Of a stretch of 64,000 bases of DNA, positions 1-64,000 are shown one piece after another. Numbering within the stretch: position 1 is the stretch's first letter; each line of letters begins with the position of its first letter. The DNA lies in contig JBDOQK010000002.1 in the NCBI GenBank assembly GCA_040437565.1, forward strand, positions 248,001-312,000, written 5' to 3'. The notes under the pieces were generated by a model that did no database searches, was not told the origin of the DNA, and saw only the letters and a program-made list of their open reading frames with translations. The DNA comes from Albugo candida. Taxonomy: Eukaryota. A program made the position numbers and the translations under genes.

Positions 1-2160
1 GAGAGAGCACTATGCTCGTTCCTTTTGAAATTCAATCCTCAGCCACCCGCAGACAAAAGAATGCGCTAGCACTACCAGGAAGTGTAGACGACGAAGGAAC
101 ACATACTTTATCGCAATATTTCGAAGTACTTCTTCGCATTCTCTCGAGTACACACTACCGCATCAACAGCATCGAATTGTCACCCAGAAGGAATGTTTCG
201 CCTTGTACCGTTCAGATATGGGGACACATGCAAGGATGGGGTCATTCTATCTACATGAGTAAGCCCGCACAAGAAGAGATGGAGTTCACATGCTTGGGGT
301 TTTGCTTCTGCCTTCTTTTATTGCTTCCCTCCTCTCATATCCGTCTTACATAGTCAGCTACCATGGAGTCGGCACACTTTTGGCAGGAAGAAACTTGCGG
401 TGATTTCACAGCAGTATAGTCGAATTAAACTCGTGGTTCTTTGTGAAGGATCGTGCATTTCGTCCACTTTTGATGTACGTCGTTCATGTGATGTATCATC
501 AGTGCTCATGGCCCAAGTATAGGAAGCTTTCGACGAGGTTTTACTCCATGGATCATGTGGAAGGATCGACACAGAATCAGAGTGTATTGGTCGGGACGAT
601 GATTTCCCATCATTTGGCGAAAGCGATTCGCTCGAACCAGCGCACATCAATGTGCGATCCCCACACTCCGCCATTTCTGTACGCCAAGCATCCAGTGATG
701 TCTCCAGCAAAGCACGCTCGACCAGATCAAATTCAGGCACCAAACTCACCATTTTCGAGATCGCCTTAAGCCAAGTACTCGCGTCCCAGGAAAGACGAAA
801 TCACATGCTTCGGACGGCATTCAGCGATGAAGAATTAAATACACTCGTTCCAATCCGAATGGAATCACAGAGAGCTCTCATTGTTACTGCTAGAATCAAA
901 ATCATAATGTTCGCATTCGGTGCGTCTTTTACGTATCATTTACTCTCCCAGGAATTCTTCGGCATGGCAATATGTATTGAGCTCGTAGAACGTCTCACCC
1001 TGCTCACTACCAATGAATGTGGTGCTGAGTTCACATTGGAAAGTGTGACGGCACTTGTCTCCGAAACATTGGAAACTTTAGCGCTCCATAGCCCGACCAG
1101 TGATCCATCCGGCTACGATGCGGTCTTCAAATCGTGCATGCATCTCTTGTGCACAATGTATCAAGTCAGCACCGAGGAGAATGCGAGTTTGGGAATACTT
1201 CAGGCAACGCCTTCAGGTCCACTAACTGTGGCTTTGAGAAAAGTGTTGGAGGGCACGATTGTGCTGGAATGGGCCTGGAATTCTCTTACAAACGCTGTTT
1301 CGATTGGAAGGAATGTGGATATCACCATTCACGTCGAATTTTACAAATTTGTCAGAATACTTTTACAGCAAAGTCATACGCGAAACCTTTTGGCCCAAGT
1401 ACTGCTTCCTCAGGACGATAGAGTCTTATCTCAAAGCTCAGAACGAGGTCTTTTGCGTATGTATGCGGTGTGGCTAGACTGCACCTGCATCGCGTCGTAT
1501 GATTTGAGACCCATCTTAGCTCCCATTTCTGCCTTCTGTCGGCGGATTGCCAAGGATACCCAAAAGAACGCGTCTCTGCGCTCACTAGCACACCACTGCT
1601 ACTCTGCCGCATGTACGAACATGGACAACTACAAGCACCTTTTTCTGTCAAAGAAGCCTTTGCACGTGTTCCATTCCCCGCTATATGCTGTCCTGCCATT
1701 CAAATCCGAAGAAATGAAAGCGTTTACGATGCAATTGAGAAATGTCGATGACAAAGCGAGTGATTTATATCAGTACACATTCACTGCAGAGAGTATGAAT
1801 CATTGCGATTTCTCAAACAGTGGAGGAATCGAAGTGTTTAAGAAGAAAAACATCCAATTCAGAGGAAGTATCCATCATCGCGACCTCAACATTTTGAATG
1901 AAGTGAAGAGAGACGATTGTTCTTATTCCTCGACGCTCAGTGAGCCACGTTCGACGATTGAAAGGATGGAACTTGATACGCAGATGCAAGAGAGCACAAA
2001 GACACTCCAAAGAAATAGAGAAGAAATGCATCCAAGGTCTACTTCATCGCTGAAGGGCGTTGGGAAATGCGAAGACGACACATCCGCTACTTCCTCACAA
2101 TTTATGCTGGATATACCAACAAAACCGCACAAGAAGAAAGAAAACTGCTGCACACAGTAG
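1..2160 (+). CDS. 3' part of a multi-exon hypothetical protein (5' end probably outside window); C-terminal polybasic + CaaX-like tail
   Basis: 502-aa ORF 652-2160 extends upstream in frame across a GTACGT...TAG intron (~475-522). A further ORF lies at 12-353. Protein ends KPHKKKENCCTQ*. Confidence 0.6.
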
Positions 2161-2510
2161 CCGACCGCCTTTGAATGCATCCATATGCATTTACAGTGCA
2201 TCAGTGACTCGCCTCTTCTTCTCCAAGACTTGATCCTGCCAGCAATTAGAAGTCGCATACTTTCTGCCGTATCGTGCATAGATGGTTGTACATTGTCATT
2301 CATAAGAGTTCATAAGTCCTCGGCGCTTTCCTAACGAGTACTTGCAAGACGGCTTCCGATAATGACCACGTGCGTGTGCACTTGTGCCACTAAGAGGATG
2401 ATCCGCGCCCAGAGTGTCATGTTGTTCACTGGTTAGTAGGTGTCGAGTTGCTTGCTAACGATTCTGCGATCATTAGCCGTGTAGGTAAAATGAAGCATAC
2501 CGCCATCAAA

Positions 2511-3041
2511 TTATGTCAAACGTTGCCCAGCACCACGCGACTTCCCTTCCGAGGACATTGAAGAAAATGTTGGAATATTTGCTACACTCCACGCCTTGGG
2601 ATACGTGACCCCGTTCCTGGCTGAAGGAGTGGTGCTCATCTCCCGAAACGCTTTGATATCAGGTACACCGCCCACAGCGATCTGATTTTGTTGTATAATA
2701 AGAAAAAAGAGATCTAGCGCTGGAATGCATCGCTTCATCAAGGGATCCAGTGACTTGTTTGAGACAAGCACGACCGTTCTATATAATGTTCCTTTCTTAT
2801 ATTGCTTTGTCCCCGTACATTCAAGCAGAATGGGTGAACTAAATCGTGTATCCTTACTTGTTTGAGTAAACAAGACAAAGCACTTGTTGCGTTCGCAAGA
2901 TGAACTTGTCAAAAATACGTGCCAAGCAAAAAGTCCGATATTGGCGAAACTCGGACACATTATAAAAAATGTCGCTTTCAGGCGGTGACGGAGAAGTTCT
3001 GATAATAAAACATGTCTTTGCTTCAATCGGAGAAATTTCAT
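2511..3041 (-). CDS. Hypothetical protein, possibly secreted (alternative start ATG 2960)
   Basis: 176-aa ORF. From Met28, MCPSFANIGLFAWHVFLTSSSC resembles a signal peptide. Partial duplicate at 5076-5488. Confidence 0.4.
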   Translation of the reverse strand: MKFLRLKQRHVLLSELLRHRLKATFFIMCPSFANIGLFAWHVFLTSSSCERNKCFVLFTQTSKDTRFSSPILLECTGTKQYKKGTLYRTVVLVSNKSLDPLMKRCIPALDLFFLIIQQNQIAVGGVPDIKAFREMSTTPSARNGVTYPKAWSVANIPTFSSMSSEGKSRGAGQRLT

Positions 3042-3098
3042 CGCGTGCGGTGGAGACGAGTATGAATGTGAATGACAGGCATCAAGAAATGATATATT

Positions 3099-3605
3099 TT
3101 AAGGCTTACGACAGCGATCCAATTTCAAAGATAGCAAATAAAGAGTAACGAGTTGAGCGTTTCTCGGAGATGAATGCGGAGATGAATTTATGTATACAAT
3201 GAGTTCCTTGGGTATCTTGTTCTTAATGTAGCTAGTAACATCTTGTTCGTAAGTCGTAGTTGCGGAGTTTATAATGGGGTGAGCTCTTCTGAGATGGATA
3301 TAAGGATCCAGAATAGTTTTGAGGCCAGAGTTTTGGGAAAATAATGAACGTGGGTCCAAATTGTTCACCTGCTTGAGAACTTTATCATGGTATGCAGCCA
3401 CTCGATCCTTACAGTACGTTTCTTTCTTGTGTTCGACGCACACTTTTTTGAAGTCTACCAGAAGGTCTGGCAAAAGCTGTATGTCACAGGCTTTTTTACC
3501 ATTCAAATGTATTTTCGCGCTACTACGTTGACGTATTTTCTCCACTTTCAAAGAGACAGCAGTGGGGGTGAGAAGTCCAGCAACCAGCAACTTGAGAGAG
3601 ACTAT
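3099..3605 (-). pseudogene. Secreted-protein-like ORF with ATA in place of the start codon
   Basis: Open frame (I)VSLKLLVAGLLTPTAVS-LKVEK... with no Met anywhere. In-frame TAA at 3612-3614. Duplicate at 5546-6052. Confidence 0.45.
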
Positions 3606-3623
3606 ATGTGTTTAGAATAGCTG

Positions 3624-3639
3624 GGAAATTGGAATATGA
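3624..3639 (-). promoter_or_regulatory. Oomycete INR+FPR-like core promoter element
   Basis: Minus strand TCATATTCCAATTTCC matches the YCAYTYY-N-CAWTTTNC type consensus with one mismatch, ~20-35 nt upstream of the ORF. Confidence 0.45.
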
Positions 3640-6600
3640 AAATTGAAGACTTGGAAATCTTCGAGGTTTGTTTATAGCATTGGACTCCTATACACTACAA
3701 GTGGACTGCACCTACACCTTCAAAACATCTGTACACATGAGTCATGCTAATTAAGGGTACAAATCGCTTAAATCAGCAAGACTTTGCTTATTCTTGTGTA
3801 AAAGCTGGCTGCTGTGCACGTGTCTTGTTTCGAAGGTTTTAGTGGGTGAATCTGAGATAATGCGCTTGTCTCGCGAGAAAGAACGCAAACTCGTGCTCAA
3901 AGCGAATCATAGCTCTTGATAGTCCTGTAGGCGCCTGTATCTCAAATATTACGTCATCGCCAAGGTACACGTGTTTCCACATCATCCCGTTTATGCCAAT
4001 GTTTGTCATACTGAGCTAATAAAACAACCCTACAAAAGCGGGTCACTAATAGAACCACCAGTCCTGCCTTACAATGGCGTGCTCGATGGTGCGTCACCAT
4101 TTGCTGGTGCGCCGGTGGCATCAAGTCAGTACAGTCACCGATTTTATTATTGCACACATATTACTCCTTTGTCATTCGACTTGACTGGCTTCCATACGTG
4201 CATGGAACTTTTTTGCAAAGTCGGAAATCCTTCGATTCCGAGTCACGCAATGATTATTTCTAGCAATCGTAAAATTCGAGGCAAAAGTACGTGCCAGCAT
4301 CCCATTTGGGCGTGCCGTTCGAATATACTTCCAATCCGGCGGTGTCGCTGTTCATCACAAAGCGCTAGTTCATCTTTCGAGAGCCTCCCAAGTCGCATCG
4401 AAATCGATTCGTCTCGTCAAAACATCAGGAATTAGGTCACGTGAGTCGATGCATCCCTTTGATCTCAGTACGTTAGCAAGAGAGTGAATTAGCCACTGTA
4501 TAGCGTCATTATTCATCGAATTACGACATTTGTTTTGCTACGAATGAAAGGGTAGCTACGATCATATAATGCGCTGCGATGATCGCTCGTGTATGCGCTG
4601 TAATCTCTCTTGCTAGTAGCTCCTTCTATTCGTTCGATATAGCTTTTCGAAGTCATCCTGTTGTGACTTTGTACGCTGATTACCCAAAGGCTATCTTGTT
4701 CGAATGAAGTCTGTTAAGCGAAAACCTGTGCCACCAAATCAGCATTTGTCGCGTTGGCGGGTAGTTGCTACTCTTACTGAGCCGTAACAAGCATTTGTCG
4801 TATGAAGTCTACTTTTCCGCAACTTTCGTAAGTGCTTTTCTTGTCACATTGTTGACTCAGACACGTCCATATTCCTCATTCCAACTCCATAAATGCCAAT
4901 TTGCATAACCAAATCGTCAAAACATTTTGTCGAATTTCCATAGCGTTCGGACCCAGCCAGCTTCATTCGCCTTGGNNNNNNNNNNNNNNNNNNNNNNNNN
5001 NNNNNNNNNNNNNNNNNNNNNNNNNNNNNNNNNNNNNNNNNNNNNNNNNNNNNNNNNNNNNNNNNNNNNNNNNNNGTGGTGCTCATCTCCCGAAACGCTT
5101 TGATATCAGGTACACCGCCCACAGCGATCTGATTTTGTTGTATAATAAGAAAAAAGAGATCTAGCGCTGGAATGCATCGCTTCATCAAGGGATCCAGTGA
5201 CTTGTTTGAGACAAGCACGACCGTTCTATATAATGTTCCTTTCTTATATTGCTTTGTCCCCGTACATTCAAGCAGAATGGGTGAACTAAATCGTGTATCC
5301 TTACTTGTTTGAGTAAACAAGACAAAGCACTTGTTGCGTTCGCAAGATGAACTTGTCAAAAATACGTGCCAAGCAAAAAGTCCGATATTGGCGAAACTCG
5401 GACACATTATAAAAAATGTCGCTTTCAGGCGGTGACGGAGAAGTTCTGATAATAAAACATGTCTTTGCTTCAATCGGAGAAATTTCATCGCGTGCGGTGG
5501 AGACGAGTATGAATGTGAATGACAGGCATCAAGAAATGATATATTTTAAGGCTTACGACAGCGATCCAATTTCAAAGATAGCAAATAAAGAGTAACGAGT
5601 TGAGCGTTTCTCGGAGATGAATGCGGAGATGAATTTATGTATACAATGAGTTCCTTGGGTATCTTGTTCTTAATGTAGCTAGTAACATCTTGTTCGTAAG
5701 TCGTAGTTGCGGAGTTTATAATGGGGTGAGCTCTTCTGAGATGGATATAAGGATCCAGAATAGTTTTGAGGCCAGAGTTTTGGGAAAATAATGAACGTGG
5801 GTCCAAATTGTTCACCTGCTTGAGAACTTTATCATGGTATGCAGCCACTCGATCCTTACAGTACGTTTCTTTCTTGTGTTCGACGCACACTTTTTTGAAG
5901 TCTACCAGAAGGTCTGGCAAAAGCTGTATGTCACAGGCTTTTTTACCATTCAAATGTATTTTCGCGCTACTACGTTGACGTATTTTCTCCACTTTCAAAG
6001 AGACAGCAGTGGGGGTGAGAAGTCCAGCAACCAGCAACTTGAGAGAGACTATATGTGTTTAGAATAGCTGGGAAATTGGAATATGAAAATTGAAGACTTG
6101 GAAATCTTCGAGGTTTGTTTATAGCATTGGACTCCTATACACTACAAGTGGACTGCACCTACACCTTCAAAACATCTGTACACATGAGTCATGCTAATTA
6201 AGGGTACAAATCGCTTAAATCAGCAAGACTTTGCTTATTCTTGTGTAAAAGCTGGCTGCTGTGCACGTGTCTTGTTTCGAAGGTTTTAGTGGGTGAATCT
6301 GAGATAATGCGCTTGTCTCGCGAGAAAGAACGCAAACTCGTGCTCAAAGCGAATCATAGCTCTTGATAGTCCTGTAGGCGCCTGTATCTCAAATATTACG
6401 TCATCGCCAAGGTACACGTGTTTCCACATCATCCCGTTTATGCCAATGTTTGTCATACTGAGCTAATAAAACAACCCTACAAAAGCGGGTCACTAATAGA
6501 ACCACCAGTCCTGCCTTACAATGGCGTGCTCGATGGTGCGTCACCATTTGCTGGTGCGCCGGTGGCATCAAGTCAGTACAGTCACCGATTTTATTATTGC

Positions 6601-7529
6601 ACACATATTACTCCTTTGTCATTCGACTTGACTGGCTTCCATACGTGCATGGAACTTTTTTGCAAAGTCGGAAATCCTTCGATTCCGAGTCACGCAATGA
6701 TTATTTCTAGCAATCGTAAAATTCGAGGCAAAAGTACGTGCCAGCATCCCATTTGGGCGTGCCGTTCGAATATACTTCCAATCCGGCGGTGTCGCTGTTC
6801 ATCACAAAGCGCTAGTTCATCTTTCGAGAGCCTCCCAAGTCGCATCGAAATCGATTCGTCTCGTCAAAACATCAGGAATTAGGTCACGTGAGTCGATGCA
6901 TCCCTTTGATCTCAGTACGTTAGCAAGAGAGTGAATTAGCCACTGTATAGCGTCATTATTCATCGAATTACGACATTTGTTTTGCTACGAATGAAAGGGT
7001 AGCTACGATCATATAATGCGCTGCGATGATCGCTCGTGTATGCGCTGTAATCTCTCTTGCTAGTAGCTCCTTCTATTCGTTCGATATAGCTTTTCGAAGT
7101 CATCCTGTTGTGACTTTGTACGCTGATTACCCAAAGGCTATCTTGTTCGAATGAAGTCTGTTAAGCGAAAACCTGTGCCACCAAATCAGCATTTGTCGCG
7201 TTGGCGGGTAGTTGCTACTCTTACTGAGCCGTAACAAGCATTTGTCGTATGAAGTCTACTTTTCCGCAACTTTCGTAAGTGCTTTTCTTGTCACATTGTT
7301 GACTCAGACACGTCCATATTCCTCATTCCAACTCCATAAATGCCAATTTGCATAACCAAATCGTCAAAACATTTTGTCGAATTTCCATAGCGTTCGGACC
7401 CAGCCAGCTTCATTCGCCTTGGTTCTGACTTCAATGGCGCCTCGAATGAACAGAATGTGCAGCAGTCCGACTTGAGCTCGTCATCCGGGCAACAATCAAT
7501 GAATTCGATGCCTTGGGACGCCATATTCC

Positions 7530-10500
7530 TTAGAAAAATCTCTTGGAACTTGGAGCTTGGATCTTGTCACTTTTTTGATTTCCATTATATAGCGGTTTGT
7601 TCCACGATCCCAATCCGACATGAGAACCACTCTTGACACTAAGAGGAACACGACTGCTTCCTGATTTCTCAAGCAGTGGCTTCCTTACGCGTAATGCTTC
7701 ATTTCCAACTTTCTTTTCTTCCTTGACATAATTCTCTTTTCCAGAAATTGAAATGGTATCCCGATGTCGTTTCTCTTGCTGATTTGAAGTCAGAGACGCG
7801 ACTAGTGCTTCATGCTCTTCATCCATAATATTTTTTCTTTTCTGAAGTCGAAGCTTCATCTCAGGACGATTATGACATTTGAGAGCATGACACGAGCAGT
7901 CATTTCCGCAGTCTTGTTTATTTGCGCGACATGCACACAATTTTGTCGCACACTTTCCATTGCACTGACAGCAGTCAGGTTTGGACTCGGAGCCATGCAG
8001 TAAAAGCCGATCGATCTCTTCCATGCTGTCTCTGGGACCAGCCGATGCTTTTTCGAGACACGTGACTGAATCAGCTCGAGAGTTCTTCTCAATACGCTTC
8101 CGATGCTTCACCTCTCTCTTTTGCTCTTCACCTTCAACATAATCAGAGTCGTCACCACTCGATATTTCTGATAGCGAGTCTTCGAGCCCGTCGTCACTGA
8201 GAATTTCATACGTTTTTGCTTTCTGCGGTCCTTTTGTCGATTTCTTCAATTCCGATTGAGACTCTTTTACTTCGTTCGCTTGCATCGTCTCGTTACTGGG
8301 AGCTATCGTCTTGGTATGTGCATGATCACGGAGATGGTCAAGATCTTCCAAAGCTTGAACGAGTCTTTCTTCCGTCTCACGTAGATCTTCCTTACACGAC
8401 TTCAGCTCACGATTCGTAGCTTTACCACCGATTGCTTCTTCCATAAGAGATTTGATGATAAAATGACACATTTGTTCTTTCGCAGGGAACAGTTCATCGG
8501 GAATTGGGTTGTGTTTTTCCACAGTAGCGACTTTGGCTTGTAGCGTTCGTATGAGTTCATTCTTCTCGCGAAGAAGACGCTTCCATGTTTCGAGAGACTT
8601 CAAATCCTCAGTGCTTGCACATCCCGATTTCTCGACTCGCGCTATTTTCAAGGCCAGTTCCTTCCGTTCGTCCTGATAAGTCCGAATAGCATTGAGTGCT
8701 CCCAGCAGAGTGATTTGTACGTCGAGGGTTTCATGAACTAGGCTACTTACCGATAGGGGAACTGGGGACGCCATCGCTTCAGAGGCTGAACGAAGTGCGA
8801 GTTTCGAAGTGGATAATGCGCTTTTGGACTTCTCTAAAGTCGAAGACGTGTGCATCATGCGCATTCGCTTATTGGCAGCAGCAACTTCTTCAGTCTTCCG
8901 TTTCAAAACAGTATTCTGCTTAGCATGCAGTTCCGACAATTTCTGTAATTCGTACTGCTTTCGCTCTTCCTGACGTTTTAGACGAAGTATCTGCAGTTGT
9001 TGCTGGCGATTTTCTTTCCGATGACGTTCGGATTCTTCCTTCGATTGACGCTGTAAATTCGCCTTTTGTTTTTTCATCGAAGATACTTCGTTCTCTAATG
9101 TTGTGATTTTCAATGTACCATTCTTGAGCTGTAAAGTGAGTCTTTTGCACTCCCGTTCGGCACCACGGGCAATGCCAACTTGCTGCTGAAGACTTTTCAG
9201 CTGTTCGTGTAATCTTGAGGAGCTCATGGTCGAGTTGGCTTTACTACGAATGGCTGTTGCAAGTTTCTTTTTATCTTTCGTAAGCGCATCTATCTCTTCC
9301 TCCAGTTGAATGATCTTCTGCGAGTAAGATGATGTCAAAGCGAGTAATTTGGCCTCCAATGGTTCGTCCGCAACATGCTTCTCCTCACTTGTATTGGTCA
9401 AAGTAGAATGACTCAGTAACTCCAGTATCTTCTCCCGCTCTGTTATTTCTTGCGACAACAAGTGTAAATCTGATTGTAACTTTTGCGTCGACCCGTCAGT
9501 TATTTCATCGGAGCCAGCTTCTGTCTCCTTTATAATAGTAAGACTCGGCAGCGTTAGTTCGAATTCCATCGCTTCTTCCATTAATTTTGATTTGTCGGAT
9601 GCTTGGGTGGTGTCTTCCGCGGAGGATAGCTCTTGAGCAGCGCGTTTCCACTTCTCTTTGGCAGCCTCAAGAATACGTAGCTCTTCATCTTTTATTAGCA
9701 GTAATTCGTTCAGCCTTTTGACTTGTTCGGAATTGAAGATGGAGCCAATTTCAGGATGCGAGAGCTCCGACGTCGATATTCCGGCGGAACTAAAGCTGGA
9801 CTTTTGTTGTTGCAGTAATTGGAGCTGTAATAGTTCCACCTGCATACGTAAGCTCACAATCTCATTCGATGGATTTATTTCACAGTTTGCAACAGCTTGA
9901 TTTTGGATCTTTCGTGCACGAGCCGCGTACCTAAGCGTGCTGGATATCTCATCATAATTCACGTCTGCAGGGCTCACACAAGCAATCATAAGTGTTTTGC
10001 TGTTTCCACCAAGACTATCTTGCAGCAGTCGAGTAAGCTTGGAGTCACGATACGGAACATGTACCATCGACACTGAGCCATTCGCGGCATTCTCCTGTGC
10101 GTGGGAACTTCGCTCACGTTCACATAGAGCATTTATAACGTTGCCCAGAGCCAAAAGTCCTTTATTGATATTAACACCTTCTTTGAACCGCAAACCTTCA
10201 GCGTTGGTGCGTTTTGCACGTTCAGAGCCTGCTAAATCGACCAGATGGAATTTTGAGTATCGATTTTCCACATTACCAGTTTCATCATCTTTATAGCACT
10301 GTTCCATTGTGAGTGTACAGATAGCATGAGATCGACTGGAGGTGGCATTCATACTGGTGGAAGCAGTCTTGCGGTTTAATGTACCACATTGTAAGAACTC
10401 TGCCACTTGTTCGAGTGACTCCACTGTGTGTTCCGACAATCCCGGGATACAAATACCTCTTTTCCCATCATCACGAATGGAAAGATTCGTACTAGTAGAC

Positions 10501-11727
10501 ACTACCAGTAAATCGTGTATCTCTTCGTTCAGTACTTCCAAGTACGAGATCNNNNNNNNNNNNNNNNNNNNNNNNNNNNNNNNNNNNNNNNNNNNNNNNN
10601 NNNNNNNNNNNNNNNNNNNNNNNNNNNNNNNNNNNNNNNNNNNNNNNNNNNATGAGATCGACTGGAGGTGGCATTCATACTGGTGGAAGCAGTCTTGCGG
10701 TTTAATGTACCACATTGTAAGAACTCTGCCACTTGTTCGAGTGACTCCACTGTGTGTTCCGACAATCCCGGGATACAAATACCTCTTTTCCCATCATCAC
10801 GAATGGAAAGATTCGTACTAGTAGACACTACCAGTAAATCGTGTATCTCTTCGTTCAGTACTTCCAAGTACGAGATCTTCAGTGAGACATCTCCACTCGT
10901 TTGCCGCATCCGATCGAATATCTATCACATCGCTTGTCAATTCACAGATGAATTTGACTCCAGAAAACACTCACATCTTCCATACAGCGAGGAATAATTC
11001 CACGGTTTTGAGGTTTCAGACTCAGTTTGAATTCATTTCCCATTGTGTACCTATCGCAATGCGTTATGAGAATTTTTGTTCAATTAATTTATCAATACAT
11101 ACGTCTTGCCCGAGCCTGTCTGTCCATATGCAAAAACAGTCGCATTGTATCCATCAAAGAAGCGATCGAGCAGAGGAGGAATCAGTTGCGTGTAGATGTC
11201 CTCCTGGNNNNNNNNNNNNNNNNNNNNNNNNNNNNNNNNNNNNNNNNNNNNNNNNNNNNNNNNNNNNNNNNNNNNNNNNNNNNNNNNNNNNNNNNNNNNN
11301 NNNNNNNCAGCGAGGAATAATTCCACGGTTTTGAGGTTTCAGACTCAGTTTGAATTCATTTCCCATTGTGTACCTATCGCAATGCGTTATGAGAATTTTT
11401 GTTCAATCAATTTATCAATACATACGTCTTGCCCGAGCCTGTCTGTCCATACGCAAAAACAGTCGCATTGTATCCATCAAAGAAGCGATCGAGTAGAGGA
11501 GGAATCAGTTGCGTGTAGATGTCCTCCTGGCTGCTCTCAGGTGGATACACAGCGTCGAAATCAAATTCTTTATCTTGCTGTAAGCCGACTCGAATACGAG
11601 TGCTTTGTAATTGAAGACAATTCTCATTCGCATGCGCGATTTCGGTGCTGCTCAAAGGTCGGACGCGCACAGCGACTTTCACTGCGCTTTCAGAGAATCT
11701 TTGATTTTGCACACATCTTTCCGCCAT
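7530..11727 (-). CDS. KIF4: Kinesin-4 (KIF4/chromokinesin-like) with C-terminal CXC domain; interrupted by introns, gaps and duplicated flanks
   Basis: [36 protein letters not shown] and [20 protein letters not shown] motifs, long coiled coil, and [39 protein letters not shown] at 11727. Confidence 0.93.
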
Positions 11728-11889
11728 TTCGTAAGGAAAAGTGCTGCCACTACGCGGGNNNNNNNNNNNNNNNNNNNNNNNNNNNNNNNNNNNNNNNNNN
11801 NNNNNNNNNNNNNNNNNNNNNNNNNNNNNNNNNNNNNNNNNNNNNNNNNNNNNNNNNNCTATCCTTAACGTTGCACGTGAAGAAGGCAT

Positions 11890-14084
11890 TTAAATCGATT
11901 GAATTATCGTTTTTATCTCTTGCGGAGCGCGCAAATCTCTCAGAAATTCTAATGTAATGCTTCCTTCGTCGTGTTGTGCTGTCGCACTCAAATGGTTGTA
12001 AAGAGTTGTGTACAAATTCTCTAATTGTTGCGCGATGAGTGATCGAATTTCCTCGCGTGTTTCTGGTTGAGCGATTCGACTGAGATGAGAGAACGATAAA
12101 AGAATCAAATTTGAAGGAAAATCTCTCATGAAGCGCGAAAATAAATCGTAATGCTCGCAGCTTTTTGGTCGCATTTCTTCACCCAACAATGATCTTAATT
12201 CCCAACGATCCAAATACGCGTTAAATGCAATCACAGAGAGCTTTGTTTTCCAAGTATCTACGTCTTCATCCAAGAGAGTGTTCCATTTGGAGGCGGCATT
12301 GAAGCATTTCAGCTGCACCTGAAGACACTGGAAATTGTTGAGTTGTAGAATCAGAGCGTCAATTGGAGTCATCTCATCAACAAGTCGAGCGGAATACTTC
12401 TTTACTGCAGCCGAAATAGCATCCAGGATTAATGTAATGGCTTTGTGACATTCTTCGTTGGCGTTTGGAGACGCCTCTAAGACTTTTAAGATATTGGCAA
12501 GCGTGTGTGATGTGTCGACTATGATAGCTGTTGCTGCCAAATTGGGCGAGTACTCCCGACCGGATGATCCAATTACTGCCACCCAGGATTGTGTTTGTGA
12601 TTCCAAAAGGCTGAAAGCTTGACTTTGACATGTCGATATCGCCGAAACAATAGTACCGTCAGATATAAGATGTGTCATCTTTTCTTGGTAGTGAGAGAAG
12701 AGATGTATCAACTTGAAAGTTGTAAGAATACTGTGGCTGGCAGAGATGCACTGCTCGACAAGTGTATGCAGTGGCCGAGCAATGACATCCAGTGCTCTCT
12801 CAACGAGGTTCACACTCTTCGTCTGTACATTCCTCTCGTTCTCCACGTTGGCCAGCTCATAATTGCATTTGTCATTTGTTGAATCCTCGCTTCGCATCGC
12901 AGCTTGAATGTTGATGTCTTCTTCAAAAATGGAATTGAAAAAATCTTCCTCAGTTACCAACGCTTGATGTGTCCACGCCAGCAAATTGCCACAATAACGA
13001 ATGATCTCTTGCGCTTGCATTCCAATAGGTCGAAAAAATTCACCAGATTTCCTGCAGGTATGCATTTCGAAGAATCGTTCGGTAAGCATGGATTGACGTG
13101 CCGATGCTATAGTTTCTTTGCAATAGCTGTACATGAGAGAATTGCTCAACGTGACCAGAGCACATTGTTCAATGTATAGCGACGCACTTGTAGAAGTCTG
13201 GTCTATCTCTAAGCAATTTTATGGCACGACGTAGCTGACAGCTTGCATCCTCCTCAATTCGTACACACCTTCTGCCAACCCATCGACAGAGTCGTTCGAA
13301 ACCCGCTTCTTGATATTTTGATATACTCTCCATTACTTCCACACTAGGCGCACAAATTGTTTGATGGAAGAACACAAATCGAATTGGGCGGAGGTACCTC
13401 AGATTGGGGTTTTCAGACGCAATGAGATCTTTGCAGCCTTCTTTCATCTGCTGCACTCGCTCCATTACACGAAAAAAATCGTCACTGACCTCCACTGTTT
13501 TTTCTTCGCTGCGAAGTATTTGAATTTCTTCTTCACTGAGCTGATACCGGTGGAGGAATTCTCGAAGTTGTGTCAATTCATGCTCCACACTTTCCCTACA
13601 AACAATTCCAATTATGTAACGCTATCAGCTGACAATCTCTTTACTTTTCATAACGAAGTCGATTCGCTTCGACTAGGGCATCTCCAGTGCTCTTTTTCGT
13701 CTCAGTCAGATACGACTTCATAGCAGTGCATTGAGAATGCAAGTTATCCACACTGGCACTCAGAGTACGTATTTCATGCAGCGAGATCTTTAGCTGACTC
13801 AGAACGGATTTGGCGCATTCGAGTTGCTTTTTCTCCAATGTCGCGCGCAAAGTTGTTCGTAATTCTACCAAAGGATCTGCCGAGGTGCTAAAGTACGACG
13901 CGTCATGATCGCATGACGAGAAATGCTTTTTTGATATATTATTTGATACTGATTCTGCTATCAAGCCTTCCTTTATTATGGTGTCCAGTAGGGATTTCGC
14001 TGACTCGATTTCTGGCCGCGATTGTAAAAGTTTGTGCACCCGAAGCCGCACTGCATCGCGATCATTTTCCGGGCTCAATGACAT
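11890..14084 (-). CDS. COG6: Conserved oligomeric Golgi complex subunit 6 (multi-exon)
   Basis: ORFs 13641-14123, 13169-13588 and 11890-13149 are joined by short introns. RPIGMQAQEIIRYCGNLLAWTHQA and FLHRYQLSEEEIQIL match COG6 signatures. Confidence 0.85.
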
Positions 14085-14119
14085 GTACTTTTGGTTATGT
14101 TCGGTGAATAATGACAGTA

Positions 14120-15070
14120 TCACAATGTAAGAGAATTGCGAAGTGCGAATGCGATGCCCTGTAATGATGGCAGGGATTTACTTGCTGCCAAACGTTTCTC
14201 TGCACAATGTCTGGATTTAGAATTGGGCGTTCTCTTTCTTTTGATGCTGTTAATTGACTTTTTTGAAGGCTCAACCCGAAGATAAATAAGACCAAATGAA
14301 AACCCTTTTTTATTTGGACGGAGCGGACAGATTTCTGGCGCAAGCGGATGCTCCCACGAAATATTTTTTGATTTTGAGGAATGAAAGCAATACGATGAGA
14401 AATCCACTGATGTATTATGAATTTCTGTCCAGCAACTTGGACAAAAGACCTGGAAACAGTATGCACACCACAATTCCGCCTCGATAATGGTGCAATTTCC
14501 GCATACTAGTACTCTTTCCTCTGAATGGTCCTTTTCAGAATCAATCAAGAGGGGTGGCTTTGCTGATTGCCTCTCCCGCTTATCTTGCTCTTTAATCGTT
14601 CTGCAAGTACTCGGAGCTTCTCCGACCAAATGAAGCGACTCAATAGAAGATTTCGTACAAGCCTTTTGTTTTATTTGTGAGTCCCTGTTGAATTCTCGCG
14701 AAGCGTTATGTCGTCTTAGGCTCTCAAATCGAGTATTCTTCAATCCATCCATAGAGCGATTATTGCACAGAGCTGATCCAGGCTTCTCAACTGACTGAGA
14801 TGGTTTACCAGCATTTCTCGATCGTGCTCTACTTACGAACCCTTGATGAATCACGAGAGGCTTGTCACGTCCACAAAAAGTGTATTGCGCATTTTTCGAA
14901 TGGAGCTCTCGATCACCTTCTGCCTCAGCACTTCTCTTTTCAAAAAGCTGCATACGCGAGGAATTCACCTCACTAAGCACTCGAAAGCGATCACTACGCA
15001 GTGCCGCCACGAATTCCTGCTTCTCACGAAACTTAGAGTCGCATGTCAATGTTTGCTCATAACCGCTCAT
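14120..15070 (-). CDS. B-box zinc-finger-containing protein
   Basis: CGNCTIIEAELWCAYCFQVFCPSCWTEIH. First ATG at 15070. Confidence 0.7.
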   Translation of the reverse strand: MSGYEQTLTCDSKFREKQEFVAALRSDRFRVLSEVNSSRMQLFEKRSAEAEGDRELHSKNAQYTFCGRDKPLVIHQGFVSRARSRNAGKPSQSVEKPGSALCNNRSMDGLKNTRFESLRRHNASREFNRDSQIKQKACTKSSIESLHLVGEAPSTCRTIKEQDKRERQSAKPPLLIDSEKDHSEERVLVCGNCTIIEAELWCAYCFQVFCPSCWTEIHNTSVDFSSYCFHSSKSKNISWEHPLAPEICPLRPNKKGFSFGLIYLRVEPSKKSINSIKRKRTPNSKSRHCAEKRLAASKSLPSLQGIAFALRNSLTL

Positions 15071-15161
15071 GGGAGCATACAAAATGGATCATCATATGTG
15101 TACGACTTTCAAGTGTGACGAGCAAGCTCAATAAATCTCACATCTATTTTGAGCTACCTAA

Positions 15162-16358
15162 CTACGTATGCTCCCTATGACATTGCATACACAAAAACAG
15201 ACAAGCGGATTTCTTTCCGAACTCGCATGGAGCCGCTATCTTCTTACTAGCTAGCCACCAATCGATTAGATAGGCTTTGAATTTAGCAAGCAACGCGTCA
15301 TACATCGTCTTTGATTGCAAGTAAAAGCATTTCCATATTTTTGACCGTTCGTCATAGAGAACACATTCGCTAGATTCCGTTTGAAGTGAGCTGAGAAAAT
15401 GTATCCACTCCATCATGTTTGCTTCTCGAAAATTTTCCTCGTTGAACAAGTCGAGAAACAAGGAAACAATTTCTCCCACTATGTGATATGGGAACCCAAG
15501 TTGAGAGGATATATCCGAGTGAATCGCAAGAAGTTTTGATGGGCTGAGCTCAATTTGCTGCCTCAAATGCTCAAAAGTACTGTTTGGTGGCAGTGCGTAC
15601 GATGATAAGATCTTTCCCAGATGTGCAGTAATATGACGAAAGACAGTAACGGTAGCTGTCCAGATAAAAGGTGTTGATTCCTTGGAGAAGTGAGGTTCAG
15701 ATATTTCCATCTTTTTTACGTCAAAACCTGTATATGGTTCGGGTTTATATGCATTGCCCATTCGGATCACATGTGCGTTGGGATCAACAAGACCATGAAG
15801 TTCTGTATTCGACTTGAGGAATCTGGATCGAATGACACGCTTGCCTGATAAGGATCGCCCGCATGGGCTTTCTGTCAACGGGCGACGCTGAAGTAAGCCT
15901 CGAAACGGCTCTCGCGATGACGTCGTGAACTCCCGTAGCTTGCGCTTATGTGCGTTATCCAATGGACAAGTTGGTGCAACAAGCTGACATTTAGAGATAG
16001 TTCGCTTCAAGGAGCATTGTGCTTTCCACTGACTAGAAGCGTTTTCCGTAAAGGTATCAGTGCGATTGCGTCGTGGTTCTACAACTAGTGTCGAGCGAAC
16101 TTGAGCCATGTCGTCGTCCGCTGAAAGCGCGGTCGCCTTACACACAAAGTGTTTGATTTCTGTAAACTGATTTTCGAAGTGACTGAGTAGAGAATTTTTC
16201 AAAGCAAGTCGCTTTATTCGATTATACTTTCTCTGTTGAATGCGAATAGGAATTGATGTGTATGAGATACTTTGATAAAATAAGATCATGCGATTGCAGA
16301 TGAGGTGGTTTGGATGTCCATATCCACGTTGCGCTACTTGATAGAAATAATATATCAC
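15162..16358 (-). CDS. Hypothetical protein with a C-terminal Cys/His (B-box-like) segment; both ends uncertain
   Basis: 398-codon ORF ending CEFGKKSACLFLCMQCHREH. Additional 5' exons up to ~17100 are possible. Confidence 0.55.
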   Translation of the reverse strand: MIYYFYQVAQRGYGHPNHLICNRMILFYQSISYTSIPIRIQQRKYNRIKRLALKNSLLSHFENQFTEIKHFVCKATALSADDDMAQVRSTLVVEPRRNRTDTFTENASSQWKAQCSLKRTISKCQLVAPTCPLDNAHKRKLREFTTSSREPFRGLLQRRPLTESPCGRSLSGKRVIRSRFLKSNTELHGLVDPNAHVIRMGNAYKPEPYTGFDVKKMEISEPHFSKESTPFIWTATVTVFRHITAHLGKILSSYALPPNSTFEHLRQQIELSPSKLLAIHSDISSQLGFPYHIVGEIVSLFLDLFNEENFREANMMEWIHFLSSLQTESSECVLYDERSKIWKCFYLQSKTMYDALLAKFKAYLIDWWLASKKIAAPCEFGKKSACLFLCMQCHREHT

Positions 16359-17592
16359 AAGATATTAGCTGTTACGAGCGTTAGGCAGTTACAGCTTTGA
16401 ATGAAGAATTACATAATTTCCATTCTTTGTACGTATTCCATGATTTCTTTCTTATTTTCAAACTTTAATGGCTTCCATGCGATGCCGTCGTATCTATTTA
16501 TAAAAGCACGAGAGGTTTATTGTGTTGCCATGTTGGTACAAAATGAGTTGGATGGAGTCAAACGGTCAAAACAACAAATACAGAAACTTGTACAGCTGTC
16601 AACAATAAATATTACAATTTAGCCACGCACAATGGCATTTTCTTTTCAAAAAGGAGCTTACGAGCTGAACAGATCGTTAGGAACCCCTCTATGTTATATA
16701 GAGCTTCTAGATTCACAAGAATGTCAGGTTCGAAATTCAATCAATTTGGTTGAATGTTATAGAAATATAATAAAGTAGCGTTGTTCGACGACCAGATTGA
16801 GTAAGCAATAAAACATACTGTATCGTGCAGCTGAATTCTTGTCTCAAATTTTGATGATGTTTGATCACGCCATCAATTAGACCTGCGCGTAAGACTGATG
16901 GTGCCTCTAATGTAAACTCTTCAAAGAGCATGCTACTCGATAGTTTTAGTGACATTACCAAACACATTGTATAAAAAGCATCAGGCCCACCCAAAGTACA
17001 TTCAAGACGCAAAGACAACAATATAATCGGGGGGTTCTAAGCCAAGCAACACCGTGGGTGGGCGATGATTGTAGCATTTCTTCTATATAAAAAAGAGTGT
17101 TGTTCTCAGACATGCGTCATCGCAAAACATGGAGTGCATTCTGAATGTATTATTCTATTTCACGCTCAATTATAGTAAGAGAACACCGCCGAACTGCAAA
17201 GAAAGTTTAGTATTGCAGAATCGATTTACTGAAGCTCGCCTTCCTCGCAATTTATCTTAATTGGAATTACTATAGATTTATTTTAGTTGGAAACGTAAAA
17301 GCCCGGTCAAACTATCGCATTTATGAGCAATGTCGAAAGCCGGCATCTCATCCCAAGCGCACAATAATCAAGTGCACTAAAGGTAAAAGACGTACCCATG
17401 CTGCGGCTTTTCTGTCACCGACTGTACTGATATAAATGAGTTCGACTTGGTACGTAGAGTCTCAGACTGATTGCGCGTGATGTGCACGACGAATGCACGA
17501 GGAATTCCATTAGTAATCATGTCACCAAATTGAGGGGAGGATGACCTGTTGTTTTCGATTTACCAAGTGGATAAGACTGAAGGTCCATAGAA

Positions 17593-18940
17593 ATGCTTCT
17601 CGCTGATTCCAAATCAACACAAAGTAACCCGTCCATGGAGACAATGCCGCCTGCCTACAGCCTCTCTTTCCTGATGAATCACGATATCACCAGTGCGATT
17701 GGTGACAAAACGGAACATCTCGCTTCACCACCATCGATTGTCGAAAACTCGGTCGCGTGTAAACTCATTCCTGAACGAACACTGCGTAATCATCCATCCA
17801 CAATTTCTCCTAATGCTCGTACACCTTCGGAAAAACGCCGCTGCCTTAATCACTCTCGAGTCAACGTGTGGAATCACATCACTAGTGATAATGGAAGAAC
17901 GACTTCCGATTCACATTTTCCAAAACCACATCGATTTCCGCGCTCACGCTGTTCATTACGAAAACGCACGACGCGATATCTTAGTGAAGAAGACCGTCGC
18001 GATATCATTCGCCGAATTCGCAATGGCGAACTACAATGTGTACTCGCGAAGGAATATTCTGTCAGTCGTGCAGCTGTCTGCAATCTGTACAAAAAATGTA
18101 AAAATATGTTTCTGGATGACTTAGGGTCAAGCTGTGGTAGCTCAGCGTATCATCACTCACCTCTCCATGGATCCAATTTTCAGCTGGGTCTAAAATTTGA
18201 TCATTTGAACAAGAATTTGCATCAAACACTGAACATTGGGTACTCCGAGTTATTATCGGGTCCAAAAATATATCAAATGGCGCAGCACTCGCGTCCAATC
18301 CGTAATTTGTTGGATGCGACTAAGAATGATGCAATGGATGAAGCCACTTTCCGCCATGACATAGATCGATTAGCTACCCTGCTGATCGAAGAAGCGCTTG
18401 CTATGGTACCAAAATGCACGTATAGTCATCCATTAGTGAACAAAGCACCTGCCTCCAAAGTGTGTGGACTATCGATCGGCGAAAATAGTGGCGCAATTTT
18501 CTCACGCACAATGAATACAGTTTACCCGGCCGCGCAGACGGGCAAAGTATTGTGGTGGAAACATGCCAATGGTGATAAGCCATTCGCACAAAGCAAGAAT
18601 GTACTGTGTACTCTAAAGGACATTCGTGATTCAACGTGCTTCTTATTTGCAATGAGCTGCGATGATGGGGAGGATTTGTATATCGCTGTCAATCATCTCA
18701 TTCACGACCTCCATATCTCTCCATCGGATATTCACATTGTCGTCATCCACAGCTCGGCATCAGGTGCGGAGCGTTTACTTGCAGCATTTCCAGGTACACC
18801 ACTTTTTTATTTCACATCCGTTTGATTGATTATTAACGCTTCTTTGTACAGATGTTACACTCATTTGCGGTGCCATCGATTCTGACTTGGACGACGGCAA
18901 TCAATCCAATAGCTACTTGAGCAGATACTGGGGGCATTAA
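17593..18940 (+). CDS. psq/CENP-B-type HTH fused to a degenerate uracil phosphoribosyltransferase-like domain
   Basis: HTH: YLSEEDRRDIIRRIRNGELQCVLAKEYSVSRAAVCNLYK. UPRT-like: FRHDIDRLATLLIEEAL...VCGLSI...AAFPDVTLICGAIDSDLD. Intron 18794-18851; stop at 18940. Confidence 0.8.
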
Positions 18941-19226
18941 ATTGTAATAAATACTTGTGAATTATTTGCTAGTAAATCAATATCGATAATTCGCTACAAA
19001 GTCGAGTAGTATCCTGAGATTCCAGTGCTTTTGCTTGTCGATACCAAGCCATAATATTAAAATGTACACTATAATTTAAGTATAAATTGATCTTCTGCAA
19101 AGAGGCAAAGCGCATCAAAAGGCGTTTCCGGTACTATAAGCGAGTCCTCGGGGCTTTCATTACTCAACCATTTTTAAAGCTTTCAAGTATGGGTTGTTTT
19201 TTCAGCATTGGCACACACAGTATGAG

Positions 19227-20356
19227 ATGACGCAACCTTTGCTTGAAACAAAGTCAAACCAAAGCAGCAATCGTTTTACATTTCGTACGAAAAAGGAGCT
19301 CATACAACATTGGAAAATGGAATACCGTATCGCACTCAAGGAATGGCAAATTATACTTCTTTTTCTTCTTGTGCAATGTGGGTCCAAACGAGAAGTTGCT
19401 GACGTCTTGCCATCTCACGCGCACTGTTGGTAGATGCTGTGTTTATAGCAGCCAATTTTACAATCTTTACTCAGGTCAATACGCTACGGAGGGAACAACA
19501 TGCAATCCTGCATGACATTGGTCTCCCTGCACTGTCGAAGGGAACGGTATTCGCGTGGATGCACGATATTCTATGTATACTCATCGTGATTGCGACGATA
19601 TTGTGGCTGGTTCTCAGTACATGCGTCCGAATGGAACAACCTCTTTTTCTTGTGATCGTTTTGAAAAGAATTTTGATGCACTGGAGCATCGTGTTAGTAC
19701 GTGAATTCTTTCTATATTGGAGTCAACTTGACAACGTCTGTCGTAGTCTCTGTGCGTGATTTCCTCATTGATCACAACATTTCCTACTCCCGATCAGCAA
19801 TGTCACCTCGAGCTGTATTCTGAATGCTCAGGCTCTAATCGCGAGGCTTGCTTAAAGTGGCAGAAAGGTACGTGAAGGTTCACCTGAACTCTGAGCAAGT
19901 CGTAAGATTTTGTTGTATCACAAAGCGATGCAGTCACCCGATATACCACAAATTCTCTATCGCTTCGATATGCATAATAGCTGTCAGTTTCTCACCTTTG
20001 AAAGGGATGCTGTATTCACGTTCGGATTGATGCTGGCGGTCATAAAATATGCTTCACTGGGCCATGTGTTGCCCACTGTGATAGTAATGGGTGTTGAGGT
20101 GATCTTAACGTCTCTGAGCATAGCGTCACGTAAAGCATACTCTGTGAATGCATTCACGACATTATACGTCGTTCCGATGGTTTGGTTTGTGCTGGATGCT
20201 TATGTGAACGATATCAATTCCAAGGACACTATGACGACACCCGAAGTACTGAATAGAATTTACGGGATCACTGAAAACGGAGAGCTTACCTCGACATCGC
20301 TCTCTTCAGACGGGGGGATTGATCAGATGGAAAAGGGTGCCCACTCACCCGCGTAG
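19227..20356 (+). CDS. Inositol-phosphorylceramide/sphingomyelin synthase family membrane protein with catalytic residues substituted (multi-exon)
   Basis: LHDIG, TTFPTPDQQC, SCQFLTFERD and IASRKAYSVNAFTTLYVVPMVWF align with the IPCS D1-D4 motifs. Several transmembrane segments and short introns. Confidence 0.75.
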
Positions 20357-20797
20357 TAAGTTTAGAGCCGCATAAGATGCTAATAATTGAATTGTAGCGA
20401 GGCAACTTTTATGTATCTTAATGAAAAGATTTGAGAATCGTTCGCTGATGAGTGATGTTGCGCGTATAGTAAAAAGATGACGACTGCCGTCGTATGAGAT
20501 AGGAGCACACAGAACACAGAGACTCTATCAATTAAAGTTGACCATTATTACGATGCCACTTTGTTCCTTCTGGTAGCGGGTTTCTCCGTTCCATTTCTGA
20601 TAGAGTGAATCGGTATAATCGTCAGAAAATGTCAGTGTGCGTTTCGCACGCCTGAAACGAGTGGAACCACAACGAATCAACACATCTTGCCACTCCATTC
20701 GAGATTAGATCGCATTGTTGTTTAAAAGCACGATATGAGTGGGAAATTAGCATAATTGGGTACGAAGCCTAGGAATCCATCGATGTTGTTTGTCGCA

Positions 20798-21721
20798 TTA
20801 GGTGGATGACACCTCATTCAACGAAATCTCAATTAGGACGGGGTAGTGGATATCCGGTTTATATGCATCTTTGTATTTTTCGGTGTATTCAGCATCAAGC
20901 TTGGAGATGAATGGATCGTAATCAGTCCGTACAGAAACGGAAAGGCCAACTTGACACGCAATCTCGACAAAGCTATCCATTGATTTCCCGCGTTTTGGCT
21001 GAAGGAGTATGCATAGACCAGTGTCGGGTCGAAGTAGACTACGGATCAGTTGTGCGAGATCTGCGTGGAAGGAACGAAAGAATAAGCAATCGCTGGCGAT
21101 AATCAAGTCAAAACTGCCTCTTTTTGACGTATCTAGGCTGCATTCCGCGTGATTCCACAAAACTTGACGAACATGAGCATCGACATCGCATTTGAAATGC
21201 TCAACATTTTTCTCGAGACATTGCTGCACATTTTCCAGCGCTTTTTCGTTCCCATCTGTGATCCAAAATGTACCAAAAGGGACGGGCGCATGAGCCAGTA
21301 GCCCAAAAGAAGCAAATGCACTCATTCCGCTTCCAAGTTCACATACATTGAGCGACTCACTGCTCCTTGTAATCGATTGACAAACTCGATTCGATAGTAT
21401 AAAGTAGAGCAGCACTTGTTCTGAAGACCACATTTTAATATTTCCAGTGTTGTCAACGCCTTTATTCTCCCGGTGACATACTAAATCTTGCAATGCCAAA
21501 TGCAGCTCACATTTCTCACGAATCAGCACGGAAGGACTATTGCCATGCAGCGGTATCGTATACTGTTTCCATCGCCATCCATCAATTGCCTTCTCTGCAG
21601 CAGCGGTCGATGGGAATAATTGAAAAAATTCAGGTGTTGAAGGGATTTTCGTGTGGTTCGATTCATGCCGCTTACAAATTGCTTGACGTAATGTCAGCCA
21701 ATGACGCTGAGAATCTTTCAT
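20798..21721 (-). CDS. CAMKMT: Calmodulin-lysine N-methyltransferase-like
   Basis: VDNTGNIKMWSSEQVL, VCELGSGM, ITDGN and FDLIIASDCLFF motifs; single exon, 307 aa. Confidence 0.85.
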   Translation of the reverse strand: MKDSQRHWLTLRQAICKRHESNHTKIPSTPEFFQLFPSTAAAEKAIDGWRWKQYTIPLHGNSPSVLIREKCELHLALQDLVCHRENKGVDNTGNIKMWSSEQVLLYFILSNRVCQSITRSSESLNVCELGSGMSAFASFGLLAHAPVPFGTFWITDGNEKALENVQQCLEKNVEHFKCDVDAHVRQVLWNHAECSLDTSKRGSFDLIIASDCLFFRSFHADLAQLIRSLLRPDTGLCILLQPKRGKSMDSFVEIACQVGLSVSVRTDYDPFISKLDAEYTEKYKDAYKPDIHYPVLIEISLNEVSST

Positions 21722-21917
21722 AAATGGAATTTAGGACGCTTCTCTGATAATCAAGTTCAAGATGAGAAAGAAATTCGATGTTTTGTCTACATGAGTCAGC
21801 TTCCTTCACTTGATGGTATGCTCTATTTCGAGTATCACAGTTCCATCTCCAAATTCATGAATCGAACGTGATACTGGACCGAGTAATTTTAGCTCATTTG
21901 GGAAGCAGGCTAATCGT

Positions 21918-22977
21918 ATGCGATTCGCGGTGATTGGAGACGCGTTTGTGGATGTGGTGGCTGGGGCTTTGAGTCCAACTCAGGGTCTACCGACATGGGG
22001 AACGGATGTTGAATGTCATTGTCCTATTCAGCCGCATCCAGGAGGCTCCGCCCTCAATACCGCAACACATCTATCAGCGCTATCACGTGGAAAATCCGAG
22101 TTTCTAGTCGATTTACACACGGTTGTGGGCGATGATTTCTTTGGAAAAATTATTCATGAGCATTTGGAACTGAATCAGATCTCATTGCAATCTCCTTGTC
22201 TTCCGGAGCTGAAGACTGGAGTCTGCATTGTGTTGAGTTCCCCCGTACGATAATTGTCTTCGATATTCGCATACTAACAAATGCTGCGTTAGAGTGACCG
22301 GGGATTTGTTACTTATTATGGAGCCATGCGGAAATTCTCATTGCGGCATATAGACCGAGTGCGAGTATTGGATGCGAATCATCTACATATTGGAGGTATC
22401 ATTCATTGATTCTGCATAAGTGATTGCATTACTGAGTATGGTATTGCTTGCAGGCTACTATAGTTGCCCGCAGCTTCATTCAGAAATTCTTCCGCTGCTG
22501 AAAGCTGCAAAGGAAAAAGGGATCACGGTCTCCTTGGACACGAATTATGACACTTCAGATAAATGGGATGGTGGATTGACGCATATACTCAGCTTTGTCG
22601 ATGTCTTTCTTCCAAATGAGACGGAAGCCAGACGAATCAGCCGACGAGAAACGATACAGGAAGCCTTCACGTTTTTCGAGCAATTTGTTGATGGCTTGAT
22701 CGTAATAAAGATGGGAAAGCATGGCGTCAGAGCGAGGTGCACCCGAACCAAGTGCACGTGGTTTCAGCCGACAATAAAAGTAGAAGTACAAGATGTCACA
22801 GGAGCCGGTGATTCTTTCAATGCAGGATTTCTATATCAGTGGAAGCAACACCCACAAGATGTTAAAAATGCACTGCTTTGGGGCTCTGCAGTAGCTTCAC
22901 GCTGTGTTGCTGAGATTGGAGCTTCTACTTGCAAGTATGCCTACGAGGACATTATGAAAATAACATCTCTTGATTGA
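21918..22977 (+). CDS. PfkB family carbohydrate kinase (3 exons)
   Basis: PGGSALNTA, VDVFLPNETE and DVTGAGDSFNAGF signatures, with two short introns near 22245 and 22395. Confidence 0.9.
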
Positions 22978-23066
22978 ATGCTTTCTGTGAAAACCTGACA
23001 GTTTCCGTTCGATTTTTAATCAGTTCAAAAGTCGACAGGATCCTTGCTCCATCATTAAATTGCTTC

Positions 23067-24308
23067 ATGCTGACGTAAGAGAGAGCTTGTCGAATTTGTA
23101 ATGAATTACACCGAGTAATCGCTACCGAGATACGTCACTATTGTGCACCACCATCATCGTTTCCAGCTATTTTTGAGTTTGCCGAAGATGCTGATGAGCG
23201 CACTATCAAAGCTGACGACAGCACTGGAAGACGATTGAGTTTGACTTTGGAGATGATCAAAGAACTTGACGCGCTATACGTATACAGGAAGGAGCTATCC
23301 ACTGCAATTTCAAAAGCGACACACGATCGCAATAGTGGATCCGATTCGCAATCACAATGCCTAACATTGCCGCAGATAGTTATAATGGATACTATAGAAA
23401 TTTTGAATAACCTCCGATCAACATCATTCTCACATTTGAATGTTTCCAGCATGCATTGCGTGGCCAAGTCATTTCACACATTACATGCACCGACAAGTAA
23501 GAGCTTCGATTTTTGACTTGATTGCGTCTGCTTCTATATAATGCACAATTGCAGTACGACCATAACATTGTACCTTCCTAAACTCCAATGATCGATTTAT
23601 TTCGAGATTTCGCGATTCTTTAATACGTACATAGCGAATGTGTACGTATGGTCATCGCAATTTTTAATATCATTTCATCACAAAGTTGTTTCTGACCAAT
23701 CCATTCTGTTTTGAGCTTCCTAGACCTGGACCATTCACGTCTGCGCGTGTGTCTATCGCTTCTTAATGGCTTGCATGCATATAAAGAGGAGTGGTATGCT
23801 TTAGCGAGCCATTATCTATTTTCCGTTACAGACAGCACACTCACGATAATACATGCGCCGTTGCTTTCGTCCGTTCTTGTAATCTCCTCAGCCTCCTCAG
23901 GCCATGCACTTTGTAGTAGAGCCAATCATGCCATTTCAAATGCTGATTCCCGATGATACGCTAAACTAAAAAGGGCTGTCTATTAGAGTGCTCAGTAGAC
24001 ATGATAAACCTCGCAGGTATGAATGGATTTCAGATTACCATCAAGTGATTAATCGTGTAATTCCACATGACCCAAATTTCATCATTGGCGGTGAGCCCAA
24101 GATTTCCTCCGTCTATAGCAGCATTGTGTATTGCTTGATGAAACACTTGCTTCTCGGAGCTTTCTGTTTACGTATATCTACCTACACGTAGCAGATAAAA
24201 AAGGACTCAAAGGAGCGCCGTTCTCTTAGACGCGAAGTCGCGGCGAATTCGTTGGCAAGTTTCATCCAAAGGTTATGCAACAGCTTCCAAGATCTCAATA
24301 TAGTGTAG
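23067..24308 (+). CDS. Intron-rich hypothetical protein; exon structure unresolved
   Basis: Chain of short + ORFs (23235-23516, 23711-23956, 23988-24191) with GT..AG boundaries. No recognisable domain. Confidence 0.35.
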
Positions 24309-25610
24309 TGCTTTGTAGACTCATGCATAGACCAGCCGTGTATCGAACTTTACAATAATTCCATTTTCTTCACTGCCGGAGTATCGAATTCATTTGCATT
24401 GAATAAAGACGAGTCTCATCTTTAAGGTTCGGACATCGTGATGGTAATATCGAGAAAGCTGATTAGACTTCTATTTCTCAAGATACGGTAGATCTCCTAC
24501 TAAAAAGCGATGGAGAAGGTGCACTTCTTTACACCAACTCACCGGTATGAGATGTGACTCACACAGCCTTTCTGCTGTATTCGCTCAGAGGAAATACTCA
24601 TATAACCCAAAGCAGATAAAGTACGCCATGGAATGATCGCTAAAAATTTAAAGACACCCTCATATTGGCAAACAAACAGCGAACACTTTGCGCAGTATGA
24701 TAAAAGGCCATGCGATAGAATTCGACATGATTGGTCGCGAAATTTGATCCATGTCAGTTAATGNNNNNNNNNNNNNNNNNNNNNNNNNNNNNNNNNNNNN
24801 NNNNNNNNNNNNNNNNNNNNNNNNNNNNNNNNNNNNNNNNNNNNNNNNNNNNNNNNNNNNNNNTTCGCTCAGAGGAAATACTCATATAACCCAAAGCAGA
24901 AAAAGTACGCCATGGAATGATCTCTAAAAATTTAAAGACACCCTCATATTGGCAAACAAACAGCGAACACTTTGCGCAGTATCATAAAAGGCCATGCGAT
25001 AGAATTCGACATGATTGGTCGCGAAATTTGATCCATGTCAGTTAATGAAGAAGGAGCAAAATGAATCTCGTGCTCAAGGGAAGTGCGTGGCGATTACTCT
25101 GAATGAAACACGACACATTTCAGAATTACGGCGGCACTTGAAGTCGTTGATATAGCGCATCGTGTCACTCTTGATACATCATCAAAGAGTGTACCCAAAG
25201 CGATTATATCAGCGTTACAATGGAGGGAATTGTGTATTGAATAGCTAAAGTACACCTAACATGAGAGTGCGCATTAATTGGTCTGACTTTTAAAGGCATC
25301 AAAATGTGCATAGAGTAAGGCCAACAATTCAAATAGATTGATTACACCGCTCGATCGTGCATCGTGGGGCGTCTTTATCACCACAAGATTATCTCAAATT
25401 CAGNNNNNNNNNNNNNNNNNNNNNNNNNNNNNNNNNNNNNNNNNNNNNNNNNNNNNNNNNNNNNNNNNNNNNNNNNNNNNNNNNNNNNNNNNNNNNNNNN
25501 NNNTCTTTATCACCACAAGATTATCTCAAATTCAGATGCTAGCCACATCTTATCGTTAAATTATAAAACACGACTGTTGTCCAGTCAGAAATTGTGGTCG
25601 CTACTAGAAA

Positions 25611-26876
25611 ATGGATGTCACAAGCGGAGACTCGTCTGCTACTCCAGGCTTGAACGTGATCTTAGACCCTTCAGAATATTTGACTTTCCACTTACAGCCC
25701 AGTGCATCCCCTCAGTCTAAACTGAGCATTCGCAATACGTCTGCAGATCGTATCATAGCATTCAAAGTTAAGACCACACGACCTTTACGATATCTAGTAC
25801 GACCGAATCAGGGAATGCTGCAACCGGACGGATCCGCCTCTATCGTCGTGAGTCTACAGCAAAAGGATTGCGAAGAGCTCTTACGTCTGGAACCCTCTGA
25901 GAGGCAAACGCTCAATGACAAATTCCTCGTACAGAGCATTTATATTGAAAATTCATTTTACGAATCCGTTCGCGCCAGAGGCTCCAAAGAGACTGCAGAT
26001 GTATTGACACAAATGTGGTTGCATACGAATAAAGCCAAATTGTCGAATAAGAAACTGAGATGTCGATTTGTTCAAGAACCGATAGAAAATAATGGAAGTA
26101 AAATGCAAATAGAGACACAGCCGATACCCTCACACGTATCGATAGGAAGTCGAGATGGATCGATATCTCCAAGGTCAGGCCTGAGCACATCACACCTGCA
26201 ATCGAGCTTTCGTGAAAGTAATACCGATACAAGTGAGAGACGAGAAATTAAGGAGCACGACCTGGCCACTAAGGTAAGGATGCACGCATGTCATGAAGAT
26301 GGCTCGGCTGATTACTCGTTTATTGTAGACTTCTGTACAGGAAGTAGCTAGTCTGCGGAAGAAGTACGATGAGGTAATAATCGTCAAACCTGGTCTGGTC
26401 ACAAAGTGAAAAATCTCACTATCCGACGCTCTATATGGTAGCTTGTGGCATTTACTGTCCAACTGACAGCACAAAGGGACGTGCTTTTATCGGATCTGGA
26501 GAAAACATATCCTTATTCAGCGTCAATTACTGCTATATATCTCATTTGCCACTTTTTGTTTCCTTAACATCACTCTTCATTTACTCGGCAGCATTTACAA
26601 CGAGCAACCACAGATGTTCAACGATTCAAGAAACTGGCAGAGGAAGGGCAATCAATTTCTTCGTTACGCAATCGCAAAGCAGGCCAAACTAGCAATCCGA
26701 ATACACCGGAGGAAGTTCCATCGACCGGAAAACTCAACAGCATACGGGATTCAACGGTGAGTGAATGTTCCACTCCAAGCTCATTGTTGACATTTACGCT
26801 TTGCCTCCAGGCGTTTGGACTCTTTCATATTTTGATTTGCGCGATTCTCTTTTTTCTGATCGGGCGATATTACTAG
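25611..26876 (+). CDS. VAP: VAMP-associated protein (MSP domain, coiled coil, C-terminal TM), multi-exon
   Basis: IAFKVKTTRPLRYLVRPNQG and DKFLVQS motifs. Final exon AFGLFHILICAILFFLIGRYY*. 3' exons are duplicated at 27467-27705 across a gap. Confidence 0.9.
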
Positions 26877-27823
26877 CGTGAGCAGAGTGCTTCAGACAGA
26901 AGAATCAAAACAAATAAAGTATGTGTTCATGTTAGCCGAACTTCCACATTGTGAGTAACTAGAGAAGATGAAGAGCAAGACGCATATTGTGTCTTCATTT
27001 GTGTGGTTGCAGGACGCGTTTCCTGTCGCGTTTGGGAGATATCTCCGGTTCAATTCCATCAGTAGCGCGAAATCGCTTCAATATACCCATGAAAAAGGCT
27101 TTTCGATTGCGAACTGTTTTTGTGAGACACTCATCAAATTCCTGAACAGCATTTTTAGCAGTTTCATAATCAAACCAAGACAAGAAATCAATCATGCGCT
27201 CATCAACATCGTCTTGGGTTAATTTTGACTCCGGGTCGGCAACTTTTTTCTGGATTAGAGCTTTCGTTTTCTCAATCTGCTTCTCGGATTGCTTGACACG
27301 AAGTGATTGTAGACGTTCGAGACGAAGTTTCGATTTGTTGCCTCCACCATTTGCAGTGAGTTCGACNNNNNNNNNNNNNNNNNNNNNNNNNNNNNNNNNN
27401 NNNNNNNNNNNNNNNNNNNNNNNNNNNNNNNNNNNNNNNNNNNNNNNNNNNNNNNNNNNNNNNNNNCAGAGGAAGGGCAATCAATTTCTTCGTTACGCAA
27501 TCGCAAAGCAGGCCAAACTAGCAATCCGAATACACCGGAGGAAGTTCCATCGACCGGAAAACTCAACAGCATACGGGATTCAACGGTGAGTGAATGTTCC
27601 ACTCCAAGCTCATTGTTGACATTTACGCTTTGCCTCCAGGCGTTTGGACTCTTTCATATTTTGATTTGCGCGATTCTCTTTTTTCTGATCGGGCGATATT
27701 ACTAGCGTGAGCAGAGTGCTTCAGACAGAAGAATCAAAACAAATAAAGTATGTGTTCATGTTAGCCGAACTTCCACATTGTGAGTAACTAGAGAAGATGA
27801 AGAGCAAGACGCATATTGTGTCT

Positions 27824-28735
27824 TCATTTGTGTGGTTGCAGGACGCGTTTCCTGTCGCGTTTGGGAGATATCTCCGGTTCAATTCCATCAGTAGCGCGAA
27901 ATCGCTTCAATATACCCATGAAAAAGGCTTTTCGATTGCGAACTGTTTTTGTGAGACACTCATCAAATTCCTGAACAGCATTTTTAGCAGTTTCATAATC
28001 AAACCAAGACAAGAAATCAATCATGCGCTCATCAACATCGTCTTGGGTTAATTTTGACTCCGGGTCGGCAACTTTTTTCTGGATTAGAGCTTTCGTTTTC
28101 TCAATCTGCTTCTCGGATTGCTTGACACGAAGTGATTGTAGACGTTCGAGACGAAGTTTCGATTTGTTGCCTCCACCATTTGCAGTGAGTTCGACATTGA
28201 TACGTCGACCTTCCAAAAGTGAATGATGTCGAGATAGTGCAGCCCCAAGCGCTTTACTGTCAGAGACTTGGATGAAAGCCGTTCCTTTGAATTTCTTTGT
28301 CTTCTTGTCTGTCAACATCCGTATTTGGATGTCTCCTGCTTCCTGAAAGTGCTCTTTGATCTTTTCAGACGTCGCAGTAAAAGGGAGCTGACCAACAAAC
28401 AACGTCAAATGAACTTTTTGCGCGTTGTTCCGTTTGGTTGCGCTGTCCTTCCTCTTGGTCTCATTATCTTCGTTTTTTTGGCCCGGCTTGGATTGATCAT
28501 TTTGCCTCTTCCGTTTGCGAGCAACATCACTGGAATGAATTTTCGCATCATCTTTTTTATCTCCAGTATTTGCTTTACTCACGTCGGCGTCTACTTGTTT
28601 CAATCTGGCTTGCTCACGAAGGTATTTTCTCCTTTCCTTTGCATTCAATTTAGAAACATCTACGTCTGACCCCGCTCGCTCGTTTGAATTCTTTGAAGCA
28701 ATTGCACTAGCATTTGCTCGATCACACTGCGCCAT
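27824..28735 (-). CDS. RRM-containing, probably nucleolar protein (Nop6-like)
   Basis: LFVGQLPF (RNP2), KFKGTAFIQ (RNP1) and RRINVELTANGGG, with a basic N-terminus. Partial duplicate at 26995-27366. Confidence 0.8.
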   Translation of the reverse strand: MAQCDRANASAIASKNSNERAGSDVDVSKLNAKERRKYLREQARLKQVDADVSKANTGDKKDDAKIHSSDVARKRKRQNDQSKPGQKNEDNETKRKDSATKRNNAQKVHLTLFVGQLPFTATSEKIKEHFQEAGDIQIRMLTDKKTKKFKGTAFIQVSDSKALGAALSRHHSLLEGRRINVELTANGGGNKSKLRLERLQSLRVKQSEKQIEKTKALIQKKVADPESKLTQDDVDERMIDFLSWFDYETAKNAVQEFDECLTKTVRNRKAFFMGILKRFRATDGIEPEISPKRDRKRVLQPHK

Positions 28736-29030
28736 TGAGTGTACTTTTGCTGTGACCAATCAAAAGCATTACAAGTTTTATCCAACAAATTTGCTGCATT
28801 GCACCGATGCAATCCGCCTTCAGGATAATCTATGCCACTATTAAGTATAATGCTCACCCTATTAATAATGAAGTGAAGCGTTGAAGTACATTTCTGATAT
28901 CTCGGAGCATGTAAGTTGCGAATTGCGCTGACCGATAAAACGCTCAAATTTGCTCATTTTTGTCTGACAGCCAGCAAGCTATTTAACCAATCAGAAAAGT
29001 GCAACCGGAAGCTCTCATTTGGCGGGCAAA

Positions 29031-32000
29031 ATGGCACCAAAAAAGAAATCCACAGCTCTCAAACGGAAACGAACGAAAGGAAATTCAAAAAAAGAAGATA
29101 GTGATCGCGCAGAAGATAACGCCTCTAAAAAAGTTGCATCACGCAAATCAACGCGGCAAATGCGAGCACGGGAGGAGACACGATCTGTTGATGATTCTGT
29201 TGCAGAATTAACAGATGAAACGTACTTTGATGACGGAGGAGAATGCGTCATTGAGAGCTCAGGGAATATTGGTACGATCACCAAGAGGGAAGACTTGGAC
29301 GCTGTTCCCGCAGGGGAAGACGTCGAGTCAGACGACCTGAAGAAAAAGATCTTTTCTGGAATTTACTTGACAAGTGGCAGCAACAAAACGGAAATATGTC
29401 GTCGATTGAAGGAGACTTGGAAAGTACTTCAAAGCATACCCAACATATCACATGCAGCTTATGAATTACAAGAAAAATCAGTATCGCCGGATGATCTACG
29501 GCTTTTGAGTTCCGAGATCTTGAAGGATGACGTTATGGAGACACGGGATAAGAATGCACGTTCTCGTATTGCCTGTTGTATTGTCGAGTTATTACGCGTT
29601 TACGCCCCAGAATCGCCATTTCCATCGAAGCAGCATACTTGTACTGCCATTCATTTTATTTTGGAGCAACTAGTTGCACTTTCACAGGAATCTACCGCGA
29701 GGGCTACATCAGTTGGGGCTAAGAGTAGTCTTGATTTTCAGTTTTATCATATACTGGAAAGTCTTTCCGACTTGAAAGTTTGCATCTTGGTCAGCAGGCT
29801 GAACTCACCAAACGAAGAAGGAGAACCAACATTGTTAGTACGATTTGCCCAAGCATTCTTTGAGCTCATTCGCCCCGAACATTCCAATCGAGTTCACAAT
29901 CTGATGATATCAACCTTAGTGACCATTATTGAAGAATCAGAATCGATCGACCAGTCGTTTCTCGAAGCTCTATTGGTCCTACTTGTTCACAACCGCAGTA
30001 CAGAAGGTATCGGAGAGCTTCAAAAAGACTCAAGTCCTGAAAGCGGTCCTTATTATATATCTCGTGAAGTGATTTATCGAACGTCTGAATCCTTGCAGAC
30101 ATTTCTTGCGCAATTTTTGAATAACTTTTTGATCGAAGACAACCGAGATGAAGATCGGAAATCATCTGAAGTGAGGGAGAATTTGTTCTCTGTGATCTTC
30201 GAGCTCCACAAGATTTGTCCCAGTCTCCTTCTATACATTCTTCCAAACATTTGTGTGCAACTTCAGGCTGATGGGATTGCCACACGTCTGAAGGTGGTTT
30301 CTTTACTTGGGAAATTATTCGCTTCTCCGGACACAGAGTATGGGGCTGAATCGATGAGACTCTTCCGAGAATTTTTAGGTCGCTTCCGTGATATCAGTCA
30401 AGAAATTCGACTCAATATGATCCAATTGGGCGTCATGATTTGGCAGGAAAAACGTGATCTTGCACCGCTTATCGAGAATGAATGCATCCTTCGTTTAAGT
30501 GACTCAGAGTGGGAAGTTCGAAGAGCGGTTGTAAATGAAGTTTGCGATTTATCTGCGAATCATCTCGGGATTGTCAGTGAGGAGTGCTTGCGTCAGGTTG
30601 GAGAACGTCTGAAAGATAAAAAACTCATCATACGAAAGGAAGCAATGACAGGATTAAGTCAAGTATACGCACATCATGTCTCCGCATATTGGGCTCGATC
30701 AAAGAATCAACCAAATGAGAGATTGTTGGACGTGATACCAAAGGATTGTCTCAAAAAACTTGGTTGGATCCCGGACTATGTGCTGAAATGTTTCGCGTAC
30801 CCACAACAAGAGCTTCGACTACGTGTTGTCCAGCTTCTGGACGACTACATCCTTCCCAAGGCTTTTGACGTCAAAATTCGAGCAAAAGGGTTTTTGTTTC
30901 TGTATCAGCATTTGGATGACGTTTCCATTGAGGCTTTCAGGAGAATTTTACAGGAAAGAGTCAAATGTATACAAGCTTGTCAAGAGTACATTGACACCAG
31001 AACCATGTTGCGTCAAACCAAAGGATCACCCATCACTTCCTATCAAAACATCACGCGAGTATTTCGTGACGAGATCGCACCAATGTTCAACGAGACGGAC
31101 CATCTGGACAAGTTGATGGATCAACTTAATTCGTGGAAAGATCAGACTGTTTTCAGAGCGCTGTCGTCCATCAGCGATTACACGAAATCACAAAAGGAGA
31201 TACGTGCAAGTCGTGACCGGCTTGTCAAGTGCGTTGGCTCTAAAAGTGCGCTCGGAGCATTTATGAAGGACTTCTGTCGCAAGTCAAATCTGCTGACATT
31301 CAGCAAAGAGTCCGTTGATTTCTTCCTGGAAATAGTAAGGAATAGCGGAGGCTCGACTATCAGGGAACGTCACACTGCGCTGCGAATTATCGCATTGGTA
31401 GCAAAAGTGATGCCAGATTTGCTGTATTCTTTTTTGTCGCACGAATTGGATCAGTTCTTAGCGGTCGATGCGAAATTGGAGGTCCCCGGAGAATCAAACG
31501 AATGGAAAATCTTTTGTGGCGTATTGGCAATGGCTGCAAGCACCGCAAAGCAATACAGAAAAAGTTCTAGTGCAATGAAGATAGATGATAAGCAAACACT
31601 CTCATCAAGCACGAAAAAATGTCTTCAAGATTATTGCACCGGAAATACTGACGTGCCCATCGCGTTACAGCAACAAATTGCAAAGTCGTCGGCCAAAATC
31701 TTGACAAGTCTTTCATGCGATCCCAAGGAAGTGCATCTGCTTATTCAACGACTTTGTGCGAAGAATAATTTCTCGTCGATCAAAAACCCCAAGTTGCCAA
31801 GTGCGCTATCAAGCTTACATGTGTTATTGAAATGCTCTCTTGGAGATTTGGAAATTGCCGATCGCACACTACTGGCTGGCACGTGGGACGCAATCCTCGA
31901 GTATATTAAGATGGATAGCACAAAAAAGAAGGAAGAGAACTCAGGCGGAAAGAAAGGAAAAGAAAGAAATGGTGGACTGACTGTGTCTAGACTGATCGAT

Positions 32001-33405
32001 ATTCGCTCAAGTATTATACAAGTGGGTGCACAGCTCCTCGTGCATCACCATCTGAGCACCGATGTCGATGGATGTGGTCGCGACCGAATATTACTCGATT
32101 TATTATTCGAGATTTTACGCTCAGATGGAAAAATATGGACAAATACTCCATCGTTGATGTCAAAATGTCGTATGGTTGCATCAACTACTATACTGAAGCT
32201 TATGTCCAGCACTCGAATCGAAGCTTTGTTGAGTGTGTCTGAATGGCACATTTTGGGCTTCGTGATGCAGGATTCTAGCTCTGATGTTCGCGCTGCATTC
32301 CTCAAGAAATTGACAGCTCATTTGATGAAAAAATCGGTCTCTCACCCACACAAATATTTGAGCTATTTAGCGTTGGCTGCTACCGAGTCCAATATGAATC
32401 TGAAAAAACAAGCCAAGATTTTGCTTAGCACAGCTGTGAAGCGCATGCGGCAAATGTTTGAGGCTGCTGCTTCGCAATGCCAAAGTATCGATGAGGGTGG
32501 AATTGACGCAGTCCAAAACAAAAATGCACTCATTGTTCCCGAATATGCATTGCCTTACGTGATCCATTTATTGGCACATCATCCCGATTTTCCACCTCTT
32601 CCCGCTACATCGCCCAGCAGACGATGCAAAAGTGGACCACATCGCTCTGCTGTTTGGATCGACCAAATGATCTATTTGAACTTTTTCTTGGACGGACTGG
32701 TAGCATCGTCGAACGCTCGCGATACCGACAACATTGCGTTTCTTTTGCAGATTTCGGTCAAGCTCTCTGGATGTGTTGATGTGACCGCTCCAGAATGTGG
32801 CAACGTTCATGAGTTAGTACAAAGTACAGTCGAGTCATTAAAAAAGCGAATCCGGAATCAGTCCAATCTCAAATCATTTCCAGGCAAGATATTTCTCCCA
32901 AAGCAGTTGTTCGCTCCACAGTCCAAGTCGAATGAGGTTCCAGAAACGGAGGATGAGCAAGCATGTACGTCAAGTTCAAGCCTGCGCAAGTTCCCTCGAC
33001 TAAGTGTATGTGCTGTCGAACATTGTATCGTTTCATTCGCTAATCTTTTGTTGATAGACGTCGCTCTCTCCCATTAAAGCGGCAACACTTGCTATTGAAG
33101 CAGCGGGGACGCCTATTGGGACAAAGAAGCGACGACTGACTTCGCACGCCGCGCCCAAACGCCAAAAGATTGGGCAGAAACGCGAAGGTTGTACCCCTCC
33201 ACCCAAGTCAAAAAGTAATAACGTTGGACCAGTTACAGCAACTACACCTTCGAATCGCTCCCCGCTCATGCGCCGTGCACGACTTTCTCACAAGAGTTAT
33301 GTTGCGGAGTCTTCTGATGATAGCGATGGCCCCGATAATTTTGTGTCCCCCGGATCAGTCGCAGCACGTGTTCGAGCGTTATCCCCAAACGTAACGTCGC
33401 GTTAG
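29031..33405 (+). CDS. PDS5: Sister chromatid cohesion protein PDS5
   Basis: ELLRVYAPESPF, FREFLGRFRD, ERLKDKK, LGWIPDYVL and PEYALPYVIHLLAHHPDF. Intron 33006-33057, then a last exon to TAG 33405. Confidence 0.93.
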
Positions 33406-33613
33406 GAAGAAGCCAAACGTCAGGAAAAATTGCTCGACTACCGCTTGATATAAGATACCGTACCATGCAATATCTTGATGCGTTTTCTCTATGGTTGGCT
33501 GATGACCGATACTGGCACCAATGTCGATTACTCAATTCAAAATGTGACAGCTTGAAGGAATATGGGTACGGTACATTCATTGCAATCATTATGGTCGGTA
33601 CATGTGTGCATAT

Positions 33614-34522
33614 CTACCAGAGAAAGATCGCAAACTCCAGGATGAGATACACAACTGGCCACGGCAAAAACATCCAATAAACGCACGAATGAGGTAGTCC
33701 AGAGACTTTTGTCAGTTGTATTGCACGTATTGTAGACATGCGGGTCTGAAAAGGATGAATGATCGGTAGAGAAAAGTATGACCTGACAAATGCATATCGA
33801 AGTGTGTCGAGCAATGCAGTTAAGTAGAGACTCAATCCCTGCCACTTTTTCTGCCCCTGCTGGATGATATATGCACATCGTCGCTGACTGGCGACGTTCG
33901 CCCAAAGGATGAGCTGGCATTTGTATCGCTCAGAGTGTGGAAAGTGTCTGTGCGAGTTTGGAGACCAGACAATCGACCAGTGTTCCGTGAGCATGTAACG
34001 GAGACAAGGAGAGAACCATGAGGAATGTTGCGCTAATTCTAACGTGGAGCTACCTTCAAAACATGCATTGGAAAAGATAATTGCAAAAGTCTTTGTGAAA
34101 AGCTCATACCAATAAGCGCTCGCGAAGCCCCTGCTTGCAGCAATATGTTCACCATTTGAGCGCTTTGACGTTGTAAAGCCATTCGAAGCGCTGACGTTCC
34201 GGCTCTATGAAAGGTAAATATGAGACTACATGCGTGCCGTGAAGAGGTCGGTAGCATACAAAGTGCATAGATTCAAATTTATATGATCATCGTCCACTAG
34301 TCGCTGTAGCACACTGATGTGTCCATGCCACACGGCATAATGCAAAGCTGTCCATCCCTCCCCATACGCCACGTTCACGTTCCCTCTTTCAACAATATAT
34401 TTATCAACATACTCTATATCTCCTCTAGCAGCTGCTTGAAGAAATGCACGACTATCTCTGCTCCGATTCCACCGCTTTTGTGGCTGAGATGCTTCCGGCG
34501 TGCACCTCATGCGTTTGTGCAT
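33614..34522 (-). CDS. Ankyrin-repeat protein with a C-terminal F-box-like motif (multi-exon)
   Basis: GWTALHYAVWHGHISVLQRL and GTSALRMA...ILLQAGA repeats. Last exon ends FLPWPVVYLILEFAIFLW*. Confidence 0.75.
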
Positions 34523-34532
34523 CTGTCAGTGG

Positions 34533-36543
34533 TCAGGTTTCATCGTCTTCAATTTCGCCAATCACAAAGCGAGGTGTGAGTGATTGCTGTGTTGTCGCTT
34601 GATCTCTCGATGAATTCAAGGAGGTTGATTCCTCGTGTAGGGTACCGCCCGGAGAGGCTACAGCTCGACCATTTTCCCGATGAGCACCTTGTTTCGTATC
34701 AAGCGAGTTTCGATCACTTTCGGTGACCTCTGTGTCGCTCAGTGGGAGCCATGAACTTTTAGATACTCGTTTCCATGCAAAAATCCCGATTCCAATGCAA
34801 ACCAACGAGAGAATTACAATCTGAAAACTTGAGCTGGCTGCTTTCGTTTGCCCTTCCTTTCCAAGCATTGCTAGCGTTTTGATTGTAGATTGCCGATGTT
34901 TTGTGGTGACTTTGCGTTTATTAGGTGAGTCTGTGTCATACTTTGCTACATTGTATCGATGCATTAGGATCAGGAATGAGAACGGTGTATGTGAAGTACC
35001 GCAGCTTGCATGAGCAAAGCCAATGACATCTTGATCGAGGTCAAAAATAACATTGTAGTCTGCGAATATGCGACTTCCAAGGACTACAAACGATGTCACA
35101 ATCAAATTATTGACATAAAATCTGACATACAACCAACCTCCCCCTGTGCGCTCGGTAAACTGGATTCCAGCGGAATAAGTATCTTTTCCGGTTGGAATCA
35201 AGTAGCTACTTGCTGGAATGGTCAATTGCAAATCATTTTCTTCATTTACCCCAGCAAATACCAGTGTGATGGTAGGCAAGGCATCTTTTATATTCTTTTC
35301 GAAAATCATATCGCCTTCTTGCTCATAGTTGAAGCCTGTGATGCTTTTGAATACCTTTTGGAATGCCTCCCCTGACATAGATGGGAAAAAACTTTCGACT
35401 GAGCTACTAGCGATCACCATTCCACGACCGCTACACGCATTTTTTCGTCAGATTTGATTAATTGCTAGCTTCGTGAAAATACCTGTTGTATTGTCTTTCG
35501 TCAACTCCAATCGACCGGTTGTTGATACGAATGTCCTTCAAATTGACCCCGTGCAACGTGTCATTTTTACTAACCACGCTTCTGGTATACATTACGCCAG
35601 AAGTGTGATGCATCGAGTCAAATCCCCCAAGCACAAATGTGCCACCCGATTCATGTAAGCAGTAAGAAAAAATCCTGTGTTCGATCCGTCTGGCTTCTAC
35701 CATGAAATTGAGGATAGTGCGGTTGCTTCGATCAAGACCCAAAACACCATTCTCCATTTGCTGAGAAAAAATTCCGTTCTCAAAAGTTTCACATGTAAAT
35801 CTCATTGGAAAGCCAAACTTCTCGATGACACCGCTCAACGATTCCGTATTAACGATTTTTGGAGAGGCTACCCAGACTAGATCTTCGACTAACAGACCAC
35901 TCCAAAAGCTTCCATCGGAGTAGCTCTACACAAAAACGTGATGCTGTATTGATTGCGGAACTCCAATCAGATCTCGTACTTGTTCAATTCGACAATTTCC
36001 ATCCTCACAAGAATTGCACACAGTCTCTGCGCTACATGTCGTAAGTTTGGACGTTTGAGATTTGGAAATATCATAATAAGGATCAGTATGATCTGCACAT
36101 GCCACACAACTTGTTCTGATGTGAGTATTGCATTACATTAATGATATATTCTTACTTTTTGCACGGAAATACTGTATGTTGACTCGTTGTTTCCAACAGC
36201 AAAGAAGCCTTTTGCAATGGTGTTCCAATATATAAGTCGATATAGTATGTCCTGTAAATTTTTAGGATGAGACTGAATGGCAACACGAATCTTAGTCGAC
36301 TTACCCATAGCCAGTACCAAGAGATACTTGATTGAACACAATCATCTTGTCATTTCTGTTCATTTTGCCTGATAGGGCTTCATCCTCACTCTTTAAATTC
36401 CTTCCAGCAATCGATTTCGTGTATGGTTTGGCAGGAACCAAAGTATCAGCACCAGTACAGCCATTATGAAACCACTGAACGTAAATGAAGAATCCCAAAT
36501 ACGTCGCGTTCTTCAGCAGGTAGAGCCATTTCGCATTTCTCAT
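34533..36543 (-). CDS. A1/plasmepsin-V-like aspartic protease homologue lacking both catalytic Asp; N-terminal hydrophobic segment and C-terminal TM
   Basis: GTYYIDLYIGTPLQKASLLLETTS, CVACADHTDPYYD, YSDGSFWSG, ENGVLGL, RIFSYCL, GMVIASSS and YNVIFDLDQDVIGFAHASC. About five short introns. Confidence 0.88.
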
Positions 36544-38599
36544 TTTGACAAAGACGAACAGATAATTAGACCAATCCGTGCCTGTGTTTAATTAGCGATG
36601 CTGACTTGATCAAAAATCTAATAACCAATCATGAAGAAGCTATTCAGCAAGACGATATTCAGTTTTAGACTGTGTGGAACTGGCTATCAAAGACTTGATG
36701 TATGTTGCTGTAGGCAAACTCAATTACAGATAAGAGGCACTGCTTCTTGACATGTATTACCTAATGCACGATAGAGAGCAAAGGCGAACTAAGAGCGCCC
36801 CATATTGAACGTCTTACTAATAGCCCGCAGTAACAGCCTGGTCATCATCGGGTTTAGGGAGGATAGAAGTGCTAAATTAGTAAACATCAAGAGACGTTAG
36901 ACGATAGAAAGCAAACTTTTGGAGGCCTTTTGAAACATAAATACTCATCCGATACAGATACATATGTTGTCACGGGAATAATCGCGAGTTATCCATCAAC
37001 AACGAGTTTCTGCATTCATGGGCATCTCAGAGGCTGACCGGGAGCGGCTAAACCCATTATTGAGAAAATCTAACTCTCGAAAAAACTTTTAAATGCTCCT
37101 AGTACAGCCACCAGCAAATTTTAGCTGGAGGAGCAGTCCGGCACTATCTTGCGAATTCAGCCTTCACGCGGTGCAGATTCAGATCAGCATCTATTATACA
37201 GACAAGCTTAGAAGACACGATTGTATCTTAAAGCTCTTTTAGGCGAGATGAAACTTATATTTTTGGAAATCGTTGGGTAAACACCAGCAGGTTTCGTGAT
37301 TCTGTAGCTGATATTGCATATCGTCTCTAGCGATCGAATCGTCGGCCGCCGATCATCACCTCTGACTATCCCAGAACTTCGCATGATCCACACCTTGTGC
37401 AAGGAAATGGAATCGATCGGCAAAACATGCTTGCTTGGCGCTTTTTTTTTTGCGCCGGCAATGATTGTTGCGGCTGGCAACGCCAGATGCAAACATCGTG
37501 GACTCAGTAAGATGGCTACATTCTGCCGATATGGGTAACATGAAAGTTGATGTGATGGTATTTGTCTACAAGCTCCGCACGATTTCGTGAAGGCGATCGT
37601 TTATTCTTACATAACTTAGCTTTTAAAGTTTTCTGTGATTGCGGAGGATAGCATAGGTTCTGTAGATTTCAATTAGTCTAAGTCGGGTGTTATCGGCAGC
37701 TTCCTGCATATGAATATATGCATCACTCACCCGGCGGAGAAAATCACGTCAAAGTAGAATAAGAATTTTCGGCAGTGGTATATAATCCTGAATAATGATT
37801 TTGACTTGGTAGAAGATAAAGCGGAAGATGTCAGACGAACCGCTACATGCTTCAAACCGGAAATTCACATGTTTTGCACCAGGTCACTTTTTGGATTTTC
37901 GTTCTATTGTCAAGCCGCAATCTTTCAAGTCAACCAACGGGACTACTCAATTCCTTTCTTCCGTCTGCAACACTTCCCATTACACAGACTTTTCTTAATG
38001 AAAGATGCGTGGAATTTTGCCAAGACCTCTTCTAAAGCTGCCTACGATTTAAAGAAACGGTTCATTCACGCAAGTAAAAGGAGAGACAAGATAGGCATAA
38101 TAACAACCAGTAATGGCGATCGAAAATGATCTAGACAATAATGATAAATTTGTACGTTGACGCCTGAGATATGACTGCTATAAAGACGCTCTGGTGACCA
38201 ATCCATTTTTGCACCTAAAATGCAGATGAATCGCATTGTTGCGTGGATTGGTCTTGCTTCTTGCAATCGACGTGAAGTATGTAGCACTTCATGACACGAA
38301 GTTTGTCTAAGTTGCGTACTTGCTAGTAAAAGCACTGGCACTGCTCATCTCACGTGAAGTCTTTCGGATGATAAGAGTTCTGACACTTCATCTCCGTGTC
38401 GATTGAGTTGGCGTATTTCGCTAGGTGATTGTTCAAGCGAGACATGGAGAAATATCAATTGTCAAGGCTCAATCTTGAAGCAATTTGTAGGAAACAAGAA
38501 ATGATACAGCAAACCCCTTGATTCTCTTGATATTCCTGGTCATATCACTTTAGTACGTATGATGATGGATGAGCGCGAGGCCTTCATCATGTGATGCTT

Positions 38600-41500
38600 C
38601 GAGTAGAATTATCGCTTCCTTGACAAGTGGGACAAGTGAATGTACTTCATTGGCTGTTCTTTCCAAGTCGGAAGCGGATCATGCCGTTTCTTGGAGAACT
38701 GAACTATTATATTAAGCATTAGTGGAACAGATGTAGGGGCAGGTATTGCGTCGTATAAATTCCTTTCGTGGTTGCCCATGACCTCAGCGAGTATGTAATC
38801 TATCACAGCATGTGGAAAGAGCCAATGATTCACCGTGATTTTGGACACGGATGCGATGACACGGGTATTGTAGCTGATCAACTGTCAGGAAATTGAAACG
38901 GTCGAGCAGCTTTTCACCTTTGGCGTTGACTACTACAGTCTGCTGGGATTTGAGTCAAATGAGCATTTTCTGGAACGTAATTAGATCTCTGCAATCGTGT
39001 CGAGGACATTATATTGTGCACTCAGGCTTCGTGTGGAGCACTAACAACACATCAACATTTTTGTCTCTATGTGAACATACGGCACAATTGTATCTCGAGC
39101 TACTTAGGACCTGAGATCAAGTTATCCTATGACTGACTTGAACCAATATGTGATGTGCGATTATACTTCTGTTGAGGTCGACAGGGAAGAATGTCGGGGA
39201 TTGTGTCTGAAAATTGGCTTGCAGAAGCGATCAACAACTCTTGGAATTCAGAACTTCCGTGATTCACCGCATACGCTCGGTAGCTTCCGATGACAGTGTT
39301 ACGATCGAGACAAACGCATCTTTCTGGATAGATTGCTGGATAGATTCGCAAAGCAAGATTTATTCGCTGATTCTTTCTTCGAAATCGAAGATATTTGCTG
39401 CGATTTAGGCATGGGAATAGCAGCGGCAAGTGCAGCTCATATTCTAGTCCTGATTGGATGGCGATGGTCCATCTCGTGTGGCGGTCATCAAAGCAAGAAT
39501 GATGTGTGAGGGCATTGATATCTTATTTTAAACCCGATACAATCCCGTGTTGTGGTGGGAAGAGCCAACGGCAATGAAATCAACTGCAATCCACATCACA
39601 ATTTGTCACAGGTGACGTATGAATCTTATTTATGCACGATACTATCCATTACAGCCTCGACATTCAGAGAAGCCAGTCAGACTAATTCTTTTTATTTCGC
39701 TGAACGTGATTGGCACGATGCCAAATTTCATAAAGAATTATCTCCCTACCCAGTAGCATTAAAGTCGAGTGCAAAAGACCAAATTTCTCCTTGAGTCCCT
39801 TTGATAGTTCTTCCTTCCTAATTGGACCTTGCACTTGACCTGGATGTTAAGTACGCTTAAATGGTTCTACCGGCCATTCCCGAAAACCTTCGACTTCAAT
39901 ATGCCTTTGCGCAGTAAAGGCCTTTGAAATACGTCGTCTAGCATCTTCGACGTATGCATGTAAAATGGATCTAATGATTCCCCTACCCATGAAGTGTCTT
40001 GTCTGGCCTTGTTCAAAGTAGCCAAATTGAGAAATTGATTGGTAGTCTTTCCATAATCTATCCACATGGCATTGCCTCTTTGCTCATATCCTCAGAGTCC
40101 GTAAGCAACACCCTTACTTCGAGCGATTGTGGGCTGTTTTTGAGGCTGCTACAGAATTATCCTATATACTCGCCAACGCTTCTGATTGCTGAAGTTTGCT
40201 TAAACAGATTATCCATTTGAGATAAAAGCTGTATCCTAGATGTTCCTTTTCGTCCCGACATCCACTCCATATCAGCATCTAAGGCAATTTTAGACTTATT
40301 CGGGATACGATGCTGACTGCAACACCCTCAGATGAAGGTTTAAGCGTTTTTCTGTATTCTTAAAATTTTCTGGTCGTCTGATACCCCATGCTCAATCAGT
40401 TGCTGACGACTGAGTTTGTCTGGCCAACTCGTGCATCACATAGCTGATGTCTCGACGAGTACATCGCGAATTCCGCTTGAGACAGGATTTTCGACTATTA
40501 GAATTTTGACTAGATTCATCTCCCGATTTTTCTAACTTGATCCTATCTCATGATGGTAGTCTTTTGCGAGAGAATCGGTGGGCTTGAGCCAAGCCTGTCT
40601 CGCGATCAGCGGGCAGATTGAGTATTCTTGATCCAGAGAGTACACTCTTCAAGAAGATGTCGTGCCCACAGCCTTGCTAATCGGTCCCAAATTATTGATA
40701 AAAAAGCTTGTAAATGTCGATTCGATTCTGGAACCCCTACAGATGTTACCAGGATATCGCCTATGAGAGACAATCCCTCAACTTCAATCCCGCTTGAGAC
40801 TTGGCCGTAAAGGAAAGATTAGTCAGGCCTCACCGATTGATGTTACCAGCACATCGCCTACAAAAATACTCCCAGGACTGTAAAACCATTTGAGGCTTGG
40901 CCGTGAAGGAACAATCGACCGGCGAGGTTTTTCTTGGATCTTGTATCTGTCAACTTTTCTGCAGCAATTGGCACATAGAAGTTTTTGCTGGTGCAATGCC
41001 ACTTGGTCTCCGTGGTACGTCGAGCTTTTCCAGCATGATCGTCGATATGTTCATTCTTCAATGACGCGTAATCCAACTTGGTGTCTATGCTTTGATGTAA
41101 GCGCNNNNNNNNNNNNNNNNNNNNNNNNNNNNNNNNNNNNNNNNNNNNNNNNNNNNNNNNNNNNNNNNNNNNNNNNNNNNNNNNNNNNNNNNNNNNNNNN
41201 NNNNATCTCATGATGGTAGTCTTTTGCGAGAGAATCGGTGGGCTTGAGCCAAGCCTGTCTCGCGATCAGCGGGCAGATTGAGTATTCTTGATCCAGAGAG
41301 TACACTCTTCAAGAAGATGTCGTGCCCACAGCCTTGCTAATCGGTCCCAAATTATTGATAAAAAAGCTTGTAAATGTCGATTCGATTCTGGAACCCCTAC
41401 AGATGTTACCAGGATATCGCCTATGAGAGACAATCCCTCAACTTCAATCCCGCTTGAGACTTGGCCGTAAAGGAAAGATTAGTCAGGCCTCACCGATTGA

Positions 41501-41950
41501 TGTTACCAGCACATCGCCTACAAAAATACTCCCAGGACTGTAAAACCATTTGAGGCTTGGCCGTGAAGGAACAATCGACCGGCGAGGTTTTTCTTGGATC
41601 TTGTATCTGTCAACTTTTCTGCAGCAATTGGCACATAGAAGTTTTTGCTGGTGCAATGCCACTTGGTCTCCGTGGTACGTCGAGCTTTTCCAGCATGATC
41701 GTCGATATGTTCATTCTTCAATGACGCGTAATCCAACTTGGTGTCTATGCTTTGATGTAAGCGCGCGGTACGTTGCAATGACTTGTTGGCATACCCCACG
41801 TCCTTGCCAGAGAGAAGTTTGGAAGCTCGCAATCTACGAGTCTAATATTGATGCGAAGGTCGTGCCGCAGTGTATTGAGACTTGTTCGTTACCATAGGCA
41901 TGCAATCTTTCCTGAAATTGTTCCAGGTCTACTTAGAAACACACTTGGTA
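38600..41950 (-). mobile_element. Highly degenerate retroelement remnant, probably Ty3/Gypsy; boundaries approximate
   Basis: Stop-riddled frames. EFQELL..FSDTIPDILPCRP (~39170-39250) resembles the Gypsy protease-RT linker. Confidence 0.35.
40742..40910. repeat. Diverged ~97-bp two-copy tandem repeat (also in the gap-flank duplicate 41402-41570)
   Basis: GATGTTACCAGgatATCGCCTA...TTGAGaCTTGGCCGTaAAGGA is repeated as GATGTTACCAGcacATCGCCTA...TTGAGgCTTGGCCGTgAAGGA. Confidence 0.6.
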
Positions 41951-42512
41951 TGCAAACCTTCGTTCTAATCGGTTCTCGGAAGTAGGGGCCATGTCTGATT
42001 TCCCTAAGGAAGTCTACTCCTATGCTCGCCGCCTTCTCCTATTCGACATGCTTATCTGACTCAATATACGCTCAGCCTTTTCCTATTCATCACCATAGAA
42101 ACATACGATCTCAAAAGCCATCTATTTTCTTGTTGTAATTGCGCGGAGCCACTACTAAAAAATTGACNNNNNNNNNNNNNNNNNNNNNNNNNNNNNNNNN
42201 NNNNNNNNNNNNNNNNNNNNNNNNNNNNNNNNNNNNNNNNNNNNNNNNNNNNNNNNNNNNNNNNNNNTTAGAAACACACTTGGTATGCAAACCTTCGTTC
42301 TAATCGGTTCTCGGAAGTAGGGGCCATGTCTGATTTCCCTAAGGAAGTCTACTCCTATGCTCGCCGCCTTCTCCTATTCGACATGCTTATCTGACTCAAT
42401 ATACGCTCAGCCTATTCCGTTTCATCACCTATACATACGATCTCAAAAGCCATCTATTATCTTGTAATTGCGCGGAGCTACTACTAAAAAACTGACAGTA
42501 GTTCACATTATT

Positions 42513-44387
42513 ATGTTACGTGCGCGTCACCGTTACAGAAGCTCTTCCTTCTGGCGACACAAACACATCCCTTATTGCTCTATTGAAACACCATCTACAC
42601 CGGACTCAGTACTGACTAGAGAGTTCATTTATGGTGCTTTATATGCCGAAAACTCCGGATACTTTGCCAAAAAAGGGCGGGACGTGCTGCGCTCCTTAGA
42701 CCATGCAATTGATTTCAACAATTTGTGGGGTGAATCAGAGTACAGACAAAAAATTGATCGGGAGTACAGAGTACGATGATCGTTTATAGTTTCTTCTATT
42801 TTCTCTCATCAATGGTTGGGCAGGCACAGTCTGAAGCCTGGATGACCCCGGTAGAGATATTCGCACCGTACTATTCCCACGCCCTCGCAAAGTATATTTT
42901 GCGCTTGCCTGACGTCGACGCAGAAAATCTTAGAATTGTTGAAGCAGGCGGTGGCTCGGGAACCAATGCACTACATATTTTGAATTATCTTCAGGTATTG
43001 CCACGGCGAAGTCGAGGTTCACGTTTTACTACGATTGGTTCTAGGTGCATGCACCCGAAATCTATCAGAAAACTTGCTATACGATTGTTGAAATCAGTCC
43101 TGTGATGGCAAGCTGGCAACATGAAAGATTGATAAAGCATCATGCTGGTCATTTCCAAATCANNNNNNNNNNNNNNNNNNNNNNNNNNNNNNNNNNNNNN
43201 NNNNNNNNNNNNNNNNNNNNNNNNNNNNNNNNNNNNNNNNNNNNNNNNNNNNNNNNNNNNNNGCGAAGTCGAGGTTCACGTTTTACTACGATTGGTTCTA
43301 GGTGCATGCACCCGAAATCTATCAGAAAACTTGCTATACGATTGTTGAAATCAGTCCTGTGATGGCAAGCTGGCAACATGAAAGATTGATAAAGCATCAT
43401 GCTGGTCATTTCCAAATCATGCATGCTGATATATTGACATTCGGGGATCAGTTCGCACCGATTATGGAACCTTGCATCCTTCTAGCATTGGAAGTGCTCG
43501 ATAATTTACCACATGACAAAGTAGGTTATGAAAATGGTGAATGGTTTGAGACAGTAGTCACTTGGAATCGGAAAAATACTCAGCGTAGTAGTGATTCCAT
43601 CACAAGTACACTAGCTGAAGCAGAGCGAAGCCTGCAAGATCCATTGATATTACAAACTCTCGAATACTTTGGATGTGATTTACCCCTGCATACGCATCAT
43701 TCTCTTCGTACCACAGCGGTTGGCTGGCTTCGAAAACTAATGGGAGAAGTTGGACTCGAAATGACCAAAGCTTTTGTGCCAACAGGCTCGATGCAACTAC
43801 TTAATACAATTAAATCATGCTTCCCAAAACATCGTCTCATTGCAGCTGACTTCGACTCACTTCCACCCCCAAATTTGGATTCTTCTTCGACAAAAATACC
43901 TCTTTATCATCCTCTGAGTCCGACCTCATTATCCGACGGCACACTCCATGCTGCAAATGCACCAATTGTCGCCTCTAAAGTGCAAGGTATATTACTCTCG
44001 GTCCACAAATGATTTTTTGACAAGCCATTTAAACCCCAGGGGAAACGGTCGATTATGACACGTATCTGATACAAAAAGGAGATGTGGACGTATTTTTTGC
44101 CACTGATTTCAATAGATTGAAGAATGCTTATTGCCGGATTATGGGGCGCCCATCTGACAGCGTATAATTTGATCGCTTAGGGGTATTCCATCACTCACAT
44201 ATCTCTGTATAGGTTTCCATTGTAAAGTCTTCTAGCTTTCTTAAAGAGTTTGCCGATATACGCAGGACTAAAACGATAACAAGGTATACCCATGATCAAA
44301 TTATGCATTGGTTGACTGAGAAGATATATGATTAGTTACAATCCCATTATTGAAGATTTTCTAAACACAAGCTTCTTGCTATCCTGA
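42513..44387 (+). CDS. NDUFAF7/MidA-family (DUF185) SAM-dependent methyltransferase, probably mitochondrial; multi-exon
   Basis: REFIYGALY...GYF, WMTPVEIFAPYYS, IVEAGGGSGT, IVEISP, LEVLDNLPHD and DVDVFFATDF motifs. Arg-rich N-terminus; ends YNPIIEDFLNTSFLLS*. Confidence 0.85.
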
Positions 44388-46458
44388 GATAAGGCAGAAA
44401 AGGATTATTGAGATATGACTAGCTGGCATCAGGGTATGCCACCTTTCTGCTTGCCCGAAAATCTTATTTCATTTTTATACTCAAGAATTGATCAAGTTGA
44501 TCTAAACCCATTCAGTTCACCATCTCAAACGCTGGGGCTTGAATAGCCATCACTGCCACGGTATGAAAAGTGAATTGGACGCGATTCGACGTGCGAAAGC
44601 TGATGTGGACGCGGGACTGCGGTAAATAGCGTAGCTAGTGATTTCACTATTGGGAGACGTCAAAAAGCATTACTATTATGCGCTCATTGTAACAAAATTA
44701 TTGCAACATAGTAGCTAGAGTGACAAGGATGCGTATAAAGTTTCCTCAACCTGTCTTCATTTCAATCACTAGTGAGGAACAAACATGCCAATGACAGATG
44801 TGATATATCTTCATATCGTTTTCAAACAGAAAAATGGATTGACTTCCGTCCAGAGATGACTTGACTGTATGATGTTCAAAATTCCAGAATATAAGAAATG
44901 GTGTGATTATAGGTGACTTTTTCACCCCCGCTTTATAAGTGATATTGGACACTCAGACCGTAAACTTCTTTCCACTCCAAATTTATTGTCTTAGGCTGAC
45001 AGGTGACCGCTGCCAGTAAGACATGACAATGTTTTGATTGAAGGCAACGACTCACCATAGCGTGCATCTTCAAAAGTCAGATGGTAGACGACACTGAACA
45101 CGTCAATTGAAATTTGACATGTAGATCGTATCCTTCGAAGCTAATTTTGCGCAGTCCCTACATCTCATGTTTCCGATAAAAGCATCATCCATTCCTCTCC
45201 ACCGACGACTTCTACTTCTCGCTCATGCGTTCCCTTTCTTTCGTCCACAACGATTGGAATCTAACATTAGTAAATTATTCGCTGCCAACTCCTCTGTTTT
45301 GCCTTAAATCTAGATTAATATCTATCGTCTTTGTGAGTGGTACGTTAGTGAAGAGCAGTAGATTCCGGCTACAGCGATAATATTTTGCTTGTTGTAGAAA
45401 TAAGGCGCCTTTTGGATCAGTCAAAACTCGCATAAGTAGACGGGAGGACGTAACGCCAAGTGTAAATTCTCTGCAAAGCACTGATATTACGATGATTACA
45501 CGTGAAAGCCTTCTTGAAATGCCACACTAAAATAAACAACAAAAACACATGCAGTCGTGGCTTGAAAAAAGCCACTAGCAAGTTGTGCGATTCATCATGA
45601 GACTCCGCTAGAACGCAATTCAACGATACTAGTGGTGTGCGTTGGCGTCATCGTATTTAAAGCAGGAAGTTCGGATAGAGATATGTCTTTGCGGCGAGTC
45701 GGATTGTTAAATAGTCTCCAAATTCGTTGGTGGTGCTCAAACTGCTCTCCATCATAGCAGGCAACTGAAATCACCTAAAATGGGCGCTGAACGTGGTATA
45801 GATTACATACGGCGAGACCGATAAGAGTAGAGAGTACTCAGCTGCGCACGATTACATAAAATGAAGTTTTCGCGCAACGAGTGTGTGTCACAGGTCCTCG
45901 ACAAAATGCTTCTCATGTACTTGGAGGTGAGGGATCGTAGCATACGCGATGTGAGACCATCGGGAGGAAGAGATTAGAAAGAAGCTCCTCATAAGCTTTC
46001 TGTTTTCCTGGTGAAGTCGAAGAACAGAGGGTGGTAGTTGCCGACTTCCTCACATTATTTTGAGTACATCCTGATGATTTCTGGATGGGCTTGTTGTAGA
46101 GAACAACACCTTGCTTGAGCTAGAAGACGCAAATGTGGCTCGCGATCGTAACAATGGATCACATTGGATTATGTGCAAGTCTTGATCGAATAGCTTACCG
46201 ATAAGTCCTAGGAATCGTGAGGTCTATTACTTGGTATTGATATCCCCACAACGCACTTTAAAATTACCATTTAATCTTGTTACTTTCACAACTTCTTTAA
46301 AATTTTTTCCTCCCTTTGCGCCATCCTGTCGATGCCATAGGAACCTCACAGAAATCATGTATATTTATGGGAGAGAACATCATAAATAGAAAAAAACTAA
46401 CAAGATGCTTGGATAATTTCAAGGGTGCTCAATTCGTACGTCAGGTGGCTTCGAAAAA

Positions 46459-49131
46459 ATGAGATATCATCAACTTCACTGTGCAAATAACGATGAATCG
46501 ACTATTCCAATCGAGTACAATGAGCCTTTGTCACCTTTATTACCCAAGTTATTAGGCATTAAGCACAAGTATGACAAGAACGTGGATAGTAAGGTCTCCG
46601 CACGAATCTCGTTAGTCCCTTGTACTCACTTACCCCAAATCGCGAATCTGAGTATACAGCCGGATAGGCATAGCAACCAGATTGAAAGTCAATTATCAGA
46701 AAAATCGGAAAATCTTTTTATATGGGAGCAAGAGAATCTAGAAGACAAGTACGATAAGAAAAAAGAAAGAATTTCACAAACAGCAGCCTCTGAGAGATCA
46801 GATAGGGGGAATGAGAAATGTAACTCTAAACAAGAAAAAGTAGCCGTCCGTCACGATGAAAAGCAAACTGAGTCTACCAAACACGTTCCGCATAATTCCG
46901 ATTCCAACCAGACACAGCTATTTCGAAAAGAAAAAAAATCACGTGAAAAAAAAAATCATGCTGGTCTTAATGCAAACGCGGTCGTCTCGAATACATCTCG
47001 CATCCAACAAAAACGAGCTCTTGGAGCACAGTGTTCAACACAGCAAGATCGTGATTTTGAAACTTGGAAGAAACGCAATGGTGTTTGCAAGGATCAAAAA
47101 GTATTCTGTGTTTCAGGTTGCTATCCGATTATCCGTCAGGAATTGGAGAAGCGAGGCTGGTTCTTTAATGAAGATAGAAGATCCTGTTTCTTCCATCTGA
47201 AGTGGTCGCTGAAGAGCGAAGAAATTAAAATGTCAACGCTACATAAACATCAATATGTAAATCACTTCTTACAAAACACGTCTCTTACAACTAAAGTCGG
47301 ATTGCTTCGGAATTTACGACATTTGGTATGGCATCAATCTGCGGAAGCGGATTCATTTTTTCCACAAGCATTTGATTTAAATGAGCCACAGGAAATGAAC
47401 GCATTCATTCAGCAGTTTCGTTATGTGAAGGCGGAAAGTATGTTGAAAAAGCTTGCAAAACTACTGATCTATGACAAGAATCACGCCTTCAATCTTGCTA
47501 TCGTGGATGTTATTTTGGCCATTGCTCGGAAACAACTTCGTCGTATTGCAAAAGATCAAGACGTATCCAAACAAATCTCAGATGATGTGATGTTAGAGGA
47601 GAGTATCGATCATCCTATCTGGATGGAGACCAATGACTTGGTGAGTGATTTGCAATGGGAGGTTTTGAACTCTGGAAAGCTGACGGAGGCTGGCAAATGT
47701 ATTGCTTTTTCAACACCTGGTACAGGTCGACCTGACAATGGGAATCATAATACAAGTGCTGGTGGGAACAGAACTAGCAGGGAGTTGCATCCTGCTGTGC
47801 GGCGAAAGATGAACAAAGAAGCGAAAATAAATAAACGATACAGAATGGAGGCATTGCAGTCCGAGAAAAAACGCATCGAGACTTTGTTCGAAAAGTTTAC
47901 TTGCCTTCACGAAAGTGTCCGGGAAGACATCATCACTCTTGCAATATCATTGGAGAAGAAGAATCCACAGTTTCATCTTAATGGGGGTGGAAATCTAGGA
48001 GACCCTCACTCTAATAGTGAAAATATTTGGATTATCAAGCCCGCAGGAATGTCCAGAGGCCGAGGTATTCGTGTCTTCAACGAGCTGGATGATATCTTTC
48101 AGTATACTGATATCGAAAATCATAAAGAATGTCAATGGATTGCTCAAAAGTATATGGAAAATCCGTTTTTGGTGTGTCGAAGAAAGTTTGATATTCGTCA
48201 GTGGGTGCTGGTAACTTGCTGGGATCCGCTAACAGTCTGGTTTAACAAAGATTGTTACCTTCGCTTCAGCTCAGAGGAATATCAAGTGCATGATCTGAGT
48301 GATCCGTACGTACATTTGACTAACAACTCAATCCAAAAACAAAGCGACAAGTTTCATGATATCTACACAACGGAGGATGGCAATATGGTTGTCGAAGGGA
48401 ACATGTGGCATTCAGACGACTTCATACAATATTTACAATCCAGGAGCGCGGCTACAAATGAACCGAATTGTCCACGCGAGAATATATGGGAAGAACAAAT
48501 ACAAGCTGGAATGAAGCGAATTGTTATATACTCATTGCAATGTGTTCAAGAGCAAATTCAGCATCGTCCAAATTCATTCGAACTATACGGATACGATTTC
48601 ATGCTCGACGATAGGCTGCATCCGTGGCTCATTGAAGTGAATAGCTCACCAGCTTGCGACTATAGCACACCAACTGCTCGGAGATACGTGGAGACAGGTT
48701 TGGCAGATATCATCAAAGTGATCGTTGATTACCGGCAATACGAGCAACATTCATCTACTGAAACCCGTACAACTTGCGAAAGGCCATCGACGGGATGCTG
48801 GGTTGTAATTCATAGGGCGGCTTTCGTTGGAAAGCCTTCTTCATCGTTTGGTGCTGACTTTCACATCCAAGGGAAAAAGCTCGTTAGAAAATCCAAATAC
48901 TCACATTTGAGTAAGCGAATAACACCTTCCATCAATGGAAAAAAATCATTGTGTGATAATTTTGCAACTGAAGACTCTGAAAAAATTTCTTTGTACGAAA
49001 CTTCGTCCGAAAAGAGCGATGAAGAGTCCGAAGATTCTGATATAAGTAACACCTCCAAGAGCGGTGACTCGGACATCCGCATCGATACTAGCGATAATAT
49101 CCTGTCCTCCAAGGAGCAAATGTTATTATGA
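46459..49131 (+). CDS. TTLL3: Tubulin glycylase, TTLL3/TTLL8-like
   Basis: VNHF..TTKVGL, WIIKPAGMSRGRGI, QKYMENP, KFDIRQWVLVT, HLTNNSIQK, FELYGYDFM and WLIEVNSSP. Single 890-aa ORF. Confidence 0.9.
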   Translation: MRYHQLHCANNDESTIPIEYNEPLSPLLPKLLGIKHKYDKNVDSKVSARISLVPCTHLPQIANLSIQPDRHSNQIESQLSEKSENLFIWEQENLEDKYDKKKERISQTAASERSDRGNEKCNSKQEKVAVRHDEKQTESTKHVPHNSDSNQTQLFRKEKKSREKKNHAGLNANAVVSNTSRIQQKRALGAQCSTQQDRDFETWKKRNGVCKDQKVFCVSGCYPIIRQELEKRGWFFNEDRRSCFFHLKWSLKSEEIKMSTLHKHQYVNHFLQNTSLTTKVGLLRNLRHLVWHQSAEADSFFPQAFDLNEPQEMNAFIQQFRYVKAESMLKKLAKLLIYDKNHAFNLAIVDVILAIARKQLRRIAKDQDVSKQISDDVMLEESIDHPIWMETNDLVSDLQWEVLNSGKLTEAGKCIAFSTPGTGRPDNGNHNTSAGGNRTSRELHPAVRRKMNKEAKINKRYRMEALQSEKKRIETLFEKFTCLHESVREDIITLAISLEKKNPQFHLNGGGNLGDPHSNSENIWIIKPAGMSRGRGIRVFNELDDIFQYTDIENHKECQWIAQKYMENPFLVCRRKFDIRQWVLVTCWDPLTVWFNKDCYLRFSSEEYQVHDLSDPYVHLTNNSIQKQSDKFHDIYTTEDGNMVVEGNMWHSDDFIQYLQSRSAATNEPNCPRENIWEEQIQAGMKRIVIYSLQCVQEQIQHRPNSFELYGYDFMLDDRLHPWLIEVNSSPACDYSTPTARRYVETGLADIIKVIVDYRQYEQHSSTETRTTCERPSTGCWVVIHRAAFVGKPSSSFGADFHIQGKKLVRKSKYSHLSKRITPSINGKKSLCDNFATEDSEKISLYETSSEKSDEESEDSDISNTSKSGDSDIRIDTSDNILSSKEQMLL

Positions 49132-50129
49132 TTGCAGGGGATGTTGCCTGACCATTTTTTGGATAATTACGTTGTGAGCAAAGACGAAGATTAGTGTATC
49201 TGCCAATGTTGACCCTACTCTCGTTCAAACTTATGTACAAAGCTGTAAGAAGTGTGATCCCCACGCGAACAGCCCAGCACTTTTATTGTCCCAACATTTG
49301 CGCGCTTCTTATAATATGGTAACGTCAGAACGATACTTGCGTGTTTTGAATCCCTTCCACGTAAGATTGACAGTTGACTAGGAGGATACCATGAAGCTAG
49401 CACTCTGCTGACACTTTATCGTAAATCCGGGTGGACTAGCGATGTGGATTCGATTCATTCAACACTTCTATTCATGCAATCAGCCTGCTTAATCAAGAAA
49501 TCAACTTGGAAGCCGTGTGATGGCAAGAGCGAACATTGTAGTTATGAGGTCGATGCATTTCTACCTGTTTTTCTTTGCTTATTTCGAAGAAAACATGTGG
49601 CATTGTGATCGAAATAGATCAATAGCGCGAAGAATACAAATCTGAAATGGTGTTGCTCGGCGCTTCCGCGTCTTATTTGCTAATATTTAGGGAGCCTGTG
49701 GATTTTATACCGCTTTTTTCAAAGATTAAGCCGGTATAGCCACNNNNNNNNNNNNNNNNNNNNNNNNNNNNNNNNNNNNNNNNNNNNNNNNNNNNNNNNN
49801 NNNNNNNNNNNNNNNNNNNNNNNNNNNNNNNNNNNNNNNNNNNCTGCTGACACTTTATCGTAAATCCGGGTGGACTAGCGATGTGGATTCGATTCATTCA
49901 ACACTTCTACTCATGCAATCAGCCTGCTTAATCAAGAAATCAACTTGGAAGCCGTGTGATGGCAAGAGCGAACATAGTAGTTATGAGGTCGATGCATTTC
50001 TACCTGTTTTTCTTTGCTTATTTCGATGAAAATATGTGGCATTGTGATCGAAATAGATCAAATAGCGCGAAGAATACAAATCTGAAATGGTGTTGCTCGG
50101 CGCTTCCGCGTCTTATTTGCTAATATTTA

Positions 50130-51069
50130 GGGAACATGTGGATTTTATACCACTTTTTTCAAAGAGGAAGCCGTTATAGCCACCCTCCTAACTTAAATCA
50201 GAACAGCGGTGTCTTTACACCACCTATGGGAACCGGTATCGCCACATCCACCAAACTTATGTGTCGCTCCTACCATATGTGATGCTGGAAGTTTGAATGG
50301 GCGTGGTCTTAGCGTCTAGAAACTAACCTCTCGATACGTAATCAACAATCCGATATTACAGCCGTACTTAATTGCAACGCAAAGTACTATTAGTAAAAAG
50401 AGAGANNNNNNNNNNNNNNNNNNNNNNNNNNNNNNNNNNNNNNNNNNNNNNNNNNNNNNNNNNNNNNNNNNNNNNNNNNNNNNNNNNNNNNNNNNNNNNN
50501 NNNNNAAACTTATGTGTCGCTCCTACCATATGTGATGCTGGAAGTTTGAATGGGCGTGGTCTTAGCGTCTAGAAACTAACCTCTCGATACGTAATCAACA
50601 ATCCGATATTACAGCCGTACTTAATTGCAACGCAAAGTACTATTAGTAAAAAGAGAGAACACGGAAAGTAGGAATGAAGAAATGGATCTTGATGGCAACG
50701 AGATAATTGAGATGGAGCGTTCATAGTCAGCAAAATATAATCTCTGAAACAACGCGTGATAGGTATCAAGCAAATGAATTTAAAATCAGAATGAGTGAAT
50801 TAACCAAGCACACCAATTCGAGAGGTTGATTTCTGACTTGTATCGCAGCTAGATATATTTCAATTTAGGAGGTGTGGCGACACCGGTTCCCATTTAATTT
50901 AGGGGATTTAGGGGGTTGGCGCTACTAAAGTTTTGTTAAGGGGTTTAGCGAATGTGGCAATACCCGTTCCCATTATTAGAATATTTACCGGGTGTAACGA
51001 TACCGGTGTTCTCATTTAAGTTACGGGGTGTGGCTAAATCAAAAGGGGTGTGTGGCTATACCGAATCCC
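50130..51069. mobile_element. MITE-like non-autonomous element (PIF/Harbinger-like ends)
   Basis: GGG...CCC ends flanked by TTA on both sides. Inverted subterminal motifs TGGGAACCGGTATCGCCAC/GTGGCGACACCGGTTCCCA and TAGCCAC..TAACTTAAA/TTTAAGTTA..GTGGCTA. Confidence 0.55.
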
Positions 51070-51189
51070 TTATTTATTTTGTTATATTTATTTGAACAAT
51101 CAGAGGCCACACTTGTCATTATTTATGGAGACTGGTGGCTGGATAACGGCTCTCTTGACAAAAATGATACAGTAGACACTGATAATTAA

Positions 51190-51959
51190 GGGAGCCGTTA
51201 AAATCCCCTCAGTGCTTTCTGTAAATCCCCTCAGTTTGATATGATTGGCTAATTTTATGCTTGCATAGCGCTAACCTTCGCCTAGGTAAGGGAGAAAATG
51301 ATAGCGCTGCCCGCTACTTTCGACGTGAACTATTTTGCGCTCAATTTTGCGTTGTGCACGGGTCTTCATGACACAAGAAACATATTTTTCATAAAATTGG
51401 TCCTTAAAGATGGTTTCCGGGTGAGAATGATAGACTCTTCCGTAGTCGATATGGTTGAATTCTCAGTCTCGGGAATTAGCCAATCATATAAAAACGACTC
51501 GAACATTAGCCAATCATATCAAACTTGATGCAGGACGCAAATTGCAACTCCTGGCATTATGTCCTGTTGCTTGACAAATACTGCATCTGTGAAAGCGACG
51601 GTTTTGTGGATTAGAAATCCGACTTTGATTTTCTGCCTGGACATGTTCAAAGCCTATTAAGATTTGGTGATTCATGATTGGTTAATACGATCAAACGTGA
51701 TTGGCTAAAATATCAAAACACGATAAAATATGATTGGTTAAAATTGCATGGGGTGAGTTTAGTAAAAAGCAAGGGTGAGTTCAGCAATTNNNNNNNNNNN
51801 NNNNNNNNNNNNNNNNNNNNNNNNNNNNNNNNNNNNNNNNNNNNNNNNNNNNNNNNNNNNNNNNNNNNNNNNNNNNNNNNNNNNNNNNNCGAACATTAGC
51901 CAATCATATCAAATCAAGCGGATTTTACGAAACGCACTGAGGAGATTTTAACGGTTCCC
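51190..51959. mobile_element. MITE with ~65-bp imperfect TIRs (span includes a gap and a duplicated flank)
   Basis: GGGAGCCGTTAAAATCCCCTCAGTGC...TTTGATATGATTGGCTAAT is the inverse of ATTAGCCAATCATATCAAA...GCACTGAGGAGATTTTAACGGTTCCC. Confidence 0.7.
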
Positions 51960-51967
51960 ATAATGAA

Positions 51968-52350
51968 AGGGAATTGCTAAACTCACCCTCGCTTTTTACT
52001 GAACTTACCCCATGCATTTTTAACCAATCATATTTCATCATTTAGTCAATCATTTTTGATTGATTTGATAAAAGTTGAACTTGATGCAGGACGCAATCTG
52101 CAACTCCTGGCATTATGTCCTGTTGCTTGAAAAATACTGCATCTGTGAAGGCGACGGTTTTGTGGATTAGAAATCCGACTTTGATTTTCTGCCTGGACAT
52201 GTTCAAAAGCCTATTAAGATTTGGTGATTCATGATTGGTTAATACGATCAAACGTGATTGGCTAAAATATCAAAACACGATAAAATATGATTGGTTAAAA
52301 TTGCATGGGGTGAGTTTAGTAAAAAGCAAGGGTGAGTTCAGCAATTCCCT
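51968..52350. mobile_element. 383-bp MITE with ~68-bp near-perfect TIRs
   Basis: AGGGAATTGCTAAACTCACCCTCGCTTTTTACTGAACTTACCCCATGCA... is the inverse of ...TGCATGGGGTGAGTTTAGTAAAAAGCAAGGGTGAGTTCAGCAATTCCCT. Confidence 0.85.
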
Positions 52351-52897
52351 AATTAAATTGTATGATCGGATCATGGTAAGAAGGAAGATGATCAGAACAG
52401 TAAGGATAGTAAGGGAGAGAAGATTTATGAGGATGCTAAGGCAAAGAAGGGGATGAGGAGAAGTGAAAAGGAGCACGGGAAGAAGTAATGGAAGAGGTTG
52501 ACGTTAGAAGTTAAGGTTTTATAGCCGCAATGTTTTATGCTGAATTTGCATGTATACGTTATGATGCTTCCTAAAATAAGCAATTCAGGAAGCAAGTGTG
52601 AAGTTATAACAAAACAAATGCGGAGCTAACATTGGACAAGGAGCCAATCATGGACGTTATGGATTTGATGAATCGATGCACGAGCATTCAATGATTGTTC
52701 CCACCAATCACAAGGCACTACTCGAATCAAGCTGAATGCAGCAGTGATAAAACAGTCAAGGATCAGCACTGTGCAAATGTGAGTGAAATGGATACGTGTT
52801 GTTTCTTACACTGCTTTTGGCATGGCTCTTGACTGAGACACGTGCAAGAGCTCGTGAATTGCAATCACTACAAGGTTACCGGTGGAATTCTTATCAC

Positions 52898-53221
52898 TTA
52901 ACAGCAATGTAAATCCTGCGGTACAACTGTAATGTCCCATGTCGCACTCGAACATATGGCACTAATTTTCAGAGTAACAACAAAAAATTTGGGTTTGGCA
53001 TCTGATACACCGGTACCTTTGACATGCATAGTCCCGACGCTTTGCTGCAGATTGACGTCAACGTTGCGGACACTCAACTTTTGTCCGGAATTCATGGTGA
53101 CACCCTTACGCTTCAATTCATTCCTTATATCCTTCGACTTGATCGTATTGCTACGAAACTGTAAATTCTGTACACACATGATTGCTGTGCAGAACATTGT
53201 GAGAAATAGTTTGATGAACAT
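52898..53221 (-). CDS. Small secreted protein candidate (107 aa)
   Basis: ATG 53221 gives a signal-like MFIKLFLTMFCTAIMC. Intact ORF lying between transposon remnants. Confidence 0.55.
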   Translation of the reverse strand: MFIKLFLTMFCTAIMCVQNLQFRSNTIKSKDIRNELKRKGVTMNSGQKLSVRNVDVNLQQSVGTMHVKGTGVSDAKPKFFVVTLKISAICSSATWDITVVPQDLHCC

Positions 53222-53961
53222 TGAATAATATGTGAGACCGGGTACAGATGAATCTCGTTTGTTGCTGGCAGAATGGGAAGTGTTAAATGAGATAGAAATT
53301 ATCAAGACACCAAACGTGCTCTATACATCAAACCAAGGTATTGCGGAACTTGAAGAATAAAAACATCTACCCTATACAGAGCCTAGCATGAACAATCGGA
53401 TTGGTCAATATAGNNNNNNNNNNNNNNNNNNNNNNNNNNNNNNNNNNNNNNNNNNNNNNNNNNNNNNNNNNNNNNNNNNNNNNNNNNNNNNNNNNNNNNN
53501 NNNNNNNNNNNNNTTGCTGGCAGAATGGGAAGTGTTAAATGAGATAGAAATTATCAAGACACCAAACGTGCTCTATACATCAAACCAAGGTATTGCGGAA
53601 CTTGAAGAATAAAAACATCTACCCTATACAGAGCCTAGCATGAACAATCGGATTGGTCAATATAGAAACATATGCTAGCTAGTAGGGCTGCAAATGAATC
53701 CAACTTTCAGATATAACAAGAACAGCGTAAAAAGAGAAGTAGACAAGTGACCTGATTGGCTAGCGTACTTAGCAATAATTAAGTTTTGTGAGCTGTGATT
53801 GGTTAGATCAATTGTCTGGGGCCGTGATATTTTGTCTGTGGCCGTAGTATTTATGTCTGTGGTCATAGCAACTCCCATAATTAAAACAACTAGCTTATCT
53901 ACAAAAGGAAGTGGGATGGGTTGTGAAGTCAGTGATCTTACAATTCTATTTATCATAGCTA

Positions 53962-54608
53962 CAGTGCACGACACCTATAACCAGCACCTCCACCCGGTAC
54001 GCAAGATTTTTTTGGGACACTCAATTACCCACTTGAACAAAAATCTCTCTCTATATCATAAAATTACATTGCCGTGGCTTTCTGACAATAGAGTCGGATT
54101 TTTGCAAAATTTATTTTTGATGAAGTTAGAAGCCTTTGAAGTTCGGCAAATTTTCGTGATTATGTATGGAGCTATGGAAATTTGGCCGGACATCNNNNNN
54201 NNNNNNNNNNNNNNNNNNNNNNNNNNNNNNNNNNNNNNNNNNNNNNNNNNNNNNNNNNNNNNNNNNNNNNNNNNNNNNNNNNNNNNNNNNNNNNGCAGGT
54301 GTTTTTTGCGCTTTGATAGTTGTACCATGTTGCCTAGCGAATGTTTTTTGCTGTTTAGAATGTTTGAGGGTGTTGGTTATGTATCTACTGTATGTAGTCT
54401 ACAAATATATCTCCATAGGTGTCCACCCTATAGTTTCGCGTTACATATTAATGTCGGATTCCGATTGGTTCACAGAACAGGTATTTCTCACGTAATTGGT
54501 TCACAAAACAGGTTTTTGTCACGTTAGAAGTATACTTTGCATGAAATAGATTTTTGGAAATTTGGCCGCAAAAATATGGGGGTGTCGGTTACAGGGTCGT
54601 GCACTATG
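53962..54608. mobile_element. Tc1/mariner-like non-autonomous element
   Basis: Left end TA|CAGTGCACGACACCTATAACCAGCACC and inverted right end GGTGTCGGTTACAGGGTCGTGCACTATG|TA. Contains a gap. Confidence 0.6.
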
Positions 54609-54899
54609 TAAGAAAAAAAATGAGCCAAAGGATGTTTTTAAAGTGCGCTACCATACGTCACCTTCAGTATATTGCGGTAGCTGTGAGCGCAAATCGCGAG
54701 TAGTCATCATGGATGAATTTCGTCGATCTAGAATTATATCTGCGTGACCCACACCGATACGACGACAATAGGGTATACAAGACGAGCAAGCTTTATGCGA
54801 CATGTCGTCCGCTACCTATCGCTTCTATCGATCAGTATTACACATGTTTGTGTCGGCATAACCGCTGCACCGGCTCTTCGCGTCTCCGTCCAGCCTCTT

Positions 54900-55430
54900 T
54901 ACCCTGATGCCCTAATGCGTTCGTCTTCTCTCTCAGGTATTCTGGTTCTATTCTGCCCAATATCTCAATTCTTTGCAGTGTGCACATGTGCCACACACGG
55001 AATCAGCCATTCAACATCCCCAATCAACCAAATCGACGCAGCGTATGATGAAAGCTTATTATGCTTGATCTGTATTCGTAAATGCTTACTGTGTGACTCA
55101 GCTCTTCATGTGGTTTTCTTCCATAGAGTAAACAAAGCCTGCAAAAGCCTGGTTCAAGCATAGATCCTGTGATACATTTGTTGCATTTCTGGTGCATATC
55201 CTACTTGAACTAGTTGGTGAGGGAGTAGAGGAAGAATGGTTCCTCATTTTACGTTCGCTTCACGCTCTGGGATGTCCAGTATTTTTGATACTTTTGGAGA
55301 AACTGGTTCGTGCATAGGACGCGTGTTACCGACGTGGAAAGAGTACTTTAGTACTTTTATTTTTTTCCCTTCGAGCTGGTACGAAATGTCAAAGTATGCG
55401 AGAAAATTGCATAGCGAAAGCTACTCTACC
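54900..55430 (-). mobile_element. Possible Gypsy RNaseH/integrase-junction remnant
   Basis: LCNFLAYFDISYQLEGKKIKV resembles the W..FL..YDF.I.Y..GK.N.. motif. Frames are disrupted. Confidence 0.3.
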
Positions 55431-56599
55431 CTATGAGAAAACAATTTTCTCCAATACCTTCGGAACGTCCACGTTTTGGTCAACCTGGTCCTTATTGATT
55501 GGATTTGAGAGAAGCACCAGCCACGGCAACAAGGAAACAGCAACAAAAAACAAAAAAACAAAAACAACAATACGCACTAAGACTTGCAACCAGCAAAACA
55601 AATACAACCAACATCCAGCACCAAAAGCACTCGTGGTGCTCCCACATTAGGTGGAGTAGGCAGTTCCAAGACAAATATTGGAGGCGAAAAAATCGGAACG
55701 AAAGCTCTCCGGCCAAATATCGTATAAGTTCAAAGCTCTTCCCAGTAGCACGCTGTTAGGAGCACGGGACTTACTGCAAATCTCTCTTCCCATCAGCAGG
55801 AGTCTACACGCAGCTGGCAAGCACACGAGATAAACGTAACCGGGTGTAGCCGCTCCAACAAATGTTCCCCATAAGAACCACCTCTTCCTCGCCCAATGGT
55901 GGCGACTAGCAATTACTCCGCTGTGCTCGCAGCCATGGAGGTAGAGAGTGAAGAAGTAAATGCGGTTCCAACCCGGATAATGAAATACCATTCAGATTGT
56001 TCCCGTGAAAGCACGGATGCCAAACACGGTGGCCACTTCAAAAGAGGCGGCACACTTTTATTAAAACGTCATACAGCGGTCGAAAAAGCGGATCGATTGA
56101 CCAGAATTGCTGAATAGGGAAGCTCATGGAAATCCATTCTAGAACGCTCTTCACCCGCTCCAGCCGGACTAGAGTATCCAAGCCGATGCACGCATCCCAC
56201 ATATGCGCAGACTAGTTCAGTTCAGCACCAACCAAAAAAAACCTTCGGGAAGCACTAGATCATCAGATCACCATGAATGGGGTTCTTATCTCTTGCATGA
56301 TGTCAAACGTTCACGCGTTGAAAGCAGTTGCACATCCCCTTCGAGTCAGTCGCGTTTTTGAAGCACACAATCTCAGGAAAATGTTAAAGTAATGCGTTGG
56401 TGGAAGTTGGTTCCACAGGTAGGTCACTGTTCGACTCGAGCAATCAATGCTCTTGAGTTTATGGAGCTTAGATTTCTTTGCACTTTCCCGACGTTCTACA
56501 CCAATGATCACTGGATCCAATATCCTGTAGATGGGATAGTAATTTGGATTCTGAGTCATCATTGTCGTTTACTGCCTCTCAATATACCCTAATATTTAC

Positions 56600-58440
56600 G
56601 CTCTGATTTGGGCATCAAGTTTTGTGAAAATGGTTCGGAGTTGAACGGCGAAGGGGTCTGCTCAATGAACGACGAGATCTTCGTCAATAATAGCTATTTC
56701 CCAGAAGAAACTGCAGCACTCCACCTCGCCATACAAGATGGTATAGACGAAGCTGATCGCCGGCCCACTTCAGCGTTAATCAAAGGGATCCTCAATCATA
56801 TCAACGTGAAACAACATTTTAGCACTCAGAATGGAATTTATCAAAATGGTCATCTTATTATCGACCACGTCCCCTCACAATACTCCATTCCTCGTGATCA
56901 AGGAACCAAGTCTCGCGATCGCACAAAATGTTTGTGAATTAACACGGCAGTGTTCTTCTACATCAAACTCAAAGTCGCAATGGCGATGTGATGACAATCA
57001 TTCGCTCAGACTTTCCTGGTTATACAACAGCGGGAGAAATCACCAAGCGAAGTATTCACTGGTATTCCGTGTTCTCATTTACGATCTACCGGTGTATACT
57101 CACAATATATACGTACCTAACGAACCTTAGGAGAGAGTGTTTTCTTTGAGTTATTCCTCTATAACAATTTCGAATCGACCGGAACACATCTCGCACTTGC
57201 TGATTTCACACCACTCGTTCCAGCTATCAATCATTCGAGAGGAAAAATCCGTGAGGAACCATGTCGATTAACGTGTTTAGAATGGGTTTCGTAGATGAGG
57301 TGGTAGACGCTTGGCGAGCCCACCATCCGGCTGACAAAATATTCATAGGCCCGCTACCGCGCAAGATTCGATGAAGTTAACAGAGTATCCATTCATTATA
57401 ATGTTGATACCTAACATAGATCGAATATTCTCGTTCTGTGTTGCAAAATCTGCGTCTCTTCACCCACAAATGTGTAAATCTGGGCTAGGTTGATGAGAAC
57501 TCCGACTTGTTTTAGATTTTGATCTCACTTTTCGTCAATGAGTGACCCAAAATAGTTGGATGTTAGACTGGTTTTGAGTCAACTTGATTGAAGTTGTCGA
57601 TCATTAGTGACATGCATGCTTCCTGGAAATGTTTATCACACTCCTGCCTCGGCTACACTCAACTTTCATACCAAGATTGCATCTATATTGATCAAGTTTT
57701 CAGTTCTGAATCCTTGCTTCGAGCGGAACGTAATACTGTTAATTACCTTCAAAAAGGCCTGCTCCAATCAGCATGCCGCCAACAATTAAAGCAACATTTG
57801 TGAATTCATGTTCCGCTTGTAGAATTGAATTGCACGAATCCGTCTTTCATCGATTAAGCCCTAGCTTTATTGCAAATAGATTCGATATGATCGTGTTCCA
57901 TGTGGTGGCTGCCTGCTTTAAAGTATAAAAATCCGGCTCAACTTGGAAACGTCGTTCGATGTCCGACTTCTAACTCTAGAGAACACATGCTAAATCCCAT
58001 TTTGGACGCTCGATGGATCCGCAGACGACGCAGCATCTAACACTTTGGTTTATTCCCCTCCCATACAAGAGTTTGCATTGAATCGATACCCCTTTGAGTG
58101 GCCACATGGATACACTTCTTCCATCATACGATCAAGAACTGCCGAATACCCCCATTATCTTTCTTTGTGTGATANNNNNNNNNNNNNNNNNNNNNNNNNN
58201 NNNNNNNNNNNNNNNNNNNNNNNNNNNNNNNNNNNNNNNNNNNNNNNNNNNNNNNNNNNNNNNNNNNNNNNNNNCACTTTGGTTTATTCCCCTCCCATAC
58301 AAGAGTTTGCATTGAATCGATACCCCTTTGAGTGGCCACATGGATACACTTCTTCCATCATACGATCAAGAACTGCCGAATACCCCCATTATCTTTCTTT
58401 GTGTGATACCCTCGATGACAGCGTATTTCTCAGCTAAGTC
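56600..58440 (+). mobile_element. Degenerate non-LTR (L1-like) retrotransposon, APE endonuclease region
   Basis: HNIYVPNEP (~57100), HLALADF (GDFN-like, ~57190) and VVDAWRAHHPADKIF (~57300), with stops and frameshifts. Confidence 0.65.
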
Positions 58441-58729
58441 GGATCAACCTCATACTTGCAGCAGGAGAGCATCAATTGAAGTAGGTGACACATGGGGTTT
58501 ATAGTAGCCAAATGCAATAAGTCTTACCTTATAACCCTTCTTTTATGTCTTCTTTGTCATTCCTCTTAAATAAATCATGGTGCCGATCACTTTCTAGATT
58601 GATGAGAGTTTTACAACTGTCACAATTGTTTTTTCAATGCTGCCATCTCCGCTTTGATGATATCAAACCGCTTCTCCTCTATTATGCTGAATTGAATAAG
58701 AGATCATTCACGTGGGAGAGCAACGTCTA

Positions 58730-60750
58730 AAAGTGATAGATACGGCTTCCTCGCATAATATGTGGTCTAGAATGCTTACCAAGACCAAAAAATTCACTAT
58801 CATCATATCTTCTCTGCTTCCGCTTTATAGACGTGGTAAGAAAATCGTCTATAAAGAATTTTCTTGAGTATAATGAAGATGGCTGTTGAGTTTTTTCCAT
58901 TTCGGAATCAGCATGATGCCTTGTTACACTATCAACTGATTGGTCAGCCTTATCATGGTCGTAGCCACTCTTCGTCACATAGATTTATTTCAAGTAAGCT
59001 TCCGCCACTTGGCCTTACTTCTTTTTGTTGGTACTTGAGACACAGCTGTTCATACCGCCACCTGATTTTCTGAATCGATCAGTCGATGTCCCCTTGGCCA
59101 GTGTCGAATACCTGTCAAACATAGAATAGCATTCTTTGTCATCTGTCATCCAGCTTTTGTCGCTTCACCTTATAGATCTTTGTAGAACGCTTGGAAGCAG
59201 TAACACACAAGTTGCTCAAATTCGGCTAAGTTTAGTAGTATACTTCAATTCGTTTCTTGGATTTTCAAACGGATCATAAATGCGATTGACGATTTAAACC
59301 ACCAAATTGTTTGCTTCCGTTCACCATGCTTGTCTTCCATGATATCATATGACGAGCTCTCTCCATGCGTATAGGGCTTATTCACTCAGCTAGTCCGTTT
59401 TGTTTAAGGTGATTAAGACACAGTTGTATAGTCCATAACCACGGCAATTCGACAAGACTTGACCATTTTATTGTTGATCTATTCCCCCCTCATGTTGTCG
59501 GTACCGATACACTTAGCTTTCTGTCAATTTGGTTCACCATGCAAGCTTTTTACTCTACACAGACCTCGCTCTTCGATTCGATGCTACAGGCGACTGTATA
59601 TCTTGAGTAAATGTCGATGAAAGTGACAACGTACTTCGCAGCACTGTGTGATTTTGGTTTGGATGGGATCCGACTCGTCACTATCTACAAGTTAAGAGCT
59701 CGGCTGTCTTGAGCTGACTGCACTATGCTTTTGGTAGCGGTTCCACATTCATTTTCTCATTGATACATATTTCAAACATTTGATAATCACCAGGTCGATT
59801 TACATCCAAATTTAGTCCATGAATACATTTGTGACTCTTATGAAATCTGACATGATATATGTCCCATACATTTTTTCCAATTCGATTGAACATCGCCACA
59901 CGGAACTTGCCTCTTTTCTTACGTATTCTTAACACCAAAGCTGATGCTGGAAAGAGTCGACGATCCCGATACCAAAAGCATATCATGAATTTTGACTCGT
60001 GTATTATGTTTCAGCTTTTGTGGCTGTCATCTTTATGTCGTTTGCTACATGGATCTAAATCCGATGACTTGAGGAGATCGAGATCCGTGAATTCTTCTTC
60101 GAACAAACTCATGTAGCTGCAGGCACTAATTACCAGTTACGTAATTAGCGCATGCTCTTTGTTTGGTTGTTGTCCTGGTTGCAATCAATGTCTTCGAGCT
60201 AAAATATTTTATGAATTACAGGTCCGCAGCGAAAAAAATTCCCGTTAAGCTTCTGTGGTGTTCTATTCTGCTGTTTGGATTGCAGCGATTTGTATGCCAG
60301 ATGATTCATCTCCTTCGCTCGCATCATGTCCATCTTTGGTATGTTTTTACCAATCGAGCAACAGTCATTCGATAGAATTTTTTATAATTGGAGGACTTGT
60401 TCATCTTAACCCATGCTATCTCGATTGCGGCGACTATTCTGCAAAACTCCTCAAGTGTCATGGGATGCTTAAAGGACTTTCCTGTCTTTTCAATCTTAAA
60501 TTCGTGAACTTGTCGTCTCAACATTATAAAAGTTTTAGTGATTTGTCAAACAGTAACGTTCGATAGATTCTCCCACGCTTAGGTTATGCTTATATCTTGA
60601 CGCATCAAGGATTTATCTGCCGTTTGACCATGTTCCCAATTATTGCATCATTGACTCTCAACATTCCCAATGCCGGGTTGTCCTCATACTTCATCTTCAT
60701 TGCGCTGAAATATCTTTGGACGTTCTGCTCTGCTAGCTTTAAGTGAGCAT
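58730..60750 (-). mobile_element. Degenerate Ty1/Copia element (gag, pre-integrase, integrase)
   Basis: LRRQVHEFKIEK (gag), EICINEKMNVEPLPK, KYVVTFIDIYSRYT (~59595-59637) and CIGTDNMRGE (~59480-59512), in Copia order. Confidence 0.8.
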
Positions 60751-60959
60751 TTATTCACATACGAAACAACTCTCTTCTTGACAAAAGGAGGTACTGTTTC
60801 TTTGAACTCGATCGCACAATTTGTTGATAAGAAGGCTGCTACAGTGGATAGCTTGGGGCACGGTGTTCGAAGAAAATGAAGAAGGGTCCGCCCAGCTCGT
60901 TAAGGTTGTTTTCCCGTGGTAATTATATATAGACACCCTTTTGTACTACAGATTGGTGG

Positions 60960-61075
60960 CTACCTACTACATTCTAATCACTAGTATAATACGCTCTGAA
61001 GAGACCGGTCTGACTCCTGTGCAGTTATACTCTGGTGTAGTTGCCCGCGGCCTAGACAAGCCCATGTCTTCATAC
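60960..61075 (+). mobile_element. Possible Gypsy integrase C-terminal fragment
   Basis: SEETGLTPVQLYSGVVAR resembles H.STG.TPF.L..G..PR. Confidence 0.3.
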
Positions 61076-63642
61076 ATTAGTAGGCTGATATTTGCGGGGA
61101 AGAATCTTTTCCTCCTGAAAGGGCTTCACCTCAGCCCATCCACCTCAGCTCAGTTGAAGTTGTCTGTATCTTTAAAACTAGAATTAGACTAATTGACTTC
61201 TGTGGTCACCTAGGCTATCTTGAATAACATATATACATATAATAACGTTTCGTGAAAGTACCTGTGAGAGATGATAATATGTCTTCTCGTTGATAGTCCT
61301 GTATTGCGGTAGCCTCCACCACCACAATACGAGACTGTGTCGAGGATGTAGATGATGTGAAGGCTGTAAAATGGTCAAAAAATATCGTATTTTTTCCAAA
61401 TTGATGTGCGCCACACTAGGCTTAACGCAGCCATCCAACAAAGACTACAATCCGAGCTGCACTTGCATTTCGACTTACCTGTGCCGTACCCGCAGTAATG
61501 ATCTTCGAATTCTAAAAACAGCACCGAATGAACCTTGTGTTGCGAGCTGATCCAGTACCTTTGCAAGCCGAATGCGTTCCTCTTGGTCGTAACACTGTCT
61601 TCGAAAGTACCGAACGTGCGCACTAAACGTGGTGTAAATGACGGAAAGTGCTGGAACTGTCGGAGTTGCTGATCGATGATCGAACAAACGACGATTCCGA
61701 TCTGTCCAGACGAAGTGCNNNNNNNNNNNNNNNNNNNNNNNNNNNNNNNNNNNNNNNNNNNNNNNNNNNNNNNNNNNNNNNNNNNNNNNNNNNNNNNNNN
61801 NNNNNNNNNNNNNNNNNNTCTTTTGTTTTTTGGGGTGTAATATTCTGCTGCAGTAATTATTTTTGGATAACTTACATCAGCAAGTACTATCATCTCATGT
61901 CTGTATTTGTGGGAGGGCGGGCGGCGGCGTTATATTCAGACTACCATTGAATTGAGATGTCTCCGCGTGGTAACCATGGGATCCTAGTGCTCGTCCAGTT
62001 CGTATGCGAGCCAGTATACTTCCCTTTGTGATGAGTAAGGTATCAACGTTGGCGTATCTAGTCGAGAACCGATTACGTTTCTAACGTATCGGGTTTGAAA
62101 TCGGGCTGATATCTTTCTCGATATCGGTCCAAGGTACCTTCCAAATTTTACNNNNNNNNNNNNNNNNNNNNNNNNNNNNNNNNNNNNNNNNNNNNNNNNN
62201 NNNNNNNNNNNNNNNNNNNNNNNNNNNNNNNNNNNNNNNNNNNNNNNNNNNGGGGGGGTTATATTCAGACTACCATTGAATTGAGATGTCTCTGCGTGGT
62301 AACCATAGGATCCTAGTGCTCGTCCAGTTCGTATGCGAGCCAGTCCACTTCCCTTTGTGATGAGTAAGGTATCACCGTTGGTATCTAGTCGGGAACCGAT
62401 TGCGTTTCTAACGTATCGGGTTTGAAATTGGGCTGATATCTTTCTCGATATCGGTCCAAGGTACCTTCCAAATTTTTACGTAAGAAGGGAACTAAAAAAA
62501 AAATGTACGTACTTTTACGTCGGAACAGTAAAGATCAAGCCATCGACGAAGCTGTCGTCCGGATTGCTCTGTGGAACCATAACGACCAAAACCGAACAGG
62601 GGTCAAAACCATACCTATTTTTTTTCCTGCGATGACATTAAGACTAAAAAAAAAAAAAAAAAAAAAAANNNNNNNNNNNNNNNNNNNNNNNNNNNNNNNN
62701 NNNNNNNNNNNNNNNNNNNNNNNNNNNNNNNNNNNNNNNNNNNNNNNNNNNNNNNNNNNNNNNNNNNNCTAAAAAAAAAAAAAAAAAAAAAAAAAGGAAC
62801 CAAGTTGGAGAAATTTTGAAGCCTGATCTCACCAAAATGTTTGTGTAAAAAATCTAGCCTCCAAATGTGGATGCTAAGCTAATAGCTCCAGTCCGTTACG
62901 AGACCTGATAGAATCAGTTATTTCAGTTACATTGTTCTGAGCTCAGGCGATTTGATATAATGTGATAAAAGCCAATGCGGACAGATGCGCCACTTTTTCC
63001 AGAATCTTGCAATTCTCACATATACAGACGATCTCTTGCTCTAAGATAAAGATCAACTGGACGACCTCTCGTATCTAGAGAACACAGGATTTGAGATCGC
63101 TGCAGATGTTACAGAAATGCCGGTGAGCTTCTCCAATATCGCGGCTTGCTACTTTGTTTACATCCTTTCATTGTGTTGGTATCTTCTGGCTGAGGAGAGA
63201 TCAATGATACCTTTTTGCTTTTTCATGCTACTCTGGGATAGCTGGATACGATGCAATAAACTAGGAAAGCAACATACGTGTATCAAGTCTTGAATTTGAT
63301 GCAACTGAAAAATGCAGGTGATACCCAACTTCGCTAATTCATGATGTTACAGCCCTGATTTTGATGTGATCCAGATGTACCCGTTGTAAAATGCACACCA
63401 CCTATAACCTGTAGCTTTTTTTGGCCTTAGTAAATTCACTACTCTTTACGCATGAAATATCGCATTACAAAAACAGAGATTTTATATGATAGATGCAGTC
63501 TAGCGCTTCAAAACAAAAGGCTTGGATGTTAAATTTGATGATTTTTGGATAATTTATAAGGCTCTAAGAGTTGCCTTGTTTCTCTAGATTTAACTAGTAA
63601 TTTCTATCAAAGCGTAAAATTTGGCCGCCATCAGTGGGCATA

Positions 63643-63665
63643 TTAGGGTTTAGGGTTTAGGGTTT
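63643..63665 (+). repeat. About three TTTAGGG telomere-type repeats, interstitial
   Basis: TTAGGGTTTAGGGTTTAGGGTTT. Confidence 0.7.
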
Positions 63666-64000
63666 GAGTACAAGTGTAATATATCTTTATGTTATACTTA
63701 CAGCTTCATACAGTAGCTACTAAAGCATTGCTGTCTGTGTGAACTGAGTCTGGAACTNNNNNNNNNNNNNNNNNNNNNNNNNNNNNNNNNNNNNNNNNNN
63801 NNNNNNNNNNNNNNNNNNNNNNNNNNNNNNNNNNNNNNNNNNNNNNNNNNNNNNNNNATTTGGTTGGCCGGCCAGAGGATGATGTGCGAGGAATACCATG
63901 GATTGCGATATCCCATCTCCAAACATTCCATTCCGCATCACCGGTTGCTTTCCTCCCGGTCCAAGATTCATCCGTTGAGATACGAGAGCATCTTCAGCAA

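Follow-up and report, generated by a model that had tools for sequence, protein, structure and literature searches.

A helix-turn-helix protein of Albugo candida with a UPRT-fold pseudoenzyme domain: a candidate dimeric DNA-binding regulator from an oomycete family

In the 64-kb window, by which we mean the whole stretch of Albugo candida DNA that was analysed, we have found a two-exon gene at 17593-18940 on the plus strand, interrupted by one 58-nt GT..AG intron, whose product joins a helix-turn-helix (HTH) to a domain with the fold of uracil phosphoribosyltransferase (UPRT) in which the catalytic motifs are replaced. From sequence and predicted structure we infer that the protein binds DNA, dimerises in the cell, is located in the nucleus and has a regulatory role; the explanation which we consider rather likely is that two copies of it pair through the pseudo-UPRT and, as a dimer, regulate genes by sequence-specific DNA binding. 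According to this model, a basic arm and a three-helix HTH of psq/CENP-B-like type would form the DNA-reading head, tethered to the UPRT-fold domain by some 50 residues of disordered linker. This domain would descend from a eukaryotic-type uracil phosphoribosyltransferase whose catalysis was lost, and its retained subunit interface would most likely place a pair of HTHs on dyad or palindromic sites.

Oomycetes include major pathogens of crops and fish and, to our knowledge, their transcription-factor repertoire is poorly understood. The protein belongs to a large oomycete family of HTH and pseudo-UPRT fusions which is apparently unstudied. If our reading holds, metabolic annotations would have to be corrected, as members of the family would not be salvage enzymes, and a lineage-specific class of regulators would be gained for the study of oomycete-specific biology. 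The family would also be a clear example, from eukaryotes, of a transcription factor that took over an enzyme fold, and one in which dimerisation and ligand sensing can be tested against each other directly.

The gene and its transcript

The stop-to-stop open reading frame extends from 17581 to 18825 on the plus strand and its first ATG lies at 17593. Splicing gives a coding sequence of 1290 nt and a product of 429 residues; I370V is the sole difference between this product and the A. candida database entry P0014 (CCI42813.1). The deposited isoforms are 429, 415, 412 and 402 residues long and include later methionine starts at 17635 (M15), 17644 (M18) and 17674 (M28); the A. laibachii orthologue begins near M18 of the A. 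candida protein. The features of the gene and of its product are collected in Table 1.

Table 1. Positions in the window of the exons, protein segments and motif remnants of the HTH-UPRT gene
Feature	Position	Strand	Description or basis
Exon 1	17593..18793	+	residues 1-400 and first base of codon 401; open reading frame and ATG
Intron	18794..18851	+	58 nt, GT..AG, phase 1; sequence, and absent from the run X1 contig
Exon 2	18852..18940	+	last 29 residues of the UPRT-like domain; TAA stop at 18938-18940
N-terminal region, residues 1-117	17593..17943	+	predicted disordered, pLDDT 42-52
Basic arm SRCSLRKRTT, directly before the HTH	17944..17973	+	sequence
Three-helix HTH, residues 128-176 (RYLSEEDRRDIIRRIRNGELQCVLAKEYSVSRAAVCNLYKK...)	17974..18120	+	predicted helices 132-143, 148-154, 159-176; pLDDT 90-96
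Disordered linker, residues 177-224	18121..18264	+	pLDDT 41-53
UPRT-fold domain (putative pseudoenzyme), residues 225-429	18265..18937, split by the intron	+	Pfam, Foldseek, family profile
Helix FRHDIDRLATLLIEEALA, residues 255-271	18355..18405	+	core of the predicted homodimer interface
RAG (pyrophosphate-binding) loop remnant SIGENSG	18472..18492	+	T. gondii UPRT has SIVR-AG
PRPP-binding loop remnant FLFAMSCDDGED	18640..18675	+	T. gondii UPRT has MLLDPMCATAGS
Uracil-binding loop remnant NQSNSYLSRY	18899..18928	+	canonical UPRTs have PG(I/L)GDFGDRY

The first-pass annotation of this DNA had placed both domains in one reading frame and one transcript, with the UPRT-like domain completed by a spliced last exon, and both points are borne out. 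The reading frame runs uninterrupted through the two parts, and public run X1 contains a 2425-nt contig (depth 346) that spans 17300-18790 and 18849-19100 and so extends, in its intron-less form, over the whole coding sequence; the kind of each public run, this one included, is a guess. The joint in the contig omits 58 nt which, with the cut moved by +3, are bounded by GT..AG and are exactly the predicted intron. Runs X4, X5 and X6 gave only pieces of 165-318 nt which stop short of the intron and have no bearing on expression. The last exon completes the UPRT-like domain, since exon 1 alone gives just 27.4 bits against Pfam UPRTase and the full protein 46.1 bits.

The putative DNA-reading head

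The HTH, which the first-pass annotation had put at about 17975-18100, is found at 17974-18120, in agreement with that position, as a predicted three-helix unit, and a model of the HTH alone reproduces the three helices. Nothing else in the family is as well conserved as this HTH (mean conservation 0.741), eight residues of which, L130, R135, R141, G145, E146, Q148, L151 and R159, are invariant in 108 sequences. Just before it, a K/R-x-S/T-R-Y-L stretch at the basic arm is kept across the family, and the arm may serve as a DNA-contacting arm or as a nuclear localisation signal. Between A. candida and A. laibachii the linker is only 37% identical, with gaps, compared with 97% for the HTH and 76% for the UPRT-like domain; residues 18-117 of the N-terminal region, although predicted disordered, are still 78% identical. 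Measured in this way, as protein identity by segment, both domains appear to be under constraint relative to the linker, as had been expected of a functional fusion.

To which class does the HTH belong? The psq/CENP-B label which it was first given, corresponding to Pfam PF04218 and PF05225, is upheld by the relatives, 37 of 99 of which match CENP-B_N at E<=0.01 (best 8e-9), but not by the Albugo protein itself, whose own HTH lies below every Pfam threshold and matches no HTH family at E<=0.01 (best HTH_23, E 0.14). Three of the ten named relatives (P0081, P0039 and P0044) score above the CENP-B_N gathering score of 21.2 bits, P0003 (19.7) and P0017 (19.4) fall below this cut-off, and in P0002 the match is absent. 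In UniProt, some members of the family carry the name 'HTH psq-type domain-containing protein'. The top Foldseek neighbours of the HTH-only model are all DNA-binding HTHs (KorA/ArdK, Drosophila Dan 2elh at rank 11, Tc3), with no match at E<=1e-3 (best E 0.28), and the HTH-only profile gave only weak matches against the PDB, to ArsR (E 0.0018) and Dan 2elh (E 0.028). The models show a compact three-helix HTH, for which the relatives suggest a psq/CENP-B-like type.

What kind of site such a head might read is suggested by Phytophthora infestans, whose CENPB- and Psq-class proteins (7 and 4, respectively), with a three-helix HTH like the present one, bind TAACA-containing sites on protein-binding microarrays, with the palindromes GTTAAC and GTTTAAC among them, according to PMC11267843. 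Proteins were chosen there by Pfam and InterPro domains, a selection which would have included HTH-UPRT orthologues of the P0081 type, so that the assayed set may overlap with the family, although the text mentions neither phosphoribosyl nor UPRT. What was assayed there was the DNA-binding domain plus or minus 50 residues, so that the palindromes came from constructs lacking the UPRT-like domain and are weaker evidence that this domain and dyad binding belong together.

The UPRT-fold domain: lost motifs and a retained interface

The relationship of the C-terminal domain to UPRT is clear. Pfam UPRTase (PF14681) matches residues 236-416 of the full protein (E 5.2e-12; cut-off 27 bits), and the AF2 model has a pLDDT above 90 over most of residues 225-429. 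Compared with solved structures, the predicted domain has the UPRT fold, as seen in the matches to T. gondii UPRT (1jls_C, E 9.4e-14, TM 0.74) and C. albicans Fur1p (7rh8, TM 0.80), to which the family profile is also matched in the PDB (T. gondii 1bd3, E 5.7e-43; 7rh8, E 1.1e-31). The fold is homologous to that of canonical eukaryotic UPRTs (T. gondii 1bd3, 1upf and 1jls; Fur1p 7rh8), with which the domain shares the DRLxRLLxEEAL helix and the predicted subunit interface. It differs from them in that the RAG arginine and the PRPP, flexible and uracil loops are replaced, and an N-terminal HTH and linker are added.

The replacement of the PRPP loop, of SIVRAG and of the uracil pocket had been noticed in the first reading, and HMMER alignments to T. 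gondii UPRT and to family members, from which we read the substitutions, confirm it. SIVR-AGES of the T. gondii enzyme has become SIGENSGA; LLDPMCATAGS has become FLFAMSCDDGED, with the PRPP aspartate changed to alanine and T-A-G-S to D-G-E-D; and the uracil loop (P)GIGDFxxRF/Y has become (Q)SNSYLSRY, of which the final R-Y alone is retained. The last substitution is seen in the alignment to the P. infestans family member P0003 (RIRPGIGDFTQRFW), which keeps PGIGDF, and in that of the family profile to T. gondii UPRT. Such losses are spread over the family, as far as can be judged from a very gappy alignment of 108 rows and 2435 columns: an arginine stands at the best-aligned RAG column in 3 of 108 rows (5 of 108 over two candidate columns), the Asp column of the PRPP loop holds D or E in 68, where Albugo has alanine, and the glycine of the phosphate loop is kept in 71. 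A strict PG[ILVF]G[DN]F uracil loop, absent in Albugo, occurs in 16 of the 98 rows with a full C-terminus, and 8 of these 16 are also acidic at the PRPP Asp column. No aligned member (0/108) has the full catalytic motif set, and the RAG arginine never occurs together with the strict uracil loop. Judging from the sequence, the Albugo domain would be a pseudoenzyme which has lost the residues for PRPP, pyrophosphate and uracil binding and for catalysis, and classical binding of PRPP, UMP or uracil by this copy is unlikely.

The subunit interface, in contrast, seems to have been retained. The first-pass annotation had suggested that the pseudo-UPRT oligomerises, and a homodimer is indeed predicted, with a score of 0.64 against 0.29 for the best control; among solved structures, by the tool's own counts, 21 of 30 homodimers and 0 of 23 monomers come up to the mark, although the result may owe something to solved UPRT dimers which the model has retained. 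Agreement between runs was at least 61% of contacts, with a pLDDT of at least 75. The predicted interface comprises residues 232-238, 255-271, 310 and 312, of which R259, E266 and P312 are each at least 90% conserved in 108 sequences. On columns with at most 30% gaps, mean conservation is 0.585 for the predicted interface against 0.390 for the rest of the UPRT-like domain (p 0.0015), and 0.348 for the active-site motif positions, which show no excess over the same background (p 0.21). Since the interface is conserved and the active-site motifs are not, the pseudo-UPRT looks more like a pairing scaffold than like a PRPP sensor of the PurR type. The interface helix is, however, conserved in active eukaryotic UPRTs as well, which makes its conservation no specific sign of a new role.

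Could the domain nevertheless sense a ligand? Bacillus subtilis PurR, a PRPP-responsive repressor, consists of a winged HTH and an inactive PRT-fold domain, and Bacillus PyrR is an RNA-binding attenuation protein with the UPRT fold, which binds RNA through this fold and keeps some enzyme activity. By analogy, the first-pass annotation had proposed a PurR/PyrR-like sensor, in which the pseudo-UPRT pocket would bind PRPP, UMP, uracil, GTP or UTP and thereby switch DNA binding or the oligomeric state. The likeness to PurR may well be one of logic, an N-terminal HTH, a C-terminal inactive PRT fold and a dimer. The Albugo HTH appears psq/CENP-B-like rather than winged, the lineage is eukaryotic, and the PRPP motif which PurR uses for sensing is destroyed (AMSCDDGED). 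Searched against the PDB, the family profile matched 12 UPRTs and one reconstructed ancestral PyrR (4p80, E 0.0095), and no PurR, and beyond the PRT fold no homology to PurR was detected. PyrR, to which this weak match points, is likewise a UPRT/PRT fold re-used for gene regulation, but the Albugo protein has a separate HTH and has lost the catalytic motifs. Apart from the layout, sensing is favoured by GTP and UTP being effectors of solved UPRTs, some of which, 1jlr (a GTP complex), 3g6w and 7rh8 (UTP), are among the structural neighbours, by the uracil loops, acidic Asp columns and phosphate-loop glycines kept in part of the family, and by the loop FAMSCDDGED, which A. candida and A. laibachii share unchanged, a hint that the new sequence is under constraint. 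The Albugo copy itself, however, has the acidic DDGED loop, alanine for the PRPP aspartate and neither RAG arginine nor uracil loop. The arginine is missing at the best-aligned column in 105 of 108 rows, the active-site motif positions are conserved no more than the domain background, and the long Albugo branch of the family tree (1.31 changes per column) fits a relaxed or shifted constraint. We therefore consider sensing unlikely; as a property of the Albugo copy, nucleotide or PRPP sensing of the PurR kind is unsupported, and the clades which keep the uracil loop remain candidates for it.

A bolder version is perhaps worth stating, tentative and rather improbable as it is. The family may be a lineage-specific superfamily of oomycete transcription factors from a duplicated UPRT, in which the dead enzyme would be both a dimer scaffold and an allosteric sensor gating DNA binding, with clades tuned to different ligands (uracil, UMP, UTP, GTP or a new one) and the Albugo copy re-tuned by DDGED during the move to obligate biotrophy. 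If this were true, eukaryotes would have arrived by convergence at a counterpart of bacterial PurR.

The oomycete family and the gene's surroundings

A dimeric DNA-binding regulator with a pairing pseudo-UPRT, the reading we favour, is also consistent with the family as a whole. The earlier expectation that orthologues retain the fusion was correct: 142 of the 163 retrieved relatives, orthologues and paralogues across oomycetes, carry the HTH followed by the UPRT-like domain, always in that order. All named relatives are from oomycetes, with several paralogues per species, and on present evidence the family is confined to this group. An all-against-all search (E<=1e-3) found 224 representatives of the family at 50% identity, at least 13 of its clusters in the ESM Atlas have 50 or more members, and the family tree has at least five clades; an alignment-based search limited to 8000 candidates gave at least 7 proteins. 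In databases the members are labelled either 'uracil phosphoribosyltransferase' or hypothetical protein. Chance resemblance to UPRT is excluded, because the family profile matches the T. gondii enzyme at the E-value given above and the architecture recurs in so many relatives. Descent from a eukaryotic-type UPRT, not from bacterial PurR or PyrR, is what the comparison of this profile with the PDB suggests, and this fits the independent origin that had been proposed.

Other eukaryotic proteins with a fused UPRTase domain are the uridine-kinase-like proteins (plant UKL, animal UCKL1), which appear in the atlas as structural neighbours; in these the UPRT-like domain is joined to a kinase (PRK) and the proteins are metabolic, whereas the Albugo partner is an HTH. 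The claim that no eukaryotic example had been characterised also survives, in that the literature searched, in which subscription journals and supplements are thinly covered, held no description of the HTH-UPRT architecture.

The nature of the HTH raises another question. Could the protein be a CENP-B-like factor directed to chromatin, centromeres or transposons, from a domesticated pogo/Tc5 transposase DNA-binding domain, and not a gene-specific transcription factor? The CENP-B_N and psq class, to which more than a third of the scanned members can be assigned, is shared with transposase-derived proteins, and besides Dan (2elh) the weak neighbours of the HTH include the Tc3 transposase (1u78) and serine-recombinase HTHs. 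We regard this origin of function as quite improbable, as a transposase catalytic domain is missing from its relatives, in which the sole non-HTH Pfam family is UPRTase, present in 99 of 99 scanned members, and as the gene, of which the window has a single copy, is surrounded by ordinary housekeeping genes that are themselves single-copy. In addition, PMC11267843 reports no enrichment at centromeres for the motifs bound by the P. infestans CENPB class.

It is also conceivable, though very unlikely, that the pseudoenzyme pairs with the true UPRT or another PRT-fold enzyme and regulates pyrimidine salvage, the HTH being a protein-interaction or tethering module. The retained subunit interface would permit this, and a canonical UPRT of about 232 residues does exist separately in oomycetes, seen as an atlas cluster of 127 members most commonly assigned to Oomycota; a search for shorter proteins with the UPRT-like part of P0116 returned five same-family fragments and no canonical UPRT. 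Against it, the HTH is the most conserved segment, both in the family and between the two Albugo species, so the head appears to be the business end, and the many paralogues per genome and the number of clades are more typical of a transcription-factor family. Least probable is that the protein is a working UPRT extended at its N-terminus, or that the gene model fuses two genes, for although some database records name relatives 'Uracil phosphoribosyltransferase', all three substrate-binding motifs are replaced, and a single uninterrupted reading frame, a spliced contig over both parts and the same domain order in the great majority of relatives argue against an artefact.

Among the genes adjoining the HTH-UPRT gene we saw no link to pyrimidine metabolism. 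As a side observation, GTTWAAC occurs once in the window against 7.2 expected, and it may not be the site of the Albugo protein. The neighbouring genes encode a kinesin, COG6, a lysine methyltransferase and an MSP-domain protein, together with two reading frames with no Pfam match.

Gene structure and transcript

Albugo candida is an oomycete and causes white rust of crucifers. The closest database match to the product of the gene is an A. candida protein with 100% rounded identity, and four isoforms are deposited in its cluster: CCI42813-42816, with lengths of 429, 415, 412 and 402 aa. The open reading frame extends from stop to stop over 17581-18825 on the forward strand, with the first ATG at 17593. 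The exon 1 frame abandons the UPRT-like alignment at ...AAFPG, and a GT follows directly. The spliced sequence has 1290 nt and encodes 429 aa, which match CCI42813.1 (P0014) in all but I370V. Four start codons are annotated (17593, 17635, 17644 and 17674), and the A. laibachii orthologue begins near the third.

A contig from the public sequencing run X1 (2425 nt, depth 346) covers 17300-18790 and 18849-19100 with a 58-nt GT..AG skip (cut +3) and a single synonymous C>T at 18642. The precise absence of the intron is a sign of a transcript, though X1 is only guessed to be RNA, and the splice is real. The contig continues for about 405 nt before 17300 and for about 277 nt past 19100. Its ends imply one of two things: the 5' leader is about 700 nt long (about 16895-17592) and the 3' UTR about 440 nt (18941 to about 19377), or overlapping transcripts were co-assembled.

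The first-pass annotation had proposed that an HTH is fused to a UPRT-like domain completed by a spliced last exon, and both parts are borne out. The two domains lie on the same molecule in the X1 contig, and 142 of 163 relatives carry both. The Pfam UPRTase score rises from 27.4 bits on exon 1 alone to 46.1 bits on the full protein (cut-off 27), which shows that it takes the short final exon to complete the domain. Of the 108 family rows, ten, among them P0019, P0021, P0027, P0030, P0034 and P0038, end within 20 residues of the conserved FP near the end of exon 1 (the P400 column). In six of these ten, FPG is followed by a short unrelated tail resembling that of the unspliced A. candida calls P0011, P0015 and P0016 (...FPGTPLFYFTSV). 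This likeness suggests that a same-position intron is common to the relatives and that callers without splicing truncate their models there.

The flanking ORFs (7530-16364 and 19895-26351) are ordinary eukaryotic genes. The window contains 2000 N and has a G+C content of 41.5%.

Features of the gene, its neighbours and the AlphaFold2 model of its product
Feature	Position	Strand	Remark
Kinesin with KIF21A-like domain	7530-10793	-	Pfam
COG6 C-terminus	11890-13218	-	Pfam
ORF without Pfam match	15162-16364	-	
Intron	18794-18851	+	58 nt, GT..AG
Exon 2	18852-18940	+	joined on by splicing out 18794-18851
ORF without Pfam match	19895-20356	+	
Lysine methyltransferase, Methyltransf_16	20798-21730	-	Pfam
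MSP-domain protein	25608-26351	+	Pfam
N-terminus	residues 1-120		disordered (model)
HTH helices	residues 132-143, 148-154, 159-176		pLDDT 90-96 (model)
Linker	residues 178-221		disordered (model)
Alpha/beta domain	residue 225 to C-terminus		(model)

The family and its HTH

When 1.84 billion representatives were searched exhaustively with HMMER, 224 proteins scored E<=1e-3; of these, 39 passed E<=1e-10 and 2 passed E<=1e-30. For the domain architecture, 163 proteins were scored with HMMs of each domain that had been built in iterations on these same proteins; they include six further A. candida copies and an odd protein of 54 aa. The HTH came first in every protein with both domains; 19 had the HTH alone (112-352 aa), one the UPRT-like domain alone and one neither. 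Judging by their length, most of the 19 are probably fragments, and P0156, with three HTH repeats, may be a different kind of protein. Among 99 members scanned with Pfam, UPRTase was found in all 99, HTH_23 in 47, CENP-B_N in 37 (best E 8e-9), HTH_28 in 12 and HTH_7 in 9.

All named members are oomycetes (Albugo, Phytophthora, Pythium, Globisporangium, Lagenidium and Nothophytophthora), and non-oomycete lineages may be represented among the unnamed metagenome and Logan members. Oomycota was the commonest phylum in all ESM Atlas look-alike clusters. Species carry multiple paralogues, such as P0002 and P0017 in A. laibachii and at least three (P0036, P0039 and P0056) in Pythium oligandrum. P0036 (616 aa) consists of two complete HTH and UPRT-like units in tandem, and P0037 (760 aa) has two HTHs; these are probably adjacent paralogues merged into a single gene model, a hint of tandem duplication. 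PMC11267843 mentions neighbouring P. infestans HTH genes, PITG_00015 and PITG_00016.

An unrefined FastTree phylogeny of 108 members, with 46 of 105 inner branches starred, separates at least five clades distinguishable by their recognition-helix signatures: VSRAAICNLYKNR, GVTRAAICHI(K/N)KNR, VSRAAISNLKQRR, VSRAAICNLNKHR and ISRSAVCNL. One starred clade of 25 rows (support 97) unites both Albugo orthologues, P0017 and the Phytophthora proteins P0003, P0024 and P0032. Albugo sits on a long branch (1.31), whose join with P0017 was flagged by the tree tool as a possible long-branch artefact. P0017 (394 aa) is a divergent second paralogue with 38% identity to the query, the PRPP loop LDLDCVTGEE and an Arg near the RAG position. 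Its A. candida counterpart is absent from the 64-kb window, where tblastn found one locus only.

To which class does the HTH belong? In the A. candida protein it falls under all Pfam thresholds (HTH_23 E 0.14). Among ten named relatives, CENP-B_N (cut-off 21.2 bits) was exceeded in P0081 (26.6), P0039 (22.7) and P0044 (29.8), slightly missed in P0003 (19.7) and P0017 (19.4), weaker in P0165 and P0147, and unlisted for P0164, P0056 and P0002, the orthologue in A. laibachii. In UniProt, two Pythium members bear the name 'HTH psq-type domain-containing protein'. An HTH-only profile weakly matched ArsR (E 0.0018) and the CENP-B_N/psq domain of Drosophila Dan (2elh, E 0.028) in the PDB. All structural neighbours of an HTH-only model (pLDDT 78.9) were DNA-binding HTHs, including KorA/ArdK, an archaeal factor, Dan, Tc3 transposase and LuxR-type domains, none with E<=1e-3. 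The psq/CENP-B label that had been given to this HTH is thus reasonable for the family, on the CENP-B_N matches and UniProt names; for the A. candida copy the model points to a three-helix DNA-binding-type HTH, and the subtype beyond that is unproven.

Origin and lost motifs of the UPRT-like domain

The AlphaFold2 model was made with 108 family sequences (mean pLDDT 71.5). With Foldseek its alpha/beta domain matched T. gondii UPRT (1jls_C, E 9.4e-14, TM 0.74) and C. albicans Fur1p (7rh8, TM 0.80). The family profile was closest to T. gondii UPRT (E 5.7e-43), followed by Fur1p (1.1e-31) and bacterial enzymes (2.1e-22 and weaker), with ancestral PyrR (E 0.0095) as its sole non-UPRT match. The domain therefore descends from a eukaryotic-type UPRT.

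In UPRT, the RAG, PRPP and uracil loops contact pyrophosphate, ribose-5-phosphate and uracil, respectively. HMMER alignments to the T. gondii enzyme and to relatives confirmed the earlier claim that all three are replaced: SIVR-AGES reads SIGENSGA, MLLDPMCATAGS reads FLFAMSCDDGED, and (P)GIGDFxxRF/Y reads (Q)SNSYLSRY. The 108-row alignment is very gappy (2435 columns), so that single motif counts may shift slightly. Of the 108 rows, 3 have R at the best-aligned RAG arginine column, 52 have Glu and 21 have Gly; 68 have D or E at the PRPP aspartate column, and 71 keep the phosphate-loop glycine. In the 98 rows that run on for more than 20 residues past the conserved FP, strict PG[ILVF]G[DN]F occurs in 16 and a looser form in 24. 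Eight rows combine the strict loop with the acidic PRPP residue, and none of these is among the five with Arg at either candidate RAG column. The full catalytic set was found in none of the 108 aligned rows. Phytophthora members of Albugo's clade keep LD(V/I)QCATG(N/D)E and RIRPGIGDF where Albugo has FAMSCDDGED and SNSYL; pocket erasure is thus further advanced in the Albugo lineage.

Proposed pairing and DNA recognition, and alternative roles

Identity between A. candida and A. laibachii is 97% in the HTH, 78% in the N-terminal region (residues 18-117), 76% in the UPRT-like domain and 37% in the linker. Across the 108 members (1 minus normalised entropy, columns with at most 30% gaps), mean conservation was 0.741 in the HTH. 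The 15 predicted dimer-interface positions reached 0.585, compared with 0.390 for the other 143 positions of the UPRT-like domain (p 0.0015) and 0.348 for the 35 positions of four active-site motifs (p 0.001); the motifs did not differ from the rest (p 0.21). Active eukaryotic UPRTs conserve the interface helix too. Homodimer prediction for residues 222-429 scored 0.64 against 0.29 for the best control, passing a mark that the tool's own tally gives as reached by 21 of 30 solved homodimers and by none of 23 solved monomers; UPRT dimers have already been solved, so the pass may be model memory and speaks for likeness, not binding. Three runs gave contact agreement of at least 61% and partner pLDDT of at least 75, with an interface of residues 232-238, 255-271, 310 and 312, including the near-invariant R259, E266 and P312. 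We lean towards a DNA-binding regulator in which the pseudo-UPRT would be a pairing module.

Could the protein instead sense nucleotides, as the first-pass annotation suggested? It resembles PurR in design, an inactive PRT fold carrying a DNA-binding head, yet is not a PurR family member. It has a separate origin, in a eukaryotic UPRT and an HTH of psq/CENP-B-like type. The suggestion is partly supported; PurR-like sensing itself is doubtful for the A. candida copy, and plausibly has better odds in clades which kept the uracil loop.

A CENP-B-like chromatin role would accord with the HTH label, and seems improbable. In a protein-binding-microarray study of P. infestans (PMC11267843, BMC Genomics 2024), motifs are given for 5/7 CENPB-class and 3/4 Psq-class HTH proteins, nearly all sharing TAACA, and the palindromic GTTAAC and GTTTAAC sites show no enrichment at centromeres. 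A part in partnering or regulating the true UPRT is very unlikely. A separate ESM Atlas cluster of plain 232-aa UPRTs, also commonest in Oomycota, indicates that the fusion family coexists with the real enzyme. An active enzyme or an annotation artefact, taken jointly, is scarcely credible beside the missing catalytic set and the single X1 contig.

The P. infestans proteins of PMC11267843 were picked by Pfam and InterPro domains and assayed as the DNA-binding domain plus or minus 50 residues, and GVTRAAICHI-type members would pass this filter; some of those assayed are thus likely members of the HTH-UPRT family, though the text makes no mention of a phosphoribosyltransferase domain. The literature searched, including for PITG identifiers, gave no paper describing the architecture, and a passage of PMC7327169 concerns a potato gene. 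The architecture is present in automatic database annotation, yet uncharacterised in that literature and often mislabelled as an enzyme. In the window, GTTWAAC is mildly depleted, with one site (48240-48246) against 7.2 expected in 64 kb and at least one match in all 100 shuffles.
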